Of a stretch of 64,000 nt of DNA, positions 1 to 64,000 are shown one piece after another. The notes below the pieces were generated by a model. The model made no database searches and had not been told where the DNA came from. It was given only the letters and a program-made list of their open reading frames with translations. The DNA lies in contig CALWJJ010000005.1 of assembly GCA_944380985.1 (NCBI GenBank), positions 21,648-85,647 of the forward strand. The letters run 5' to 3'. The translations under genes and the position numbers were made by a program. Position 1 is the stretch's first letter. Each line of letters opens with the position of its first letter. Source of the stretch: an uncultured Agathobaculum sp. (GTDB lineage Bacteria; Bacillota; Clostridia; Oscillospirales; Butyricicoccaceae).

Positions 1-744
1 GTGCAGCGCATTGAGCACTTTGCGCAGGCGGGCTGCCGTCTGTCCGACCATTCGTTCGGCTCGCCTGACTTTACAGTTTGGGATGAAAGTGCGGCCGAGG
101 AGGCCATGCGCAAAGCGCTTGCGGGCGAACCCCTGCTCGATTACGAGGTTTCGGCATACCAGTCTCTTTTAATGGATTTTCTCGGTGAGAAATATGCCGT
201 GCGCGGCTGGGTAATGCAAATGCACATGGGCGCGATTCGCAATTTAAACAGCAAACTGTATCATGCACTCGGCCCGGATGTCGGCGGCGACGCGATCGGC
301 GACGTCATGCCGGCGGCCTCGCTGGCCAAGCTGCTCGACCGGCTGGCATGCCGCGACAAGCTGCCCAAGACCATCGTGTACACGCTCAACGCGGCGGATA
401 ACGACAAGCTGATCGCCACCGCAGGCTGCTTCCAGGATGAGACGACAGCGGGCAAAATCCAGTTTGGCTCAGCTTGGTGGTTCAACGACCATTACGACGG
501 CATGACCGCGCAGCTGCGGTCGCTCGCGAGCATTGGCGTGCTCAGCCGCTTTGTCGGCATGCTGACCGACTCGCGCTCGTTCCTGTCCTATCCGCGCCAT
601 GAGTACTTTCGCCGCATTCTGTGCGAAGTCATCGGTGGATGGATTGCGGGCGGCATGGCGCCTGCGGATTACGACGGCATCGGGCAGATTGTTGAGAATA
701 TTTGCTATTATAATGTTTGCGACTACATCGGCATCGACCGATGA
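1..744 (+). CDS. uxaC: Glucuronate (uronate) isomerase, 5'-truncated by window edge
   Basis: Motifs SDH, MQMHMGAIRN, GSAWWFND, GMLTDSRSFLSYPRHEYFRRILC; first gene of a hexuronate cluster. Confidence 0.95.
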   Translation: MQRIEHFAQAGCRLSDHSFGSPDFTVWDESAAEEAMRKALAGEPLLDYEVSAYQSLLMDFLGEKYAVRGWVMQMHMGAIRNLNSKLYHALGPDVGGDAIGDVMPAASLAKLLDRLACRDKLPKTIVYTLNAADNDKLIATAGCFQDETTAGKIQFGSAWWFNDHYDGMTAQLRSLASIGVLSRFVGMLTDSRSFLSYPRHEYFRRILCEVIGGWIAGGMAPADYDGIGQIVENICYYNVCDYIGIDR

Positions 745-761
745 AAATGGAGGAAACCGCT

Positions 762-1811
762 ATGAAAATGTCATTTCGCTGGTATGGCGAGACCGACCCG
801 GTTTCGCTGGCGTATATCTCTCAAATTCCGGGTATGCGCTCGATCGTCTCGGCCGTCTACGATGTCAAACCGGGTGAGGTCTGGCCGGAGGAGAGTCTTG
901 CCAGGATCAAGCAGCAGTGCGAAGCGCACGGATTGATCTTCGATGTGGTCGAATCCATCCCGGTGTCCGAGGACATCAAACTCGGCACCGACAAGCGCGA
1001 CGCGCACATAGACGTTTACTGCGAGAACATCCGCCGCTGTGCCAAATACGGCGTCAAGTGCGTGACCTATAACTTTATGCCAGTGTTTGATTGGACACGC
1101 ACCCAGCTGGACAAAAAGGCGCCGGATGGCTCGACCAGCCTTGTCATGTACTGGGATCAGATGAAGGGCCTTGATCCGCTCACGGACGACATCAACCTGC
1201 CCGGCTGGGATGCCAGCTACACACAAGATGAGGTGCGCGACCTGATTCGCGCCTATAGCGCGCTGGGCGAAGAGGGGCTGTGGAAGAATATCGAGGTCTT
1301 TCTCAAGCGGGTCATCCCGGTGGCGGAGGAATGCGGCGTTACCATGGCGCTGCATCCGGACGATCCCCCGTATCCGATCTTCGGCCTGCCGCGCGTTATC
1401 ACCAACGAGCACAACCTGGACCGCTATTTGTCCATCGTCGATTCGCCGGCCAATACGCTGTGCCTATGTACCGGTTCGCTGGGCTGCGCCAAGTTTAACG
1501 ACATCCCCCAAATGGTGCGCAAGTATTCTGCGAGAAAGCGCATCGGCTTTATGCACATGCGCAACGTCAAAATCATGGAGGACGGCTCGTTTGAAGAACG
1601 CGCGCACCTATCCGGTTGTGGCTCGCTTGATATGTATGAGATCACCCGGGCGCTGGTAGAGACCGGCTTTGACGGCTATGTTCGCCCCGATCACGGCCGC
1701 ATGATCTGGGGTGAAACCGGCAAGCCGGGCTACGGACTGTACGACCGCGCGCTTGGTGCGGCCTACCTCAACGGTCTGTTTGAGGCCTGCGAAAAGGCGC
1801 AGACAAAATAA
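762..1811 (+). CDS. uxuA: Mannonate dehydratase
   Basis: MKMSFRWYG start after GGAGG (749-753); YNFMPVFDWTRT, LHPDDPP, RPDHGRMIWGE, PGYGLYDRALG motifs. Confidence 0.96.
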   Translation: MKMSFRWYGETDPVSLAYISQIPGMRSIVSAVYDVKPGEVWPEESLARIKQQCEAHGLIFDVVESIPVSEDIKLGTDKRDAHIDVYCENIRRCAKYGVKCVTYNFMPVFDWTRTQLDKKAPDGSTSLVMYWDQMKGLDPLTDDINLPGWDASYTQDEVRDLIRAYSALGEEGLWKNIEVFLKRVIPVAEECGVTMALHPDDPPYPIFGLPRVITNEHNLDRYLSIVDSPANTLCLCTGSLGCAKFNDIPQMVRKYSARKRIGFMHMRNVKIMEDGSFEERAHLSGCGSLDMYEITRALVETGFDGYVRPDHGRMIWGETGKPGYGLYDRALGAAYLNGLFEACEKAQTK

Positions 1812-1879
1812 TTGCACAATGCGCAAGGCGGGGGTGCAGCTCCGCCGGGAAATAGAGTATGATAAAGGAGAGGGTACTG

Positions 1880-2728
1880 ATGACGAAAAATGTACTGAAT
1901 ACCGATCTGACCGGCAAGGTCTGTGTTGTCACCGGTGCGGGCGGCGCAATTTGCGGCATGTTTGCGCAAAAGCTCGCGGCGGCGGGCGGCAAGGTGGCCG
2001 TGCTTGACCTTAATGACAAGGCGGCGCATCAGGTTGCCGATGAAATTTCCGCTGCGGGCGGTGTTGCCAAAGCATACAAGGCAAACGTGCTCGACCGCGA
2101 GGACCTCGAGCGGGTGCACCAGCAGGTGCTGGCCGACTTCGGCCCGTGCGATGTGCTGATCAACGGCGCGGGCGGCAATAACCCGCGGGCCACTACGGAT
2201 AACGAGTTCCATTACGAGGCAAAAGACATCGAAAACTGCAAGACGTTTTTCGATCTAGATAAATCGGGCGTGGAATTTGTGTTTTCACTCAACTGGCTGG
2301 GCACGCTGCTGCCAACCCAAGTATTCGCTGCCGATATGATCGACCGCGCGGGCAATATTTTGAACATTGCCTCGATGAACGCCTACACCCCGCTGACCAA
2401 AATCCCCGCGTATTCGGGCGCAAAGTCGGCGGTTGTCAACTTCACTGAATGGCTCGCGACCTATTTTGCCAAATCCGGCATTCGCGTCAATGCGATCGCG
2501 CCGGGCTTCTTTGTCGGCAACCAGAACCGCAGCTTGCTGTTTAACCCAGATGGCACCCCTACGCCGCGTACCGGTAAGATTCTGGCCGGCACGCCCATGG
2601 GCCGATTCGGTGAGCTGGAGGAGCTGGTCGGCGCAGTGCTGTTCCTCATCAACAACGAAGCGGCAAGCTTTATCACTGGCGTGTGCATCCCGATTGACGG
2701 AGGCTACGCGGCGTATTCGGGCGTATAA
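1880..2728 (+). CDS. uxuB: SDR family oxidoreductase, probable D-mannonate oxidoreductase (fructuronate reductase)
   Basis: VTGAGGAI Rossmann motif, NGAGGN, PAYSGAK (YxxxK), TPMGRFG; lies between uxuA and TRAP genes. Confidence 0.85.
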   Translation: MTKNVLNTDLTGKVCVVTGAGGAICGMFAQKLAAAGGKVAVLDLNDKAAHQVADEISAAGGVAKAYKANVLDREDLERVHQQVLADFGPCDVLINGAGGNNPRATTDNEFHYEAKDIENCKTFFDLDKSGVEFVFSLNWLGTLLPTQVFAADMIDRAGNILNIASMNAYTPLTKIPAYSGAKSAVVNFTEWLATYFAKSGIRVNAIAPGFFVGNQNRSLLFNPDGTPTPRTGKILAGTPMGRFGELEELVGAVLFLINNEAASFITGVCIPIDGGYAAYSGV

Positions 2729-2771
2729 GAGCGAACTTCCCAATGACTGACACAAAGAAAGGAAGGCGTAT

Positions 2772-3803
2772 ATGAAAAAGAGAACCCGCACACTGGCGCT
2801 GGCAATGTCGGCTATGCTGGCACTGGGCATACTGTCCGGCTGCGGCGGCACAGGAACAGCTGAGGGAAAGCAGATCATCCGCATTGGACACAACCAGTCG
2901 ACCAACCATCCGACCCACACCGGCTTGATCGCCTTTGAGGAGTATATCGAAAGCCGCCTTGGCGAGAAGTATGACGTCGAGATATTTCCGAGCGAGCTGC
3001 TCGGATCGCAAAACGAAATGGTGCAGCTGACTCAGACCGGCGCGATTACTTTCTGCGTGGCCTCCAACTCGCTGCTTGAGACATTTTCGGAAAACTACAC
3101 CCTGTTTAACCTGCCCTATCTGTTTTCCAGCCCGGAAGCATATCACGCCTCGATGGATGATCCGGACATTGTCGGCCCGATTTTTGAATCGACCAAGCAG
3201 GCGGGGTTTGAGGCGGTCACCTGGCTGGATGCCGGCACGCGCAACTTCTATACCGTGGATACCCCGATCGAAAGCCCAGCGGATCTACGCGGGCTCAAGA
3301 TCCGTGTGCAGCAGTCGCCGACCAATGTGACGATGATGGATTTGCTTGGCGGTGCGGCCACGCCGATGGGCTTTGGCGATGTATACACCGCCTTGCAGGC
3401 GCAGATGCTGGACGGCGCGGAGAATAACGAGCTGGCGCTGACCGATAACGGTCACGGCGACGTATGTAAATACTACTCCTACGATATGCATCAGATGATT
3501 CCAGACATACTGATCGGTAATCTGGACTTTATGGAGGGCTTAAGCGAACAGGAGCGCACCGTGTTTGACGAGGGCTTCACCATCCTCAATCAGACCCAGC
3601 GCGCGGCGTGGGAGGTGGCCGTTGAGGAGTCCAAGGCCTATGCGGAAAACGAGCAGGGGGTAAACTTTATTTACCCCGACATTGAGCCTTTCCAGCAGGC
3701 GCTCCAGCCCATGCACGAGGACATGCTGGCGCAGTATCCCGATCTCGCCCCCATCTACGAGCTGATCGAGCAGCACAACGCCGAGTTTGCCTCGGCATCA
3801 TGA
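2772..3803 (+). CDS. dctP: TRAP transporter substrate-binding lipoprotein (DctP family)
   Basis: Lipobox LSGC, GLKIRVQ, DGAENN motifs. Confidence 0.92.
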   Translation: MKKRTRTLALAMSAMLALGILSGCGGTGTAEGKQIIRIGHNQSTNHPTHTGLIAFEEYIESRLGEKYDVEIFPSELLGSQNEMVQLTQTGAITFCVASNSLLETFSENYTLFNLPYLFSSPEAYHASMDDPDIVGPIFESTKQAGFEAVTWLDAGTRNFYTVDTPIESPADLRGLKIRVQQSPTNVTMMDLLGGAATPMGFGDVYTALQAQMLDGAENNELALTDNGHGDVCKYYSYDMHQMIPDILIGNLDFMEGLSEQERTVFDEGFTILNQTQRAAWEVAVEESKAYAENEQGVNFIYPDIEPFQQALQPMHEDMLAQYPDLAPIYELIEQHNAEFASAS

Positions 3804-3823
3804 ACAAGGGAGGTGCCTTGAAT

Positions 3824-4303
3824 ATGCAATCGCTTCGAAATATACTCAATCGAATAATGAATGTGCTGGCAGGCGCCAGCCTGATCGCCATGACCGCGCT
3901 GACCTGCTGGCAGGTTTTTACCCGCTATGTGCTCAGCAATCCCTCCACCTGGTCGGAAGAACTGGTGGGCTATATCTTTGCATGGGCCAGCCTGTTTGGC
4001 GCATCTCTCATCACCGGCGAGCGTGGCCATATGAACATCCCGGTCGTAGTTGAGCTGATGCCCGATAAGGCGCAGAAGTTTTTTGGCATTTTTGGTGAGA
4101 TTATTGCCATGCTGTTTTCCGCCATCATTCTGATTTATGGCGGCTATCAGATCACGCTGCTGGCTATGGGACAGATGACCTCGTCGCTCGGAGTCGCGGT
4201 CGGTGTGTTTTATATCGCAATGCCGGTGTGCGGCGTGATCAATATCCTGTATACCGTGCTCAACATCTATGAAATATGCAAAGAGAAAAAGGAGGCGGCG
4301 TAA
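3824..4303 (+). CDS. dctQ: TRAP transporter small permease (DctQ family)
   Basis: QVFTRYVL...WSEEL motif, 4 TM segments; ATG after GGAGG at 3810-3814. Confidence 0.9.
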   Translation: MQSLRNILNRIMNVLAGASLIAMTALTCWQVFTRYVLSNPSTWSEELVGYIFAWASLFGASLITGERGHMNIPVVVELMPDKAQKFFGIFGEIIAMLFSAIILIYGGYQITLLAMGQMTSSLGVAVGVFYIAMPVCGVINILYTVLNIYEICKEKKEAA

Positions 4304-4306
4304 ACT

Positions 4307-5608
4307 ATGGCTATGACATCCCTAGTGATGATTATTGTCATCCTGGCAATTTTGCTGGTGATCGGCGTGCCGATCTCCTATTCGATCGGCATCGCGTCGC
4401 TCGTTACTATCCTGCAAACTGTTCCGCTCGATATTTCGGTCGTTACAAGCGCGCAGCGCATCTTTGTCGGTATGAGCAAATTCAGCCTGACCGCAATCCC
4501 GTTTTTTATTCTGGCGGGCAACCTGATGAACCAGGGCGGCATTGCCAAACGCCTGGTGAACTTTGTCATGGCAATATTGGGCAAGCTGCCCGGCGCGCTG
4601 CTTGTGACAAATGTTGGCGCCAACGCGTTGTTTGGCGCGATCTCAGGCTCGGCCTCGGCGGCGGCCGCGGCAGTTGGCTCTATGGTGCGCGAGGGCGAGG
4701 AGGAGCAAGGCTATGATTCTGCCCTGTGTGCTGCAACCAATGGCGCTTCCGCCCCCTCCGGTCTGCTGATTCCGCCGTCCAACGCGTTGATTACCTATTC
4801 GCTTGCTGCAGGAGGCACATCGGTCGCCGCGCTGTTTATGGCGGGCTATATCCCCGGCATCATCTGGACGCTGTGCTGTATGTTGGTCGCCATTATTATC
4901 GCAAAGAAGAAGGGCTATCAGGGTACAGCCGGCAAGTTCAGTTGGGCAAACCTCGGCAAGGCAACTTTGCAGGCAATCCCCGCACTGTCGCTGATCGTCG
5001 TGGTTATCGGCGGTATTATCGCGGGCATATTCAGCGCAACCGAAGGCTCGGCCATCGCGGTCGTTTACGCGCTCATCCTCGGTATTTGCTACCGCAATAT
5101 CACGCTCAAGTCTTTTTGGGAGATCGTGGTCGACAGCGCTAAAATGAGCGGCATGGTCGTGTTCCTTATCGGTGTATCCAATATCCTCGGCTGGGTTATG
5201 GCGTTTTTGCAGATTCCGCAGGCCGTGTCTACTGCGCTTCTGGGCATTACGGAAAACCCGATCATCATTCTGCTCATTATGAACGTAATTTTGCTGATCG
5301 CCGGCACATTCATGGACGTTACCCCTGCGATTTTGATCTTTACCCCGCTGTTCCTGCCCATTGTGCAGACTTTTGGCATGAACCCGATCCATTTCGGCCT
5401 GATCCTGGTGTACAACCTGTGCATCGGCAATATCACGCCGCCGGTCGGCAACACATTGTTTGTTGCTATCAAGGTCGGCCGCAGCACGCTCGCCAGAACC
5501 ATGCCCTATATGCTCTGGTATTATGTTGCAATTCTGGTCGGCCTGATCCTGGTGACCTATATCCCGGCCATCAGCATGGTGCTGCCGCAGTTAGCGGGCC
5601 TGGCATAA
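4307..5608 (+). CDS. dctM: TRAP transporter large permease (DctM family)
   Basis: AIPFFILAGNLM, GAISGSA, LIPPS, TPPVG motifs; about 12 hydrophobic segments. Confidence 0.93.
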   Translation: MAMTSLVMIIVILAILLVIGVPISYSIGIASLVTILQTVPLDISVVTSAQRIFVGMSKFSLTAIPFFILAGNLMNQGGIAKRLVNFVMAILGKLPGALLVTNVGANALFGAISGSASAAAAAVGSMVREGEEEQGYDSALCAATNGASAPSGLLIPPSNALITYSLAAGGTSVAALFMAGYIPGIIWTLCCMLVAIIIAKKKGYQGTAGKFSWANLGKATLQAIPALSLIVVVIGGIIAGIFSATEGSAIAVVYALILGICYRNITLKSFWEIVVDSAKMSGMVVFLIGVSNILGWVMAFLQIPQAVSTALLGITENPIIILLIMNVILLIAGTFMDVTPAILIFTPLFLPIVQTFGMNPIHFGLILVYNLCIGNITPPVGNTLFVAIKVGRSTLARTMPYMLWYYVAILVGLILVTYIPAISMVLPQLAGLA

Positions 5609-5650
5609 AAACAACCCCGGAGAGGATATTGCAGAGAGGAGTTTACCCCA

Positions 5651-6295
5651 ATGAACGATTTGCAAAAGCGCATTGCTGAGATCGGCGTGGTGCCGGTGAT
5701 CAAGCTTAACCACCCCGAGCGCGACGCGGCGCCGTTGGCCGAGGCGCTGATCGCGGGCGGCGTACCGGTAGCCGAGGTTACTTTCCGCGCGGCGGGCGCG
5801 GCTACCGCCATCCGGGCCATGCGTGAGGGTTTTCCCGATATGCTGGTCGGCGCGGGCACCGTGCTGACCGAGGCGCAGGTGGACGAGGCGATCGCCGCGG
5901 GCGCGCAGTTCATCGTCACCCCGGGCATGGACGCCGAGCTTGTCGCCTACTGCCAGGCGCGCGGCATCGATGTGTTTCCCGGCTGCACCACGCCGACTGA
6001 TTACCACACAGCCTACAAGCTCGGTCTTGAGGTGCTTAAGTTCTTCCCTGCCGAGCAGTCGGGCGGCCTGGCAAAGATTAAGGCGATGAGCGCGCCCTTT
6101 CCGATGTTCAAGGTCATGCCGACCGGCGGCATCTCGCTGAAGAACCTGGCTGATTATATAAAAAACCCGGTTATCGCGGCCTGCGGCGGCTCATATATGG
6201 TCACAGCCGAGCTGATTGATAACGGCAAATGGGATGAGATCACCACACTGTGTAGGCAATCGGTCGAGATCGTAAAAGCGGCGCGCCGCGCCTGA
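5651..6295 (+). CDS. eda: KDPG/KHG aldolase
   Basis: EVTFR, VGAGTV, PG..TPT, KFFPAE, MPTGGI motifs. Confidence 0.94.
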   Translation: MNDLQKRIAEIGVVPVIKLNHPERDAAPLAEALIAGGVPVAEVTFRAAGAATAIRAMREGFPDMLVGAGTVLTEAQVDEAIAAGAQFIVTPGMDAELVAYCQARGIDVFPGCTTPTDYHTAYKLGLEVLKFFPAEQSGGLAKIKAMSAPFPMFKVMPTGGISLKNLADYIKNPVIAACGGSYMVTAELIDNGKWDEITTLCRQSVEIVKAARRA

Positions 6296-6368
6296 ATTTT
6301 GGTGTGTCCATACGGGCGCCAATGGGGCCGGCATCTAAGTTAAGCATTACAACAAGGAGGGGAAACCC

Positions 6369-7394
6369 ATGAAAATTGTCACCTTTGGCGAGCTGATGAT
6401 CCGTTTGCAGCCATATCACTACGAACGGTTTGTGCAGGCCGACCATCTTGAATTTTCATTTGGCGGCGGCGAAGCGAACGTCGCCGTGTCGCTGGCAAAC
6501 TACGGTATGGACGTGGCTTTCGTCACCAAGCTGCCTGCGCACGCGATCGGCCAGGCGGCGGTCAACTCACTGCGCCGCTATGGCGTCGATACCAGTATGA
6601 TCGTGCGCGGCGGCGACCGTATCGGCATCTATTTTAATGAAAAGGGCGCGTCGCAGCGCGGCTCGGTGTGCATTTATGACCGCGCGCACTCGGCTATTCA
6701 GCAAGCAAGCCTGTCGGACTTTGACTGGAATGCGATCTTCGAGGGCGTTCATTGGTTCCATTTCACCGGCATCACCCCGGCGCTTGGCCCCAATCTGGTC
6801 GAGATCTGCCGTGCGGCGTGCCAGGCGGCCAAGGCGCGTGGCGTCAAGGTATCCTGCGACCTCAACTATCGCGGCAAGCTGTGGACCCGCGCCGAAGCGC
6901 GCGCGGCGATGAGCGAACTGTGCCAGTATGTCGACGTGTGCATTGCAAACGAGGAGGACGCCAAGGATGTATTCGGCATCGAGGCCGAGGCGACCGACAT
7001 CTATGCGGGTGAAATCAACCACGAGGGCTATCAGTCGGTAGCGCGGCAGCTAGCGGACAAATTCGGCTTTGAAAAGGTCGCCATCACATTGCGCGAGTCA
7101 CACTCCGCATCCGACAACGGTTGGAGCGCCATGCTGTTTGACGCAAAGAGCGGCGTATGCTGCTTTTCCAAAAAGTATGAGCTACGTATCATCGACCGCG
7201 TCGGCGGCGGCGACAGCTTTGGCGGCGGCCTGATTTATGCGCTGCTGAGCGGCAAGACCACGCAGCAGGCGGTCGAGTTTGCGGTTGCAGCTTCGGCGCT
7301 CAAACACACCATCGAGGGCGACTACAATATGGTGACGGTTGATGAGGTGGAAAAGCTTGCCGGCGGCGACGGATCAGGCCGCATTCAGCGGTAA
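6369..7394 (+). CDS. kdgK: 2-keto-3-deoxygluconate kinase (PfkB family)
   Basis: GGGEANVA, DLNYR.KLW, DRVGGGDSF motifs; end of hexuronate operon. Confidence 0.92.
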   Translation: MKIVTFGELMIRLQPYHYERFVQADHLEFSFGGGEANVAVSLANYGMDVAFVTKLPAHAIGQAAVNSLRRYGVDTSMIVRGGDRIGIYFNEKGASQRGSVCIYDRAHSAIQQASLSDFDWNAIFEGVHWFHFTGITPALGPNLVEICRAACQAAKARGVKVSCDLNYRGKLWTRAEARAAMSELCQYVDVCIANEEDAKDVFGIEAEATDIYAGEINHEGYQSVARQLADKFGFEKVAITLRESHSASDNGWSAMLFDAKSGVCCFSKKYELRIIDRVGGGDSFGGGLIYALLSGKTTQQAVEFAVAASALKHTIEGDYNMVTVDEVEKLAGGDGSGRIQR

Positions 7395-7416
7395 GATAGT
7401 TGGCGTATCATGTTCT

Positions 7417-7449
7417 AAAAAGCGTGGGTTGTAGCAACCCGCGCTTTTC
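7417..7449 (+). terminator. Rho-independent terminator after kdgK
   Basis: Inverted repeat aaaagcgtgggttg-tag-caacccgcgctttt. Confidence 0.75.
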
Positions 7450-7539
7450 TTTATTCTGTAGTGCGTGGGAAAAGTGAGGCTGACCGAACATGGTCCACAG
7501 CATGGCACATGGGCTATTTACCAAATCCTGTGGAAAAAC

Positions 7540-7568
7540 TTGATTTGCGCACAGGCCGCATGTATAAT
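7540..7568 (+). promoter_or_regulatory. Sigma-A promoter upstream of GT2 cassette
   Basis: TTGATT-17 bp-TATAAT with TG extension. Confidence 0.55.
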
Positions 7569-7746
7569 AAAACAAGCAAAAGTGTGCCGGAATGCAGGGT
7601 GGATGGACGGATTGCGCTCGCGCTCGCGTTTTGGCGGTGCGCATCTGCTTTCTGCATGCAAAGACATGGAATGTTGGCAGCATGCATATCTTTTTGAGAG
7701 GTGAGGTGCGCCCGCGCCATCATCTAGGGGGAAATGGAGGGGAATC

Positions 7747-8709
7747 ATGGATAAAATTGCGGTTTTGATCCCTTGCTGTAATGAAAGCCTGACGGTTGGA
7801 AAGGTGGTTGCCGACTGGAAACAGGCGCTGCCGGACGCGACCATATATGTATATGACAATAATTCGACTGACGGTACAGCCGAAATCGCCCGCGCGGCCG
7901 GGGCAGTCGTGCGGCAGGAATACCGGCAGGGCAAAGGCAATGTCATCCGGCGGATGTTTAGAGAGGTGGACGCGCGGGCGTATCTAATGGTGGATGGGGA
8001 TGATACCTACCCGGCCGACGGTGCGCGCGAGATGGTCGATCTGGTGATGCACCGCCAGGCGGATATGGTGGTTGGCGACCGGCTGTCCGCAAACTATTTT
8101 ACCGAGAACAAGCGCCCCTTTCATAGCTTTGGCAACGCGGTCGTGCGCTGGAGCATCAACATGCTGTTTCACTCGTGCGTGCGTGATGTTATGACGGGCT
8201 GCCGGGCATTTAGCTTTGAGTTTGTCAAAACCTTTCCGGTGCTGTCCACCGGGTTTGAGATCGAAACCGAAATGACCATCCATGCGCTGGATAAAAACAT
8301 GAAGATCGATCATGTGGCGATCCCATATCGCAACCGTCCGACGGGCAGTGAGTCCAAGCTCAATACGGTGCAGGATGGCATCAAAGTGCTGTATACCATT
8401 TTGACACTGCACAGAAATTACCGGCCCTGCTCGTTTTTCGGCATCATTGCTGTGGTTTTGGCCGCGCTTTCCGCCGCGTTTTTCTTTCCGGTGCTGGCGG
8501 ACTACATACGCACCGGACTTGTTCTGGCCTTTCCTACGTTGATCGTGTGCGGATTTACCGTAATGGCGGCGCTGCTTGCGTTTTTTACCGGCTTGCAGCT
8601 GCAAAACGCGGTGCAAAAGAACCGGCAGGATTTCGAACTGGAGCGGATCAAGGCAAACGCGCGCTACCGGCAGATGCTGCGGGAGCAGGAGGGGCCGCGC
8701 CATGAATGA
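7747..8709 (+). CDS. GT2 polyprenol-phosphate glycosyltransferase (GtrB/DPM synthase-like)
   Basis: VLIPCCNE, YDNNSTDGT, DGDDTYP (DxD), FEIETEM motifs and two C-terminal TM helices. Confidence 0.88.
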   Translation: MDKIAVLIPCCNESLTVGKVVADWKQALPDATIYVYDNNSTDGTAEIARAAGAVVRQEYRQGKGNVIRRMFREVDARAYLMVDGDDTYPADGAREMVDLVMHRQADMVVGDRLSANYFTENKRPFHSFGNAVVRWSINMLFHSCVRDVMTGCRAFSFEFVKTFPVLSTGFEIETEMTIHALDKNMKIDHVAIPYRNRPTGSESKLNTVQDGIKVLYTILTLHRNYRPCSFFGIIAVVLAALSAAFFFPVLADYIRTGLVLAFPTLIVCGFTVMAALLAFFTGLQLQNAVQKNRQDFELERIKANARYRQMLREQEGPRHE

Positions 8710-10300
8710 GCCGCTGCGGCAAAAGCGCTCGGCGCTGAGCTGGATATTCTACCCGATTTGCCTGGCAGCGACCGTGGCGCTGTTCCGAACGGCGCCCCTT
8801 ACAGGCAACGGCTATATCTGGCTGTATGGTGGAATAGCAGTTCTCATCCTATTTGCCTGCCGCCCGGATTCGGCGCTGTATGCTTGGCCGGTTGCGGACG
8901 GCTCGGCCGCCAAAGCGATCTGCGGCATGTTGGCAGCGCTCGTCACCATTGCCGCATGCGTGCTGCCGATGGATGACCTGCCGCTGTGGAACGGCGAGCA
9001 GCCCGACCATCGCAACCAGTACGAACTGATGGCAGAGGCTATTCTGGATGGGCGTATCGACCTTGTATACGGCGATGAGCAGGCGCTTGCCAGGTTGGAA
9101 AATCCCTATGACCCGGCAGAGCGCGAAGAGAGTGGCGTACCATTTCACTGGGATCATGCCTATTATGAAGGTCATTATTATATGTATTTCGGCGTTGTGC
9201 CGGTTTTTCTTGTCTTTTTGCCGTACCGCTTGCTGACCGGCGCGGCGCTGACCACCTTTCATGCGACCCAGATTTTTGCCGCGCTGTCTGTTGCCGGTAT
9301 TTTTGTACTGTTTCACCTGCTGGCAAGGCTGTTTTTTAAAAACCTGAACTACAGCGTTTACCTTGCGCTGTCCGTGGCTTTTTCGGTGATGAGCCTTTGG
9401 TACAGCGCCGCTGAATCCGCGCTTTATACCACTGCGATCACGGCTGCTATCGCGGTCGAGGTATGGAGCCTCTATTTTTTTGTTCGGGCGGTATGGGGCG
9501 AGACGCGTGAAAATCGTCAGGTGGCGCTTGCAGGCATCGGCGCGCTGCTGGGTGCGTTGGCGTTCGGATGCAGGCCGCCTATTGCGCTTGCCAATCTGCT
9601 AGTAATTCCCATGCTGGCCGCCTTTCTGCGGCAGCGCAAATTTACACCCCGGCTGCTGGGTAAGTTGGTGCTGGCGGCGCTGCCCTATGTGATTGTGGCA
9701 GCCGGGCTGATGCTGTACAACTACGCCCGCTTTGGCGATGCGCTTGAATTCGGGCAGAAGTACCAGCTGACTACTGCGGATCAGACTCAATTCGGCGTTA
9801 CCTTGGGCGAAGAAACGGCAGCCCGGCTGGCGGGCGGCATAGCAAGCAATTTTTTTGCAGTCGGCGAAATCACAGCCGCTTTTCCCTATCTTAAGCCGGC
9901 CAGCGTATTTTTTAACTTTCCAATTCTTCTGCTGTATGTGGGCATAGTTCGCCCAGCTGTTTGGCGTAAATTGCGGCAGAACGGCCTGGCGCTATTTACA
10001 ACCGGCCTGCTGCTGGTAGCCACCCTGATTACCTCGATGGATATTTTGTGGACGCCCTATCTGCTTGAGCGCTATCGCATGGATATTTATTTTCTGATGG
10101 GCATCGGCTGCTTTATTGTGATTGGCCTGTGGTATGAGACCGGCACACCCGTGCAGCGCAAACGGCTGCGGACGTCCACGCTTATCCTATCGGTTGTGAC
10201 AGTGCTCGCCTCGGCGCTGTATTATATGCATACGGTGGGCATCAACTATCCGGATGTGGTGCATGCTGCCGCGCAGACGCTCCATCTGGACGGTCCGTAA
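8702..10300 (+). CDS. Polytopic membrane protein, probable GT-C fold glycosyltransferase (GtrC-like)
   Basis: About 12-13 TM segments with a large first external loop (QYELMAEAIL...YYMYFGVVP); ATGA-type overlap with GT2 gene; sits between GT2 and GtrA. Confidence 0.6.
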   Translation: MNEPLRQKRSALSWIFYPICLAATVALFRTAPLTGNGYIWLYGGIAVLILFACRPDSALYAWPVADGSAAKAICGMLAALVTIAACVLPMDDLPLWNGEQPDHRNQYELMAEAILDGRIDLVYGDEQALARLENPYDPAEREESGVPFHWDHAYYEGHYYMYFGVVPVFLVFLPYRLLTGAALTTFHATQIFAALSVAGIFVLFHLLARLFFKNLNYSVYLALSVAFSVMSLWYSAAESALYTTAITAAIAVEVWSLYFFVRAVWGETRENRQVALAGIGALLGALAFGCRPPIALANLLVIPMLAAFLRQRKFTPRLLGKLVLAALPYVIVAAGLMLYNYARFGDALEFGQKYQLTTADQTQFGVTLGEETAARLAGGIASNFFAVGEITAAFPYLKPASVFFNFPILLLYVGIVRPAVWRKLRQNGLALFTTGLLLVATLITSMDILWTPYLLERYRMDIYFLMGIGCFIVIGLWYETGTPVQRKRLRTSTLILSVVTVLASALYYMHTVGINYPDVVHAAAQTLHLDGP

Positions 10301-10333
10301 TAAATCCGTAACCGAATTGAGCGAAAAACCGCC

Positions 10334-10771
10334 ATGAAGAAAAAAACAAGCGTGACAATTAAAGAGCGGCTGCAACCATACAGGCAAATCGTGCTGTACC
10401 TGTTTTTCGGCGCGTGCTCGATGGCGGTCAATATCGCTGTTTACAGCCTGTGCTTTGCGGGCATGGATATGAGCAATGCGGCCAGTACGGTTTTGGCTTG
10501 GCTGGCCGCGATGCTGATCGCCTTTGTGACAAACCGAGATTTTGTGTTTGAAAGCCGGCGGTCTCGATCGTCCGAGCGGGTAGCCGAGCTGCTCTCTTTT
10601 CTGGCCTGCCGGCTGCTGACCGGCGCGCTGGATGTTGCCATTATGGTGGCTGCGGTCGACTATTTAAGCGGCAGCGGCGTATTTTGGAAAATTGTTTCCA
10701 ATATCATTGTGGTCATCGCCAACTATATAGCGAGCAAATTCTGGATATTCAGGCCGGGCGACAGGGAGTAG
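10334..10771 (+). CDS. GtrA family flippase-like protein
   Basis: YLFFG...VN, AFVTNR.FVF, KIVSNIIVVIANYIASKFWIF; 4 TM, 145 aa. Confidence 0.88.
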   Translation: MKKKTSVTIKERLQPYRQIVLYLFFGACSMAVNIAVYSLCFAGMDMSNAASTVLAWLAAMLIAFVTNRDFVFESRRSRSSERVAELLSFLACRLLTGALDVAIMVAAVDYLSGSGVFWKIVSNIIVVIANYIASKFWIFRPGDRE

Positions 10772-10810
10772 ACGGAAACCTGCGCTACCGGTTTAGATTT
10801 GCAAAGATAA

Positions 10811-10842
10811 AAACAGCGGACGCTTTAAAACGTCCGCTGTTT
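10811..10842. terminator. Bidirectional terminator between convergent gtrA-like and satP-like genes
   Basis: Perfect IR aaacagcggacg-ctttaaaa-cgtccgctgttt. Confidence 0.8.
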
Positions 10843-10890
10843 GTTGTTAAATCGAGTTGATCTTCTGCAGAAAACTTGATCCCGCTTAAC

Positions 10891-11427
10891 TTACAGGTAA
10901 AGAGCGGGGAAAAGGAGGAAGAGCGAAATCACGCCGATAGCTAGGTTAAAGATGCCCGCGAGCTTGGTCAGCCCGGGCTTGCCGGTATACCAGCCAGGGA
11001 TCAGGGTGAGCAGCAGCAGATCGATAACGACCAGGTCGATGCCCAGCGGCCAGACCAGTCCATCCTGGAAGGCGCGCACGGTAAAGACGATGCACAGGAT
11101 AAGGCTGCACAGGAAAAAGTGCGCCATAACCTTTTTGTCTCCGCCTTTGAGGAAAAAGACGCCGACCAGAATCCAGAACAGGCCGAAGAAACCGAATATC
11201 GTGCCGAGGAAGTTGCTGTGGCCACCGCCCACAGAGAATAGGTACATGCAAATAGCGGTAAAAATCTGTGTGCAGCCACCAAAAATGATGGCGATGTGTC
11301 CCAGAGTACGGGTGAGTTTTTCGTGATCGGCGCCCTTGACGCCGACGCCGATCTGCTCCAGACCGAAGCAGATGACCGTAGCAAACAGTCCGAACAGACC
11401 GATCGCTTCAGGATTGATTGGGTTCAT
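10891..11427 (-). CDS. Six-TM membrane protein, SatP/YaaH (GPR1/FUN34/YaaH, acetate/organic-acid channel) family-like
   Basis: NPEAIGLFG resembles the NPAPLGL.G family signature; FGGCTQIF and FLGTIFGFFGLFW also align; GGAGG RBS upstream. Confidence 0.6.
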   Translation of the reverse strand: MNPINPEAIGLFGLFATVICFGLEQIGVGVKGADHEKLTRTLGHIAIIFGGCTQIFTAICMYLFSVGGGHSNFLGTIFGFFGLFWILVGVFFLKGGDKKVMAHFFLCSLILCIVFTVRAFQDGLVWPLGIDLVVIDLLLLTLIPGWYTGKPGLTKLAGIFNLAIGVISLFLLFPALYL

Positions 11428-11987
11428 ACGAACGACCTCCTTATAATTGTGATTGGCAGAAATGCTTGTTTGTCAGATGGCAAACCGGCTTGCGCCAGTG
11501 CAGATCTGAGCGTTATTACAAGCACGCCGCCGCGCTTTGGAGCAATGCGGCAGATCCTGGCGCGGTGGGGTTTTGCAGCCGGTCCAGCGCAGACCCGTTT
11601 GTAAGGGCCGCGTCTGCCGCTGTAAAACGGTATCGCGCTGCAACCATACCGGCCGCATCCGCTTTGGCGGGCAAAAGCGTGCATTGATTTTTTGAGTTTC
11701 CGCTTGTTTTCGCGGCATATTTGCTTGAGCCGCCGCGCGGCGTAGCTGCGGCGGGATTACATATGCTTTTACTGGGAATTATAAGGATAGTATCAATGGA
11801 CTTTGCCTGGCACGCGATCGATTTGTGGTACTGCCGCGGTATGGCAGGCAGCAACCACAGAAAAAGTCGCATCATACTCGAAACACAGTGCAGCTGCAAG
11901 GCTTAACTGCCTCCGAGGGCCTGTCAATTTTGCCGGAAAAGTAAAATATAATGGAAAATATTGCTGGATAAAATAGACTATATTCGT

Positions 11988-12016
11988 ATTATAAAGAATA
12001 TAATTAAAATTGTCAA
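11988..12016 (-). promoter_or_regulatory. Consensus sigma-A promoter facing the satP-like gene, about 550 nt upstream of it
   Basis: Minus strand TTGACA (12016-12011)-17 bp-TATAAT (11993-11988). Confidence 0.65.
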
Positions 12017-12144
12017 CAAAAAAATGGTGAAATACGCGCGCGGCATTATGCAAACTGCGGAATAACAGGCATGCGCATTTTAGCAGAGGTTGGGCAAAGC
12101 GTAATCATAGGTAAAAAATATATTGCTATATTGGATCTACGTAT

Positions 12145-12173
12145 TTGATGTTCGGCGGCGTCGGCTCTATAAT
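12145..12173 (+). promoter_or_regulatory. Sigma-A promoter of MATE gene
   Basis: TTGATG-17 bp-TATAAT. Confidence 0.6.
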
Positions 12174-12196
12174 AAGAATGGAAATACACACAAGAT

Positions 12197-13621
12197 ATGG
12201 TCGGACACAAAATGGAGAAACAACAGGATAACTTGATTACATTACACAGCCGCGGGCCGGGCCAATGGCAGGAGCAGGTGCGTCGGCTGGTATCGCTTAG
12301 CATTCCGGCAATTTTGGCCGAGCTCAGCTCGATGGCGATGCAATATATCGATGCGGCGATGGTAGGCAGTCTGGGCGCCAACGCCTCGGCATCCATCGGG
12401 CTGGTATCGACCACAATCTGGCTGCTGAGTGGACTGTGCATCTCAGCGGCGACCGGGTTTTCCGTTCAGGTTGCGCATCTGATTGGTGCGGGGCGCGACG
12501 CTGAGGCGCGCAATGTATTTCGGCAGGCGCTGCTGGCCGCGCTGGTCATTGGGGTGACGCTTGCCGTCATCGGCGTTTCGATCAGTGCATATCTGCCGGC
12601 ATGGCTCGGAGGAGAGCCGGCGATTAACGGCGATGCTGCAAGCTACTTTTTTATTTATGCGTGTGCGCTGCCCGCCGTTCAGATGCGGCAGCTGGCGGGC
12701 AGCATGCTACAATGCAGCGGCAATATGCGCACCCCCAGCATGCTCAATGCGGCAATGTGCGGCATGGATGTAATCTTTAATGCGCTTCTCATTTTTCCTG
12801 AGTTGTCTGTGCCCGGTTTTGGGCGCATATTGCCCGGCGCAGGGCTGGGCGTTGCTGGAGCCGCGCTCGGTACGGCGTTGGCAGAATGGCTGACTGCGGC
12901 GCTTATGCTGACGGCAGCGTGCTGTTACTCCCCCTTACTACGGCTGCGGCAAAAGGGCCAATGGCGGTTTACCCGGACCTGTCTGCGCAATGCCGCGCGC
13001 ATTGCGCTGCCTATGGCCTTCGAGCACTCGGTCATGTGCGGTGCGCAGATTGCTTCGACCCGTATAGTTGCGCCGCTCGGTACGATCAGCATTGCGGCAA
13101 ATTCGCTTGCGGTCACGGCCGAGAGCCTGTGCTATCTGCCGGGTTACGGCATTGCGACCGCGGCGACAACGCTGGTCGGCCAGAGCCTTGGCGCGGCGCG
13201 GGGCGATCTTGCCAGGCGGTATGCCCGGCTGTCCACGCTTTTTGCCGCGCTGGTGATGGGTGGCATGGGCGTTTTCATGTATCTGTGCGCCCCGTTTGTA
13301 TTCCAGCTGCTTACATCTGACCCCGCTGTGCGTGCGCTTGGCGTCCATGTGCTGCGGATTGAGGCGGTGGCAGAGCCGCTGTATGCCGTCTCCATTGCGG
13401 CAGCCGGGGCGATGCGCGGGGCTGGGGATACGCTTATTCCGAGCTTGCTCAACCTGGTGAGCATGTGGGGCGTGCGCATTACGGCAGCCGCAATGCTCGC
13501 GCCTCGGCTCGGGCTGATCGGCGTCTGGCTGGCGATGTGCGGAGAGCTTTGCGTGCGTGGGCTGCTGTTTTTGATACGGCTGCTGCGCGGCAAATGGTTG
13601 ACGCGGACACTCCGACTCTGA
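12197..13621 (+). CDS. MATE family efflux transporter
   Basis: YIDAAMVGSLG, LQCSGNMRTPS, TTLVGQSLGA, GAMRGAGDT motifs; 12 TM; start may be 12212. Confidence 0.93.
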   Translation: MVGHKMEKQQDNLITLHSRGPGQWQEQVRRLVSLSIPAILAELSSMAMQYIDAAMVGSLGANASASIGLVSTTIWLLSGLCISAATGFSVQVAHLIGAGRDAEARNVFRQALLAALVIGVTLAVIGVSISAYLPAWLGGEPAINGDAASYFFIYACALPAVQMRQLAGSMLQCSGNMRTPSMLNAAMCGMDVIFNALLIFPELSVPGFGRILPGAGLGVAGAALGTALAEWLTAALMLTAACCYSPLLRLRQKGQWRFTRTCLRNAARIALPMAFEHSVMCGAQIASTRIVAPLGTISIAANSLAVTAESLCYLPGYGIATAATTLVGQSLGAARGDLARRYARLSTLFAALVMGGMGVFMYLCAPFVFQLLTSDPAVRALGVHVLRIEAVAEPLYAVSIAAAGAMRGAGDTLIPSLLNLVSMWGVRITAAAMLAPRLGLIGVWLAMCGELCVRGLLFLIRLLRGKWLTRTLRL

Positions 13622-13756
13622 ACAAGATGTCAATCTATACCAGCCAGCAGTGCCCGACCCAGTAGGCGTTTAAGAATTTTCTGCCCAAGATTTGTATAAA
13701 AACACCGCTCCGCACATCTTGCGTGCAAAAGCGGTGTTTTTTGATGGCGGACAGCT

Positions 13757-14638
13757 TTAGAACATGCCGCGCAGTCGTTTGAGAAAGGCATCGGCAGCTT
13801 TGGAAAAAATCTGGTATTTTTTCCAGACAAGGCAGGTTTGGGCCGTAAGTGTTGGGGAAAAGGGCCGAAAGCATAGGCTGCTGCCCCTTGTGTTGATGAG
13901 TTTATCCAAACACAGCGCGTAGCCAAGGCCCTCATCTACCAGAAGCGAGGCGTTGTAAACCAGATTGTAGGTCGCCACAATGTGCATTTGTGACTGATCG
14001 GTTTTCAGCCACTGGGAAAGCGTGTGCAGGTCCCCCTGCTGGTGGGAGATAATCAGCGGTTTGCCCCAAAGATCTTCCGGGCAGACGGTCGCCTTTTGCG
14101 CCAGGGAAGAATCGTTTCGCATCAGCACGCCCCATGTGTCGTGGAACGGAAGCGGTATCGACTCGTATTTCTGGGTGTCCACGCTTCGGAATAAAAGCCC
14201 GAAATCAATCAGGCCCTTGTCAAGGTATTCGAGCACATATTCGGCGTTGCCGCTTGATATGTGGAAGTGAATATCCGGATAATCTTTTTGGATCTGCTTT
14301 GCCGCCCGGGCAAAATAGCGGACAATATCGGTCTCGCCGGCGCCGATGTATACATCGCCTACGATCGTCTCATCCGAGCGACTGATCTCATCCTCTGTAC
14401 GCTTGACCAGTGATAGGATCTCCTCAGCGCGCTTGCGCAAAATCATGCCCTCCTCGGTTAGCAGCACCTTGCGCGAGCCTTTGGTGCCGCGGATCAGCAG
14501 CTGTTTGCCAAGCTCGGTCTCCATCGCTTTCAGCTGGGTGGAAAGCGTGGGCTGTGACAGGTGCAGCGATGCCGCCGCCGCCGAAATGCTTTGTTCCCTT
14601 GCTACGGCAAGGAAATATTGCAGAACGCGCAGCTCCAT
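13757..14638 (-). CDS. LysR family transcriptional regulator
   Basis: MELRVLQYFLAVAREQSISAAAASLHLSQPTLSTQLKAMETELG HTH; substrate-binding C-terminal domain. Confidence 0.95.
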   Translation of the reverse strand: MELRVLQYFLAVAREQSISAAAASLHLSQPTLSTQLKAMETELGKQLLIRGTKGSRKVLLTEEGMILRKRAEEILSLVKRTEDEISRSDETIVGDVYIGAGETDIVRYFARAAKQIQKDYPDIHFHISSGNAEYVLEYLDKGLIDFGLLFRSVDTQKYESIPLPFHDTWGVLMRNDSSLAQKATVCPEDLWGKPLIISHQQGDLHTLSQWLKTDQSQMHIVATYNLVYNASLLVDEGLGYALCLDKLINTRGSSLCFRPFSPTLTAQTCLVWKKYQIFSKAADAFLKRLRGMF

Positions 14639-14930
14639 TCATATCGCCTCCTTGAGCCAAGTATAACACGACTTTCCATGCTGTTCAATTATGCAAAACA
14701 AATTTTAATAAAAATTTGCTATGGGAGATTTGTTTGTCAAGAGACAAGCCCTGTCAATCTGTCCAGCTGCCGGGGATAACAAAGCTATTCGCAAATTAGG
14801 TATGATTGAAGGAGAAGAAAGGCACAATTTGGACGGAATCGGTGATGATATTAAGATATATTGTGGAAATCAAGTTTTCTGCTACAATGTGTGCAAAACA
14901 CTTAACGAAGGAAAGAGAGGCGGAACGCTT

Positions 14931-15161
14931 ATGCACATCGGCAATCAGAGGCTATGTAGTACCCTGAAAGAGCGCGGCATAAGAAAAGAGGACTTGCGGC
15001 TTGCCGCCGGTCTTACTACCAATATGATCGCCAAGATGTGAGAGGGCAAGAACATCGGCATGGAAATGCTGGATCACATCTGTAAGGCCTTTAATTGCGG
15101 CATTTTTGGTGTGGTCAAATTGAAGCAAGATGAAGTGGCTCACAACAATTATTTTATTTGA
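14931..15161 (+). pseudogene. Xre/Cro-C1 HTH regulator interrupted by an in-frame TGA (15039-15041)
   Basis: MHIGNQRLCSTLKERGIRKEDLRLAAGLTTNMIAKM*EGKNIGMEMLDHICKAFNCGIFGVV; the frame continues with the typical second half (L.KIC.A.NC) after the stop. Confidence 0.7.
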
Positions 15162-15176
15162 TGGAGTTGCCCCAAC

Positions 15177-15620
15177 ATGAATATTTTTGAATTAACCACA
15201 GATAAAAAAAGATATATTGATTTACTTTTGCTTGCTGATGAACAGGAAAGCATGATAGATAAATATTTGGACAAGGGCATTATGTATGTTTTGGAAGATA
15301 ATAGCGTGAAAGCGGTTTGTGTTGTGACAGACGAAAAGGATGGCATTTTGGAAATTAAGAATATTGCAGTAGAACCAGCAAGTCAAAGAAAAGGATATGG
15401 GAAACAACTGATTCGGTTTCTAAAAAGTAAATACAGCGGGTATTTTAAAATATTGCAGGTTGGAACAGGCGATAGCCCACTGACGGTTTCTTTTTACGAA
15501 AACTGCGGTTTTAAAAAAACACATTATATCAAGAATTTCTTTGTTGACAACTACGATCACCCTATCTATGAGTGTGGAAAGCAGCTTATAGATATGATTT
15601 ATTTGCAGATGGAAATCTAA
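15177..15620 (+). CDS. GNAT family N-acetyltransferase (AT-rich)
   Basis: LLLADEQ, EIKNIAV, QRKGYGK acetyl-CoA motif, VGTGDS, FYENCGF. Confidence 0.9.
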   Translation: MNIFELTTDKKRYIDLLLLADEQESMIDKYLDKGIMYVLEDNSVKAVCVVTDEKDGILEIKNIAVEPASQRKGYGKQLIRFLKSKYSGYFKILQVGTGDSPLTVSFYENCGFKKTHYIKNFFVDNYDHPIYECGKQLIDMIYLQMEI

Positions 15621-15735
15621 TTTCTTATTCTATTCATTTTGTACTACTCTCAATCTGCTGAAGATAAGTAGTGTAGAAATACCTTAATTGAATTACTCAA
15701 AGCATGAGGATTGCTAAATCCCAGAAAAAGCAAAG

Positions 15736-15770
15736 AAAAAGCACTGATTCTTGCTGAATCAGTGCTTTTT
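15736..15770. terminator. Bidirectional terminator directly downstream of tRNA-fMet
   Basis: Perfect 15-bp IR aaaaagcactgattc-ttgct-gaatcagtgcttttt. Confidence 0.85.
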
Positions 15771-15772
15771 AG

Positions 15773-15848
<76 letters not shown>

Positions 15849-15932
15849 ATATCGCGCCTTCTTTTGAAGTGCTTATATACTATACCATAGCTAAATGGAA
15901 ATGTCAAGGAATTTTTATGGAAGAAGCGCGAA

Positions 15933-17489
15933 TTATTCTGTGTCCGTGTCATCACTGTTGCTCACGTTGTCTGCCAGCTCAAACCAGAACGCAATGCCCC
16001 CATCTACGTTCTGGACGCCACAGCTGCCGTGCAGCGTGTCCGCAATCGCGCGCACCAGAGAAAGGCCGATACCAGTGCCGCCGGCCTCCCGGGTGCGGGC
16101 ACGATCAGTGCGATAGAATTTTTCCCAAATTTTAGGTAATTCCTCTTCGGGCAGTCCGTCGCCCTCGTTAAATACGGTCAGCCGCACGCGGCCTGCCGTG
16201 CGCGTTGCAGAAATCTCAATTCTGCCGCCTTCCGCCGTATAGCGGATGGCGTTGGACAGATAGTTCATAAGCACCTGTGCAAGCAGGTCGCTGTCCGTGC
16301 GCACAGTAACGCATGTGTTGTCATACTTTACGGTCAGCCCACGGCTTTCGCACAGCACTGCGGTTTTGTGCACGGCCTCAGCGCACAGCGCGTGCAGATC
16401 GACATCCTCGTCATAGGTTTGCTCCGCCCCCAGTTCGAGACGCGACAGGCTGAGCAGCTGCATGACAAGCTTGTTCATGTGCTCGGCCTCGTCCGCGATT
16501 GTGTTACAGTAGTATTTGCGATCCTCAGGATCGTCGGCCACACCGGCGGTCAGACCCTCCGCATAGCCTTGGATGAGCGCGATCGGTGTTTTCAGTTCGT
16601 GCGAGACATTGACGATAAACTCCTGACGCATATTGTCAATGCGTTCTTTTTCCCGGATTTGCTGCGCAAGCTGCTCGTTGGACTGCTTAAGCTCGCCGAT
16701 GGTCTGCTCGAGATAGGCAGACAGCCGGTTGAGCGATTGCCCGAGCTGTCCGACCTCGTCGGTGCTGCCACCCTGGTATTTGCTTGAGAAGTCTAGCTCG
16801 CTCATGCGGTCGGCCAACCCAGCCATAGCAATCAGCGGACGGGTAAACTGCCGCGAGACCAGGTAGGCGAACGCCAGGCAGATCAGTAGCGCGCCGCCGG
16901 CCGCAATGATGAGAAAAGCTAGGTTAAGCGAAGAGTTCTGCTCAATATAGGCATAGGGCATGTAGGCGAACAGGCATTTGTCAACCGCACCATCGAGCGC
17001 GCCGGCCAGACACAGGTACTGGTCGTTATCCCATAGCGTGACGTTTAAAAACTGGTACTCACGGTCGCCGAGCGTGTTCCAGTCGACTGTTTGCGCGATC
17101 GATTGTAGAATGGTATACCCACGGCGCTGCTGGTCAAACAGATCGAAGTCCGGCAGATCAAACGGATCGCCTGCGCTCTGCTCCTGCCCACTTGTATTAG
17201 GAGAGAGAAAGGAGGTATACAGCACTGTGCCGTCCGCGCAAACAACCGCCATGCGGATGGCGGTCTGGCTCTCATAGCTGTCAAGCGCGGTGAGCATTTG
17301 TTTCATGTCGCCGGTATAGCTGCTGCGGATACTCTGATACGCGTCGCGCAGCTCGTTGCGGCGCATGAACATGTAGTAATCCTCATAGAAGAATAGGTTG
17401 AGCACCAGCAGCACGCCGACAAAGACCAGCGAGACCGCGCTGATCGCTACGAAGAATTTAAAACGGATGGAACGACGTTTCATAATCAT
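15933..17489 (-). CDS. Sensor histidine kinase (HAMP-HisKA-HATPase)
   Basis: Two TM segments; H-box VSHELKTP, N-box NYLSNAIRY, FYRTDRAR and GGTGIGL motifs. Confidence 0.95.
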   Translation of the reverse strand: MIMKRRSIRFKFFVAISAVSLVFVGVLLVLNLFFYEDYYMFMRRNELRDAYQSIRSSYTGDMKQMLTALDSYESQTAIRMAVVCADGTVLYTSFLSPNTSGQEQSAGDPFDLPDFDLFDQQRRGYTILQSIAQTVDWNTLGDREYQFLNVTLWDNDQYLCLAGALDGAVDKCLFAYMPYAYIEQNSSLNLAFLIIAAGGALLICLAFAYLVSRQFTRPLIAMAGLADRMSELDFSSKYQGGSTDEVGQLGQSLNRLSAYLEQTIGELKQSNEQLAQQIREKERIDNMRQEFIVNVSHELKTPIALIQGYAEGLTAGVADDPEDRKYYCNTIADEAEHMNKLVMQLLSLSRLELGAEQTYDEDVDLHALCAEAVHKTAVLCESRGLTVKYDNTCVTVRTDSDLLAQVLMNYLSNAIRYTAEGGRIEISATRTAGRVRLTVFNEGDGLPEEELPKIWEKFYRTDRARTREAGGTGIGLSLVRAIADTLHGSCGVQNVDGGIAFWFELADNVSNSDDTDTE

Positions 17490-18166
17490 CCCTCAAAACG
17501 GTAGCCGTAGCCGCGCACGGTTTCGATCATCGCGCCGCACTCACCCAGTTTGGCGCGCAGCTTTTTAACATGGGTATCGACCGTGCGCAAGTCGCCAAAA
17601 TAGTCATAGCCCCAGACGGCGTTTAAGATGCTTTCACGGGAAAGTGCAATCGAACGGTTATTCTTAAAATAGATCAGAAGCTCGTATTCCTTGGGGGTGA
17701 GGTCAACCGGCTGTCCGCCGACCAGCACCTCGCGGCGCAGCTCGTTGATGGATAGTTTGCCAATCTGCGCAACCGGCGCGGCCGAGCGGCCCTCCCGTTT
17801 GAGCAGCGTGCGCACGCGCGCTGCCAGCACAATGGGGGAGAAGGGCTTGGTTACATAATCGTCCGCGCCATCCTCGAGGCCGCGCACCTGATCGGCATCC
17901 TCAGCGCGGGCGGTCAGCATCATAACGGGCAGATGGCTGCCACCGCCCTCTTGGCTGCGCAGCTCGCGCAGCACGTCAAACCCATCCATGCCGGGCATCA
18001 TCACATCCAGAATGGCAAGATCCAGGCTGGGGCGGCGGTTTTCGATCAGCTGCATGGCCGCGCGGCCATCCGCCACCTCCAGAATGGTGTGGCCGTCACG
18101 CTTTAAGAAGTCGCTGACCAGGCGACGAATGCGCGCCTCGTCGTCGGCGATCAAAATCGTAGACAT
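17486..18166 (-). CDS. OmpR/PhoB family response regulator
   Basis: ADDE, LDVMMPG, GADDYVTKPF, RTVDTHVKKLR motifs; overlaps the kinase start. Confidence 0.96.
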   Translation of the reverse strand: MSTILIADDEARIRRLVSDFLKRDGHTILEVADGRAAMQLIENRRPSLDLAILDVMMPGMDGFDVLRELRSQEGGGSHLPVMMLTARAEDADQVRGLEDGADDYVTKPFSPIVLAARVRTLLKREGRSAAPVAQIGKLSINELRREVLVGGQPVDLTPKEYELLIYFKNNRSIALSRESILNAVWGYDYFGDLRTVDTHVKKLRAKLGECGAMIETVRGYGYRFEG

Positions 18167-18261
18167 GGAAAAACCACCTCAATTATCAGATGTTCTCAGT
18201 ATAGCCGTGCAGTTTGTCCGTTTTGTGAACAAACTGAAAACACAATGTGACCGAAAAACGG

Positions 18262-19110
18262 TTATTCCTCCTTGGCCTCCAACACAAAGCGGTAGAGTGT
18301 GTTTTTCTTGACCCCGGCCTCGGCCGAGACCGCCTTGACTGCATCCTTCTGGGTCTGGCCATTGGCCATGCGGCGGCGGACCTCGACAGCCGCGGCGGCA
18401 AGCCGGTCCGGATCGTCTTGCGTGCCGTCCAAAACCGGCGCACCCTGGACGATCAGCACAAATTCGCCGCGCGGCGGGGTTTGGCTGAAGTAGGTGACCG
18501 CCTCGTCCAGCGTCATGCGGAGCGTCTGCTCATGCAGTTTGGTCAGCTCGCGCGAGAGCGAAACGCGCCGCGTTCCGCCGAAGGCTTCGGCCAGGTCGCG
18601 CAGGGTGGCGCACAGTTTGTGCGGCGCCTCGTAAAAAATCATGGTGCGCGATTCGGTTTTCAGCATATCCAGATGTTCGTGCCGCGCTTTTTTATTAACG
18701 GACAAAAAACCCTCAAAGCACCAGCGGCCGGTTGGCAGGCCGCTGACCGCGAGCGCGCACACTGCGGCGCAGCAGCCCGGGATCGGTATGACGGGCACAT
18801 CGCTTTCGGCACACAGTGCGACCAGATCTTCGCCCGGGTCTGAGATCGCGGGCGTGCCCGCGTCGGTCACGAGCGCGCAGCTTTCGCCTGCGCGCAAGCG
18901 GGCGAGTACCTCCTCGCCGCGCGCACGGCGGTTGTGCTCGTAGTAGGAGAGCATGGGCTTTTTGGGCAGGCCGCAGGCGTTTAGCAGCTTTTGGGCGACG
19001 CGGGTATCCTCAGCCGCGATGAAATCGACTGAGGCGAGCACCTCGCGCGCGCGGGGCGACAGATCGCCTAGATTGCCGATGGGCGTGGCGACCAGATATA
19101 GCGTTGACAT
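18262..19110 (-). CDS. rsmI: 16S rRNA C1402 2'-O-methyltransferase
   Basis: LYLVATPIGNLGD, AAEDTR, DAGTPAISDPG, FYEAPH, RELTKLHE; start moved to ATG at 19110. Confidence 0.95.
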   Translation of the reverse strand: MSTLYLVATPIGNLGDLSPRAREVLASVDFIAAEDTRVAQKLLNACGLPKKPMLSYYEHNRRARGEEVLARLRAGESCALVTDAGTPAISDPGEDLVALCAESDVPVIPIPGCCAAVCALAVSGLPTGRWCFEGFLSVNKKARHEHLDMLKTESRTMIFYEAPHKLCATLRDLAEAFGGTRRVSLSRELTKLHEQTLRMTLDEAVTYFSQTPPRGEFVLIVQGAPVLDGTQDDPDRLAAAAVEVRRRMANGQTQKDAVKAVSAEAGVKKNTLYRFVLEAKEE

Positions 19111-19211
19111 AGGCCACTCCTTTGGTGATAGGGAATGAAAACAGAGCGCCGCAGCATCGCACGGGGCGTTAGCCGTGCATAGGCGCCGGGCACGCCCGCT
19201 ATTTTCCGCTC

Positions 19212-19907
19212 TCAGGTTTCCATTCCGTAGATTTTCCGGTATTCCGCGCTTTCGACGAGCAGCGGCGGCTCGACAAGCAGACCCTCCGCGCTGCCGCCTT
19301 TGCGGCACTCGGCGAGTACCGCGCTTGGCGCGGCGGCCGCATGCTGGTGCACAAAGCGCAGCCGCTTGGGCGCGAGGCGCACGCGGGAGAGGGCTTCGAG
19401 CAGTGTCCACAGCCGCTCCGGGCGGAAAACAAATGCTGCCTTGCCGCCCGTGCGCAGCACAAACGAGCAGGCAAGGGCGACGTCCTCGAGCGTGCAGGAT
19501 ACATCCTGCCGCGCGGTGCGCTTTTCGGGCGCGGGGGCGTTTTTGCCCGCGTTACGGTCAAAGTAGGGCGGGTTGCAGATAACATAATCCATGCTGCCGT
19601 GCGGCAGCAGCGCGCGTATCTCGCGCAGATCGCCGTGCAGTGCGGTCATCTCTAAGCCGTTGTCCGCAATGGATTGACGGAACAGGTCGAGCGCGCCCTG
19701 CTGGATCTCCAGCCCGGTAATGCGCAGATCCGGCCGGTAAAGCAGCAGCGCGAGCGCACCCGTGCCGCAGCCCAGATCGAGCACGCGCGCGCCTCGGCGC
19801 GGACAGGCAAAGGCAGAGAGCAGCACGCTGTCCTGCCCGAGCTTAAAATAGCGGTCGTCCTGCCGCAGGGTCAGGCCGTTTGGTAGCTGTTCAATGGTTT
19901 GCGGCAT
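19212..19907 (-). CDS. SAM-dependent methyltransferase, tRNA1(Val) A37 N6-methylase (YfiC/YabB) type
   Basis: DSVLLS, LDLGCGTG, CNPPYF motifs; adjacent to rsmI as in other Firmicutes. Confidence 0.85.
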   Translation of the reverse strand: MPQTIEQLPNGLTLRQDDRYFKLGQDSVLLSAFACPRRGARVLDLGCGTGALALLLYRPDLRITGLEIQQGALDLFRQSIADNGLEMTALHGDLREIRALLPHGSMDYVICNPPYFDRNAGKNAPAPEKRTARQDVSCTLEDVALACSFVLRTGGKAAFVFRPERLWTLLEALSRVRLAPKRLRFVHQHAAAAPSAVLAECRKGGSAEGLLVEPPLLVESAEYRKIYGMET

Positions 19908-19972
19908 GCGCTTTCCCTCCCGCCGGTTAGAAAAGGGGCCGGCCCGTCCGGGCCAGCCCCCTGGATAGATCG

Positions 19973-20356
19973 TTATTTGTCTGCATGGGCGCCAAATTTT
20001 TGCACATGCTCCTTGAGTTTGTCAAAGGTAATTGGGCTGATCACATGCTCGACGCGGCAGGCATCCTCCGCCGCGATCTCGGGCGGAACGCCCAGGCGGG
20101 TCAGCAGATCGGTCAGCACGGTGTGGCGCTCGTAGATGGTTTCGGCAATTTTGCGGCCGGATTCGGTCAACTCGAGCAGACCGCTTTGGTCGATCGAAAC
20201 ATAGCCGTTATCACGCAGCAGACCGACCGCGCGGCTGATGCTTGGTTTGGAAAAGCCGGTATAGTGCGCTACGTCAATCGAGCGAACCTGCCCGTTTTTC
20301 TGCATCAGGACCAGAATAGCCTCCAGATAGTTTTCAGCGCTTTCCTGAATTTTCAC
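19973..20356 (-). CDS. DtxR/MntR family metal-dependent regulator (short form, no SH3 domain)
   Basis: ESAENYLE, SKPSISRAV, YERH, AEDACRVEHVIS motifs. Confidence 0.9.
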   Translation of the reverse strand: MKIQESAENYLEAILVLMQKNGQVRSIDVAHYTGFSKPSISRAVGLLRDNGYVSIDQSGLLELTESGRKIAETIYERHTVLTDLLTRLGVPPEIAAEDACRVEHVISPITFDKLKEHVQKFGAHADK

Positions 20357-20491
20357 TTTGCAGGCCCTCCTTTATCAGCGGATTGATGAGATAGTGTTTT
20401 TATTTTATCACGCCTGCCGTTTTTTTGCAAGCAGAGCGCCCTTGCAGGGGCGGGGATTTTTCGGTACAATGGAGAAAACGGAGGAACACAC

Positions 20492-21238
20492 ATGAAAGTA
20501 TTCTTATCACCGGCCAAAAACATGCGCGTGATGCCGCAGGTGCGGCCGGACACGCCCGCGGCGACAGAGCCGGGCTATCTTTACAAGGCTGAGGGGCTGG
20601 CGGCCGCGCTCTCATCCAAGGCGCCCTACGAGCTGGAGAGCATTTTGCAGACCAGCCCGGCCATTGCGCTGCGCGCCGCCGCGCTGTATCAGGATTGGAA
20701 AAACCAGGGCGGCGTGCCTGCCATCTTCGCCTATGACGGGCTGGCATATAAATATCTGGAGGCCGAGACACTCACACCAGGCGATCTGATGTTTGCCCAG
20801 CAGCACCTGCGGCTGTTTTCCGCTTTTTACGGTCCGCTGCGCCCGCTGGACGCTATCCAGCCCTACCGTCTCGAGCTGGCGCACAAGCTGGACGGGCAGA
20901 GCCTGTATGCTTTCTGGGGTCGTGCGTTTTACGATGCGCTGTTCGGCGAAGGGGAGGGCATTGCGGTCAATCTGGCTTCGAGCGAATACAGCAAGGCCGT
21001 GCGGCCGCACCTTCGGACGGACAACCGCATGATAACCTGCGAGTTTCTGACCTACCGCAAGGGCAAGCTGCGCTGCCTTGCAACCATGGCCAAAATGGCG
21101 CGCGGCCGCATGGCGCGGTACATTTTGCAAAACCGCATCGAAGCGCCCGAGCAGCTGACCTTTTTCGACTGGAACGACTTCCAGTATGAACAGAGCCTGT
21201 CGGACAACAATACGCTCACCTTTATCGCCCGCGCATAA
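20492..21238 (+). CDS. yaaA: YaaA family peroxide-stress protein
   Basis: LSPAK, PAIFAYDG..Y, SAFYGPLRPLDAIQPYRLE, NLASSEY, AKMARG.MAR. Confidence 0.9.
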   Translation: MKVFLSPAKNMRVMPQVRPDTPAATEPGYLYKAEGLAAALSSKAPYELESILQTSPAIALRAAALYQDWKNQGGVPAIFAYDGLAYKYLEAETLTPGDLMFAQQHLRLFSAFYGPLRPLDAIQPYRLELAHKLDGQSLYAFWGRAFYDALFGEGEGIAVNLASSEYSKAVRPHLRTDNRMITCEFLTYRKGKLRCLATMAKMARGRMARYILQNRIEAPEQLTFFDWNDFQYEQSLSDNNTLTFIARA

Positions 21239-21274
21239 AAAATACCGCTCCACATCGGTGAAGCGGTATTGGTC

Positions 21275-21838
21275 TTATAATGTCTGGCCGTCCTGCGGGG
21301 GAGTCTGCGGCTGCTCCTGCGCCGGGGGTTGTGGCTGAGGCGCGACAGGCGTGGCGCCACCCTGCGGGGGCGTGACCGGCTGCTCGGGCGCTGGGGCGCC
21401 TTGCACCGGGGGATGGGGTTGCTCAGGCTCATCGGGCAGCGGACCCATTTTGCGGTTGACCTCCTGCACATTGCGGCATAGCACGAGCAGCAGCAGCGCA
21501 TATTCATATACGATGCGCGCGATCAGGTTGCCGCAAACAAAGAACACCAGCGCGAAGAAAAACTGTGAAAACAGCAGCATCACGCTGTATACAGCGATCG
21601 CAACAACAGTGATACAGTAGAGCGCACGCAGCAGCCGCTCGGTAAAGAACGTGCGGAACGTGAAAATATCGTGCAGCTTGGCAGTTGCGCCCTGGTAGTG
21701 GTTGGGCTTTCGAACAAACAGGAAATACAGCGCAAGGCCGCCCGCGATAATAACAATCAGCGCCAGTACGGGCAGAAAAAAGTTGTAAAACGCAGATGTA
21801 TAGCTGTATGCATAAGAATACGGAAATGAAGTATACAT
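21275..21838 (-). CDS. Small membrane protein (DUF4282-like) with Pro/Gln-rich C-terminal tail
   Basis: AGGAGG RBS; three hydrophobic helices, F.F..F, RIVYEY motif; tail PEQPHPPVQGAPAPEQP... Confidence 0.6.
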   Translation of the reverse strand: MYTSFPYSYAYSYTSAFYNFFLPVLALIVIIAGGLALYFLFVRKPNHYQGATAKLHDIFTFRTFFTERLLRALYCITVVAIAVYSVMLLFSQFFFALVFFVCGNLIARIVYEYALLLLVLCRNVQEVNRKMGPLPDEPEQPHPPVQGAPAPEQPVTPPQGGATPVAPQPQPPAQEQPQTPPQDGQTL

Positions 21839-21960
21839 GGGTTTCCTCCTAACAACACTGAGAAATTTGTAGTATTAGTGTACCATAGATGGGAAACCGT
21901 TGCAAGAGCAAACGAAATGATGTACCCTATAAACGAAGTATGTCGAACAGGAGAACGGAT

Positions 21961-23055
21961 ATGAGGATTCTGCAAACAAGCCCCGCGCAGGATGGGTTTT
22001 TCATGCCCGCAGAGTTTGCCCCGCACGAGGGCTGCCTGATGATCTGGCCCGAGCGGGCGGATTCGTGGCAATACGGCGCATATGCCGCGCGCCGCGCCTT
22101 TTTGCGCGTGATAGACGAGATAAGCCGCAGTGAGAAAATGACCGTGCTATGTTCCGAGCGGCAATATGACAATGCCCGCGCCCAGCTTCCGCCGCAGGTG
22201 CGTCTTGTTGTGATGGAGACGGACGACGCCTGGGCACGTGATATAGGGCCGACCTTTGTTGTAAACGGCCGGGGTGAGCGTCGCGGCATTGACTGGGGCT
22301 TTAACGCCTGGGGCGGAACGGTGGACGGTCTTTATCCGAGTTGGGAAAAGGACAACCGCGCTGCGCGCAAGTTCTGCGACCTTATAGAGGCTGATTGCTA
22401 CGATAAGCGGGATTTTATTTGCGAGGGCGGCTCGATCCACGTTGACGGCGAGGGTACCGCGCTTGTCACCGAAGCGTGCTTGCTGTCCGCAGGGCGAAAC
22501 CCGGCGCTGTCCAAAAATGAGATCGAGCGCACGCTGTGCGATTATCTGGGCGTATCTAAGGTGATTTGGCTGCCGCGCGGCATCTATAACGACGAGACCA
22601 ACGAGCATGTGGACAATGTGTGTGCGTTTACAGCGCCGGGAGAGGTTGTACTCGCGTGGACAGATGACGAGTGCGATCCCCAATATAAACTGTCCGAGGA
22701 GAGCCTGCGTGCGCTCGAGGGCGCGGTGGACGCCAAGGGACGCCGGCTTCGCGTACACAAACTGCCGCTGCCCGCGCCCGTGACCATCACGGCCGAGGAG
22801 TGCGATGGGCTTGACCTGTGTGACGGTGCACCCACCCGCACGCCGGGCGAGCGGCTTGCGGCGAGCTATGTTAATTTCTATATTGCGAATGGCTCGGTTG
22901 TCATGCCCGCCTTTGGCGATCCGATGGACAAAACCGCGCAGGCGATTTTACAAAGCCTGTTCCCGACGCGCAGGGTAGTTGCCATTCCCGCGCGCGATAT
23001 TCTAATCGGCGGGGGTAATATTCACTGCATTACCCAGCAGATTCCCAAAGCATAA
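21961..23055 (+). CDS. aguA: Agmatine deiminase
   Basis: MPAEF, W.RD.GP, EGGSIHVDGEGT, ETNEHVDN, ASYVNF, GGGNIHCITQQ catalytic motifs. Confidence 0.96.
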   Translation: MRILQTSPAQDGFFMPAEFAPHEGCLMIWPERADSWQYGAYAARRAFLRVIDEISRSEKMTVLCSERQYDNARAQLPPQVRLVVMETDDAWARDIGPTFVVNGRGERRGIDWGFNAWGGTVDGLYPSWEKDNRAARKFCDLIEADCYDKRDFICEGGSIHVDGEGTALVTEACLLSAGRNPALSKNEIERTLCDYLGVSKVIWLPRGIYNDETNEHVDNVCAFTAPGEVVLAWTDDECDPQYKLSEESLRALEGAVDAKGRRLRVHKLPLPAPVTITAEECDGLDLCDGAPTRTPGERLAASYVNFYIANGSVVMPAFGDPMDKTAQAILQSLFPTRRVVAIPARDILIGGGNIHCITQQIPKA

Positions 23056-23084
23056 GCATTCTGAAAAATAAAAGGAGCATTCAG

Positions 23085-23948
23085 ATGAGCAAAGTAACCG
23101 TTGCCGCAATCCAAATGACCTATGGCCTTACAAGTGCAGTTGAACACGTTCGTCAGGCCGCCGCGCAGGGCGCGCAGATCATTCTGCTGCCCGAGCTGTT
23201 TGAAAACTGGTATTTCTGTCAGGAAAAGAACTATGAGAATTATCAGCTTGCGACAACGCTCGAGCAAAACCCTGCGGTAAACGCGCTGAAAGAAACGGCG
23301 CGCGAGCTGGCGGTCGTGCTGCCGGTCAGCTATTACGAGCGCGTGGGCAACACGACGTTTAACACGGTCGCGGTGATCGACGCGGACGGGTTGGTGCTCG
23401 GTCAGTACCGCAAGACCCATATCCCGGACGATCAGTTTTACCAGGAAAAATTCTACTTTACGCCCGGCGATACCGGCTTTCGCGTGTGGGATACCGCCTA
23501 TGCCAAAATTGGCGTTGGCATCTGCTGGGATCAATGGTTTCCCGAATCTGCGCGCTGTATGGCGCTGATGGGCGCTGAGTTGCTGTTTTATCCGACTGCG
23601 ATCGGCTCCGAGCCTATTTTGGACTGCGACTCCATGCTGCACTGGCGGCGCTGCATGCAGGGCCATGCAGCGGCGAATATCATGCCGCTTGTGGCGGCAA
23701 ACCGCATCGGCACTGAGACCGTCACCCCCTCGCCGGACAACCAGAATCAGTCCTCGTCGCTGACATTTTACGGCTCGTCTTTCATCGCCGACGAGACCGG
23801 CGGGTTGGTCGAGGAGGCAGGGCGCGACAACGCGTGCATCCTGACGCATACGTTCGATCTGGACGAGATCTGTGCGCTGCGCCGCAGCTGGGGCACATTC
23901 CGCGACCGGCGTCCGGAGATGTACGGCCCGATGGCGCACTTTGGCTGA
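23085..23948 (+). CDS. aguB: N-carbamoylputrescine amidase (nitrilase superfamily)
   Basis: LLPELF, YRKTHIPD, GICWDQWFPE, YPTAIGSEP, FRDRRP; E-K-C triad; follows aguA. Confidence 0.94.
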   Translation: MSKVTVAAIQMTYGLTSAVEHVRQAAAQGAQIILLPELFENWYFCQEKNYENYQLATTLEQNPAVNALKETARELAVVLPVSYYERVGNTTFNTVAVIDADGLVLGQYRKTHIPDDQFYQEKFYFTPGDTGFRVWDTAYAKIGVGICWDQWFPESARCMALMGAELLFYPTAIGSEPILDCDSMLHWRRCMQGHAAANIMPLVAANRIGTETVTPSPDNQNQSSSLTFYGSSFIADETGGLVEEAGRDNACILTHTFDLDEICALRRSWGTFRDRRPEMYGPMAHFG

Positions 23949-23951
23949 AAG

Positions 23952-23996
23952 CAACCCCCCTCGGGCAGCGCAGAGCGCGCTGCCCGAGGGGGGTTG
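23952..23996 (+). terminator. Long GC hairpin after aguB
   Basis: 20-bp perfect IR caacccccctcgggcagcgc / gcgctgcccgaggggggttg. Confidence 0.75.
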
Positions 23997-24267
23997 TTAA
24001 TATCAGGTCTGCTTCGACAGGCCGGCCATATTTGCTATGGTGCACCAAATGTATTTATTGATAAATGCGTTCCGGCCCATGTGAAATTGATTTGCCGAGG
24101 ACCCGATCCGGGCAAGCAGTGCGGCATCTATCCGGATGGATAGCTGCTCAATGCAATAAGGTTTCGGAACAAAAGTTCCCCATTTTTTCGCACCGCCTTT
24201 TCAAAAGGGTGCAGCTATTAGTACGACCTGTTTATATGCCTAAATTAAAATAAAACTTCAAAAGGCT

Positions 24268-25758
24268 TTATAGCTCCTGTCTAGCCTGCCGGATCTCATC
24301 GAGCAGACGCTGCTGCGTATCGTCAAACAGAAGCTGCTTATTGTGTGCGTAATATGCATCGCTTCCGAAATTCTGAATAAACCATGAGATAAAGTAGTTC
24401 GCGGTCAGCTCGGTGGCAAACAGCACAAGCTCCTGGCTGTTCGGGATGGCCTCGTCGAGAAAGGCAAATGCGTTTGCAAGCTGCCGGTCGGTCTGCTCGG
24501 CTGCATCCGCACGTGCCTGCACGTCGTCCTGAAACAGCGCCTTGAGCCGGTCAAACGCCTGTCCGCGCGGCACTTTCTCAAGCGAGATCGTCTGCTGGAA
24601 GCCAGCGAGACGCTCAGCCTCGCGCGCGGCGACGAACAGCGCGTCACGATCGGCCGCGCCCGCAGCCCGGTGGTGTGCAAGCGCAGCCTGCTTTTCGTCA
24701 AGCAGCGTGCCAAGCGTCTTTTCACCCTCGCGCACGCAGATTAGATCCTGGTGCAGCGCGCCGGTCAGGCCGTCCAGCCGGTAGGTCTCGCGCGCGCTGT
24801 CCGTCAGCCGCGCGATGAGCAGGCCGATGACGCCTAGCTTTTCGTCAAAGGCGGCGTCTGCAAGTTCGCGGGCGCGCAGCTTTTCCCAGCTGCCGTTCAG
24901 AATCTCTTCAATGCGGTAGACGCGCTTGTATTTTTCATAGAGCTGCAAATAGTTTGCAAAATCGCTTGCCACACGCGGCAGCTGTAAATATTGACCGACC
25001 ACCTGCCGGTCGACCGGAAGGCCGAGCGATTCGTACACCTGCATCAGCTCGGACAGATCCTCCCAGCCGCGCGCGGTGACAAACTGCATGCCGTCCGCTG
25101 CCGCCTCGACGCGGTAGAAGTGGTCGCGCCGAATCTCAAGATACGACAGGATGGCGCCGTGTACGCCGCGCCGGTAGGCGTACTCTTTCCAGACCGTAAA
25201 GTCCTCCTCCACATCAATACGCTTGACGCGGTCGAGCGTGACTACATCAAACTCGCGCACGGACTTGTTGTATTCAGGCGGGTTGCCTGCGGCAACGACC
25301 ACCCAGCCCGCAGGCAGCTGCTGGTTGCCAAAGGTTTTGCACTGCAAAAACTGCAACATCATGGGGGAAAGGGTTTCTGAGATGCAGTTGATCTCATCGA
25401 GGAACAAGATGCCCTCGCGAACGCCTGTGCGCGCGATTTCGCGGTAGACCGAGGCGATGATCTCGCTCATCGTGTAGGCTGTGACCGCGTATTCCTGTCC
25501 GTCAAAGGTCTCGTGTTCGATATAGGGCAGGCCGAGCGCCGACTGGCGCGTGTGGTGGGTGAGCGTGTAGGATACAAGTCCTACGCCGGTCTCGTCCGCT
25601 ATCTGCTGCATGATCTGGGTTTTGCCGATACCCGGCGGGCCCATAAGCAGGATGGGGCGCTGCCGGATGGGCGGGATGCGATATACGCCGAACGCATCGC
25701 GCGCAAAATAGGCGCGCAGTGCGTTTTTGATCTCGTTTTTGGCTCGCTTGATGTTCAT
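24268..25758 (-). CDS. AAA+ ATPase (MoxR/dynein-related AAA_5 type) with helical C-terminal extension
   Basis: Walker A GPPGIGKT, Walker B ILFLDEIN, VAAGNP sensor, TARGWED; start MNIKRAK at 25758 after GGAGG. Confidence 0.85.
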   Translation of the reverse strand: MNIKRAKNEIKNALRAYFARDAFGVYRIPPIRQRPILLMGPPGIGKTQIMQQIADETGVGLVSYTLTHHTRQSALGLPYIEHETFDGQEYAVTAYTMSEIIASVYREIARTGVREGILFLDEINCISETLSPMMLQFLQCKTFGNQQLPAGWVVVAAGNPPEYNKSVREFDVVTLDRVKRIDVEEDFTVWKEYAYRRGVHGAILSYLEIRRDHFYRVEAAADGMQFVTARGWEDLSELMQVYESLGLPVDRQVVGQYLQLPRVASDFANYLQLYEKYKRVYRIEEILNGSWEKLRARELADAAFDEKLGVIGLLIARLTDSARETYRLDGLTGALHQDLICVREGEKTLGTLLDEKQAALAHHRAAGAADRDALFVAAREAERLAGFQQTISLEKVPRGQAFDRLKALFQDDVQARADAAEQTDRQLANAFAFLDEAIPNSQELVLFATELTANYFISWFIQNFGSDAYYAHNKQLLFDDTQQRLLDEIRQARQEL

Positions 25759-25759
25759 G

Positions 25760-27058
25760 TTATCCTCCTTGCGCGGCAAAAATTTCGTTTTCGCGCAGCA
25801 CTGCGCGGATGCCCCATGGGGGTACGTTTTCCGGATGCGCATCGCCCTCGAGCATGACGAACGCCGCATCGTATTTGGGTGGTTTTTGGGGGTAGATGCC
25901 CAGTCCGTCGGTAAAATAGATCATGCCGCGCAGGTGGTGGAACGCGCCTTCGGCAACCAGCTTGTCCACATGCTCAAACACCGGACGGAAGTCGGTTGCC
26001 GACTGGCCGATCAGCTCAAACCTGTCCATGTATGCGCGCAGGTCACGCGCACTTGTGATGCGCTTGTCCGAGCGAAGCTGATCGTCGCATTGCAGGATGC
26101 GCAGGTTGATGTGCCGGAAAAAGCTTTCGCTGTCCGTAAGAAGTGAGTAGGTATAGGATAAAAACTGTCGAACCAGTTCGCCCGAGGTCGACATCGAGGT
26201 ATCGATCGCAATGACGAAATCCTCAATTTTGCGCACTTCACGGGTTTCGAGCGGTTCGATCAGCGGTAGGTTGCCATAGTGCCGCAGGCCATAGGCGTAG
26301 TAGCCGTAGTCAAATGCGTCGGCGTCGATTGCGACCTCCTCACGCAACGCGGCAAAGCGGCGCAGAAAGGCGCGGTAATCGGTTGTTGGCTGCGCGGCAA
26401 CGGCGAGCTGTTCGCGTACAGCCTCGCCCCCTGTCGACTGGTTGGAGAACACAGTCTCCATGGCGGTCTGGGTCTGCGAGGCAGTGCGCTGCCACTGGCG
26501 GTCCTGCTCGTCTTCATTTGAGGCGGGCCAAAGCGAGTGGTCGTCTATATAGAACACGCGGGCAAGCGTAGCGCAATCATAGGCGCTGAGCCGCTCGCGC
26601 CGAAACTGACGGTAAATCGCCTCGGCAGTCAGCACTGGCATAGACTGGCGCAGCCCCCGGTAGGCGTTTTGGCGGCGGATAGAGGGTTTGTCCGCCTGTA
26701 CGCAGCGGTAGTCGAGCGCGTCGAGCATGCTTTCGACCGCAATATCGCATGCAAGATCCCACAGCGGCAGGTCGCGTCCGCGCGTTTTGGCGGGGTGGCG
26801 CAGCAGGCAGTGGAACACGGTATGCAGATAGGCGCGGTTGACCTGCGCGCGCGCCTGCTCGAGCTGCTGCGCCAGCCACGCGCCGCTGAAATACAGGTGT
26901 CTGGCGTCGGTCGCAAGCGTTGCCGTGTCATAGTCTTGATCGGTGATGGTGAGCGCGGAAAGCGCCAGATCGAGAAAAGGCATGTGCATATACAGCTCGG
27001 TGCGGGCCGCGGTCAGGATCTCCCGGCCGATCGTCTGCCAACGCTCGCTTTGGGGCAC
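25760..27058 (-). CDS. DUF2201-type protein: N-terminal metallopeptidase-like domain plus C-terminal vWA domain
   Basis: HTVFHCLLRH motif, MIDAS DTSMS, GQSATDFRPVF, YFTDG; GTG start at 27058 after GGAGG (alternative start 27103). Confidence 0.75.
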   Translation of the reverse strand: MPQSERWQTIGREILTAARTELYMHMPFLDLALSALTITDQDYDTATLATDARHLYFSGAWLAQQLEQARAQVNRAYLHTVFHCLLRHPAKTRGRDLPLWDLACDIAVESMLDALDYRCVQADKPSIRRQNAYRGLRQSMPVLTAEAIYRQFRRERLSAYDCATLARVFYIDDHSLWPASNEDEQDRQWQRTASQTQTAMETVFSNQSTGGEAVREQLAVAAQPTTDYRAFLRRFAALREEVAIDADAFDYGYYAYGLRHYGNLPLIEPLETREVRKIEDFVIAIDTSMSTSGELVRQFLSYTYSLLTDSESFFRHINLRILQCDDQLRSDKRITSARDLRAYMDRFELIGQSATDFRPVFEHVDKLVAEGAFHHLRGMIYFTDGLGIYPQKPPKYDAAFVMLEGDAHPENVPPWGIRAVLRENEIFAAQGG

Positions 27059-27099
27059 GACGCCACCTCCTCTGGTTTTGGTCAAATGATTTTTATGCA

Positions 27100-28074
27100 T
27101 CACAGGTTGAACGACTTAGTCCGCCCGCTGGGCGCGTTTTGTCCGATGGCGGCCAGCAGCACGGACAGCGCGGCGGTCTGCTCGTTTTCACGGGCGGTAT
27201 CGCACGCGGCCGATATATCGCGCGCCGACAGCACGCCGCGCGACAGAAGAAAGCTGAGCGCCGTGCTCTCACCCGCCGCAGCGCATGCGCGCGCCAACTC
27301 GCCGCCGTGTGCGCGCAGACAGTCGAGATACATATCGCGCGCGGCGTCCGACAGTCCGAAGGGCGCGGCCAGCCGCCGTGCTGCAATGCGGGCTGCGTCG
27401 ATAAAATCGTGCCGCGCGATGAGGCCGTCGAGTGCGCGGTCGTACTGATGGGGCTGGAACACACCGGCGGCAAAACATTCGCGGTAACCGTAGCCCGCGC
27501 CGTGGATGCGCCGCTGGAAGATATGCGCGGCTGTCACGGTCTCAAGCTCCTCGCTGTATGCGGGGAAAAGCAGCCGCGCCGCCGCGCCGTTATGGTAGAA
27601 TACAACATCCAGCTCGCCCGCGTGTTCGTTTAGAATTTTACGCAGACAGGTTGGCCCGGCGGGATCGGCATACAGGCGGACGGCGTGCAGCGCGCGGCAG
27701 TTCATCAGTGTTTCGCCGCCGAAGTCGCGCACCGAGGCGGTTATCGTCAGGCTTTCCAGACGGCGGCAGTTGTAAAACGCATATGCGCCCACGCTTTGCA
27801 GATGCGCCGGCAGTGTGACCGCGCGTATGGCGCCCGCGTCGTGCACAGGGTCGGCGGCGCCGCAGGTGACGCGCACATGGAACGCATCGCCCGGCAGGAC
27901 GGCAGGCGGGCGCGCGCTCATCGAGTAGGCGCCAAGCGATACAACCGGCGCGCCGGCGATCTCATCCGGCAGACAAACGCTCTCGTCGCTCGTTGCGCAG
28001 CGCAGGATGGAAACACCGGCGGGTGTTTGCAGGCAGGTCAGCAGCAGCTCGTTTTCCCCTTCGATAATGTGCAT
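27100..28074 (-). CDS. Leucine-rich repeat (BspA/LRR_5-type) cytoplasmic protein
   Basis: LPDEIAGAPVVSLGAY, TLPAHLQSVGAYAFYNCRRLESL repeats; ATG at 28074 after AAGGAGG; no signal peptide. Confidence 0.75.
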   Translation of the reverse strand: MHIIEGENELLLTCLQTPAGVSILRCATSDESVCLPDEIAGAPVVSLGAYSMSARPPAVLPGDAFHVRVTCGAADPVHDAGAIRAVTLPAHLQSVGAYAFYNCRRLESLTITASVRDFGGETLMNCRALHAVRLYADPAGPTCLRKILNEHAGELDVVFYHNGAAARLLFPAYSEELETVTAAHIFQRRIHGAGYGYRECFAAGVFQPHQYDRALDGLIARHDFIDAARIAARRLAAPFGLSDAARDMYLDCLRAHGGELARACAAAGESTALSFLLSRGVLSARDISAACDTARENEQTAALSVLLAAIGQNAPSGRTKSFNL

Positions 28075-28114
28075 GGCGCGCCTCCTTTCTCGGCTGTTTC
28101 TCTGTTCGGCTTCG

Positions 28115-28143
28115 ATTATAGCACAGCCGCTGCGGCGCGGCAA
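28115..28143 (-). promoter_or_regulatory. Sigma-A promoter of LRR-vWA-AAA operon
   Basis: Minus strand TTGCCG-17 bp-TATAAT. Confidence 0.55.
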
Positions 28144-28248
28144 CAAAAGTGGCGCGTTTTTGTCCGTTTTTGCGCCGGTGGATAGAAATGTTGCGAGAGC
28201 GATAAGAAAGTATCAGCGTAATAAATTATAAAAATTTACAAAACAGTC

Positions 28249-28277
28249 TTGACAAAGCGGGAGGATGGGAATATACT
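28249..28277 (+). promoter_or_regulatory. Sigma-A promoter of the T-box leader
   Basis: TTGACA-17 bp-TATACT. Confidence 0.75.
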
Positions 28278-28289
28278 GTGCCCATAGCG

Positions 28290-28572
28290 CAAAACCGATG
28301 ACGAAGACGAGTAGCGGGGAAGCCAAACCTCCAAGAGAGCCGCGGGCGGTGGGATCGCGGCAGGCAAGGACCCGGTGAATGGACTTTATCAGGGCAAGGC
28401 GAAAGGGATTGCTCCCAAGTAGCTGCGACGGGGACTCCGCCCGTTATCAGGGGAAGCACGCATTGTCGGATGCGTGGAAACGAGCGGACGCAGATGCGTC
28501 AACTTGGGTGGCACCGCAAGAGCTGGTTGATAAGCTCCTGTCCCATGGCATACATGGGATGGGGGCTTTTTT
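28290..28572 (+). ncRNA. T-box riboswitch, tryptophan specifier (UGG)
   Basis: AGTAG, AGAGAGC and GGTGGGA stem-I motifs; GAA-TGG-A specifier (TGG 28380-28382); T-box AACTTGGGTGGCACCGC (28501-28517); terminator hairpin plus T-run ending about 28572. Confidence 0.92.
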
Positions 28573-28731
28573 GATTGCGTGCAGCCCCTTTGGCAAATTC
28601 TTTCCGACAGACCGAGGTTTTTCCAAATGCCGCAAAAAGTCGGTATACCTGGATTTTTATCAAACATACAGCGTGGCGGCGCGGAAAAACGCAGGCAAAC
28701 CATTTATGCATAGAAAGAGAGGAGACCCACC

Positions 28732-30099
28732 ATGGCGAAGATCCCGTACAGACTGTATTTAACTGAAGACCAGATGCCGCACCAGTGGTACAACTTGCGC
28801 GCCGATATGAGGGAGCAGCCCGATCCGCTGATTCACCCGGGTACGCACGAGCCGCTGCCGACCGAGGCGCTTTATCCGATCTTCTGTGAAAAGCTCGCAC
28901 AGCAGGAAACGGACAGCACGACCCGCTATATTGACATTCCCGAGCCGGTGCTCGATATGTATAAGCTATACCGCCCGTCGCCGCTGTGCCGTGCGTACAA
29001 TCTGGAAAAGGCGCTCGATACCCCGGCCAAGATCTACTACAAGTTTGAGGGCAACAACACCTCAGGCTCGCACAAGCTTAACTCGGCCATCGCGCAGGCG
29101 TACTACGCCAAGGAGCAGGGCCTGAAGGGCCTGACGACCGAAACCGGCGCGGGTCAGTGGGGCACGGCGCTCTCTGAGGCGTGCGCGTTTTTCGGGCTGG
29201 ATCTCAAGGTGTTCATGGTCAAGGTGTCCTATGAGCAGAAGCCTTACCGCAAGGCGGTCATGCAGACCTTTGGCGCAGACGTGACGCCCTCCCCCTCAAA
29301 CACCACCGAGGCGGGGCGCGCCATCCTTGCGCACGATCCGAACACCGGAGGCTCGCTTGGCTGCGCGATCTCCGAGGCGATCGAGGTGGCCACAACGCAC
29401 GAGGGCTATCGCTATGTGCTCGGCTCGGTACTCAACCAGGTGCTGTTGCACCAGTCGATCGTCGGCCTGGAGAGCAAGCAGGCCATGGAGATGCTGGACG
29501 AATATCCGGACATCGTCATCGGCTGCGCGGGCGGCGGCTCCAACCTCGGCGGCCTGATCGCGCCCTTTATGCAGGATAAGCTGACCGGAAAGGCCAATCC
29601 GCGCATTATCGCGGTCGAGCCGGCCTCCTGCCCGTCGTTCACCCGCGGCAAGTATGCTTATGATTTCTGTGATACCGGCCATGTCACCCCGCTGGCACGC
29701 ATGTATACGCTGGGCAACGGCTTTATGCCTGCGCCCAACCACGCGGGCGGTCTGCGCTATCACGGTATGAGCCCGATTCTCTCCAAGCTGTATCACGACG
29801 GCTATATGGAGGCAGTCTCGGCCAAGCAGACCGATGTGTTTGAAGCGGCAGTACAGTTTGCCAAAGTAGAGACTATCCTGCCTGCACCCGAGTCCTCGCA
29901 CGCAATTCGCTGTGCGATCGACGAGGCGCTCAAGTGCAAGCAGACCGGCGAGGCCAAGACCATTCTGTTCGGCCTGACCGGCACAGGCTACTTCGATATG
30001 TCTGCCTATGAGTCCTACCACAATGGCAAGATGGTCAACCGCGTGCCGACCGATGAGGAGCTGCAGGTCGGTTTTGACACGCTGCCGCGGCTCGACTGA
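28732..30099 (+). CDS. trpB2: TrpB2 (stand-alone tryptophan synthase beta-like PLP enzyme)
   Basis: P.QWYN, YRPSPLCRA, SGSHKLN (PLP Lys), TETGAGQWG, GGGSN, HAGGLRYHG, PAPESSHA; 455 aa; no trpA nearby. Confidence 0.92.
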   Translation: MAKIPYRLYLTEDQMPHQWYNLRADMREQPDPLIHPGTHEPLPTEALYPIFCEKLAQQETDSTTRYIDIPEPVLDMYKLYRPSPLCRAYNLEKALDTPAKIYYKFEGNNTSGSHKLNSAIAQAYYAKEQGLKGLTTETGAGQWGTALSEACAFFGLDLKVFMVKVSYEQKPYRKAVMQTFGADVTPSPSNTTEAGRAILAHDPNTGGSLGCAISEAIEVATTHEGYRYVLGSVLNQVLLHQSIVGLESKQAMEMLDEYPDIVIGCAGGGSNLGGLIAPFMQDKLTGKANPRIIAVEPASCPSFTRGKYAYDFCDTGHVTPLARMYTLGNGFMPAPNHAGGLRYHGMSPILSKLYHDGYMEAVSAKQTDVFEAAVQFAKVETILPAPESSHAIRCAIDEALKCKQTGEAKTILFGLTGTGYFDMSAYESYHNGKMVNRVPTDEELQVGFDTLPRLD

Positions 30100-30129
30100 G
30101 CAGAAACCAACGGCTGTATTATAAGGAGA

Positions 30130-30168
30130 AAGACCCGACAGCGCTTGCAGGCGCTGCCGGGTCTTTTT
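30130..30168. terminator. Terminator between trpB2 and spoIID
   Basis: IR aagacccg.cagcgc...gcgctg.cgggtcttttt. Confidence 0.75.
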
Positions 30169-30180
30169 GTTTTGCCGCTT

Positions 30181-31152
30181 TTACAGGGTGACAAGCGCGG
30201 TGTTTAGATAGTAATGCGCGAGTATTTCGGCGTAGGATGCACCCTGCTCGGCCATATATCGCGCGCCGTACTGCGATAGTCCGACCCCGTGTCCATAGCC
30301 GATGGTGTGGAAGGTGATACTGTCCTCGGTGGTGGTCAAGGTAAAGTTGGTTGATTGCAGGCCGAACAGTTCGCGTACTGCGGCGCCCTCAACGGTCACT
30401 CCACCCAGCTCGACTGTGATTACACCGCCCGCCTCGGATCGAACGGACGCCTTAAACCAGGTGTTCGGCGCGCCGGAAAGGTCGGCAGAGGGGAAAGCGT
30501 CCGCAACCGCGGTGCGGAAATCGTCCGCAGAGAGGGTCACCGCGTCCTCATAGCCGTCGTAAGCCGAGCCGCCCGGGCTGACCGCGCTTTGCAGATAAGG
30601 GATGTCCTCTCCCCACACATCTCTGGCGGCCTCAGTGCGTGGTCCGCTGACACAGTGAAACACCGCAGCAATGGGCTGGCCGTCATAGGTCAGTATCTCA
30701 CCCGCCGTATCCTGCACCGCCTGCTGTACGCGCGACAGATCGCTACCTGCCGCGGTTTCTACTGCAATATCACGCCAGGCTGCGCAGTGGCGGTAGTCGT
30801 CGCACAGGTCGGCTTCCGGGTGGGCCTCAGGTCGCCCGCGAAATAGCTTGTAAACCGCGTAGGTGCGCGCCGCAACCGCCTGCGCGCGCAGCGCCTCCTC
30901 GGGGAAATCATTTGGTATCTCGGCTGCAACAACGCCGGCCACATAGTCCTCGAGCGGTAGTTCGGTCGGCGTGCCGTCCAGCATGACCGTAACGGCAGAA
31001 TAATCGCCCGCCATCCCGTCCGCTTGCACCGCCTGCACGGCGGCGGGCGGCGAGGCGCTCTCCTCCGGCTCGCCTAGCGACCAGAACACGGGCAGCAGAT
31101 ACAGCATCAGCACCAGCGCGCCGCCCGTCAGCAGTAGTTTGCGCATGTCCAC
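30181..31152 (-). CDS. spoIID: Stage II sporulation protein D (lytic transglycosylase)
   Basis: N-terminal TM; YVAGVVAAE, EALRAQAVAARTY, GYGHGVGLSQYGA, EILAHYY. Confidence 0.92.
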   Translation of the reverse strand: MDMRKLLLTGGALVLMLYLLPVFWSLGEPEESASPPAAVQAVQADGMAGDYSAVTVMLDGTPTELPLEDYVAGVVAAEIPNDFPEEALRAQAVAARTYAVYKLFRGRPEAHPEADLCDDYRHCAAWRDIAVETAAGSDLSRVQQAVQDTAGEILTYDGQPIAAVFHCVSGPRTEAARDVWGEDIPYLQSAVSPGGSAYDGYEDAVTLSADDFRTAVADAFPSADLSGAPNTWFKASVRSEAGGVITVELGGVTVEGAAVRELFGLQSTNFTLTTTEDSITFHTIGYGHGVGLSQYGARYMAEQGASYAEILAHYYLNTALVTL

Positions 31153-31169
31153 AGCCTCCTTCTTCCGTC

Positions 31170-31198
31170 AGTCTATGCAGGTTCAAATATTGATAGAA
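31170..31198 (-). promoter_or_regulatory. Putative sigma-E (mother-cell) promoter of spoIID
   Basis: Minus strand TTCTATC-14 bp-CATAGACT, matching the sigma-E -10 consensus cATAcanT and its spacing. Confidence 0.6.
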
Positions 31199-31217
31199 CA
31201 CCAAATCTAGGATAGTA

Positions 31218-31246
31218 TTGACAATCATTCCAATATGTAGTATTCT
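31218..31246 (+). promoter_or_regulatory. Sigma-A promoter of the small two-gene operon
   Basis: TTGACA-17 bp-TATTCT. Confidence 0.7.
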
Positions 31247-31261
31247 ATAAAACAGAAATAA

Positions 31262-31275
31262 CGAACAAATGTTCG
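31262..31275. promoter_or_regulatory. LexA (SOS/Cheo) box
   Basis: CGAACAAATGTTCG is a perfect match to the Firmicute consensus CGAAC-N4-GTTCG; it lies between the -10 element and the RBS. Confidence 0.8.
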
Positions 31276-31296
31276 ATAAAAATAAGGAGGGGCACC

Positions 31297-31536
31297 ATGG
31301 TGCTGCGTGAAATGGCACAGGAATACCGAAGGAACACAGCGCTGCTCGAACTGCGGATGAAGCAGCTGCAGGTCGCGCAGCGCCGTGCCGAGCAAAAGGA
31401 GGTCAAATATCGACTCAAGCGACGGATCGGCCTGCTGCGCGTGCTGATCAACGAGAGCCGCAAGACCGTTTTTGTGCTGGAACATTATTATGACAGAAAA
31501 GGAGGGCAAGCACATGATGACAAAAGAGCTGGCTGA
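31297..31536 (+). CDS. Small basic helical hypothetical protein (79 aa)
   Basis: AAGGAGG RBS 31284-31290; Arg/Lys-rich heptad-like sequence; overlaps the next gene. Confidence 0.6.
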   Translation: MVLREMAQEYRRNTALLELRMKQLQVAQRRAEQKEVKYRLKRRIGLLRVLINESRKTVFVLEHYYDRKGGQAHDDKRAG

Positions 31537-31819
31537 CCGGGCGGCATACGAAGAGTATCTTGCCGGCCTTGCTGCGGATGACAGCGCGTTTCGCGCGGCG
31601 TTTCGCGCAGCGTTCTTTCAGGCACTGCACGAGCAGATGACCGCGCGGCAGTATGAGATCCTGCTCATGCGGGAGGTGGAAGGGCTGTCCGGCAAGGAGA
31701 TTGCGTACAAGCTGGGCATCAGCCAGTCGGCTGTGTCGCGGCACCTGACGCGTGGCAAAAAACGGCTGCGCACGCTGTTGGCCTACAATCTTGAGCTGAG
31801 AAGCCGCGACTTCTCCTGA
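31514..31819 (+). CDS. Stand-alone sigma-70 region-4-like HTH protein (101 aa)
   Basis: AAGGAGG RBS; MTARQYEILLMREVEGLSGKEIAYKLGISQSAVSRHLTRGKKRLR is a typical sigma r4.2 HTH; no region 2. Confidence 0.8.
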   Translation: MMTKELADRAAYEEYLAGLAADDSAFRAAFRAAFFQALHEQMTARQYEILLMREVEGLSGKEIAYKLGISQSAVSRHLTRGKKRLRTLLAYNLELRSRDFS

Positions 31820-31977
31820 AAACCGGATAAGGAAAAACAGCGCCCGGCGGGAAGGGAGTTCCTGTCGGGCGCGTATTGTTTTTGGTAAGATGGCTTACTT
31901 GATATGGCATATGGCGCCATGTGCGAGCAAAATGTCGTAGGTTGCGGCAATCGACCGGCAAAAACGGGTGTTCATGC

Positions 31978-32006
31978 TTGAAAAGTGCGGCATACAGTGT
32001 TAAACT
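31978..32006 (+). promoter_or_regulatory. Sigma-A promoter of purB
   Basis: TTGAAA-17 bp-TAAACT with TG extension. Confidence 0.55.
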
Positions 32007-32076
32007 AAAATTGGGTTAAAATCTGTTATTAACGTAATCTGCACCGCAATCGGGCAGATAGGAAAGGACGACTGAC

Positions 32077-33507
32077 ATGAACGACGTGTACGAAAGCCCG
32101 CTTTCCTCGCGCTATGCCTCCAAGGAGATGCTGTATATTTTCTCTTCGGATATGAAGTTTTCGACCTGGCGCCGCTTGTGGGTATCGCTCGCCAAGGCCG
32201 AGATGGCACTTGGCCTGCCCATCACACAGGCACAGATCGATGAGATGCAGGCGCATATTGACGACATCGACTATGATACCGCCCGCGCGCGGGAGAAAGA
32301 AGTCCGCCACGATGTAATGGCGCATGTCTACACCTATGGCAAGGCCGCGCCGGGGGCGGCGGGCATCATCCATCTCGGCGCGACAAGCGCCTATGTGGGC
32401 GATAATACCGACATCATTCAGATTCGGGAGGGGCTGCGGCTTGTTGGCAAAAAGCTCGCGGCCGTGCTGGCGCAGCTTGCCGATTTTGCGCAAGCGCACA
32501 AAGCACAGCCGACACTCGGCTTTACCCACTTCCAGCCGGCGCAGCTGACGACAGTAGGCAAGCGCGCGACGCTCTGGATGAACGAGCTGCTCATGGACCT
32601 GAGTGAGGTCGAATACCGCATGAAGACCTTACGTATGCTGGGAAGTAAGGGAACGACTGGCACGCAGGCATCCTTTATGGAGCTGTTTGACGGCGACGAG
32701 GACAAGGTAAAGGCGCTGGAAAAGCGCATTGCGGATGATTTCGGTTTTGCAGGCGTGGTGCCGGTATCCGGCCAGACCTATTCACGCAAGATCGACGCGC
32801 AGACGCTTGCAACGCTGTCTGGAGTTGCACAGTCAGCGTCCAAGTTTGCGACCGACCTGCGCCTGCTTCAACATTTAAAGGAGGTAGAGGAGCCGTTTGA
32901 AAAAAACCAGATCGGCTCTTCCGCCATGCCGTACAAGCGCAACCCGATGAGAAGCGAGCGTATCTGCGCGCTCGCGCGCTATGTCATCACGGACAGCTTA
33001 AACCCGGCGTTTACATCCGCAACGCAGTGGTTTGAGCGCACGCTGGACGATTCGGCCAACAAGCGCATCTCGGTGCCCGAGGCTTTCCTCGCGGTCGACG
33101 CTATCCTTAATATTATGATTAACGTGGTCTCGGGCCTTGTGGTTTATCCCAAGGTGATTGAGGCGCATGTGAGGAATGAACTGCCCTTTATGGCAACCGA
33201 GAATATTATGATGGACGCGGTCAAGCGCGGCGGCAACCGACAGGAGCTGCACGAGCGCATCCGCGAGCACTCGATGGCCGCAGGACGGCGCGTTAAGGAA
33301 GAGGGGTTGGACAACGACCTGATCGACCGCATTGCGGCCGATCCGATGTTCGGCATGACGCGCGAGCAGATTGTCGCGCACCTCGATCCCAAGGCATATA
33401 TCGGCCGCTGCCCCTCGCAGGTAGACGAATTTGTCGCCGAATGCGTCCGCCCGGCTATCGCGCCCTATCTCGACGGCGAGGCGATCGAGGTGGAAATTAA
33501 CCTTTAA
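32077..33507 (+). CDS. purB: Adenylosuccinate lyase
   Basis: YESPLSSRY, RHDVMAH, IHLGATS, GFTHFQPAQ, GSSAMPYKRNP fumarate-lyase signature. Confidence 0.97.
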   Translation: MNDVYESPLSSRYASKEMLYIFSSDMKFSTWRRLWVSLAKAEMALGLPITQAQIDEMQAHIDDIDYDTARAREKEVRHDVMAHVYTYGKAAPGAAGIIHLGATSAYVGDNTDIIQIREGLRLVGKKLAAVLAQLADFAQAHKAQPTLGFTHFQPAQLTTVGKRATLWMNELLMDLSEVEYRMKTLRMLGSKGTTGTQASFMELFDGDEDKVKALEKRIADDFGFAGVVPVSGQTYSRKIDAQTLATLSGVAQSASKFATDLRLLQHLKEVEEPFEKNQIGSSAMPYKRNPMRSERICALARYVITDSLNPAFTSATQWFERTLDDSANKRISVPEAFLAVDAILNIMINVVSGLVVYPKVIEAHVRNELPFMATENIMMDAVKRGGNRQELHERIREHSMAAGRRVKEEGLDNDLIDRIAADPMFGMTREQIVAHLDPKAYIGRCPSQVDEFVAECVRPAIAPYLDGEAIEVEINL

Positions 33508-33623
33508 GTGAAGGGCGCGGGAGCAAATGTCCGTTTGCCAGGTTGCTCGAACGAGAAAAAACAACAGGGGCGCCGGTGTACCGCGCCCCTTTGCCAGTGA
33601 TTTCTTTTGATGGGAGGTTTATT

Positions 33624-34415
33624 ATGCAGGTCGGCATTTCAACCGCGTGCTTTTACCCGCAGCCGATTGAGGAAATTCTGCCGGTATTGGCGGCGCTGGG
33701 CACGCACGCGATCGAGCTGTTTGTCAATACAGAGAGCGAGTTTCAGCCGCGCTTTTATGAGCAGATCGGCGCGCAGGCGAAAAGCCTCGGGCTGGAGATT
33801 GTTTCGGTGCACCCTTATGCCTCGCCAATGGAGGGTATGATGCTGTTTTCCGACTACAAGCGCCGCACGGAGGACGGTATGCTGCAATACCAGCGGTATT
33901 TTGAGTGCGCGGCCGCGCTTGGCGCGCGCTGCCTGATCTTTCACGGTGAGCGCGACATGGGGCAGTCCGACAGTCCTGCACAGTGGGAGCGAAAGTGCGA
34001 AAGCTACCGCCGCCTGTGCCGGCTGGCGGCGGCCTGCGGGGTGACGCTTGCGCAAGAGAACGTGGCCTGGTGTCGCTCGCACGACCCGGGATTTCTGGCG
34101 GCATTGCGCCGCGATGTGCCCGAGCTGTGCTACACGCTTGACATCAAGCAGGCGCACCGCGCGGGCAAGGACTGGCGGTCGTTTTTCGACGTGATGGGCG
34201 AGCGGATCGTCAATGTCCATATCAACGATTTTTCGTCCGGGCAAAGCTGCCTGATGCCAGGCAAGGGCGATATGGACTACGCCTCTCTCTTTTCCGCGCT
34301 GCGCGGCGTGGGATACGACGGGCATGCACTGATTGAGGTATACCGCTCGAATTTTGGCGACCCCGAGGAGCTGGCGCGCACGCTGCGCATGCTCTCCCGC
34401 ATGACGCCGGCATAA
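33624..34415 (+). CDS. Sugar phosphate isomerase/epimerase-like TIM-barrel protein
   Basis: GISTAC, SVHP, QENV, TLDIKQ, HINDF...MPGKG, IEVY metal-binding pattern; GGGAGG RBS. Confidence 0.8.
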   Translation: MQVGISTACFYPQPIEEILPVLAALGTHAIELFVNTESEFQPRFYEQIGAQAKSLGLEIVSVHPYASPMEGMMLFSDYKRRTEDGMLQYQRYFECAAALGARCLIFHGERDMGQSDSPAQWERKCESYRRLCRLAAACGVTLAQENVAWCRSHDPGFLAALRRDVPELCYTLDIKQAHRAGKDWRSFFDVMGERIVNVHINDFSSGQSCLMPGKGDMDYASLFSALRGVGYDGHALIEVYRSNFGDPEELARTLRMLSRMTPA

Positions 34416-34459
34416 GTCTGCGGGCAAACCCCATATAATGGGCATTTTGTGCGGATGCG

Positions 34460-34489
34460 TTGACTTTGCCGAACAAGCAGTGGTATAAT
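34460..34489 (+). promoter_or_regulatory. Sigma-A promoter of nrdR
   Basis: TTGACT-18 bp-TATAAT with TG extension. Confidence 0.55.
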
Positions 34490-34532
34490 AAAAATATACA
34501 TAATTAATAATTTTTAATGAGAGGTGAAGCGC

Positions 34533-34988
34533 ATGAAATGTCCGTTTTGCGGTTGTGACGACAGCAAGGTCGTCGATTCGCGCCCGACTGACGAGGGCAC
34601 GAGTATCCGCCGCCGGCGGGAATGCCTCAAGTGCCTCAAACGCTTTACCACCTATGAGACGGTCGAGCGCATGCCGCTGATGCTGGTCAAGCGGGATGGC
34701 ACCCGCCAGGCTTACGACCGTGAAAAGCTGCTGCGCGGCCTGATGAAGGCGTGCGAAAAGCGCCCGGTCTCGCTCATGCAACTCGAGCAGATTGTCGATG
34801 CGGTTGAGCAGAAGGTGTTCGGCACGCTTGAGAGCGAGGTGTCGAGCAAGGTGATCGGCGAGCTCGTCATGGAGGGCCTGCGCAAGGTGGATGAGGTTGC
34901 CTATGTCCGCTTTGCATCGGTCTACCGGCAGTTTAAGGATATTAACACTTTTATGGAGGAGCTCAACACGCTGATCAAGGATAAGTGA
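34533..34988 (+). CDS. nrdR: Transcriptional repressor NrdR
   Basis: MKCPFC...KVVDSR...[16 protein letters not shown] zinc ribbon; ATP cone; [13 protein letters not shown]. Confidence 0.97.
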
Positions 34989-35191
34989 ATCCGCGCGACT
35001 TCCCGCGGGGGAACCAGCCTGTTTGCGCCCCCATGTAAAACCGATAGCGAAAATGTTAAGATCCAGGGCGCCAAATGTGCTTTGGATCTTTTTTTCAAAT
35101 ATTGCGGGATTTTTGAATGGATTTCCCTCGCTGGATCGTGTATGGGGTGAAAGGGTAAAACACCACCACACAACAGAGGGAGGAACAAATT

Positions 35192-35560
35192 ATGAAAAAG
35201 GTACAGACTGGTATTGTGGCCGCGGCGCTGCTGGCGGCTATCGGTGTGACGAGTGCGTTTGCCGCCGGCCCCGGCTGGGGATGGCGGGCAGGCCGAGACG
35301 CTGTCCGGCCCGCGTGCACCGGCGCATTCTGCCGCTATGCGGATGCGGATGGCGATGGTGTGTGCGATGTCTGCGGCGCTGTCGGCGTGTCCGGATGGGG
35401 CAGATACGATGAGAGTGTTGGCGGCAACGGCGTTCGCCTTGGCTGCGGCACAGCGGGGCGGTATTACACTGATGAAAACGGCGACGGCGTGTGCGACCGC
35501 TATGCAGACGGCGCATATCTCGGTTACGGCCGCGGCGCATGCGGAGTATACGGAAGATGA
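35192..35560 (+). CDS. Secreted Gly/Cys-rich small protein with two Dx[DN]GDGxCD motifs
   Basis: GGAGG RBS; signal peptide MKKVQTGIVAAALLAAIGVTSAFA; DADGDGVCD and DENGDGVCD; 7 Cys. Confidence 0.75.
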   Translation: MKKVQTGIVAAALLAAIGVTSAFAAGPGWGWRAGRDAVRPACTGAFCRYADADGDGVCDVCGAVGVSGWGRYDESVGGNGVRLGCGTAGRYYTDENGDGVCDRYADGAYLGYGRGACGVYGR

Positions 35561-35584
35561 TCTGATAGCAGGTGGGGGTTCGGA

Positions 35585-36067
35585 ATGCGCAATGAACAAG
35601 AGGTGAACAGGGCGATTGAGCAGTATGCCGATACTGTCCGCCGTCTGTGCATGCTCTATTTGAAAAATCATGCCGATACTGAGGATGTTTTTCAAACCGT
35701 GTTTATGAAGTATCTGCTGCATACCGAGCCTTTTGCCGATGATGAGCACGAAAAGGCATGGCTCATCCGCGTTACGATCAACGCATGTAAGGATGTGCTC
35801 AAAAGCTTTTTCCGCCGTCGCACGGTCTCGCTCGACGAGGTGCTCGAGCAGCCCGCCTTGATCGCGCCAGACCATCGGGAAGTGCTCGAGGCTGTTCTTG
35901 CGCTGCCGCAGAAATACCGGGATGTGGTATACCTACATTATTATGAGGGATATGCCGCGCCTGCGATTGGCCGCATTCTGGGCAAGAATGCCAACACGGT
36001 GTATACGCTGCTCGGCCGCGCAAGGCAGCAGCTTCGCGCAAAGCTGGGAGGTGAGGGCGATGGATGA
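35585..36067 (+). CDS. ECF-type RNA polymerase sigma factor
   Basis: DTEDVFQTVF, HEKAWLIRVTINACKD (region 2); LPQKYRDVVYLHYYEGY...VYTLLGRARQQL (region 4); 160 aa. Confidence 0.93.
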   Translation: MRNEQEVNRAIEQYADTVRRLCMLYLKNHADTEDVFQTVFMKYLLHTEPFADDEHEKAWLIRVTINACKDVLKSFFRRRTVSLDEVLEQPALIAPDHREVLEAVLALPQKYRDVVYLHYYEGYAAPAIGRILGKNANTVYTLLGRARQQLRAKLGGEGDG

Positions 36068-36812
36068 ACGGATCAGGAAAGCGTTTGATCAGATCCGTGC
36101 GGACGAGGCGCTAAAAGAGCGAACACGCGCGAGTCTCGCCCGCAGGCAGGCCGGACGGCGGCGCGCTCTGCCTGGGCGCCTGCGCACGATTACCGTGCTC
36201 GCCTGCCTAGCGCTTATGCTGCTGACCGGCTGGGGCGGCTATCAGGTGTATTTTACGCCTACGTCGATCATCAGCATTGATGTCAACCCATCGGTTGAGC
36301 TAGGCGTCAACCGCTTTGGCAGGGTCGTTGCGGTCAATGGCTATAACCGTGATGGAGAGGCGCTCGCTGCCGCGCTCGACGTGCGGTTTATGGACTATGC
36401 CGAGGCGCTCAGCCGCATTCTGGACAGCGAGGCGTTTGCGGCATATGAGGCGGACGGTGCGATCGTCCTGATCGCCGTGCTGGATGCAGACGAGGCGCGC
36501 GGCGGCGAAATGCTTGCACGGGTCGAGTCCTGTACCGCAGGGCGGCAAAATACGCACTGTCTTGCAGACGATATGGACGCTGCTCAGCACGCGCATGAGG
36601 CCGGTCTGTCTTATGGCAAATACCGTGCGTATCTGGCGCTCAGGGAGCTCGATCCGTCGGTCACGCCGGATGAGGTGCGCGATATGTCCATGCGCGCTAT
36701 CCGCGACCAGATTGCCGCGCTGTCGGACGGGAATGTAACCGTACAGACTGGACATACGGGCGGCGGACAGGGAAAGGGATACCGGCATCAGGCGCGGCAA
36801 GGCGCGGGATGA
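36060..36812 (+). CDS. Single-pass anti-sigma factor with RsgI-like extracytoplasmic domain
   Basis: Short cytoplasmic helix, TM, then SIISIDVNPSVELGVNRFGRVVAVNGYNRDG (RsgI-type); overlaps the sigma gene stop. Confidence 0.75.
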   Translation: MDERIRKAFDQIRADEALKERTRASLARRQAGRRRALPGRLRTITVLACLALMLLTGWGGYQVYFTPTSIISIDVNPSVELGVNRFGRVVAVNGYNRDGEALAAALDVRFMDYAEALSRILDSEAFAAYEADGAIVLIAVLDADEARGGEMLARVESCTAGRQNTHCLADDMDAAQHAHEAGLSYGKYRAYLALRELDPSVTPDEVRDMSMRAIRDQIAALSDGNVTVQTGHTGGGQGKGYRHQARQGAG

Positions 36813-36967
36813 CAGCCTACGGCGCGGCAAGAAGCAAACGAACGAAAAACCGCCCGGAGCGACCCGTGGCAGCACATGTGTATCATGCTGCCGCAGGATG
36901 GCTCCGGGCGGTTCGTTATTGTATTGCGGAAGGGCGCGTTTCCTCCTGCGCGAAAAGGCGCGGCAGG

Positions 36968-38251
36968 TCAGGAGTTTTGCAGATCGTTCGACCAGCCGAA
37001 TTTGTCAAATGCGAAGAACAGCAGGCTCATCAGCATGGCGACGATCGCGGCGAGCGTCATGCCCGATAAGGCGACGTTGCCGAGCGATAGCGTCACGCCT
37101 GACAGGCCGACGACGAACACCACCGAGGTGAGTACCATGTTGCGGTTTTTGCCGTAATCGACCTTGTTGTCTACCAGGATGCGTAGGCCTGAGGTGCCGA
37201 TCATGCCGTATAGTAGGAAGGAGATGCCGCCGATGACCGGGCCGGGGATGGTCTGGATGAGCGCGGCGAGCGGGCCGACAAACGAGCAGATGATGCTCAG
37301 CACGGCCGCGCCGCCGATTACGCGCACCGAATATACGCGGGTGATCGCCATAACGCCGATATTCTCACCATAGGTTGTGGTCGGTACCGAGCCGATCAGG
37401 CCGGATAACATAGTCGAGAAGTTGTCCGCGAACAGTGTACGGTGTAGGCCGGGATCGCGCAGCAAATCGCGGCCGACTACTTTGCTCGTCACCAGTTGAT
37501 GGCCGATGTGCTCGTTTGCGATTACAAGGATGACCGGCAGAATGATCAGGATGGCCTCGGGGTCAAATTTTGGCAGCTGGAAATTCGGAATGGAGATGAT
37601 GTCCGCGCTGAACGCCGCCATAATGTCGGCCGGGGTGATAACGCCGGTGAGCACGGCGCATACATAGCCGCAAAGGATCGCGATCAGGATCGGGATGACC
37701 GACAGGAACCCCCGGAACAGCACGCTGCCGAGGACGGCTACGCCAAGCGTAACGCAGAAGGTGATGACGTTTGGCGCGAGCACCTGAGGTGCGTCTGCCG
37801 TTGGCACGATCAGCCCGGTCGAGGCTGCCGAGCTTGCAAGCTCAAGGCCAATCAGCGCAACAACCGGACCCATAGCCGCAGGCGGCAGCACCACGTCGAT
37901 CCATCTGGTGCCGCACTTATAAATAATTGCGGCCAGAATACAGCCGATCAAGCCGACGACCACAAAGCCGCCAAGCGCGTATTCATAGCCCCATTGGTCG
38001 ATAACCAGGGTCGCAGGTGCGATGAACGCGAACGACGAGCCTAAGTATGCCGGCGCCCTGCCCTTGGCGATTAGGATGAACAGCAACGTGCCGATACCGT
38101 TCATAAACAGCACGATTGCCGGACTGATGCCGAACATAAACGGCACCAGCACGGACGCGCCGAACATGGCGAACATGTGCTGGATGGAAAGCGGTACCAG
38201 CAGCCGGGGTGGCACCTTGTCTTCTACCTGAATGATTTTTCTGGTCTGCAT
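36968..38251 (-). CDS. uraA: Uracil permease (NCS2/UraA-PyrP)
   Basis: LSIQHMFAMFGASVLVP, PAYLGSSFAF, EHIGH, PTTTYGENIGV signature. Confidence 0.94.
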   Translation of the reverse strand: MQTRKIIQVEDKVPPRLLVPLSIQHMFAMFGASVLVPFMFGISPAIVLFMNGIGTLLFILIAKGRAPAYLGSSFAFIAPATLVIDQWGYEYALGGFVVVGLIGCILAAIIYKCGTRWIDVVLPPAAMGPVVALIGLELASSAASTGLIVPTADAPQVLAPNVITFCVTLGVAVLGSVLFRGFLSVIPILIAILCGYVCAVLTGVITPADIMAAFSADIISIPNFQLPKFDPEAILIILPVILVIANEHIGHQLVTSKVVGRDLLRDPGLHRTLFADNFSTMLSGLIGSVPTTTYGENIGVMAITRVYSVRVIGGAAVLSIICSFVGPLAALIQTIPGPVIGGISFLLYGMIGTSGLRILVDNKVDYGKNRNMVLTSVVFVVGLSGVTLSLGNVALSGMTLAAIVAMLMSLLFFAFDKFGWSNDLQNS

Positions 38252-38313
38252 CGTTTCTTCTGTCCCCTCTCAAAAGATGTGCGGAAACGGGCGGTGCCCG
38301 CCCCCGCTTGATT

Positions 38314-38368
38314 CAAAACCCACGGCAGCGCGTGGGTTTTTTGCGTATCTGCCGCACGGGAACAGATT
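38314..38368 (-). promoter_or_regulatory. PyrR-type attenuator leader (binding loop, antiterminator and terminator)
   Basis: Minus strand TCTGTTCCCGTGCGGCAGA hairpin with one deviation from UCCNGNGAGGY; its CGGCAG can pair with CTGCCG in the terminator AAAACCCACG-CGCTGC-CGTGGGTTTT; promoter TTGAAC-17-TATAAT at 38431-38403. Confidence 0.65.
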
Positions 38369-38499
38369 CCCATATAAGGAAATACGCCCGCGCGCCGGCC
38401 ATATTATACATGATTTTGCAGCCTGGTTCAAGCGTCTGTCCGCCGTTTTCTGTATTGACGGCGGGCAGATAGAATGCCTTCTGCGCGACAGGCAGATGG

Positions 38500-40755
38500 T
38501 CACCGCCGCTTTCGCGTAGGCGGTTTTTTCCCTTTGCGCGGGCCGCCACGTCCTTTGCTGTGGCGGCGACGCTGCGCGCGGTTGCCGTGCAGACCGGACG
38601 GATCATAGGACGCCTGCGGGTTGGGTTCGATGTGCTCTGCCATAGGTCCTGCGCTTCCGGCGGGCGCAAAGTCAATCTGGCCGGTTACCTCGCTGGCGGC
38701 AAGCAGCTTGACCCGGATGGGCGTGCCGATTGTAAACCGCATGCCGGTGTGCCGACCCACGAGCGACATGTGCGGCTCGTCGTACTCGTAGCGGTCACCC
38801 GTGAGCAGCTCGATGCGGACCAGCCCCTCGCAGCCGTTTGGCAGTGCAACGAAAATGCCAAACGCCTGCACGCCGGAGACTTCGGCGTCAAACTCCTCGC
38901 CAATAAACTGCCTCATATAGGCTGCAATAAACAGCTTGTCGATGTCACGCTCACAGTTGTCCGCCGCCTGCTCGCGCGTGGTCGACTGCGCCGCCGCATC
39001 CTCGCACAGCCGCCGGTCGGCGTCGGTGAAAGGCTGTCCGGTCAATGCGCGTTGCAGCATGCGGTGTGCGATCAGGTCGGGATAGCGGCGAATGGGCGAG
39101 GTAAAGTGCAGGTAATATTTAGCTTTCAAGCCGTAGTGCCCGATGCACTCGTCCGCATAGCGCGCGCGGGCCAGACTGCGCAGCAGCAGCATAGGCAGGA
39201 TGCGCTGCCGGGGATCGTTTTTCGCCCCGCGCAACACGGTTTGAAACTGTGCTGTGTCGCTGGAGTTGGACGGGTCGATGCGGTAGCCGAACGGCCGCGC
39301 GAACTGCGCGAACACGCGTAGCTTTTCGGGGTCCGGGTTTTCGTGCACACGATAGACGGTCGGATCGCCGCGCCTGCACATACACTCGGCGACCGACTCG
39401 TTTGCCAGCAGCATGAATTCTTCGATGAGCTTTTCGCTCTCGCCGCGCGCGCGGTACTGAATATCAATCGGACGGCCGTTTTCATCCACGCGGATCTCGG
39501 CCTCCGGGATGTCAAGCTCAAGCGCGCCGCGCTCAATGCGCCGCTTATAGAGCGCGTGCGCAAGGTCGTTCATCCTTTCCACGGTCTCGGTGAGAAAATG
39601 ATACGCCGCGCGCAACTTTTTATCGCCCGCAAGGATCTGGTTTACCTTGCGGTAGGTCATGCGCGCGGCCGAGCAGATGACCGACTTTGCAAATTTCGCC
39701 CCATAGCGCCGCCCGTCCATGTCTACTTCTATCAGAGCGGAGAAAGCCAGCCGGTCCACCTTGGGGTTTAAGGAGCAGATGCCATGCGACAAGGCAAACG
39801 GCAGCATGGGAACGACGTGTCCGGGATAGTAGACCGATGTGCCGCGGTGGTAGGCCTGCTGGTCGAGTGGGCTGCCAGGCGTGACATAGTGCGATACATC
39901 TGCGATGTGCACGCCAAGCAGCCAATGTCCATTGTCCATCGGCTCGAGCGAGACAGCGTCGTCAAAGTCCTTGGCATCGTCGCCGTCGATCGTGAAAATC
40001 AATTCCGTGCGCAGGTCGAGCCGGCCGGCTGCGGCAGATGGCTCAACCTGCTGGGGGATGGCATCGGCCTCGCGCAGCGCCTCGTCCGAGAACGACTCGA
40101 AAACCGCGTTTTCGTGCAAAATCGCGGCGATCGAGGCCTCCATCGTGCCGTCCTCACCAAGGTCGGCCTGGATGACGCCCTGCGGCATAATTTTTTCGTT
40201 GCCGTAGTGTGATATCGATACCGCAACGCGGTCGCCGACGCGCGCGCCGGCGAGATGGTGGTGGTCGACTGCGATCTCGGGGTATTTCTTTGAAGTCGGC
40301 TGTACGAAATAAGCGTTTCCGCGCTGCACGAGCGCGCCGGTCAGGTCTTTGTCCGCGCGCTGGAGCACACGGAGGACAACCCCCTCGCGCCGTCCTCGGC
40401 CATTTTTGCGCTCGGTCAACCGCACGAGCACGCGGTCGCCGTGCCATGCGCCGCCCGCAGCGTTCGGCGGGATAAACAGATCGTCCAGTTTGGGCTGGCC
40501 CTCGTCCACGTCGGGTGAGACAAAGCCAAATGCGCGCTCGGTGGCCAGATAGGTGCCCGTAATGCAGCCATAGTGCGCCGATACAGCAAAGCGGTTTTTC
40601 TTATTTTTCATCACCCGGCCGTCCTCAATCAGACGGCCAAGCACATCTTTCAACTCGGTTTTGCCAGCCTCGGGCAGGGCACGGCGGATCTCTTCGATCC
40701 GCATGGGCTGTACCAGCAGCGTTAGCAGCCGGTTTTCGAGCGCAGTGTCTTGCAT
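38500..40755 (-). CDS. rnr: Ribonuclease R
   Basis: CSD domains, FTIDGDDAKDFDDA catalytic motif, HFTSPIRRYPDL, S1 domain and basic tail. Confidence 0.96.
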   Translation of the reverse strand: MQDTALENRLLTLLVQPMRIEEIRRALPEAGKTELKDVLGRLIEDGRVMKNKKNRFAVSAHYGCITGTYLATERAFGFVSPDVDEGQPKLDDLFIPPNAAGGAWHGDRVLVRLTERKNGRGRREGVVLRVLQRADKDLTGALVQRGNAYFVQPTSKKYPEIAVDHHHLAGARVGDRVAVSISHYGNEKIMPQGVIQADLGEDGTMEASIAAILHENAVFESFSDEALREADAIPQQVEPSAAAGRLDLRTELIFTIDGDDAKDFDDAVSLEPMDNGHWLLGVHIADVSHYVTPGSPLDQQAYHRGTSVYYPGHVVPMLPFALSHGICSLNPKVDRLAFSALIEVDMDGRRYGAKFAKSVICSAARMTYRKVNQILAGDKKLRAAYHFLTETVERMNDLAHALYKRRIERGALELDIPEAEIRVDENGRPIDIQYRARGESEKLIEEFMLLANESVAECMCRRGDPTVYRVHENPDPEKLRVFAQFARPFGYRIDPSNSSDTAQFQTVLRGAKNDPRQRILPMLLLRSLARARYADECIGHYGLKAKYYLHFTSPIRRYPDLIAHRMLQRALTGQPFTDADRRLCEDAAAQSTTREQAADNCERDIDKLFIAAYMRQFIGEEFDAEVSGVQAFGIFVALPNGCEGLVRIELLTGDRYEYDEPHMSLVGRHTGMRFTIGTPIRVKLLAASEVTGQIDFAPAGSAGPMAEHIEPNPQASYDPSGLHGNRAQRRRHSKGRGGPRKGKKPPTRKRR

Positions 40756-40903
40756 GGATATCCCCCTTTTTTCTCAGTATCAGTATACCATCTTTTGTGT
40801 AGGATTAAAAGGAAAAAAGGCGTATGACATGATTTGACGGCCGCTTTTCGGCATGGTACACTAAAAGCGGTGAAAAAATACACCCGGAAGGGGAGGAAAA
40901 ACG

Positions 40904-41659
40904 ATGAAAGCACTCATCACCGGTGCGTCTTCGGGGATCGGGCGCGAGTTTGCGCATCTGTTGGCCGCGCGCGGATATGAACTTGTGCTGTGCGCCCGGC
41001 GTGAGGACCGCCTACACGCGCTCGCCCGCGAGCTGCCGACTGTGTGCCATGTGATCGCGGCCGATCTTTCGGATGCCACCGAGTGCCACCTAATGTATCA
41101 GGCGGTGCGCGGGGATGATCTGGAGGTCGTCATCAACAACGCAGGCTTTGGCCTGTTTGGGGAGTTTGCCTCCACCGACCTTACGGCCGAGCTGCGAATG
41201 ATCGACACGAATATCCGTGCAGTGCACATTTTGACCAAGCTTGCCTTGCAGGATTTTGTGCAGCGCGGGCGGGGGTATATCCTGAATGTTTCATCAGCGG
41301 CGGGTTTTTTGCCCGGTCCGCTTATGGCGGCCTATTACGCGACCAAGAACTATGTACTGCGGCTGACCGAGGCTGTCCGCGAAGAGCTTCGCCGAGAGGG
41401 AAGCCCGGTGCGTGTGTGCGCGCTCTGTCCCGGGCCGGTGAACACCGAGTTTAACAAGGTCGCGGGTGTGCGGTTTGCGCTCGGCGGGCTTTCAGCCGGA
41501 CGGGTCGCGCGCCAGGCGTTGGACGGGCTGTTTGCAGGCAAGGGCATCATCGTGCCGGGCGGCGCGATGAAGGCGATGGCTGTTGGGCGTCATTTCGCGC
41601 CCGACTGGCTGCTCGCGCGCATTACCTGGCACTTTCAGCACAGAAAGGGCGGCGTATGA
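40904..41659 (+). CDS. SDR family oxidoreductase
   Basis: ITGASSGIG, INNAGFG, YYATK, LCPGPV.TEF. Confidence 0.92.
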   Translation: MKALITGASSGIGREFAHLLAARGYELVLCARREDRLHALARELPTVCHVIAADLSDATECHLMYQAVRGDDLEVVINNAGFGLFGEFASTDLTAELRMIDTNIRAVHILTKLALQDFVQRGRGYILNVSSAAGFLPGPLMAAYYATKNYVLRLTEAVREELRREGSPVRVCALCPGPVNTEFNKVAGVRFALGGLSAGRVARQALDGLFAGKGIIVPGGAMKAMAVGRHFAPDWLLARITWHFQHRKGGV

Positions 41660-42456
41660 GGTTGGAGGAGATCCGCCGCACGCTCCAGCGCGAGTTTGTA
41701 CGCACACTGCGGCGGCCATTTGTCGACGCGGTGGAGGCATATGATATGGTGCGGGCAGGGGATAAGATTGCGGTATGCATCTCGGGTGGCAAGGATTCGA
41801 TGCTGCTCGCGCTGCTGATGCAGGATTTGCAGCGCACGGTGGATTTTGAGCTGGTGTTTCTCGCGATGGACCCGGGCTACGGGCCGGACGGGCGCGCGCA
41901 GCTTGAGCAAAACGCCGCTATTCTCGGGCTGACACTCGATATTTTTGAGACCGATGTGCTGCGCATTGCGGGCAGGCATGCGGCTGGACACCCATGCTTT
42001 CTGTGCGCAAAAATGCGGCGTGGCCATCTGTATACCGAGGCCGGGCGACGCGGTTGTAACAAAATCGCGCTCGGCCATCATTATGACGACGCGATCGAGA
42101 CCGTGCTGATGGGTCTTATCTATGGCGGACAGGTGCAGGCCATGCTGCCGCGTATCCGTGCGAAAAACCATGCGGGAATGGAGCTTATCCGCCCGCTCTA
42201 TTTGACGCGCGAGAAAAACGTGCAGGCCTGGGCCGGCCACTGTGGCCTGACCTTTCTGCCCTGTGACTGCCCGGCAAAAACGCTCGAGCACGACACCAAA
42301 CGAGCCGAAGTCAAGGCGATGATCGCCGCGCTCGCGGCAGGCAATCCGCAGATCGAGGCAAATATTCTAAATGCGGTCAAAAATGTCGATACCGCAAAGC
42401 TCATTGGCTGGCGGGATGAGCGCGGCAGACATAGCTTTCTTGACCGGCTGAAATAA
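41656..42456 (+). CDS. ttcA: tRNA 2-thiocytidine synthase TtcA family protein
   Basis: PP-loop SGGKDS, CFLCAKMRRG, GHHYDD, IRPL. Confidence 0.82.
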   Translation: MRLEEIRRTLQREFVRTLRRPFVDAVEAYDMVRAGDKIAVCISGGKDSMLLALLMQDLQRTVDFELVFLAMDPGYGPDGRAQLEQNAAILGLTLDIFETDVLRIAGRHAAGHPCFLCAKMRRGHLYTEAGRRGCNKIALGHHYDDAIETVLMGLIYGGQVQAMLPRIRAKNHAGMELIRPLYLTREKNVQAWAGHCGLTFLPCDCPAKTLEHDTKRAEVKAMIAALAAGNPQIEANILNAVKNVDTAKLIGWRDERGRHSFLDRLK

Positions 42457-42490
42457 AAAAGAGGAAAACCTTTAAGGGTTTTCCTCTTTT
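42457..42490. terminator. Bidirectional terminator
   Basis: IR aaaagaggaaaacc...ggttttcctctttt between convergent genes. Confidence 0.82.
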
Positions 42491-42515
42491 CTTTATGCAG
42501 GCCGGCACTAGGCTT

Positions 42516-44798
42516 TCAACCAAGTTTTTTCATATATATCATGCGCACCGAGTTGAGCACGCACAGCATGGCGACACCGGTATCGGCAAACACAGCCAGC
42601 CACATGGACGCGATACCGAACAGGCCGAGCGCCATGACAAGCAGCTTGATTACGAGCGCAAACGCGATATTCTCCTTGGAGATGGCGTTTGCCTTGCGCG
42701 CAATGGAGATCGATGCCGGGATGGAGGATAGGTCAGCGTTCATAAATACGACGTCTGCAGCCTCGATTGCGGCATCTGCGCCGCTGCCCATGGCTGCGCC
42801 GACGTCCGCTCCCGCGAGTACAGGCGCATCGTTGATGCCGTCGCCCACAAACATGACCGCGCCGCGTTTTTCGCGGATGTCGGTCAGCGCCGACAGCTTC
42901 TCCCCGGGCAGCAGGCGGGCGCGCACTTCGTCTATACCGACCCGCTGCGCAACCGCGTCGGCGCTGTCCTGTCCGTCGCCGGTCAGCATGGCGGTGGTCA
43001 GCCCCTGTTCCTTCATGCGGCGAACGGCCTGCTGCGCGTCCGCCTTGACCGTGTCGGCAATGATGATGTGGCCGATAAAGCGGCCCTCAGCAGCGAGCAG
43101 CACCTCGGTGCTGCCCGGCGTGCCCTCATAGCCGGATAGGTCGACGCCATGGCGCGCCATCAGCTTGCGGTTGCCGCAGAGCACGGTCTTGCCGTCGATG
43201 GTCGCCTCGACGCCCTCACCAGCTTGCTCACGGACACTGTCTGCCGTGCGCTCGGCCCCCCCGCGGGCTGCGTATGCCGTGCGGATGGAGACCGCGATCG
43301 GGTGCGTAGACGCGCCCTCGCACGCTGCGGCAAGTCCGAGCAGCGCGGTTTCGTCCAGCTGCACGCCTGGCGCGGGCACGATACGCTGCACGGCAAAGTT
43401 GCCCTTGGTGATCGTGCCGGTCTTATCCATCACAATGGCCTTGACTGCGCTCAGTGCCTCGAGTGATACGCCGCCCTTGAATAAGATGCCGCGCTTCGAG
43501 CCCGCGCCTATGCCGGCGAAGTAGGTCAGCGGCACGCTGAGCACGAGCGCGCACGGGCAGGAGATGACAAGGAAGGTCAGCGCGGTATACACCCACTGGT
43601 TCCAGTTGCCGGTGATTAGGCTGGGCACAATGGCGGTCAGCAGTGCAATGCCGACGACCGCCGGCGTATACACGCGGGAAAAACGGGTGATAAAACGGTC
43701 AATTTTAGGCTTGCGCGCGGCAGCGTTTTCGACGCTGTCCAGAATGCGTTGCACCATGCTTTCGGCGAGCACATGGGTAACGCGCAGCCGGATCGCGCCA
43801 TCCGTATTGACGCAGCCGGAGATCGCCTTGTCGCCGGGCGCGACGCGTACCGGCACCGGCTCGCCCGTGACGGCCGAGGTATCCAGGCGGCTCTCGCCAT
43901 CAATCACCTCGCCGTCGAGTGGCACGCGGTCACCCGGACGGACGAGCACAATATCACCCACTGCGGCCTCACCGGCAGGAATGGTGCGTATGCTGCCGTC
44001 CAACCCGACGAGCTGAACGGTCTCGGGCCGCAGATCGACGGCCGCCATGATCTGCCGGCGGGAGCGTTCGACCGCGCGGTCCTCAAAATACTCGCCGACG
44101 CGGTAGAACAGCATGACGCCGACCGCTTCGTCAAACGAGCCAACCGCCCACGCGCCGATGGTCGCAAGCGCCATAAGGAAGTTTTCGTCAAACACACGGC
44201 CCTTACCGATGTTCTTGACTGCGGTCAGCAGCACATGCCAGCCGAGCAGCAGATAGGCCGCCAACATGACGGCCACTTTAGGTATGCCGCCAAGCACAAA
44301 CTCGCCCGCGATAAACAGCCCCGCGCCGACCAGGATCTCGGCGAGCGGGTGGCCGGCCGCATCCTCGTGCGCATCTTCGGGCGCGATGACGCGCGCACCG
44401 CTCTCAACTGAGGTGCACACCTCGCGGATCTTGGGCAGCAGCGCGTCGGGGTTCTTGCCGGTCACGCGCAGTTGATGGGTTTCAAATACCAGCACGCAGT
44501 CGTCCACGCCGTCAAGCTGGCTGACTTGGCGCTGTATTTCAGCGGCGCAGTGCGCGCAGCCTACGTTTTGCACCGTGTAGATGCGCCGCACGCTGCGTCC
44601 GCCCACCTTGCGCTGGTGCGTCTGCGCGCGGGTGTGATCGTCTGCGTTGTCATGGTGATGCGCGTGCTCGTGGCCGCAGCTGCATGCGCCGTCATGGTGA
44701 TGCGCGTGCTCGTGGCCGCAGCCACAGGCGTCGCGAAGCTGTGCCGCAACTTCATCCTCCCGGACTGGTACAGCAGTGCGGGTTTGCTCGCTTGTCAT
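42516..44798 (-). CDS. Heavy-metal P1B-type ATPase (Zn/Cd, CadA/ZntA-like)
   Basis: His/Cys-rich N-terminus, GCAHC HMA domain, TGEP, SCPCAL, DKTGT, HP, GDGIND, FAD motifs. Confidence 0.94.
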   Translation of the reverse strand: MTSEQTRTAVPVREDEVAAQLRDACGCGHEHAHHHDGACSCGHEHAHHHDNADDHTRAQTHQRKVGGRSVRRIYTVQNVGCAHCAAEIQRQVSQLDGVDDCVLVFETHQLRVTGKNPDALLPKIREVCTSVESGARVIAPEDAHEDAAGHPLAEILVGAGLFIAGEFVLGGIPKVAVMLAAYLLLGWHVLLTAVKNIGKGRVFDENFLMALATIGAWAVGSFDEAVGVMLFYRVGEYFEDRAVERSRRQIMAAVDLRPETVQLVGLDGSIRTIPAGEAAVGDIVLVRPGDRVPLDGEVIDGESRLDTSAVTGEPVPVRVAPGDKAISGCVNTDGAIRLRVTHVLAESMVQRILDSVENAAARKPKIDRFITRFSRVYTPAVVGIALLTAIVPSLITGNWNQWVYTALTFLVISCPCALVLSVPLTYFAGIGAGSKRGILFKGGVSLEALSAVKAIVMDKTGTITKGNFAVQRIVPAPGVQLDETALLGLAAACEGASTHPIAVSIRTAYAARGGAERTADSVREQAGEGVEATIDGKTVLCGNRKLMARHGVDLSGYEGTPGSTEVLLAAEGRFIGHIIIADTVKADAQQAVRRMKEQGLTTAMLTGDGQDSADAVAQRVGIDEVRARLLPGEKLSALTDIREKRGAVMFVGDGINDAPVLAGADVGAAMGSGADAAIEAADVVFMNADLSSIPASISIARKANAISKENIAFALVIKLLVMALGLFGIASMWLAVFADTGVAMLCVLNSVRMIYMKKLG
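44649..44722. repeat. Identical 32-bp direct repeat (42-bp period) encoding CGHEHAHHHD twice
   Basis: gtcatggtgatgcgcgtgctcgtggccgcagc at 44649-44680 and 44691-44722. Confidence 0.9.
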
Positions 44799-44820
44799 AA
44801 GCTCGCCTCCTGTCGATTAT

Positions 44821-44848
44821 ATATGAATAGTTGCTCATATGTTCATAT
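44821..44848. promoter_or_regulatory. ArsR/SmtB (CzrA/CadC-like) operator upstream of the ATPase
   Basis: ATATGA-N8-TCATAT palindrome (44821-44840) with a further TTCATAT half-site; TGA-N8-TCA core is typical of SmtB/CzrA operators. Confidence 0.6.
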
Positions 44849-44919
44849 ATTCATATTAGTGCAGACGAGACCATTTGTCAATACCGGCTTATGAAAAAAA
44901 TGCACAAAAGAAAAAGCCG

Positions 44920-45834
44920 CTATTGAGCAGCTTTTTGCATAGTTTTATTCGGTAGTTGGGCAAGGATGATGGCAGCAAACATGAGCGCGCAGCCGAAAAG
45001 CTCCCGCGTAGAAAGCGCTTGTCCGAGCAGAAGCCAGCCGGCGATAACTGAGATAACCGATTCCATGCTCAATATCAGTGAGGCAACGGCCGGGTTCATG
45101 CCTTTCTGGCCGATGATTTGCAGCGTGTAACCCACGCCTGAGGACAGCACGCCCGTATAAAGGATGGGCATCCATGCGGTGAGCAGCGCGTCGAGGCTGG
45201 GCTGCTCGAAGAGCAGCATGCCCGCGCCCGCTATGGCGGCGCATACAAAAAACTGGACGCAGCTCATCCGCACCGCGTCTGTGCGCGGGGAAAAATAATC
45301 GACCACCAAAATCTGCACTGAAAAAAGGATGGCGCTGATAAACGTGAGCAGATCACCGCGGTTGATGCCAAGTTCGCCTGTCATGCAGAGCAGATACAGG
45401 CCTGTAAGCGCGAGCGCCACGCCGAACCAGACCTTGGCGCCGCACGGCCGGTGAAACAACAGAAAGCTCATCAGCGGCACGATCAGTATGTAGCAGGCGG
45501 TCAGAAAGCCGGACTTGCCGACCGTGGTATAGACAAGACCGGTCTGCTGGAAGATGCTTGCCAGGCATAACGATGCACCGCAGCACACGCCGCCCGCAAA
45601 CAGTATGCGGCGCGCTCTGCGTTTTTCCTGCACTGTATCGGCAGCGTGGCCGGAGCTGCGCGTGCGCAGCACGGCGATGACCGGAAGCAGCACGATGCCG
45701 CCAACTATGCTGCGCGCAAACAGAAAGGTAAACGGGCCGACATAGTTCATGCCGACGCTTTGCGCGACAAAGGCCACGCCCCAAATGGTTGCGGTGAGCA
45801 AAAGAAACAGAAAATTGCGGCGTTTCAACAGCAT
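44920..45834 (-). CDS. DMT/EamA family transporter
   Basis: IWGVAFVAQSVG, GPFTF, QQTGL..TT.GKSGF, YTLQIIGQ, ILSMESV; 10 TM. Confidence 0.92.
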   Translation of the reverse strand: MLLKRRNFLFLLLTATIWGVAFVAQSVGMNYVGPFTFLFARSIVGGIVLLPVIAVLRTRSSGHAADTVQEKRRARRILFAGGVCCGASLCLASIFQQTGLVYTTVGKSGFLTACYILIVPLMSFLLFHRPCGAKVWFGVALALTGLYLLCMTGELGINRGDLLTFISAILFSVQILVVDYFSPRTDAVRMSCVQFFVCAAIAGAGMLLFEQPSLDALLTAWMPILYTGVLSSGVGYTLQIIGQKGMNPAVASLILSMESVISVIAGWLLLGQALSTRELFGCALMFAAIILAQLPNKTMQKAAQ

Positions 45835-45909
45835 GCCTCCTCTTTAAGAGCAAAATGGCAGGGCATGCCGCGGCTGGTTTAGCAACGGTATGCCGGAACA
45901 GCGTATGAG

Positions 45910-45954
45910 AAAAGCCCGGCATCCGGCGCACAGAGCGCCAATGTCGGGCTTTTG
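45910..45954 (-). terminator. Terminator of the tRNA operon
   Basis: aaaagcccggcat...atgtcgggctttt hairpin directly after tRNA-Thr. Confidence 0.75.
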
Positions 45955-45955
45955 C

Positions 45956-46031
45956 TGGAGCTGCTAACCGGATTTGAACCGGTGACCTCATCCTTACCAA
46001 GGATGCACTCTACCTACTGAGCTATAGCAGC
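45956..46031 (-). tRNA. tRNA-Thr(GGT)
   Basis: GCTGCTATAGCTCAGTAGGTAGAG...CATCC-TTGGTAA-GGATG...GCAGCTCCA; 76 nt. Confidence 0.97.
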
Positions 46032-46035
46032 AAAG

Positions 46036-46111
46036 TGGCAGGGGCAGTAGGGATCGAACCCACGGCACTCGGTTTTGGAGACCGATGCTCTACCAGCTGA
46101 GCTATACCCCT
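46036..46111 (-). tRNA. tRNA-Trp(CCA)
   Basis: AGGGGTATAGCTCAG...TCGGT-CTCCAAA-ACCGA...CCCCTGCCA; 76 nt. Confidence 0.97.
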
Positions 46112-46114
46112 GTA

Positions 46115-46190
46115 TGGCTCCTCAAGTTGGACTCGAACCAACGACCCTGCGGTTAACAGCCGCATGCTCTACCAACTGAGCTATTGAGGA
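46115..46190 (-). tRNA. tRNA-Asn(GTT)
   Basis: TCCTCAATAGCTCAG...GCGG-CTGTTAA-CCGC...GAGGAGCCA; 76 nt. Confidence 0.97.
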
Positions 46191-46237
46191 ATGTATTATA
46201 AATTTAGGCGCACCTGTATATAGCGGTTAGCCTAAAT

Positions 46238-46267
46238 ATTATAGCGCGCCAGATTTGAATTTGTCAA
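46238..46267 (-). promoter_or_regulatory. Sigma-A promoter of tRNA Asn-Trp-Thr operon
   Basis: Minus strand TTGACA-18 bp-TATAAT. Confidence 0.7.
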
Positions 46268-46326
46268 TAGGGATTGTTAAAAATTTTATCATGTGGTGCG
46301 GCGATAAGCAGTAGGAAAACTAGGCG

Positions 46327-46363
46327 AAAAGAAGGGGGATGCCGGCGCATTCCCCTTCTTTTT
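46327..46363 (-). terminator. Terminator after Fe-ADH gene
   Basis: IR aaaagaaggggg...ccccttctttt. Confidence 0.75.
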
Positions 46364-46371
46364 ACCGTCTG

Positions 46372-47550
46372 TCACTCGGCCAGGCGATAGATTTCGATGA
46401 TTGCCGCCTTGTCAAGCGGTGTGTAGCTTTTGACCGGGCCGCCAACTGATTGCACGGTATTTTCAGCCAGCGTTTCATACTGTGCTGGGTGGATGCCGAG
46501 CTGCGCCATGTGCACCGGCATGCCGATCTCCTCAAAAAAGCGCCGGAGCGTGACAATGCCTTCGCGCGCGGTTCGCGCGGGGTTTACAAAGTCCATCTCG
46601 ACGCCGAGCACGCGGTTTGCCAATTGGGCAAAGCGCGGGATATCGCGGTCCATCTCGTACATTGCCCAGGCGGGGAAGAGCACAGACAGACCCGCGCCGT
46701 GCGCAATTTCGTCGCGGAAAGCGGAGAGCGCATGCTCGAGCTTGTGCACCGGGAATAGACGGGCGCGGCCGCAGCCGGTGTAGTCGTTGTGCGACACACT
46801 GCCCGCCCACATGAGTGTGGCGCGCGCTTCGTAGTCGTTCGGAGCGGCGATTGCACGGCGCCCGGCGTCGCGCGTGGCGATCAGCAGACCTTCGGCAAGC
46901 CGGTCGGTCAGGTCGCTTTCGCCCCCCTGCGGCGTAAGGTACCGCTCGAGCGTGTGCATCATAATATCGACAATGCCGCAGCCAGTCTGGAATTTGGAAA
47001 CCGAAAAGGTGTTTTCTGGATTCAAAAAGCTAATGCGCGGACGATTGGTCTGGCTGGTGATGCCACGTTTTTCCATGGTCTCCTCGTTGGTCAGTACGCA
47101 GGAATTGCTGGTCTCTGAGCCGGAGGCTGCAAGCGTTAATACGGTCGCGACCGGTAGTGTGCGGTCAGGCGCGGTGTTTGTGGCAGCAAATTCCCACGGG
47201 TCGCGCCCGGTCGCCACACCCATGCCGATACCCTTGGCCGAGTCGAGCACCGAGCCGCCGCCGACCGCGAGAATACAGTCAATCCCCTCGCGCCGGCACA
47301 GCTCGATGCCGCGCCGCACAAGCGAGATCTTGGGGTTGGGGGAGACGCCACCCAGCTCAACAATGGAAAGCCCTGCGTCCAGCAGGCTTTTTTCCACCCG
47401 GCCCAGCAGGCCGGAGGCGCGTGCGCTCGCCCCGCCAAAATGCACCAGCACGCGCTGCGCGCCAATCTCCTTCAGCTTGGGGCCGATCTGCCCCTCAATA
47501 TCGCGGCCGAAAACGACCTCGGTCGTGGTGTGAATGGTGAAGTTCAGCAT
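46372..47550 (-). CDS. Iron-containing alcohol dehydrogenase (butanol dehydrogenase-like)
   Basis: GGVSPNP, AVGGGSVLDSAK, TLAASGSE, DIMMHTLERY, HKLEHALS, HGAGL. Confidence 0.93.
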   Translation of the reverse strand: MLNFTIHTTTEVVFGRDIEGQIGPKLKEIGAQRVLVHFGGASARASGLLGRVEKSLLDAGLSIVELGGVSPNPKISLVRRGIELCRREGIDCILAVGGGSVLDSAKGIGMGVATGRDPWEFAATNTAPDRTLPVATVLTLAASGSETSNSCVLTNEETMEKRGITSQTNRPRISFLNPENTFSVSKFQTGCGIVDIMMHTLERYLTPQGGESDLTDRLAEGLLIATRDAGRRAIAAPNDYEARATLMWAGSVSHNDYTGCGRARLFPVHKLEHALSAFRDEIAHGAGLSVLFPAWAMYEMDRDIPRFAQLANRVLGVEMDFVNPARTAREGIVTLRRFFEEIGMPVHMAQLGIHPAQYETLAENTVQSVGGPVKSYTPLDKAAIIEIYRLAE

Positions 47551-47694
47551 GGGCTTGCCGTCCTTTCTATCGGTCTTGGATATTGTAAGGCTATTATACC
47601 GGCAGCCTTGAAAATTGTCAAAATATTCGGTAGAATAATATTATATATAAAGATAAGCATATGTACGGCACAATCGGGAAACGGAGGGATAGCC

Positions 47695-48678
47695 GTGCCA
47701 TATGATTACTCCGCCTGGCAGTGGATGCTGGTGCTTTACCTATACAGCGCGCTGGGCTGGTGCTTTGAGTCCACGGTGGTTTCTTTGCAGCAGCGCCGTT
47801 TTGTCAACCGCGGCTTTTTGCGTGGTCCGATGCTGCCGATCTACGGCTTTGGCGCGACCATGCTGCTGCACGTTTCGCTGCCGCTTTACGGCCGGCCGGT
47901 CATGCTGTTTCTGGCCAGTATGGCCACGGCGACCGTGTTTGAATACGCAGTCGGCCTTGTGATGGAAAAACTGTTCCGCGTGAAATACTGGGATTATTCG
48001 GCCCATCGTTTTCAGTTTCAGGGAAGGATCTGCCTGCAATCTTCGCTGTGCTGGGGCGTACTCGGCGTGTTGCTGGCGCGTGTGATTCATCCGCCGGTCG
48101 AGTGGATCGTGACCGGGCTGCCCACCGTCGCGCTGGTCGCGGTAGACACTCTGCTGACTGTGGCATTTATAGGCGATGTGGCTGTCTCGGTACGCGCCGC
48201 GTTCGATCTGGCCCGTCTGTTGGAGGAGCTGGATGAGCTGCGCGCGCAGGGCGCCGAGCTGCGCCGCGCGCTCTCGGAGAGCGCGCTTGTACGGTTGACC
48301 GGGCTTTCCTATCGGGTCGATGAAGTGCGCGGTGCGTTGGCCGACCGGATAGACGGCGCGGTCGATCGTTTGGATGATCTGCGCGAGCATGCGGGCGATG
48401 CCTGCGGCCAGCTCGCCGAGACGGCAAAGGTGCGGCTGACCGGGCTTTCCTACCGGGTTGACGAGGCGCGCGGCGAGATAGCCGAGAGGATGGACGACGC
48501 CAAAGGGCAGATCCTTGCTCGGCTGGACGAGCTGCGGCGCCGCTTTACGGCGCGGGCAAACGGCCTTGGGCGGGCGCGCAAAAGTATGCTGCGCGGCAAT
48601 CCGACCGCGCGTTCCGCCCGATATGACGACGTGCTGCAGCAGCTGAAAAAAGAGCTTGACATGCATAGGCGCCGGTAA
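47695..48678 (+). CDS. Putative ABC transporter permease-like (CmpB/DUF975-type) membrane protein with coiled-coil C-terminus
   Basis: YSALGWCFE, NRGFLRGPMLPIYGFG, FEY..G, YWDYS, GRICL, WG motifs; GTG start after GGAGG. Confidence 0.8.
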   Translation: MPYDYSAWQWMLVLYLYSALGWCFESTVVSLQQRRFVNRGFLRGPMLPIYGFGATMLLHVSLPLYGRPVMLFLASMATATVFEYAVGLVMEKLFRVKYWDYSAHRFQFQGRICLQSSLCWGVLGVLLARVIHPPVEWIVTGLPTVALVAVDTLLTVAFIGDVAVSVRAAFDLARLLEELDELRAQGAELRRALSESALVRLTGLSYRVDEVRGALADRIDGAVDRLDDLREHAGDACGQLAETAKVRLTGLSYRVDEARGEIAERMDDAKGQILARLDELRRRFTARANGLGRARKSMLRGNPTARSARYDDVLQQLKKELDMHRRR

Positions 48679-48857
48679 AACTACACAAAATGCACAAATT
48701 GATACAAAAATGTAACAATGAAAGCGCGCGTTTCGTCAGTTTTTCGCTTGCTAAAATACGCGGAGCAGGTGTATATTAGAGATGACATAAAACCAACCGG
48801 AAAACGGGGGTTTTGCGTTAAGGATCAAACCTTTTGGGAAAGAAAGGCAGATATATA

Positions 48858-50099
48858 ATGAACCGATTTGTTTATGCGGATAATGCGGCGACTACGCCGC
48901 TGTCCGAGACAGCGTTTAACGCAATGAAGCCGTGGCTGACCGAATATTTCGGCAACCCATCTTCTCTTTATCATATTGGGCGCGAGGCCAAGATGGCGCT
49001 GAACGAGGCGCGCACCATAGTGGGCAGGTGCCTGAATGCTGCCATGCCGGTAAACGAGGCCAATGACTACGCCCCCGGCGAGATCATCTTTACCGGCGGC
49101 GGCTCGCAGGCGGACAATCTGGCCATCCGCGGTTTTATGCACGGACCGACGGTTAAGGGCCGCCGGCATATCATCACCTCGAAGATCGAGCACCACGCGG
49201 TGCTGTACACTTGCGAGGCGCTTGAGCGGGAGGGCTTTCGCGTCACCTATCTTGATGTGGACAAGGAGGGTCATGTCGATCTCGAGCAGCTTAAAAGAGA
49301 GCTTTCCGAAGAGACTGCGCTCGTCACCATCATGGCGGCCAACAATGAGATCGGCACCATCCAGCCCATCAAGGAGATCGCCGCGCTGGCGCACGCAGTC
49401 GGCGCGAAGTTCCACACGGATGCGGTGCAGGCGGTCGGCCACATGCCGATCGACGTGCAGGAAATGGGCATCGACATGCTGTCGCTCTCCGCGCACAAGT
49501 TCCGCGGCCCGCGCGGCGTGGGCGCGCTATATATTAAAAAGGGCATTGCGCTTGAGCCGCTTATTTACGGCGGCGGACAGGAGCGCGGTCTCAGCTCGGG
49601 CACTGAGAACACCGCGGGCTGCATCGGCCTTGCCGCGGCGATGCAGGAGGCCGTAGAGCATATGGACGAGAAGATGAACTATGTCAAAAAGCTGACCGAC
49701 AAGCTGGTCAAGGGCATTATGGACAATGTTCCCTACACCCACTATACCGGCGATCCGGTCAACCGCCTGCCAGGCACAGCGTCGTTCGTGTTCGAAGCGA
49801 TCGAGGGCGAGGGCTTGATCCTGCGTCTTGATCTGGCGGGCATCTGTGGTTCGACCGGCTCGGCCTGCTCGACCGGCTCGCTCGATCCGTCGCATGTGCT
49901 CATGGCGATCGGCCTGCCGCATGAGATCGCGCACGGCTCGCTTCGCCTGACCCTTGGCGAGCAGAATACCGAGGAAGATGTGGACTATCTCATCAAGACC
50001 GTGCCCGAGGTGGTTGCCACCCTGCGTAGCATGAGTCCGGTGTGGGAGAACGGTAAGCCCAACCTGACGGCGGCTTCCGACCTCCACAGCCACCACTGA
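48858..50099 (+). CDS. iscS: Cysteine desulfurase (group I, IscS/NifS)
   Basis: YADNAATT, FGNPSS, IEHHAVL, SAHKFRGP (PLP Lys), STGSACS catalytic Cys. Confidence 0.96.
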   Translation: MNRFVYADNAATTPLSETAFNAMKPWLTEYFGNPSSLYHIGREAKMALNEARTIVGRCLNAAMPVNEANDYAPGEIIFTGGGSQADNLAIRGFMHGPTVKGRRHIITSKIEHHAVLYTCEALEREGFRVTYLDVDKEGHVDLEQLKRELSEETALVTIMAANNEIGTIQPIKEIAALAHAVGAKFHTDAVQAVGHMPIDVQEMGIDMLSLSAHKFRGPRGVGALYIKKGIALEPLIYGGGQERGLSSGTENTAGCIGLAAAMQEAVEHMDEKMNYVKKLTDKLVKGIMDNVPYTHYTGDPVNRLPGTASFVFEAIEGEGLILRLDLAGICGSTGSACSTGSLDPSHVLMAIGLPHEIAHGSLRLTLGEQNTEEDVDYLIKTVPEVVATLRSMSPVWENGKPNLTAASDLHSHH

Positions 50100-50150
50100 T
50101 ACAGCTATCACTTATTCACCAACTGTTTTTATAATAAAGGAGTTTTTACT

Positions 50151-50597
50151 ATGCAATACACAGATAAGGTACTCGATCATTTCACACATCCGCGCAATGT
50201 AGGTGAAATAGCAGACGCCAACGGCGTCGGCGAAGTTGGCAATGCCAAGTGTGGCGACATCATGAAGATTTACCTCAAGGTGTCGGACGACGGCATTATC
50301 GAGGATGTCAAGTTCAAGACCTTCGGTTGCGGCGCGGCAATCGCGACCAGCTCGATGGCAACCGAACTGGTTATGGGCAAGTCGCTCGAAGAGGCGCTTG
50401 AGCTGACCAACAAGGCGGTTGCCGAGGCGCTGGATGGTCTGCCGCCGGTCAAGATGCACTGCTCGGTACTCGCTGAGGAGGCGCTTCGCTCAGCCATTGC
50501 GGACTATTACAAGCGTATGGGCAAGGATCCTGCCGAGATCCTCGGTTTTGATCCAACCGCATCCAGCCATCACGAGCACGAGGCGCACACGCATTAA
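50151..50597 (+). CDS. iscU: Fe-S scaffold protein IscU/NifU
   Basis: DHF..PRNVG, CGDIM, FGCGAAIA, KMHCSVLAEEA. Confidence 0.96.
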   Translation: MQYTDKVLDHFTHPRNVGEIADANGVGEVGNAKCGDIMKIYLKVSDDGIIEDVKFKTFGCGAAIATSSMATELVMGKSLEEALELTNKAVAEALDGLPPVKMHCSVLAEEALRSAIADYYKRMGKDPAEILGFDPTASSHHEHEAHTH

Positions 50598-50620
50598 GCG
50601 CCTATAACGCACATACAATT

Positions 50621-50647
50621 AGGGCAGATTGTACAATCTGCCCTTTT
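50621..50647 (+). terminator. Terminator after iscU
   Basis: Perfect IR agggcagattgtacaatctgccct followed by T-run. Confidence 0.8.
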
Positions 50648-50783
50648 GGCGTGCATGTAAAAAGTTTGCGAGCAAACCGGCGCGTTTTTCGGTGAGGTGC
50701 AGGGCATTTGATCAAGGCAGGGATGGATGAAAACCTGCCTTTTGGCGTTTTTCTGTATGCAGGCTAAGAAAAGCAGGTAGAGT

Positions 50784-53700
50784 ATGATAGAAATTACTAA
50801 TAGTATAACTTATCTAAAAGAATACAAACAGTTGAAAGAAGCGCTCTACGCCGGTAAGACGCCCGTGCTGGCGACCGGCCTGTCAGCTATCCACAAGGCG
50901 CATCTGGCGGCGGCGCTTGGACTGGATACGGGCCGACCGGTCTGCGTACTGACCGACGACGACACCGCCGCTGCGCGCTTTTCTGCCGATTTGCAGGGCT
51001 TTACGGAAAAAACTGTATTGCAGCTGCCGGCGCGTGAGCTTGTTATGGTGGACGTAGTGGGCGTATCGCGCGGCTATGAACAAAGGCGGCTTTCAGTGCT
51101 CGATGCGCTGCCGGGCGCGCCGTTTGCGGTTTTCTCGGTGCAGGCGGCGTTGCTGCGCACACTGCCGCCGGCGGTGCTGGCGAAGGCGGTCGTGACGATC
51201 TCTGCTGGTGAGCGTGTGCAACTTAGTGAGTTGACGCAGCAACTGACCTGTGCGGGATATGAGCGATGCATTCAGGTTGAGGGCGCGGGGCAGTTTTCGG
51301 TGCGCGGCGGTATTTTGGATGTATTCCCGCCGCAGGCTGAGTATCCCTACCGTATTGAGTTCTGGGTTGACGAGGTTGACTCGATCGCAAGCTTTGATGT
51401 AGGCAGCCAGCGGCGGCTGGAGCAGGCCGACGCGGTACGGTGCCTGCCCTGCATGGAGACGCTGCCGCACCTCGCGCCGGGCGGTGCAGAAGGACTTGCG
51501 CGCGCCGTGCTGGGCACACTGTCCACCCGCCGCAAAAAGCACGCCGATCTCGCTGCCAACATCGAGCGCGACGCCGAGCGTCTGCGTGAGACCGGCAGCC
51601 TGCCCGCGGCGGATAAATATTTGCCGCTTGTCTATCCTGAAATGACGACCGCGCTCGACTATCTGCCCGAAAATGCGCTCGTGCTGATTGAGGATACGCC
51701 ACGTCTGCGCGGCGCGGCGCGCGATTTTGTCGCCCGCATCGCGGACGATGTATCCGCCCTGCTCGAGCGCGGTGAAATACCGCCCGGGCTGGACGGTTAT
51801 GCGATCGACTTTGCTGGACTTTCCCGCCTGCCGCGCGCATTTTTGCGGCTCGATACTTTTTTAAATAGCGTGCCGGATTTTGCGCCGCAACACCTTGAAA
51901 ACTTTGTCGCAAACCAGATGAACGTTTACGGCGGCAATCTGGATATGGCGGCCGCGGACATCCGCAGTTACACCGAGCAGGGGCGTGCGGTAGCAGTCGT
52001 TTGCAGCAGTGAGCTGCGCTGCCGCAACATGTGCGACGCGCTGACCGATGCGGGCATAAAGGCCGAGGTCAGCGATCTGCTGCCTCGGGCTGGCCAGGTG
52101 AGCGTGCTGGAGGGCAGGCTGTCCGCGGGGTTTGAATATCCTGATCTCGGCCTAGTCGTCCTCACCGAAGGGCAGATGCTCGCGCGGCGCAAAAAGACGT
52201 CGCCCCGCAAATCGAATCGCGACCATGTCAAGTCATTTACCGACCTTGCACCGGGCGATCTTGTCGTGCACGAACATCATGGCATCGGCCGTTTTGTCGG
52301 CATGGAGCGCATGACAGTGGACGGCGCTGCGCGCGATTTTGTTAAAATCGCGTTTGCGGGCACGGATTTTCTATACGTGCCCGCGACCTCGCTTGACCTG
52401 ATCTCCAAGTATATCGGCGGGGGCGAGCCGGAGCGCGTGCGGCTGAACAAACTTGGCGGAGCGGAATGGGCGCGCTCCAAGGCGCGCGCCAAGGCGGCGG
52501 CCAAAGAGCTGGCCGAGGGGCTGATCCAGCTGTACGCCGCACGCGCTAAGCTCAAGGGATTTGCCTTCCCGCCGGACGACGCCTGGCAGCGCGAGTTTGA
52601 GGACGCTTTCCCCTATGAAGAGACCGAGGATCAGCTGCGCTGCATCGCGGAGATCAAGCTGGATATGGAGTCTGACCGGCCGATGGACCGCCTGCTGTGT
52701 GGCGACGTGGGATTCGGCAAGACCGAGGTCGCGCTGCGCGCCGTGATGAAGTGCGTGCTTGCAGGCAAGCAGGCGGCCATTTTGGTGCCGACCACCGTGC
52801 TCGCGCGCCAGCATTACCTGACGGTATTGCAGCGATTTCAGGGTCATCCGGTGGCGATTGAACTGCTGACCCGGTACAAGACCGGATCGGAACAGGCAAG
52901 CCTGCTACAAAAGCTTGAGTCCGGATCGGTGGATATTGTTATCGGCACACATAAGTTGTTCAATAAAAAAATTCGGTTTAAGGATCTGGGGCTGCTTGTG
53001 ATAGATGAGGAGCAGCGCTTTGGCGTCTCGCATAAGGAGACGCTCAAAGAGCTTGCTAAAACGGTGGACGTGCTCACGCTATCGGCCACGCCCATCCCGC
53101 GCACTTTGAATATGGCGCTGTCCGGCATTCGGGATATGTCGTCGATCGAGGAGCCGCCGCTTGACCGTCACCCGGTGCAGACCTTTGTGCTTGAGCAGAA
53201 CGACGGTGTGCTGCTCGATGCGATTCGCCGTGAGCTTGCGCGCGGCGGGCAGGTGTATTACCTGCACAACCGCATCGAGTCGATCGACCGGTGTGCCATG
53301 CAGCTGCAACAGCGTCTGCCGGAGGCGCGCATCGGCATCGTGCATGGCAAGATGCCGCAGAAAGAGGTCAGCAGCGTGATGGGCGCCATGGCTGAGGGCG
53401 AGATCGACATTTTGGTCTGCACAACCATCATCGAGACCGGCATCGACATTCCAAACGCCAATACACTGATTATCGAAAATGCGGATACGATGGGGCTTGC
53501 ACAGCTGCATCAAATTCGCGGGCGGGTCGGACGCTCGTCGCGCCATGCATTTGCCTATTTGTGTTACAGGCGCGGCAAGGCGCTCTCTGAGGTGGCGCAA
53601 AAGCGCCTGTCTGCCATCCGCGAGTTTGCAGCCTTTGGCTCGGGCTTTAAAATTGCCATGCGCGACCTCGAGATCCGCGGCGCAGGTAACGTGCTCGGAC

Positions 53701-54242
53701 CTGAGCAGTCAGGCCATATGATGAGCGTGGGCTATGATCTGTATCTCAAGCTGCTTGAGGAGGCTGTGCAGGAGGAAAAGGGCGAGACGCCCAAGCCGCG
53801 CGTTGACTGTGCGGCCGAGCTGCTGCTGCCGGCCAATCTGCCTGCCGACTATGTAGAGGACGCGGGCCAGCGTGTTGATCTATACCGCCGCATCGCGCTC
53901 ATCCGCACCGAGGAGCAAAAGAGCGACATGCTCGACGAGCTGATCGACCGCTTTGGCGAGCCGCCCCAGGAGGCGGTGTCACTGCTTGACATCGCGCTGC
54001 TGCGCAGCCGGGCGAGCGAGCAAGGCATTAGCGAGATCCGGCAAAAGGATGGACGGCTGCTGCTTAGCTTTGCTAAGACCGACTTTGCGCGCCTGTCCGC
54101 CCTGTGTGGAGACGAGGAGTTTCACGGCCGGCTGCTGCTGGGCGCGGGATCGACGCCCTACCTGTCGCTGCGCCTGAACAAAGGCGAAATGCCGCTTGCT
54201 ATGGCCGAGACGCTGGTCGAAAAGTACGCGGCGACGGCATAA
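50784..54242 (+). CDS. mfd: Transcription-repair coupling factor
   Basis: UvrB-like N-terminus, CarD-like RID (GDLVVHEHHGIG), GDVGFGKT, DEEQRFG, QIRGRVGR, TRG motif; 1152 aa. Confidence 0.98.
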   Translation: MIEITNSITYLKEYKQLKEALYAGKTPVLATGLSAIHKAHLAAALGLDTGRPVCVLTDDDTAAARFSADLQGFTEKTVLQLPARELVMVDVVGVSRGYEQRRLSVLDALPGAPFAVFSVQAALLRTLPPAVLAKAVVTISAGERVQLSELTQQLTCAGYERCIQVEGAGQFSVRGGILDVFPPQAEYPYRIEFWVDEVDSIASFDVGSQRRLEQADAVRCLPCMETLPHLAPGGAEGLARAVLGTLSTRRKKHADLAANIERDAERLRETGSLPAADKYLPLVYPEMTTALDYLPENALVLIEDTPRLRGAARDFVARIADDVSALLERGEIPPGLDGYAIDFAGLSRLPRAFLRLDTFLNSVPDFAPQHLENFVANQMNVYGGNLDMAAADIRSYTEQGRAVAVVCSSELRCRNMCDALTDAGIKAEVSDLLPRAGQVSVLEGRLSAGFEYPDLGLVVLTEGQMLARRKKTSPRKSNRDHVKSFTDLAPGDLVVHEHHGIGRFVGMERMTVDGAARDFVKIAFAGTDFLYVPATSLDLISKYIGGGEPERVRLNKLGGAEWARSKARAKAAAKELAEGLIQLYAARAKLKGFAFPPDDAWQREFEDAFPYEETEDQLRCIAEIKLDMESDRPMDRLLCGDVGFGKTEVALRAVMKCVLAGKQAAILVPTTVLARQHYLTVLQRFQGHPVAIELLTRYKTGSEQASLLQKLESGSVDIVIGTHKLFNKKIRFKDLGLLVIDEEQRFGVSHKETLKELAKTVDVLTLSATPIPRTLNMALSGIRDMSSIEEPPLDRHPVQTFVLEQNDGVLLDAIRRELARGGQVYYLHNRIESIDRCAMQLQQRLPEARIGIVHGKMPQKEVSSVMGAMAEGEIDILVCTTIIETGIDIPNANTLIIENADTMGLAQLHQIRGRVGRSSRHAFAYLCYRRGKALSEVAQKRLSAIREFAAFGSGFKIAMRDLEIRGAGNVLGPEQSGHMMSVGYDLYLKLLEEAVQEEKGETPKPRVDCAAELLLPANLPADYVEDAGQRVDLYRRIALIRTEEQKSDMLDELIDRFGEPPQEAVSLLDIALLRSRASEQGISEIRQKDGRLLLSFAKTDFARLSALCGDEEFHGRLLLGAGSTPYLSLRLNKGEMPLAMAETLVEKYAATA

Positions 54243-54294
54243 ACTGCCGCAGCCTGCGCGCAGCTAAGAGTCGCTTATCAGCGGCATAAAGCAA

Positions 54295-54329
54295 CAGGCC
54301 CTCTCTCCCGGAATGGGAGAGAGGGCCTG
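54295..54329. terminator. Bidirectional terminator between mfd and the reductase gene
   Basis: 15-bp IR caggccctctctccc / gggagagagggcctg. Confidence 0.8.
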
Positions 54330-54351
54330 ATTTTTTCTTTGGGTGAAAGCT

Positions 54352-55899
54352 TTAGCCGAGATAGGGCGCTGCAATGCGGTCGATTGCGTCCGGGTTCGCT
54401 GCACTCCACGCGGCGTAGTCCATGCCGGAGGCCGCGACAGCTTTGCCCAGCTCGACGAGCAGGGCGGGTATGTCGTCCTCGAGCACGGTGCCTAGAATAC
54501 GGCCTATGGCCTCGCTGCCTTGCCGGTCGCAGCCGCCGACAAACAGCTGGAAGCCGGACTGCGGCTTGCCGCCCACCGAGCGTGAGGCGCCGCGAAAGCC
54601 GATTGCGCCGGTCTGATGCGTGCCGCATGAGGAGGGGCAGCCCGAAATGTGGATCTGGGGCAGCGCGCCGTCCGGCAGGCCGGCCGCGCGCACGGCCGCA
54701 ACGCAGGCGTTGAGCAGACCCTGCGAGTCGCGCAGACCGACCTGGCATGTCGTGCTGCCAATGCAGCTGACCGAGGTCTCAAACAGGCTCCCGGCGCTGT
54801 CCGGCGTGGCGGCGAGCACCTTTTCGGCCTCCGCGCCGGTTAGGTGAACGATATAGGCAGTCTCATCGGGTGCAAGACGCAACTCGGCATCCGGGATGTC
54901 GGCCAGCAGATCGCTCAGCGCGCACAGCTCGTCCATCGAAGGCTGACCGCCGATCGGATGCCAGACGACGGTATACAGCCCGTCCTGTTTTTGCGGCAGG
55001 ATGCGCGGGCCGGCGGCCGTCGTGCCGTCGCCGGTCTTGGTTATGACGGTGGGAGCGATAGACAGCGTCAGCTCCTCGCCCGAAGTGATGACTTCGTTTA
55101 GCTTTTCGAGATAGGCTTTCTTGTAGTTCTCCGCGCCGCCGAGCGTCTCTTGCATATAGCGGGTGCGTGCCTTGCCGCGGTTTTCATAGTTGCCGTAAGC
55201 GCGGAAGGTCAGCCACATAGCCTTGACGTAATAGAGGATGTGGCTCGGATCGACCGCCTCAGCAACTTTGACGCCAAAAAGCGGGTTGTTGCCAAGCCCG
55301 CCCGCGCTGTACACATCGAATTTACCGTCTGGCCGGGCGGCAAAGCCGAGGTCGCGGTAGGTTGCGTGGGTCTGGTTGGCGGAAGAGTTGGAAAAGCCCA
55401 CTTTGAGCTTGCGGGGCAGCTTTTCGGCTTTGATAAAGTGCATCAGATAGTCGCTTGCGGCTTGGGCATAGGGCAGGGTATCGAAGTATTCGTCCGTCTG
55501 CACGCCCGAGAGCGGCGAGCACATCACGTTGCGCGGATAGTCGCCGCCGCCTCCCATCGTGATAATGCCGGCGTCGAGCGCCTGCTCCATGATCGCGCAC
55601 ACGGTATCAGCGTCGAGGTCGTGCAGCTGGATGGTCTGACAGGTGGTGAAGTGGGCGCGCGCGACGCGATATGCGCGGATCATGCGGGCGACAAAAGCCA
55701 GTTTTTCCTTTGTCACGCGGCCGCCCGGCATGCGCAGGCGCAGCATGCTTGCATTGCCACCCTTTTGTGCGTAACTGCCGTAGTAGCCAGAAAATCCCTT
55801 GTAAGCGCCGACCGTGCTGCCGCCGGCGTAAAACGCGGCGGTTTTTTCGCGGAAAGCGGGCAGATCCTGTTTCCAGACTTCAAGGTCGATGTTGTTCAT
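54352..55899 (-). CDS. Siroheme/[4Fe-4S] nitrite/sulfite reductase family protein
   Basis: MLRLRMPGG, TTCQTIQLH, PRNV, LPRKLK, and CIGSTTC plus SGCPSSC cluster/siroheme ligands; ATG at 55899 after AGGAGG. Confidence 0.85.
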   Translation of the reverse strand: MNNIDLEVWKQDLPAFREKTAAFYAGGSTVGAYKGFSGYYGSYAQKGGNASMLRLRMPGGRVTKEKLAFVARMIRAYRVARAHFTTCQTIQLHDLDADTVCAIMEQALDAGIITMGGGGDYPRNVMCSPLSGVQTDEYFDTLPYAQAASDYLMHFIKAEKLPRKLKVGFSNSSANQTHATYRDLGFAARPDGKFDVYSAGGLGNNPLFGVKVAEAVDPSHILYYVKAMWLTFRAYGNYENRGKARTRYMQETLGGAENYKKAYLEKLNEVITSGEELTLSIAPTVITKTGDGTTAAGPRILPQKQDGLYTVVWHPIGGQPSMDELCALSDLLADIPDAELRLAPDETAYIVHLTGAEAEKVLAATPDSAGSLFETSVSCIGSTTCQVGLRDSQGLLNACVAAVRAAGLPDGALPQIHISGCPSSCGTHQTGAIGFRGASRSVGGKPQSGFQLFVGGCDRQGSEAIGRILGTVLEDDIPALLVELGKAVAASGMDYAAWSAANPDAIDRIAAPYLG

Positions 55900-56126
55900 G
55901 CGTATATATCCTCCTTTTATTATGTGGCGGGAAAAAGCGCCGTCTGCGTCCGGCAACGAACGAGTGGAACGGGTTTTGAGTATTGCCATTATACGATAGT
56001 TTGCGCATAAAGGCAATTCCATACGGCACTTTTTCCGGCGGAGCCGTGTCCCTGCCGGTTGACAAACCCCGCCGCGTGGCGATACAATGAAGCAAGTATT
56101 TTTGACAGCGGGAGGGGGAGCGGCAA

Positions 56127-56918
56127 ATGCGGCACACACATAGCCACAGCGTGCGCTCGGTTGACCACTTGGCGTATATTTCGGGCATGGGAGGCTGGAA
56201 CCCGGTGTTCAAAACTGTGCTCGCGCTTGGTACGCTAGCGCTGTGTCTCGCGGTCGACCGGGTCGTGGTCTCGGTCGCGGTGATTGTATCGCTTGCGGCG
56301 CTGCAACGGGTCAAAGGCGGCCTTGCGGTGCGCGATTACGCCGGCCTTATGCGCGTGCCGCTCGCCTTTGTGATGCTCGGCGGGCTTGCGATCGCGTGCG
56401 ACATATCGTCCACGCCCGCGGGCGACTGGAACCTGCCGCTCGGCTGGTTTTATGTGTGCGCGGGGGCGGACAGCGCGTACTTTGCGCTTGCGCTCGTGCT
56501 CAAGTCGCTTGGCGCGGTCAGCGCGCTTTACCTGCTCGCGCTGACGACGAGCGCGTGCGAATTTGTCGGCGTGCTGCGTCGGGCGCACCTGCCGCGGCTG
56601 CTGACCGAGCTGATGTATCTAATCTATCGCTTCATTTTTGTGCTGCTGGACACGCATGACCGTATGCGTACGGCTGCGGGCGCGCGGCTGGGCTGGCGGG
56701 ATTTCTGCACTGCATGCCGCTCGTTTGGCGGCACGGCGGCCGCGCTGCTGGTTGTTTCGCTGCGCAAGTCGCGTATCTATTACGACGCGATGGCCGCGCG
56801 CGGCTATGACGGCGCGCTGCGCTTTCTCGAGGAGGACAAGCCGTGGCGCGCAGCGCAGGTGGCGGGCATGGCGGCGTTTTGGGCCGCGCTTGCTTTGCTC
56901 GGCACAGTTACTGTATAG
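56127..56918 (+). CDS. cbiQ: Cobalt ECF transporter T component
   Basis: WNPVFK, LIYRFIFVLLD, AMAARGYDG motifs. Confidence 0.88.
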   Translation: MRHTHSHSVRSVDHLAYISGMGGWNPVFKTVLALGTLALCLAVDRVVVSVAVIVSLAALQRVKGGLAVRDYAGLMRVPLAFVMLGGLAIACDISSTPAGDWNLPLGWFYVCAGADSAYFALALVLKSLGAVSALYLLALTTSACEFVGVLRRAHLPRLLTELMYLIYRFIFVLLDTHDRMRTAAGARLGWRDFCTACRSFGGTAAALLVVSLRKSRIYYDAMAARGYDGALRFLEEDKPWRAAQVAGMAAFWAALALLGTVTV

Positions 56919-56934
56919 AGGGGAGGAAACGCCT

Positions 56935-57771
56935 GTGGCACAGCCTGTTTTGCAAGCAAAAGAGCTATATTTTTCCTACGACGGCCGGCAAGACGCACTT
57001 TCCGGCGCATCGCTTGATATTTACGCCGGTGAGCGCATCGCGGTGCTCGGCCCGAACGGGGCGGGCAAGTCGACCTTTTTTCTGTGCCTGACTGGTGTGC
57101 TCGCACCCGAGCGGGGCGTGATCGCGCTGGATGGCGCGCCGCTCCGTGACAAGGAGCGCCGGCGGCTGTGCGCGCGGGTAGGCATCGTATTCCAAAATGC
57201 GGATGATCAGATCGTTGCTTCGACCGTCGCGGGCGAGGTGTCTTTTGGTCCGATGAATCTGCGCCTGCCCAAAAAAGAGGTTGCGCGGCGGGTCGATTAC
57301 GCGCTTGATTACATGGCGCTGCAACCGCTGCGCGCGCGGCCGCCGCACGAGCTGTCCGGCGGAGAGAAAAAGCGCGTGACGATCGCGGACATCCTTGCGA
57401 TGGAGAGCGAAATCATACTGTTTGACGAGCCGGGCGCCTCGCTCGATCCTGCAGGCGGCGCGCGGCTCGAAGCCGTGCTGGACCGCCTGTCCGCCGAAAA
57501 GCGAACGCTTGTCATCTCGACGCACGACATGGATTTTGCCTTTCGCTGGGCAACGCGAGCGGTCGTGTTTGCGGGCGGCCGCGTTATTGCAGACGGCGCG
57601 CCCGAAAACGTGTTCCGTGACCGCGCCGCCATAGCGCGCGCGCAGCTCCGCCTGCCTGCGATGATGGAGGTGTTCGATCTGCTTTGCGCGCGCTCGATAA
57701 CGCCTGCCGGCGCGCGTTGTCCGCGCACACCGGCAGAGCTTGCAGCGCTGCTCAACGGTGCCGGCGCATAG
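56935..57771 (+). CDS. cbiO: Cobalt ECF transporter ATPase
   Basis: GPNGAGKS, VFQNADDQI, LSGGEKKRV, DEP, THD; GTG start after GGAGG. Confidence 0.9.
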   Translation: MAQPVLQAKELYFSYDGRQDALSGASLDIYAGERIAVLGPNGAGKSTFFLCLTGVLAPERGVIALDGAPLRDKERRRLCARVGIVFQNADDQIVASTVAGEVSFGPMNLRLPKKEVARRVDYALDYMALQPLRARPPHELSGGEKKRVTIADILAMESEIILFDEPGASLDPAGGARLEAVLDRLSAEKRTLVISTHDMDFAFRWATRAVVFAGGRVIADGAPENVFRDRAAIARAQLRLPAMMEVFDLLCARSITPAGARCPRTPAELAALLNGAGA

Positions 57772-57823
57772 CGTTTAGGGGTGCGTATCCCTCGGACGGA
57801 TACAAAATACATGCGCAACGCGG

Positions 57824-57851
57824 TTGACAGACCGGGGGCGTGTGATATAAT
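57824..57851 (+). promoter_or_regulatory. Sigma-A promoter of the cobalamin riboswitch leader
   Basis: TTGACA-16 bp-TATAAT with TG extension. Confidence 0.7.
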
Positions 57852-57882
57852 AAAGTTACTTCTTCTGGCAAAATGCCGGATA

Positions 57883-58050
57883 CAAAAAGGTGCCTGCCAG
57901 TTCTCCGGCAGGATAATAGGGAAAGAGGTGCAACTCCTCTGCGGTCCCGCCACTGTAAGGGAAGAGTCCGCGGTCAAGCGAATGGTCACTGGGAAACCGG
58001 GAAGACCGACCGGCGGGCGATGACGCCCAAGCCAGAAAACCTGCCTTTTT
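57883..58050 (+). ncRNA. Cobalamin (AdoCbl) riboswitch
   Basis: AGGT...AATAGGGAA..GGTGCAACTCC..GCGGTCCCGCCACTGT...CACTGGGAAACCGGGAAG...AAGCCAGAAAACCTGCC (B12 box). Confidence 0.95.
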
Positions 58051-58248
58051 GGATGGAAGTGCATACGGTCACGGGAGATGGCCGGTGTGCAGGGTGCGCC
58101 TTCCCCAAAATTAGGATAGGGGAGAGGTGTAGGCTGAACGCCGGTCCAGTGCATGGGAAAGCATCTGGATGCGGCGTTTTTTGTATTTTGGCGCGGGAAT
58201 AAGCCGTGCCATAGTGCCCCCTCCCAGGGCAAGGAAAGGAGAAAAAAT

Positions 58249-58995
58249 ATGTCAGAAAAGCAAAAAAAGCTCGTGCGTCTTTCGGTCTGTGCCGCGCTTA
58301 TGTGCGGTGCGCTGCCCGCTGCGGGCGCCATGCACATCATGGAGGGATTTCTGCCCCCGTCTGTGAGCATTATTTGGGGCGTGGTCGTGCTGCCCTTTTT
58401 GCTCGCAGGTTATTTTTCGATCAAACGAACGGTTGCGCGTGATCGTCGCTCGCTCACGCTGATCGCAATGGCGGGCGCGTTTATCTTCGTGATCTCGTCG
58501 CTTAAGATTCCGTCGGTCACCACCGGCTCTTGTTCACACATGACCGGCACCGGCCTCGGCGCGATCCTGTTCGGGCCGAGCGCGGTATCCATCCTGGGTC
58601 TGATCGTGCTGCTCTTCCAGGCCATCCTGCTGGCGCATGGCGGCCTGACCACGATAGGCGCAAACACTTTTTCCATGGCGGTTGCAGGACCGTTTGTTTC
58701 CTATGGCATCTATAAGCTGTGCCACAAGCTGAAAGTAAACAAAATGGTGTCTGTCTTTCTCGCCGCGGCGCTGGGCGACCTGCTCACCTACTGTGTGACC
58801 AGCGTGCAGCTAGCGCTCGCCTATCCGTCCGCCACGGGCGGCGTGATGGGCTCAGCAGTTGAGTTTCTGGGCGTGTTCGCGCCGACGCAGTTGCCGCTTG
58901 CGGTACTTGAGGGTGTGCTGACGGTTATCATTATGATTGCGCTTGAGTCCTATGCGCGGCCCGAGCTGCGCGCGGTCGGTTTTGAGGAGGCGTAA
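58249..58995 (+). CDS. cbiM: Cobalt ECF transporter S component CbiM (with N-terminal leader peptide)
   Basis: Signal-like leader then MHIMEGFLP; LKIPSVTTGSCSHMTG, LLAHGGLTT motifs. Confidence 0.93.
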   Translation: MSEKQKKLVRLSVCAALMCGALPAAGAMHIMEGFLPPSVSIIWGVVVLPFLLAGYFSIKRTVARDRRSLTLIAMAGAFIFVISSLKIPSVTTGSCSHMTGTGLGAILFGPSAVSILGLIVLLFQAILLAHGGLTTIGANTFSMAVAGPFVSYGIYKLCHKLKVNKMVSVFLAAALGDLLTYCVTSVQLALAYPSATGGVMGSAVEFLGVFAPTQLPLAVLEGVLTVIIMIALESYARPELRAVGFEEA

Positions 58996-58998
58996 AGT

Positions 58999-59331
58999 AT
59001 GACACGGAAAAATAAATGGATGATTGTGGTTTTACTTGTGCTGTGTGCGGCGCTGATCGTGACGCCGGTGCTCGCTCTGCGCGGCGCGGCGTTTGGCGGC
59101 TCGGACGACGCGGGCAGCGTCAAAGTGTCTGAGATCACGGGGGAGGCATATGAGCCGTGGTTTACCCCGGTGTTTGAGCAGATGCTCGGCGGCGAGCTGC
59201 CGGGCGAAATCGAAAGCCTGATATTCTGCGTACAGACCGGTATCGGCGTGGGTGTGATTGCGTTTCTGCTCGGCCGGCTGGTCGAGCGAAAAAAGCAGGA
59301 GAATCTGCGCGAGAGCCGGCAGGAGCAATAG
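58999..59331 (+). CDS. cbiN: Cobalt transport protein CbiN
   Basis: FGGSDD, YEPWFTP, GEIESLIFCVQ..IG motifs; 2 TM. Confidence 0.92.
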   Translation: MTRKNKWMIVVLLVLCAALIVTPVLALRGAAFGGSDDAGSVKVSEITGEAYEPWFTPVFEQMLGGELPGEIESLIFCVQTGIGVGVIAFLLGRLVERKKQENLRESRQEQ

Positions 59332-59397
59332 ATAAACCGGCATTTTAGGCCATGTGTGATGCAGATGCCCCAAGTAGCCGGAGAGGAGAGGCGCACA

Positions 59398-60534
59398 ATG
59401 CAAAGCGAAAATCTTGCCTATCACGGCGGTCAGGCGCTGCGCCGGGGCTGGACGACCGGCTCGTGTGCGGCGGCAGCCGCGCAGGCGGCGGCGATGCTGC
59501 TGCTGACTGGCAAAGCGCCCGCTGAGATCAGGCTGCAAACGCCGGGCGGTGTAACCTTTACCCTGCCGGTCGATGCGCCGCACATGCAGGACGGCGCGGC
59601 CGTCTGCACGGTTTACAAGGACGCGGGCGATGACCCGGACGTCACAGATGGCGTGGGCATTTCGGCGGCGGTCAGTCGTGCGGCAAAGGGCGTTTTGATC
59701 GACGGTGGCGCGGGCGTCGGACGGGTGACCCGGCCGGGGCTTGCCTTGCCGGTGGGCGCGGCGGCGATCAATCCAGCCCCGCGCGCGCAGATCACGGCGG
59801 CGGTCGAACGCGCAGCGCAGGCCTGCGGCTATACGGGCGGCTTTTCGGTCATCATTTCAGCCGAGAATGGACAGGCGCTTGCCGAGCAGACCTACAATAG
59901 CCATCTCGGTGTGGTCGGCGGGCTGTCCATCCTAGGCACGAGCGGCATTGTCGAGCCGATGAGCGAGAAAGCGCTGGTCGACACCATCCGCCTTGAGCTG
60001 GACAGCCTGTATGCTGCCGGACAGCGCATCGCCTTTCTCTGCCCGGGCAACTACGGCGCAGACTTTGCGCAAAGTGCACTCGGGCTTGATCTGGAAAAGG
60101 CGGTCAAGTGCTCCAACTTCATTGGAGAGGCGCTCGACCATGCGGTGTTTCGCGGCTTTGGCGATATTCTGCTGATCGGCCACGCGGGCAAGCTGGTCAA
60201 GCTTGCCGCAGGCGTGATGAACACGCATTCCTCGGTGGCCGACGCGCGGCAGGAGATCTTCACCGCGCACGCGGCGCTCGCCGGCGCGGGGCGCGAGACG
60301 CTCGAGGGGCTGATGCAGTCGATTTCGGCGGATGCATGCGTCGAGCTGCTCGACCGGGAAAATCTGCGCGGCCCCGTGATGGCGCGTATTGCAAGCCAAA
60401 TTGAAAAACGGCTCGCGCTTCGGCTGCGCAACCGCGTCAAGGTAGAGTTTATTCTGTTTACAGCCAAATATGGCATTTTGGCGCAGTCGCCCGGCGCGGC
60501 AGCGCTGTGTGAAAGATTGAGGGAAGAAAAATGA
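59398..60534 (+). CDS. cbiD: Cobalt-precorrin-5B C1-methyltransferase
   Basis: LRRGWTTGSCAAAAA, KDAGDDPDVT, GGLSILGTSGIVEP, GHAGKLVK. Confidence 0.95.
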   Translation: MQSENLAYHGGQALRRGWTTGSCAAAAAQAAAMLLLTGKAPAEIRLQTPGGVTFTLPVDAPHMQDGAAVCTVYKDAGDDPDVTDGVGISAAVSRAAKGVLIDGGAGVGRVTRPGLALPVGAAAINPAPRAQITAAVERAAQACGYTGGFSVIISAENGQALAEQTYNSHLGVVGGLSILGTSGIVEPMSEKALVDTIRLELDSLYAAGQRIAFLCPGNYGADFAQSALGLDLEKAVKCSNFIGEALDHAVFRGFGDILLIGHAGKLVKLAAGVMNTHSSVADARQEIFTAHAALAGAGRETLEGLMQSISADACVELLDRENLRGPVMARIASQIEKRLALRLRNRVKVEFILFTAKYGILAQSPGAAALCERLREEK

Positions 60535-61223
60535 GCAAAGCAAAATTGTACGGCGTTGGCGTTGGCCCGGGCGACCCGGAGCTGATGACCGCCAAGGCCA
60601 TCCGCGTCATCCGCGAGAGCGACGTGATCGCGGCGCCGCAATCGGGTGCGGGTGACCAAGCTGCGCTGACGATCGCGGCGGCATACATCGATGGCAAACC
60701 CGTGCTGCACTGCGATATGCCCATGACGCGCGACAAGGCTGCGCGCGATGAAAGCCACGAGCGCGCCGCAGACGAGATCTGCGCGCTGCTGGATGAGGGA
60801 AAGACAGTCGCGTTTTTAACGCTCGGCGACCCGACTGTGTATTCGACCTGCTGGTATGTAGCAAAGCGGGTCGCGGCGCGCGGGTATCAGACCGAGCTTG
60901 TGCCCGGCGTGCCGTCTTTCTGCGCGGCGGCGGCCGCGCTCGGCCGCGCTTTGTGTGAAGACGGCGAGATGCTGCACATCATTCCGGCCTCGCACGCTGG
61001 GGTGGATAAGGGCCTGGATCTGCCCGGCAGCAAAGTGCTGATGAAAGCGGGGCGGGCGATCCTGCAAGTGCGCGACAAGCTCGCCGCGCGCGGGCAGCTG
61101 CGGCATGCGGCGCTTGTTGAGCGCTGCGGCATGGAGGGCGAACGCATCGTGACCGATCTTGCCGCGATGGATGACCCCACCGGCTACTTTTCCATTATTC
61201 TGGTCAAGGAGGGGCAGGCATGA
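60531..61223 (+). CDS. cbiL: Cobalt-factor II / precorrin-2 C20-methyltransferase
   Basis: GVGVGPGDPELMT, TLGDPTVYST, PGVPSF, LMK, YFS motifs. Confidence 0.92.
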   Translation: MSKAKLYGVGVGPGDPELMTAKAIRVIRESDVIAAPQSGAGDQAALTIAAAYIDGKPVLHCDMPMTRDKAARDESHERAADEICALLDEGKTVAFLTLGDPTVYSTCWYVAKRVAARGYQTELVPGVPSFCAAAAALGRALCEDGEMLHIIPASHAGVDKGLDLPGSKVLMKAGRAILQVRDKLAARGQLRHAALVERCGMEGERIVTDLAAMDDPTGYFSIILVKEGQA

Positions 61224-61975
61224 TCTACTTTGTCGGTGCAGGCTCGGGTGCGCCCGATCTTATTACCGTGCGCGGCGCAAGGTTGCTTGGCGAGGCGGAT
61301 GTCATCGTCTATGCCGGCTCGCTGGTAAACCCCGCGCTTTTGGACTATAAAAAAGAGGGCTGCGCAGTCTACAACAGCGCCAAGATGACGCTTGAGGAGG
61401 TCATCGCAGTCATGGCGCCCGCGGCAAAAGAGGGCAAGACGGTTGTGCGTCTGCATACGGGCGATCCGTGTGTCTACGGCGCGCACCGCGAGCAGATGGA
61501 CGCGCTTGATAGGCTGGGGCTTGCCTATGAGGTCTGTCCGGGCGTATCCTCATTTTGCGGTGCGGCAGCGGCGCTGAGAGCCGAATACACGCTGCCAAAC
61601 GTCAGCCAGACGGTCATCCTCACCCGGATGGAGGGGCGCACCCCGGTGCCGGAAAAGGAGCAGATCGAGCTGCTTGCGTCGCACGGCGCGACCATGGTGA
61701 TTTTCCTGTCGGCGGGGCAGACGGAGCGGCTGTGCCAGCGGCTGATTGCGGGCGGCTATGCGCCGGAGACACCGGCAGCCATCGTCTACAAAGCGACATG
61801 GCCGGATGAAAAGGTCATTCTTACGACAATTGCGCAGCTGCCTGCGGCCGCCGCACGCGAGGGTATAACCAAAACCGCACTCATCACGGTCGGCGGTTTT
61901 CTCGGCGAAGAATATGAGCGATCAAGACTGTATGACCCGGCTTTTTCGACCGAATTTCGTGAGGCGAGCAAATGA
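61220..61975 (+). CDS. cbiF: Cobalt-precorrin-4 C11-methyltransferase
   Basis: VGAGSGAPDLITVRG, YAGSLV, RLHTGDP, PGVSSF, SRLYDP.F. Confidence 0.95.
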   Translation: MIYFVGAGSGAPDLITVRGARLLGEADVIVYAGSLVNPALLDYKKEGCAVYNSAKMTLEEVIAVMAPAAKEGKTVVRLHTGDPCVYGAHREQMDALDRLGLAYEVCPGVSSFCGAAAALRAEYTLPNVSQTVILTRMEGRTPVPEKEQIELLASHGATMVIFLSAGQTERLCQRLIAGGYAPETPAAIVYKATWPDEKVILTTIAQLPAAAAREGITKTALITVGGFLGEEYERSRLYDPAFSTEFREASK

Positions 61976-62994
61976 AGCACGCAAAGTTCGTGTCCTTTAC
62001 CGCGGTGGGCGCCGCGACTGCGGCAAAAGCGGCTGCGCTGCTGCCGGAATTCCTCTGTGAGCAGTACGCCCGCACGGTCGACCCTTCTCTTGCAGGCACA
62101 AAGCTTTCGCGCTTTGCCCAGCAGGCGATGGCCGACTGCGACCTTATCGTATTCGTGGGCGCGGCGGGCATTGCGGTGCGCGCGGTCGCGCCCTACCTGG
62201 CGGACAAGGCGCACGATCCCGCAGTCGTTGTGATCGACGAGGCGGGTCGGTTTGTCATCCCGGTGCTGTCCGGCCATCTCGGCGGCGCAAACGAGCTTGC
62301 CCAGCGGTTGGCGGATGGGCTTGGCGCGCAGGCGGTCGTGACCACCGCGACCGACGGGCGCGATGTATTCGCGGTCGACAGCTGGGCGGCCAAACACGGC
62401 TGCGCAGTGATCGACCCGGCGAACATCAAGCACGTTTCGGGCGCACTGCTGCGCGGCGAGATGGTTGGCCTGCGGTCGGACTTTCCGGTAGACGGGCAGC
62501 TGCCCGCGCATGTCAGCCTGGAGGGTGCGGCCAGAAGCGGTTTTGTGATCGGATTTGACAAGGCTGCCGCGCCCTTTGTACACACGCTGCATCTGGTGCC
62601 GCGCATTGTGCAGATCGGTATCGGCTGCCGTCGCGGCACGGGCGCGGATAAGATCGAGGCCGCCGTGTGCGAGGCGCTCGAGGCGGCAGGCGTGCCGCCC
62701 GAGGCCGTGCGGGGCGCCTCAAGCATCGATATAAAGAAAGACGAGCCGGGGCTTTTGCTGTTTTGTCAGACGCATGGCCTGACGCTTGCAACCTTTTCCG
62801 CAGAGACGCTGCGGCAGGCGCCGGGGGAATTTATCCCGTCGGCCTTTGTCCATGAGACTGTCGGCGTGGACAATGTGTGCGAGCGCGCGGCGGTGTGTGC
62901 TTTGCGCGGTGGCAGGCTGCTCTGCCGCAAGCGGGCGCGCGATGGCGTAACAGTCGCGCTGGCTTTGGCGGATTTTCGCGTGTCGTTTGCGTGA
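61972..62994 (+). CDS. cbiG: Cobalt-precorrin-5A hydrolase
   Basis: GAAGIAVR..AP...K..DPAVVV, LSGHLGGAN, TTATD, GIGCRRG, KKDEPG, NVCERAA. Confidence 0.93.
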   Translation: MKHAKFVSFTAVGAATAAKAAALLPEFLCEQYARTVDPSLAGTKLSRFAQQAMADCDLIVFVGAAGIAVRAVAPYLADKAHDPAVVVIDEAGRFVIPVLSGHLGGANELAQRLADGLGAQAVVTTATDGRDVFAVDSWAAKHGCAVIDPANIKHVSGALLRGEMVGLRSDFPVDGQLPAHVSLEGAARSGFVIGFDKAAAPFVHTLHLVPRIVQIGIGCRRGTGADKIEAAVCEALEAAGVPPEAVRGASSIDIKKDEPGLLLFCQTHGLTLATFSAETLRQAPGEFIPSAFVHETVGVDNVCERAAVCALRGGRLLCRKRARDGVTVALALADFRVSFA

Positions 62995-63024
62995 TGAGAG
63001 GATTTTTTCTGGAGGATTTCTGTT

Positions 63025-64000
63025 GTGAGCTTGTGTATGACAGGCATTGATTTTTTACATGCGCCAATAGAAAAGCGCGAGGCAATCTCGCTGGTGCGTG
63101 GGCAGGCGCAGGCGCTGCTGCCGCGTATTTACGAATCGGCGGGCGTTTCGGGCTGCGTACTGCTGGCGACCTGTAACCGCACTGAGCTGTATCTGCACAG
63201 CGCGGGAAATGCGGCATTTGATCCGCTTGCGGTGCTGGCCAGGGCGGCTGGGGTCGACGCGGCGCGATACCGCGATTGCAGCGTCACACGCACGGGCAAG
63301 GATGTGGTACGCCATCTGATGCGTGTGGCGGCCGGAATGGAAAGCCAGATCTTTGGCGACGATCAGATCGTCTCGCAGGTGGGGCACGCGGCCGCGCTTG
63401 CGCGTCAGGCCAAAACCGCGGACGGCGTGCTCGACACGCTGTTTCGCCGTGCGGTCACAGCGGGCAAGCGCGTGCGTACCGAGACAAGGCTGAATGCGGT
63501 GCCCGCCTCGGCGGCCGAGGTTGGCGTGCGGCGGGCGATGGCGTTTTTCGGCTCACTTGACGGTCTGCACGCGGTTGTGATCGGCAACGGAGAGATGGGC
63601 CGGCTTGCCGCCGCGACCCTGCGGGCGCAGGGCTGCGTGGTCACGGTGACGCTGCGCAGCTACCATCACGGTGAAACCGTCGTGCCGGCGGGCTGTGCCA
63701 CCTGGCCTTACGATACGCGGTGTGAGATACTTGACGGCGCCGACCTTGCGGTCAGCGCAACGGTCAGCCCGCACTTTACACTGACCGCCGGGCAGGTTGC
63801 GTCGATGAAAGCGCCGCCGCGTCTGCTGCTCGACCTCGCCATGCCGCGCGACATCGAGCAGGCCGTGGGTGCGGACGAGCGCGTCACCCTGCTCAACCTG
63901 GACGACCTGGGTGACCTCGGCGACCCGGACGCCGGCGCGCGCGCGCTCGCGCAGCGCATCCTCGAGGAGGAGGAGCAGGCGTTTTACGAGTGGTTTGGCT
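63025..64000 (+). CDS. hemA: Glutamyl-tRNA reductase, 3'-truncated by window edge (absent from the ORF track because no stop codon is reached)
   Basis: GTG after GGAGG; translation gives GIDFLHAPIEKRE, LATCNRTELY, GMESQIFGDDQI.SQV, IGNGEMG, SATVSPH, DLAMPRDI. Confidence 0.93.
   Translation, partial: MSLCMTGIDFLHAPIEKREAISLVRGQAQALLPRIYESAGVSGCVLLATCNRTELYLHSAGNAAFDPLAVLARAAGVDAARYRDCSVTRTGKDVVRHLMRVAAGMESQIFGDDQIVSQVGHAAALARQAKTADGVLDTLFRRAVTAGKRVRTETRLNAVPASAAEVGVRRAMAFFGSLDGLHAVVIGNGEMGRLAAATLRAQGCVVTVTLRSYHHGETVVPAGCATWPYDTRCEILDGADLAVSATVSPHFTLTAGQVASMKAPPRLLLDLAMPRDIEQAVGADERVTLLNLDDLGDLGDPDAGARALAQRILEEEEQAFYEWFG

Follow-up and report, generated by a model that had tools for sequence, protein, structure and literature searches.

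The question raised by this locus is what switches on two small overlapping genes, one of them encoding a free-standing sigma region 4, and what their products do. The genes lie between spoIID (minus strand, 30181-31152) and purB (32077-33507) in the window, i.e., the whole stretch of 64,000 nucleotides analyzed (contig C5:21648-85647), which belongs to a genome of 1.84 Mb with 56% G+C, assigned to Agathobaculum by the names of homologs. Considering all the evidence, the pair is best explained, with moderate confidence, as a two-protein transcription regulator of mobile-element ancestry that would be derepressed in the SOS response.

The features of the locus are collected in Table 1. An earlier note on this DNA had described a TTGACA-17-TATTCT promoter, a perfect CGAAC-N4-GTTCG box just 3′ of it, two overlapping ORFs each preceded by AAGGAGG, and a hairpin at about 31840-31872. 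All of them were found, and the hairpin is that of a strong predicted terminator. The promoter was the top match of the region, with 10 of 12 positions, and the box CGAACAAATGTTCG would occupy about +9 to +22 relative to the predicted transcription start. The Shine-Dalgarno sequence of ORF2 is formed by the same bases that encode the conserved tail of ORF1, HYYDRKGG or HYYDRGG, an arrangement that occurs also in distant relatives. The location of this sequence within the codons of a conserved tail indicates that the translation of ORF1 and ORF2 is coupled.

Table 1. Positions of the operon features in the window.
Feature	Position	Strand	Remarks
Sigma-A-type promoter TTGACA-17-TATTCT	31218..31246	+	TTGACA 31218-31223, TATTCT 31241-31246
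Predicted LexA (Cheo-type) operator CGAACAAATGTTCG	31262..31275	.	Starts 16 nt past the -10 hexamer
AAGGAGG, RBS of ORF1	31284..31290	+	Read from the sequence; 6 nt 5′ of the ATG
ORF1	31297..31536	+	79 aa, basic (pI 10.6), helical hairpin, no described family
AAGGAGG, RBS of ORF2	31499..31505	+	Within the part of ORF1 that encodes its conserved tail
ORF2	31514..31819	+	101 aa, linker plus sigma-70 region 4 (HTH); 23-nt overlap with ORF1 in a different frame
Intrinsic terminator	31840..31882	+	14-bp stem (hairpin 31840-31872) plus T run; -33.5 kcal/mol, z -5.1

Concerning the input of the operon, the box was the sole perfect match to CGAAC-N4-GTTCG in the window. Four perfect 14-mers were counted in the whole genome, versus about two expected from its base composition by our own arithmetic. 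A perfect 14-mer is thus common enough by chance for the context to decide whether a given box is a LexA operator. The single lexA gene of the genome is preceded by CGAACAAATATTCG and CAAACAAATGTTTG, and recA by CGAACAAATTTTCGATAAAA, i.e., the box CGAACAAATTTTCG. The reading of the operon box as a LexA operator, already proposed in the earlier note, gains from this use of the same motif by lexA and recA of the same genome. Taken with its flank, the operon box reads CGAACAAATGTTCGATAAAA, which is the consensus of the lexA and recA operators, including the AAAT spacer and the ATAAAA flank. Further good boxes of the same genome were found at a Y-family polymerase gene (IMS domains), the MgsA/RarA gene (rarA), mraZ, the prophage and a phage-like gene cluster that is considered below.

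A scan of 121 genomes of the family located ORF1 in 37 of them, and in the genus of this genome it was found in all but one of the 12 other species. In the alignment of the upstream 200 nt from the 12 loci of the genus, that of the window included, the TTGACA hexamer, a -10 GTATT-T and the CGAAC and GTTCG half-sites were invariant (12/12), while the spacer otherwise drifts and the mean column identity is 69%. This alignment is a clean phylogenetic footprint of a predicted sigma-A promoter whose predicted transcript start is covered by a LexA site. A conserved block upstream of the -35 hexamer was also considered as an activator site and rejected, as it reads by eye more likely as the promoter of the divergent spoIID.

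Outside the genus, the loci of g21 and g11 and one locus of g19 carry degenerate RAAC-N4-GTTY boxes at the pair, in agreement with the AAAC-N4-GTTT form found at the lexA genes of those genera. The g18 loci display two ACAC-N5-GTGT palindromes and a divergent gene of XRE/Phage_CI_repr type beside the pair, and a recognizable box was not found at the pair in most g19 loci. So, the box is invariant within the genus (g1) and conserved in part in g21, g11 and one g19 locus, but it is absent from g18 and from most of g19. The different operator types of g1, g21/g11, g18 and g19 indicate that the input of the operon was rewired between lineages.

One could argue that the box is no working LexA site, the operon being constitutive or otherwise controlled and the palindrome kept for another reason, since about two perfect 14-mers are expected in the genome by chance and the g18 operon has different palindromes and a neighboring XRE gene, but this is highly improbable, because the box is taken beyond chance by the agreement of its spacer and flank with recA and lexA, its invariance in 12 of 12 species with variable adjacent bases and its overlap with the transcript start, and related boxes occur in three other genera. 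It is therefore very likely that the box is a genuine LexA operator, and SOS control of the operon, as supported by the comparison, can be assumed with high confidence. The idea of a damage-controlled pair outside the usual SOS gene list thus finds comparative support in the shared operator of lexA and recA, the 12 loci of the genus and the boxes of the three other genera.

Both ORFs are real genes under strong purifying selection. Within the genus, dN/dS was 0.05-0.19 for ORF1 and 0.08-0.19 for ORF2, with dS near or above 1 (rows L012 and L016 of the dN/dS table were out of register and were left out). ORF2 matched Sigma70_r4_2 (E 1.3e-14) and Sigma70_r4 (E 1.4e-9), and GerE-type HTH models matched as well. 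With the ECF sigma model TIGR02937, its residues 20-88 fell on model positions 97-164 of 165. No Sigma70_r2 match was obtained for ORF2, which has just 35 residues before region 4. The description of ORF2 as a stand-alone sigma-region-4 protein is borne out by this combination of a region 4 present and a region 2 absent. Public records name its orthologs “sigma-70 family RNA polymerase sigma factor”, an assignment that fails for ORF2 because region 2 is missing. The closest solved relative of ORF2 is the sigma-4 domain of SigF, and its AlphaFold model (pLDDT 57) was too poor for a fold search. ORF2 has 34 invariant residues. In the predicted recognition helix (residues 70-77, SQSAVSRH), seven of the eight positions were invariant in the A2 alignment, as expected for a sequence-specific DNA binder.

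Family scans of ORF1 against Pfam, NCBIfam and PHROGs gave no match, and a profile search of the PDB returned coiled-coil noise only (E > 3). In its confident AlphaFold2 model (pLDDT 85), residues 3-30 and 34-62 form long helices that run antiparallel, and Foldseek found generic hairpins only for this model, all with E > 0.6, and no sigma-2 domain. Nine residues of ORF1 are invariant. Homologs of ORF1 formed 117 clusters, and an exhaustive profile search of a wider library gave 217 representative clusters, mostly of 65-80 aa. Many database entries of 130-173 aa correspond to the ORF1 frame running by chance through ORF2 in G+C-rich DNA. A tblastn search of 50,697 phage records with ORF1 as the query gave no match. 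The ‘phage’ record MT836668, matched by a distant relative of ORF1, was rejected, as its ORFs read as those of a bacterial chromosome.

The association between both genes is close. ORF2 follows ORF1 in 28 of 30 loci of the family. Among the loci examined beyond the family, the ORF1-like gene is followed by an overlapping sigma-4 gene in every one long enough to show it, namely L045/L046 (read in L045), L051/L052, L053 and L083, while L054-L056 end too early to show a sigma-4 gene and were left out of this count. The coupling of ORF1 to a sigma-4 gene in the family and in these four outside lineages argues for a joint function. Fused ORF1-ORF2 forms were seen only in P0114 and P0118, where they are internal deletions on single short contigs. 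The partnership has exceptions in a species (G053, loci L018 and L047) that kept ORF1 and LexA-type boxes and lost ORF2, and in the prophage of the same genome as the window (C11, about 24-39 kb), where a homolog of ORF1 (hhalign 94%) without a sigma-4 partner is located directly 5′ of HNH endonuclease and terminase genes. The persistence of ORF1 alone in one species suggests that it may have a function of its own.

The contexts of the homologs bear on the origin of the pair. In L045, the gene order is XRE, HTH_17, ORF1-like, sigma-4, membrane protein and a Spo0A_C-like protein (the last read by eye). A small zinc-ribbon gene precedes, or is fused to, the ORF1-like gene in L054-L056, L083 and P0172, and other ORF1-like copies occupy plain chromosomal settings. 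As judged from these occurrences, the pair is a widespread module of Clostridia. A prophage or mobile-element origin, one of the options of the earlier note, is supported by the order in L045, where the ORF1 relative adjoins XRE and HTH_17 genes, by the XRE/Phage_CI_repr neighbor in g18 and by the ORF1 homolog of the prophage. The adjacency to spoIID was rejected as a functional clue, being a matter of synteny only, with spoIID within 1.5 kb in g1 and farther away in G093 (g18) and in L047 (g21-like).

It seems reasonable to assemble these observations into a mechanism. LexA would repress the bicistronic operon, and both proteins would be made only once DNA damage triggers LexA self-cleavage. 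The products of ORF1 and ORF2 probably act as one complex, in which ORF2 would bind DNA via its helix-turn-helix of the sigma-region-4 type and the basic two-helix hairpin of ORF1 would be its partner, serving in oligomerization or in contacts with RNA polymerase. The module would derive from a family represented in several Clostridia contigs or genomes, with some copies beside XRE/HTH_17 switch genes or in prophages. In mobile elements it would sit where a positive regulator belongs. Positive regulators of the sigma-4 type have precedents in the Ltr family (PMC3753634) and in Tn916 Sig7-8 (bioRxiv 10.64898/2026.10.01.756105). The Agathobaculum lineage carries the module as a fixed chromosomal gene pair beside spoIID, and its present input would be the host SOS repressor. 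We infer LexA binding and induction, complex formation, activation rather than repression, and the targets. Several observations weigh against this explanation: a target site for the pair was not found, the confidence of the ORF2 model is low, one species has ORF1 and its LexA-type boxes without ORF2, LexA control does not extend to g18 or to most g19 loci, and in three genomes the candidate target cluster is intact although the pair is missing.

That candidate target is a phage-like cluster of about 8 kb in the same genome (G000, contig C1:30935-39228), with ordinary metabolic genes on its flanks. It contains terS, terL and the genes for a small membrane protein, a portal, a scaffold, a major head protein, a 128-aa protein, a 606-aa virion structural protein and a 316-aa protein. 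A LexA box abuts the -35 hexamer of its putative sigma-A promoter (C1:30840). Within the genus, the capsid protein is 90-94% identical in each of the other 12 genomes, and the identity drops to 72-75% in six g18 genomes and three of the four g21 genomes and to 64-68% in g11 and most g19 genomes. This stepwise fall points to a vertically inherited, selected set of genes and not to a recent prophage. By this comparison, vertical inheritance of the cluster extends over five or more genera of the family. The cluster promoter has LexA-type boxes in g1, g21 and g18, while g19 shows TTATCCACA, a perfect DnaA-box consensus. A vertically inherited head-and-packaging cluster with LexA boxes or a DnaA-box-like sequence may prove the more interesting thread. 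The conserved AAATTGCAAG and ATACCGCA upstream of the cluster were considered as a site for the pair and rejected, as they read by eye as the -35 and -10 elements of a divergent HAD-hydrolase gene.

The pair could be an SOS-triggered dedicated regulator of this domesticated cluster, whether it activates transcription, prevents termination or serves as an unusual two-subunit sigma. The cluster and the pair occur in nearly the same set of genomes. By our count, both are present in 32 genomes, the cluster alone in three and a firm ORF1 match without the cluster in one, while four further genomes gave weak, distant ORF1 matches only. This shared distribution is suggestive, but it reflects one shared origin rather than repeated co-gain. 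In G099, G117 and G064, all eight cluster genes are intact and in order and the pair is absent, so the idea that the pair is indispensable to the cluster was rejected. In the species that lost ORF2, a frameshift interrupts the capsid gene, and this could reflect decay or an assembly error. In view of the single shared origin, the three intact clusters without the pair and the ambiguous frameshift, the link between pair and cluster is rated low, and a dedicated regulator of the cluster is a tentative and unlikely proposal. If it were true, gut Clostridia would possess a system resembling a gene transfer agent or PBSX, and DNA damage would act on it through a two-protein controller like GafYZ.

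Two other explanations give the proteins different roles. In the first one, the pair would be a split sigma, with ORF2 as the region 4 that recognizes the -35 element and contacts the beta flap and ORF1 in the role of region 2 for core binding and the -10 element, so that RNA polymerase would be redirected to a private set of promoters after DNA damage. There are two precedents. In Tn916, Orf7, a sigma-4 protein, and Orf8 were recently reported to form the split sigma Sig7-8, which binds RNA polymerase and drives the main promoter of the element (bioRxiv 10.64898/2026.10.01.756105), with a similar layout of overlapping genes and a partner of about 76 aa. SigO-RsoA of Bacillus subtilis is also a two-subunit sigma (bioRxiv 10.64898/2026.10.01.756105, PMC8103513). 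Moreover, ORF1 and ORF2 add up to 180 aa, which is close to the length of an ECF sigma, and ORF2 aligns to the linker plus sigma-4 portion of ECF models.

The role of ORF1 is the weak point of the split sigma. For the comparison with Tn916, the sequences of Sig7 and Sig8 were taken from pCF10. ORF2 aligned with Sig7 (hhalign 90%) over the sigma-4 domain only. Sig8 is a clear member of HTH_16 (E 5.8e-27), while no region-2, HTH_16 or RsoA signal was found in ORF1 with Pfam and NCBIfam. With a probability of 0.3% in hhalign against Sig8, ORF1 was ruled out as a homolog of Sig8/RsoA, and its model, a plain two-helix hairpin, gave the generic Foldseek matches mentioned above. As a region-2-like partner, which the split-sigma option of the earlier note would call for, ORF1 failed in both the sequence and the fold tests. 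The gene order is opposite to that of sig7-sig8, the promoter of the operon is of the sigma-A type with no sign of Psig7-like self-activation, and ORF1 persists without ORF2 in one species. Considering both sides, a split sigma in the strict sense is unlikely.

The second explanation, improbable to a similar degree, sees the pair as an effector or checkpoint of the SOS response rather than a promoter-specific activator. The active protein would be ORF1, for instance by blocking RNA polymerase, division, sporulation or RecA/LexA, or else ORF2 would be a sigma-4 decoy, which in its free form would compete with region 4 of sigma-A for either the beta flap or an anti-sigma factor. The solitary ORF1 of the prophage and the ORF1 kept alone with LexA-type boxes in one species are consistent with it. 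No SOS division inhibitor of the YneA type was noticed, reading by eye, beside lexA. ORF1 is small, very basic and hairpin-shaped, and several RNA-polymerase-binding factors are likewise small, very basic and hairpin-shaped. However, the coupling of ORF1 to a sigma-4 gene within and outside the family and the conservation of the recognition helix of ORF2 count against an effector, and positive evidence for any particular target is absent.

Beyond the model organisms, what is known of SOS regulons consists largely of repair genes. If the two-protein regulator proposed here is real, it would be conserved and damage-induced, a second tier of the SOS response in common butyrate-producing gut bacteria. 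ORF1 represents an undescribed family with at least 217 sequence clusters. Given its translational coupling to a free-standing sigma-4 protein in most loci examined, the pair is a recurrent device of Clostridia and their mobile elements, whatever its role. As Tn916 Orf7/8 is newly recognized as a split sigma, it is timely and feasible to ask whether other pairs of a sigma-4 protein and a small partner act on RNA polymerase.

Concerning known systems, UviA of Clostridium perfringens is a UV-inducible alternative sigma, a complete group-5 sigma including region 2. Judged from its description, the likeness to the pair is that of a Clostridium sigma-type regulator switched on by DNA damage, and the difference is region 2, present in UviA and missing from ORF2. 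GafYZ and GafA activate the gene transfer agents of alphaproteobacteria (PMC9632790, PMC9638019). They are alike by analogy only, as small, sometimes two-protein, sigma-like regulators of a domesticated phage structural cluster. They belong to a different phylum, and the link of our pair to a cluster consists of shared distribution and shared LexA boxes alone.

The Ltr superfamily comprises late-gene activators of phages of Gram-positive bacteria, and LtrA, of its family II, has Sigma70_r4 (PMC3753634). The pair resembles LtrA in its small size and in a sigma-4-like C-terminal DNA-binding domain, while a positive role is only proposed for the pair. The ORF1 homolog of prophage C11 even occupies the ltr position, just 5′ of the HNH and terminase genes. 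On the other hand, Ltr proteins are single polypeptides encoded beside terS, whereas here the N-terminal helical and sigma-4 parts are separate proteins, encoded between spoIID and purB with no terminase adjoining. The models ArpU, RinA and DUF1492 were not among the listed family matches of ORF1 and ORF2. SigO-RsoA, like our pair, combines a small partner with a protein carrying sigma region 4. RsoA, compared here by its description, carries a region-2-like sequence, a signal that ORF1 does not have.

The closest comparison is that with Tn916 Sig7-8. Sig8 is an HTH_16/RsoA-like protein, unlike the hairpin of ORF1, which has no family. The order of the genes is reversed, and the N-terminal part of Sig7, of about 80 aa, is missing from ORF2. 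The promoter of the pair is of the sigma-A type under predicted LexA control instead of being self-activated, and the pair is chromosomal and vertically inherited. At the same time, both systems consist of two small, overlapping, co-transcribed genes, one of whose products is recognizable only as a sigma region 4, and they share a mobile-element setting with an XRE-type neighbor, at the site of a positive regulator. By the features compared, the pair is no member of the Sig7-8 family, yet it may work like a split sigma.

The phage head-and-packaging cluster on contig C1 of G000, the genome that carries the window, is a candidate target of the ORF1-ORF2 pair, and the regulatory sequences of both were compared across the family. 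The cluster promoter bears LexA-type boxes in the genus of G000 (g1), in g21 and in g18. The phage-like cluster of g19 has no LexA box upstream of terS (loci L068, L069 and L070), and at the same loci TTATCCACA, an exact match to the DnaA-box consensus, is conserved just upstream of the cluster promoter, 5′ of terS. The input of the g19 cluster may have switched from LexA to DnaA.

As for the operon itself, two ACAC-N5-GTGT palindromes precede ORF1 in g18 (L020, L021, L029 and L030), one of them between the −35 and −10 elements and the other past the transcript start. At L020, a divergent gene of the XRE/Phage_CI_repr type adjoins the orthologous operon, a putative repressor different from that of G000.

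ORF1, the basic helical-hairpin protein, has an additional tail with an AT-hook-like RGRPRK motif in g19 and g11 (L022-L028, L031 and L032) and in the protein entries P0137, P0140 and P0143. The frame of the tailed ORF1 stays open for at least 60 codons across the start of ORF2, the sigma-region-4 protein, so gene callers give putative proteins of 130-173 aa. P0114 and P0118, from metagenome contigs, are in-frame ORF1-ORF2 fusions of 125 and 83 aa, originated by internal deletions in a G050-type operon; they are either natural variants or assembly artefacts. A small CxxC...CxxC zinc-ribbon gene lies directly 5′ of, and coupled to, an ORF1-like gene at L054-L056 and L083, and in P0172 the zinc ribbon is fused to the ORF1-like protein. 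In other lineages there is, thus, a three-part module of zinc ribbon, hairpin and sigma-4. L083 is GenBank MT836668, an unverified 9.2-kb record titled 'Bacteriophage sp.'; by eye, it reads as bacterial chromosome with an apparent two-component system, an apparent ABC transporter and an apparent PEP carboxykinase, and was probably misfiled as phage.

LexA-type boxes also lie on contigs C4 and C11 of G000 (see table). On contig C4, mraZ, which heads a division and cell-wall cluster, begins about 130 nt downstream of the palindrome TTCGAACAGACGTTCGAA, which may constitute an SOS connection to cell division. On contig C11, HNH and terminase genes come directly after the solo ORF1 homolog of a prophage. 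The genes of this prophage include lysis, tail, terminase, HNH, DnaB, XRE and serine recombinase.

Coordinates of the features located in G000 and in L083
Feature	Location	Positions	Strand
Phage head-and-packaging cluster, 8 kb (outside the window)	G000 C1	30840-39228	
Perfect, extended LexA-type palindrome	G000 C4	62551-62564	
Prophage	G000 C11	about 24000-39400	
LexA-type boxes of the prophage	G000 C11	36187 and 37892	
Solo ORF1 homolog of the prophage	G000 C11	31000-31260	minus
Zinc-ribbon gene	L083	34-258	

Concerning the integrity of the system, the G053-type species retains ORF1 alone, with two LexA-type boxes and a MatE gene 46 nt past it, and has lost ORF2 (L018, L047-L049); its genome also has a phage-like cluster whose capsid gene is broken into two frames (L077). 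In G000 (C1:31100-31260), the terL frame contains no ATG, GTG or TTG ahead of the Walker A motif. Translation could plausibly begin only at an ATA that overlaps the stop codon of terS (GCATAA); re-initiation or a rare start codon could account for this, as could a lesion.

The C1-type cluster is covered by loci L057-L074 and L077-L080. Its genes in G000 are terS, terL, portal, scaffold, major head protein and three others. Integrase and lysis genes are absent from the C1 cluster, and its sole sign of a tail gene is a weak tail-fibre-like match within the 606-aa protein. Housekeeping genes occupy both flanks, the gene order is syntenic in all four of the other genomes examined in full, and capsid identity drops as taxonomic distance grows, from 90-94% to 72-75% and 64-68%. 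The C1 cluster is a candidate for a domesticated element resembling gene-transfer agents.

Follow-up and report, generated by a model that had tools for sequence, protein, structure and literature searches.

A conserved operon of a secreted cation-loop peptide, an ECF sigma factor and a SEAL-domain anti-sigma factor as a candidate autoregulated envelope-signalling module

Between positions 35192 and 36812 of the window (the whole stretch of 64,000 nucleotides analysed here), open reading frame calls place three genes on one strand, encoding a Sec-secreted peptide rich in Cys, Asp and Gly, a classical ECF sigma factor and a single-pass anti-sigma factor; all features described below lie on this plus strand. 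The peptide gene comes first (P0001, 35192-35560, 122 aa), behind the strong Shine-Dalgarno sequence GGAGGA. A spacer of 24 nt (35561-35584) separates it from the sigma gene (P0002, 35585-36067, 160 aa), which the anti-sigma gene, read from an ATG at 36060 (P0003, 36060-36812, 250 aa), overlaps by 8 nt (ATGGATGA, 36060-36067), covering the sigma stop codon. An earlier note on this DNA had described just such a tight trio with no terminator between its genes, and its coordinates are confirmed. The terminator scan found no credible terminator between the three genes, its sole internal match being a 5-bp stem inside the sigma ORF; as background, the scan gave 4 matches against 2.5 +/- 1.7 expected by chance. 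Upstream, nrdR (34524-34988) is ended by a strong intrinsic terminator with a 14-bp stem and a T-run (35058-35090), which thus marks the 5' boundary of the unit; the gene downstream of the anti-sigma gene is convergent. Flanking genes differ between related loci, nrdR and a uracil permease being those found here. This layout suggests that peptide, sigma and anti-sigma share one transcript.

The sigma factor has the architecture of ECF (group 4) proteins, which carry only sigma2 and sigma4 in about 160-200 aa. It matches Pfam Sigma70_r2 (5e-11) and Sigma70_r4_2 (8e-13) and scores 68.4 bits against TIGR02937 (cut-off 42.9), while its matches to NCBIfam subfamily and equivalog models all fall below the respective cut-offs; its closest solved structures are ECF sigmas, with Bacillus subtilis SigW the nearest. 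SigI-type factors have sigmaI-C instead of a canonical sigma4; in this protein residues 98-150 match Sigma70_r4_2 end to end, and no SigI model is among its 25 best NCBIfam matches. Across trio loci the sigma factor keeps a median identity of 68%. The main text of PMC7826278 makes no mention of RsgI-type partners for ECF sigmas.

Such a partner is what the third gene appears to encode. The anti-sigma factor begins with a cytoplasmic segment of two short helices (residues 1-35, 36060-36164; helices 3-10 and 16-33 in the model), in which A8, F9, A14, K19 and T22 are conserved at 90% or more of the aligned sequences. RsgI proteins carry an N-terminal RsgI_N domain (PF12791) at this position; a Pfam scan at E<=1 returned RsgI_M alone, with no match to RsgI_N, to a zinc anti-sigma domain or to zf-HC2. 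Nor does the segment resemble a class I zinc-binding (ZAS) domain, defined by HxxxCxxC in a four-helix fold, as residues 1-38 contain neither Cys nor His. A true RsgI-type N-terminus is present in a more distant anti-sigma match (L096). From its position and the translational coupling of the two genes, the two-helix segment is presumed to bind the sigma factor.

A transmembrane helix follows (residues ~39-65, 36174-36254; one continuous hydrophobic helix over 39-65 in the model), and then an extracytoplasmic SEAL (RsgI_M) domain (residues 69-224, 36264-36731). Its assignment is firm in both sequence and fold: residues 69-192 match RsgI_M (PF23750) at 9.5e-22, a search against the PDB matches the periplasmic domains of Clostridium thermocellum RsgI proteins through residue 214 (8hep_B at 2e-8), and the ten top Foldseek hits are all RsgI structures (probability 1.00, TM 0.62-0.76). 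The whole-protein model has a pLDDT of 89, with the SEAL domain above 90. Within it, Asn76-Pro77 (36285-36290) is invariant in the 53 aligned sequences and sits in a three-residue beta-hairpin between strands 69-74 and 78-83, the placement expected of a site-1 scissile bond; the solved chains 8hep_B, 8her_B and 8u9o_B each start at the residue aligned to P77. RsgI itself cleaves between N97 and P98, and for RsgI both autoproteolysis at N/P and RasP-dependent intramembrane cleavage are established; homologues of RsgI and members of two further SEAL families likewise cut themselves and keep the resulting fragments associated (PMC10556640). Extrapolating from RsgI at 17-24% identity, the SEAL domain described here is predicted to cleave itself at N76/P77 and to keep its fragments together. 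A site-2 protease for the subsequent intramembrane step is encoded in the genome (M50 family, PF02163, 206 bits, C1:152690-153658). Past the SEAL domain, where RsgI proteins continue into a long disordered region and/or a carbohydrate-binding module, only 26 residues remain (225-250, 36732-36809), a tail of Gly, His, Arg and Gln modelled as disordered (pLDDT 54-70, no secondary structure). The unusual combination that the earlier note had pointed to, an RsgI-type ectodomain with a short Gly/His/Arg tail and a classical ECF partner, is borne out, and RsgI_N is missing as well.

The peptide is highly variable in sequence. It starts with a Sec signal (residues 1-24, 35192-35263; MKK...TSAFA/AGPG, cleavage after AFA) whose A22, F23, A24 and following A25 are nearly or fully invariant in the family alignment. 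An AlphaFold2 model built from 24 sequences reaches a pLDDT of 50, with one helix (3-24) that corresponds to the signal and predicted disorder afterwards. The mature part contains 7 Cys and two copies of a putative cation loop: DADGDGVCD (residues 51-59, 35342-35368), with G56 and C58 invariant and D51, G54, D55 and D59 at 90% or more, and DENGDGVCD (residues 94-102, 35471-35497), with D94, G97, D98, G99 and C101 invariant. Both follow the Excalibur/EF-hand-like motif DxDxDGxxC[DE], and on these motifs the loops may bind cations. EF-hand matches are weak, and the peptide matches no model in the local Pfam and NCBIfam sets, Excalibur (PF05901) included, despite carrying its signature twice; a paralogue reaches 20.3 bits against PF05901, below the cut-off of 22. 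A precomputed label for PF27309, a newer Pfam entry, is attached to 10 of 23 homologues. Across the family, length runs from 82 to 319 aa, repeats from 1 to 5 and Cys from 2 to 14, and because neither the number nor the parity of Cys is kept, a disulfide knot was rejected. Tails are cationic, of Gly/Arg or Gly/His type (the peptide of the window has no His); the conserved core lies in the acidic loops rather than in these tails. A RiPP or lantibiotic is unlikely because of the Sec signal and the lack of modification genes nearby. Some distant relatives of the peptide have two-component genes as neighbours, generic OmpR-type regulators and BaeS/WalK-like kinases that all score below NCBIfam cut-offs; they yielded no specific functional clue.

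The arrangement of the three genes is widely kept. The earlier note had proposed a neighbourhood search as a check. Of 79 species-level loci collected through peptide homologues, 41 show the order peptide-sigma-anti-sigma, and so do 10 of the 11 close homologues of the anti-sigma factor, which were retrieved independently of the peptide. Agreement between the two collections places the arrangement far beyond chance. At three loci from the anti-sigma-based search (L089, L094, L107), the same slot holds a divergent Cys-rich secreted repeat protein. Among genomes of the same genus or family, all 15 without the anti-sigma factor also lack the peptide and all 5 with it have the peptide, so that peptide and sigma/anti-sigma pair are jointly present or absent in 20 of 20. 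The trio is found in Clostridia and Coriobacteriia, its cultured carriers including Slackia equolifaciens DSM 24851 (L071) and Adlercreutzia wanghongyangiae R7 (L063). Both families are large and come mostly from gut members of these classes: the peptide has 1363 clusters at E<=1e-10 (~1,360 clusters, 50% identity), and the ECF/SEAL anti-sigma factors form 482 or more protein clusters (90% identity), every listed source name among the latter being "hypothetical". The pairing of ECF sigma and SEAL anti-sigma factor is thus not a peculiarity of this locus and defines that family. Literature searches gave no description of a system with this layout, in keeping with the note's claim that none had been characterised. 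Together, these data support a real, conserved and previously uncharacterised unit.

Control of the unit can be read from its 5' end. Upstream of the peptide gene lies an element with the GAA-type -35 and CGT-type -10 usual for an ECF sigma's own operon (35114-35142): the -35 is TGAATGGA (35114-35121), its GAA 77 nt before the peptide ATG, and the -10 is CGTGTA (35137-35142). The strongly conserved consensus before the peptide gene is TGAATGGATT-N14-CGTATT, of which the window carries the form TGAATGGATT-N14-CGTGTA. The distance from GAA to CGTAT is an invariant 27 nt, and the motif at this fixed spacing is found at 35 of 42 sites with a strict pattern and at 41 of 42 with a weight matrix (>=21 bits). 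In the 1.84-Mb genome, the window promoter is the sole strong match (49 bits, with 9 for the runner-up; for the promoter core alone, 26.7 bits and 17.4 at the next best site), although in this 20-contig, 97% complete draft a second target could sit in a gap. The 17.4-bit site, C13:18374, has an SLH-like secreted protein 239 nt downstream of it and may conceivably be a further target, but it was set aside as weak, lacking CGT and falling inside an ORF, as was C9:70712, which lies inside an antisense ORF. Across 22 genomes the strict pattern gave 19 matches (none for a reversed-pattern control), 17 of them just upstream of peptide-like genes; two matches in other genomes (L120, L127) have no gene within 250 nt and were treated as chance. 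Unlinked "orphan" peptide paralogues carry the same promoter, and 6 of the 8 genomes with such orphans encode the sigma/anti-sigma pair elsewhere. Position and co-occurrence suggest that the trio's own sigma recognises this promoter. With a single strong site in the genome and the same promoter before peptide paralogues elsewhere, the peptide is the only output that can be predicted, and the evidence supports an autoregulatory loop in which it is the main and apparently sole product.

These features can be assembled into a working model. At rest, the two-helix N-terminus of the anti-sigma factor would hold the ECF sigma at the membrane, while the SEAL domain, by homology to RsgI, would have cut itself between Asn76 and Pro77 and be kept in one piece by the beta-sheet that its fragments share. 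An extracytoplasmic stimulus would cause the ectodomain fragment to depart, whereupon the M50 site-2 protease could cut the membrane stub and free the sigma factor; by homology, regulated intramembrane proteolysis after release of a self-cleaved SEAL ectodomain is the most likely route of activation. The freed sigma would then transcribe from the conserved promoter upstream of the peptide gene, yielding peptide together with more sigma and more anti-sigma. The sole non-regulatory product would be the secreted, intrinsically disordered peptide with its Excalibur/EF-hand-like loops, Cys residues and Gly/Arg(/His) tail. Our best guess is that it acts as a divalent-cation-binding effector in the envelope. 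It would influence the sensor in turn by buffering or removing the stimulus, and perhaps also through contact with the anti-sigma tail, whose composition is similar, much as ZraP and CpxP act on theirs. Confidence differs between the parts. The circuit architecture is likely right; that the unit as a whole is a self-contained, positively autoregulated envelope-signalling module is probable by a modest measure; and the specific role of the peptide, binding cations and feeding back, is offered tentatively, at somewhat short of an even chance.

How far the peptide also takes part in sensing is the main point on which other readings diverge. The earlier note had named it as the missing sensing module, a ligand or the main output of the loop. 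The last of these has fared well, given the conserved promoter, the want of a second strong site and the promoter on unlinked paralogues; the case for the other two is circumstantial. A secreted peptide could serve as a detached sensing module or co-receptor by binding the anti-sigma factor, at its SEAL domain or its Gly/His/Arg tail, perhaps through shared cations. It would then either anchor the ectodomain on the wall or on some ligand outside the cell, for removal by force, or stabilise it until titrated away. Sensing by RsgI proteins is known to depend on an extension (PMC10556640, PMC9732909), and tail lengths fit such a division of labour: anti-sigma tails across the family, with abundant Gly, His, Gln and Asn, have a median of 34 aa, whereas those of peptide-less sister systems are disordered over 81-178 aa and in some cases contain SSC-type Cys repeats. 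The His contents of peptide and anti-sigma tails also co-vary (rho 0.63, partial 0.69 after GC, sigma control 0.005, all uncorrected for phylogeny), and peptide and regulators co-occur strictly. Against this stand the extreme variability of the peptide, its replacement in some systems by unrelated-looking Cys-rich repeats, and the extra unlinked paralogues under the same promoter in several genomes, which are easier to reconcile with a product made in bulk than with a specific ligand. A "Rosetta stone" fusion of SEAL domain and peptide repeat was likewise absent from the 120 best anti-sigma homologues, all of 232-314 aa with PF23750 only. A sensing module of this kind is accordingly rather doubtful. 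In a more particular form, the peptide would induce its own production and act in trans as a "detachable tail" of a mechanosensitive SEAL anti-sigma factor. Held on the short Gly/His tail by shared divalent cations, it would link the ectodomain, once self-cleaved, with the cell wall or an external polymer, so that force or cation availability decides release. This is a more speculative proposal still and should be regarded as unlikely.

The peptide might instead be an autoinducer or an antagonist, of signalling or bacteriocin-like type, that triggers its own synthesis through the anti-sigma factor. As a secreted and apparently sole output under predicted positive autoregulation, with many Cys and a cationic Gly/Arg or Gly/His tail it has something of the look of one, and the patchy distribution of the trio, missing from genomes of the same genus and present in two phyla, resembles that of a mobile module. 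However, no immunity, modification or dedicated export genes adjoin the trio, whose flanks differ between loci, the signal is of the ordinary Sec kind and not a leader peptide, disorder is predicted for the mature part, and conservation is concentrated in the acidic cation loops and not in the cationic tail; such a function is quite improbable. The linkage itself could be functionally uninformative, with another sigma driving the peptide gene and the sigma/anti-sigma pair controlling genes elsewhere that escape the promoter model. Besides this sigma the genome has about seven ECF-like ones, and some of their promoters share the CGTATT -10. Yet gene order and short spacers are fixed in more than 50 species with no terminator between the genes, the peptide and its regulators come and go as one, and the promoter accompanies even the unlinked peptide genes, most of them in genomes that encode the pair. 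That the three genes should be neighbours without functional connection is very hard to credit. The preferred reading remains an autoregulated module whose output may be a cation-binding effector peptide.

Autoproteolysis of SEAL domains is a recently discovered principle of bacterial mechanotransduction that, to our knowledge, is documented only in SigI-RsgI pairs, whose extensions are long and disordered or bind carbohydrates. The trio family has the same sensor core wired to an ordinary ECF sigma, with the tail cut to 26 aa in the window. Comprising just three genes behind a single promoter, with one predicted output, it offers a minimal, portable test bed for studying how a SEAL ectodomain is released and which purpose is served by a one-gene regulon for a disordered secreted peptide. 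It also gives function-relevant context to small "hypothetical" secreted proteins that are widespread in gut anaerobes. Should the detachable-tail proposal prove true, the unit would amount to an RsgI disordered-region sensor split into two pieces and connected to an ECF sigma, and the sensing extension of a SEAL protein could be a separate secreted product whose amount is set by the pathway itself.

Comparison with known systems brings out what is shared and what is new. Nearest are the SigI-RsgI pairs (B. subtilis RsgI; RsgI1-9 of Clostridium/Hungateiclostridium thermocellum), likewise with a single-pass anti-sigma factor, a juxtamembrane SEAL domain of matching fold (TM scores as above) and the identical scissile motif ..D-[IV]-N/P-S-[IV]-E-L.. 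in a beta-hairpin. In those systems constitutive self-cleavage is followed by intramembrane cleavage by RasP/RseP (PMC10556640; PMC10328401), and the same would be expected here. Their partner is SigI and not a classical sigma2/sigma4 ECF factor; RsgI_N takes the place of the ~35-aa two-helix segment; a long disordered region or carbohydrate-binding module extends where the present anti-sigma has its short tail; and only the operon described here is headed by a gene for a secreted peptide, its only predicted target. With sigmaW-RsiW, sigmaV-RsiV and sigmaE-RseA the unit shares an autoregulated operon with a GAA..CGT-type promoter, a translationally coupled membrane anti-sigma factor and a site-2 protease. 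In these cases, however, the site-1 cut is made by PrsW, signal peptidase or DegS, whereas an autocatalytic cut is expected here, and their regulons cover tens of envelope genes in place of what is apparently one secreted peptide.

Feed-forward ECF circuits govern the lantibiotics microbisporicin (MibX/MibW) and planosporicin (PspX/PspW), and there too an ECF/anti-sigma pair has a secreted peptide as a key output that may act back on the anti-sigma factor; they control large actinomycete biosynthetic clusters with modification and immunity genes, unlike the present trio with its Sec-exported product. CnrYXH, the Ni/Co-sensing ECF system of Cupriavidus metallidurans, is likewise a three-gene unit with a very short cytoplasmic anti-sigma segment and a third, metal-related extracytoplasmic component. 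CnrX, though, is a folded sensor anchored in the membrane, the regulon consists of an efflux pump, and the system has no SEAL domain, a different gene order and no homology to the trio. For the peptide, the DxDGDGVCD repeats match the signature DxDxDGxxCE of Excalibur (PF05901), found in extracellular bacterial calcium-binding regions, and are comparable to the EF-hand-like DxDxDG loops of thrombospondin type-3 repeats and dockerins; those loops sit within folded domains, whereas the peptide strings 1-5 tandem copies along a disordered Gly-rich chain. ZraP-ZraSR and CpxP-CpxAR offer a parallel for the circuit as a whole: in both, a small periplasmic accessory protein is the main output and a modulator of its own sensor. 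They are two-component systems with folded helical proteins, while the trio has an ECF/SEAL pair and a disordered product whose binding is putative. Low-complexity features suited to metal binding are common to both sides, as in the Gly/His tails of many members of the peptide family, and in all of them an envelope sensor has one small secreted protein as its strongest or sole output. Feedback by the peptide is plausible here as well.

Three closely spaced genes occupy the + strand downstream of nrdR, bounded on one side by its intrinsic terminator (35058-35090) and on the other by a uracil-permease gene that converges on them: one for a secreted peptide of 122 aa (P0001, 35192-35560); one, 24 nt further on, for a classical ECF sigma factor of 160 aa (P0002, 35585-36067); and one, overlapping the sigma gene by 8 nt, for a single-pass membrane anti-sigma of 250 aa (P0003, 36060-36812). 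A scan for terminators between these genes found none convincing. Since the coordinates, domains and spacing also hold, the three-gene layout as first described is accurate. Just 5' of nrdR itself lies a near-consensus sigma-70 promoter (34460-34489; TTGACT-18-TATAAT with a TG extension, 11/12 matches). P0002 reads as an ordinary ECF sigma, with Pfam matches to Sigma70_r2 (5e-11) and r4_2 (8e-13), a score above the NCBIfam TIGR02937 cut-off, and SigW as its nearest solved structure.

Residues 69-192 of P0003 match RsgI_M (Pfam PF23750, 9.5e-22), the SEAL domain, which in B. subtilis RsgI cleaves itself between Asn97 and Pro98; a common beta-sheet keeps the fragments joined, and once the ectodomain has come off, RasP cuts the membrane stub (Brogan et al., PMC10556640). 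Comparison with PDB sequences aligns P0003 with the solved periplasmic domains of C. thermocellum RsgI proteins up to residue 214, and the chains 8hep_B, 8her_B and 8u9o_B start exactly at the residue aligned to Pro77, the new N-terminus made by self-cleavage. Asn76 and Pro77 are invariant among 53 aligned family members, D74, S78, E80 and L81 nearly so, and in the AlphaFold2 model of P0003 (pLDDT 89) the N76-P77 pair sits in a turn between strands 69-74 and 78-83. The top 10 PDB fold matches of that model are all RsgI SEAL structures (TM 0.62-0.76, probability 1.00). P0003 thus has a complete SEAL domain, and by homology it would undergo self-cleavage followed by intramembrane proteolysis; an M50 site-2 protease is encoded in the genome. 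At the N-terminus Pfam finds no RsgI_N domain; instead there is a two-helix segment of ~35 residues with no Cys or His. Beyond the SEAL domain the tail comprises 26 disordered residues only, so that Pfam, fold matches and tail length agree with the earlier note in pairing an RsgI-type, short-tailed ectodomain with a classical ECF sigma.

With the peptide-family alignment as query, 79 loci were recovered, each from a different species. At 41 of these loci, close homologues of the sigma (median identity 68%, E 1e-55 to 1e-80) and the anti-sigma (median identity 43%) come straight after the peptide gene, with gene order and shared strand as in the window. Carriers include Oscillospiraceae, Lachnospiraceae and Christensenellaceae and, in a second phylum, Coriobacteriia such as Raoultibacter, Adlercreutzia and Slackia. 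The reverse search ran the anti-sigma against 301 genomes from the same order; 51 of them had SEAL matches, and 10 of the 11 closest homologues have a recognisable peptide gene upstream. Among high-quality genomes from within the genus or the family, the peptide is absent in 15/15 that lack the anti-sigma and present in 5/5 that have it. In some systems the head-gene slot is conserved while its sequence gets replaced: at loci L089 (438-992), L094 (341-1009) and L107 (2708-3130, - strand) of the reverse search a different Cys-rich secreted repeat protein fills it, and replaced head genes also occur at L138 and L122. The replacement repeats read CPNDGVCDGTGxQYRGG, CYADGSCDVxGVCTLGVACDGTVHHT or His-rich variants of DHDGYCD. 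Because flanking genes vary from locus to locus, the module is autonomous and patchily distributed. Its absence from three sampled genomes of the same genus (G118, G228, G255), together with its presence in Coriobacteriia (L047, L063, L065, L071), suggests that gut anaerobes have passed it on horizontally. In the nearest relative from the same family, the peptide gene (G099 C6:819158-819469) is recorded with one in-frame TAA in its aligned part, which may mean a pseudogene or a faulty alignment.

Ahead of the peptide gene, 41/42 systems have TGAATGGATT-N14-CGTATTA, with a constant GAA-to-CGTAT distance and an A/T-rich tract upstream; its distance to the ATG is 63-100 nt, except in two loci with about 160 nt. 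In the window it reads TGAATGGATTTCCCTCGCTGGATCGTGTA (35114-35142, + strand). The motif has the form of an ECF-type promoter. A weight matrix derived from the family sites scores the window site at 49 bits, and the rest of the 1.84-Mb draft genome at <=9 bits. With a core-only matrix it reaches 26.7 versus 17.4 bits for the runner-up (C13:18374, outside the window), which has CAT in place of CGT, sits within an ORF and is probably a chance match; 239 nt downstream of it lies the gene for a secreted protein of 420 aa whose N-terminus is SLH-like. A strict pattern search of 22 genomes returned 19 matches, against 0 for a reversed control; all but two of these matches (17) immediately precede peptide-like genes. 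Nine 'orphan' peptide genes, away from any sigma gene, share the promoter; 6 of the 8 genomes with orphans encode a sigma/anti-sigma pair elsewhere, each with a promoter of its own and a gene for a Cys/His-rich secreted peptide in front. From the placement of these sites, sigmas of this family would share a conserved regulon made up of their own operon and one to three peptide genes. By the usual reasoning for autoregulated ECF sigmas, P0002-type sigmas would recognise the motif; given such recognition, the conserved promoter before peptide genes, the sole strong site in the genome, favours the earlier proposal that the peptide is the main output of an autoregulatory loop. Two other ECF sigma genes of this genome, outside the window, are preceded by a CGTATT/CGTGTT -10-like element with a different -35 (C2:252179 and C1:55234), probably their autoregulatory promoters.

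P0001 has a typical Sec signal (MKKVQTGIVAAALLAAIGVTSAFA, cleaved before AGPG). Of its 98 mature residues, 25 are Gly and 7 are Cys; the motif DxDGDGVCD occurs twice (35342-35368 and 35471-35497, + strand), and the protein ends in a Gly/Tyr/Arg tail. AlphaFold2 predicts it to be disordered (pLDDT 50). The family (1,363 clusters at 50% identity, E<=1e-10; mostly 100-180 aa) shares a signal peptide, an AGPGxGR start, 1-5 [FY]xDxDGDG[VI]CD loops and a tail rich in Gly that is basic or His-rich, and varies in length (82-319 aa), repeat number, Cys number and Cys parity. The loop corresponds to the DxDxDGxxCE signature of Excalibur, an extracellular calcium-binding domain; one paralogue falls just under the Excalibur Pfam cut-off (20.3 bits versus 22). 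Weak EF-hand matches also occur, and some relatives are labelled PF27309. Beside distant relatives from Chloroflexi (Anaerolineae, Ardenticatenaceae), Christensenella, Roseburia and Zixibacteria (L039, L041, L042, L049, L074, L077), an OmpR-type response regulator and a BaeS/WalK-like histidine kinase take the place of the ECF pair, so the family is repeatedly wired to envelope sensors. At L039 a small membrane protein of ~120 aa is encoded immediately upstream. A few giant, presumably surface-located proteins carry 8-23 loop repeats (P0035, 3056 aa; P0037, 2026 aa; P0084, 4677 aa; P0030; P0047), and the cation loop therefore also serves as a module of very large proteins.

Relevant to the earlier idea of a sensing role is a sister clade of ECF/SEAL pairs (L098, L101-L105 and L099, from G040, G010, G087, G109, G039, G086 and G140), in which a similar promoter directly precedes the sigma gene and the operon has no peptide gene; in 5 of these 7 genomes none was found genome-wide. 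Anti-sigma tails there are rich in Ser, Asn and Gly, carry (S/T)SSC-type Cys repeats close to their C-terminus at L098, L101 and L102, and span 81-178 aa; in the clade linked to the peptide the median is 34 aa (Mann-Whitney p about 8e-5, from few lineages). With phylogeny ignored, His counts in the last 40 peptide residues correlate with those of the cognate anti-sigma tail (Spearman rho 0.63, p 7e-5, n=34; partial 0.69 after GC content), against rho 0.005 for the cytoplasmic sigma as control. These patterns would be compatible with peptide and anti-sigma tail having a common chemistry or touching each other, and both are circumstantial support for the earlier idea that the peptide may be a co-sensor, part of the sensing apparatus. 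That idea nevertheless seems rather unlikely; a specific ligand role sits poorly with the highly variable peptide sequence, the multiple paralogous copies and the lack of peptide fusions among the 120 closest anti-sigma homologues. A cation-binding effector with feedback is a somewhat better, still tentative, account of the peptide.

The trio is a real and conserved unit, so far uncharacterised and amenable to experiment. A full-text literature search found no paper on an ECF/SEAL pair or on a P0001-type peptide, in keeping with the earlier statement that no system of this layout has been characterised, and the closest P0003 homologues are nameless or 'hypothetical' in the database. The one-gene secreted output recalls the logic of ZraP/CpxP and resembles lantibiotic ECF feed-forward circuits, in neither case with homology. 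The sensor core of P0003 would work like that of RsgI, but P0003 lacks both a SigI partner and the RsgI_N domain, features by which RsgI is defined.
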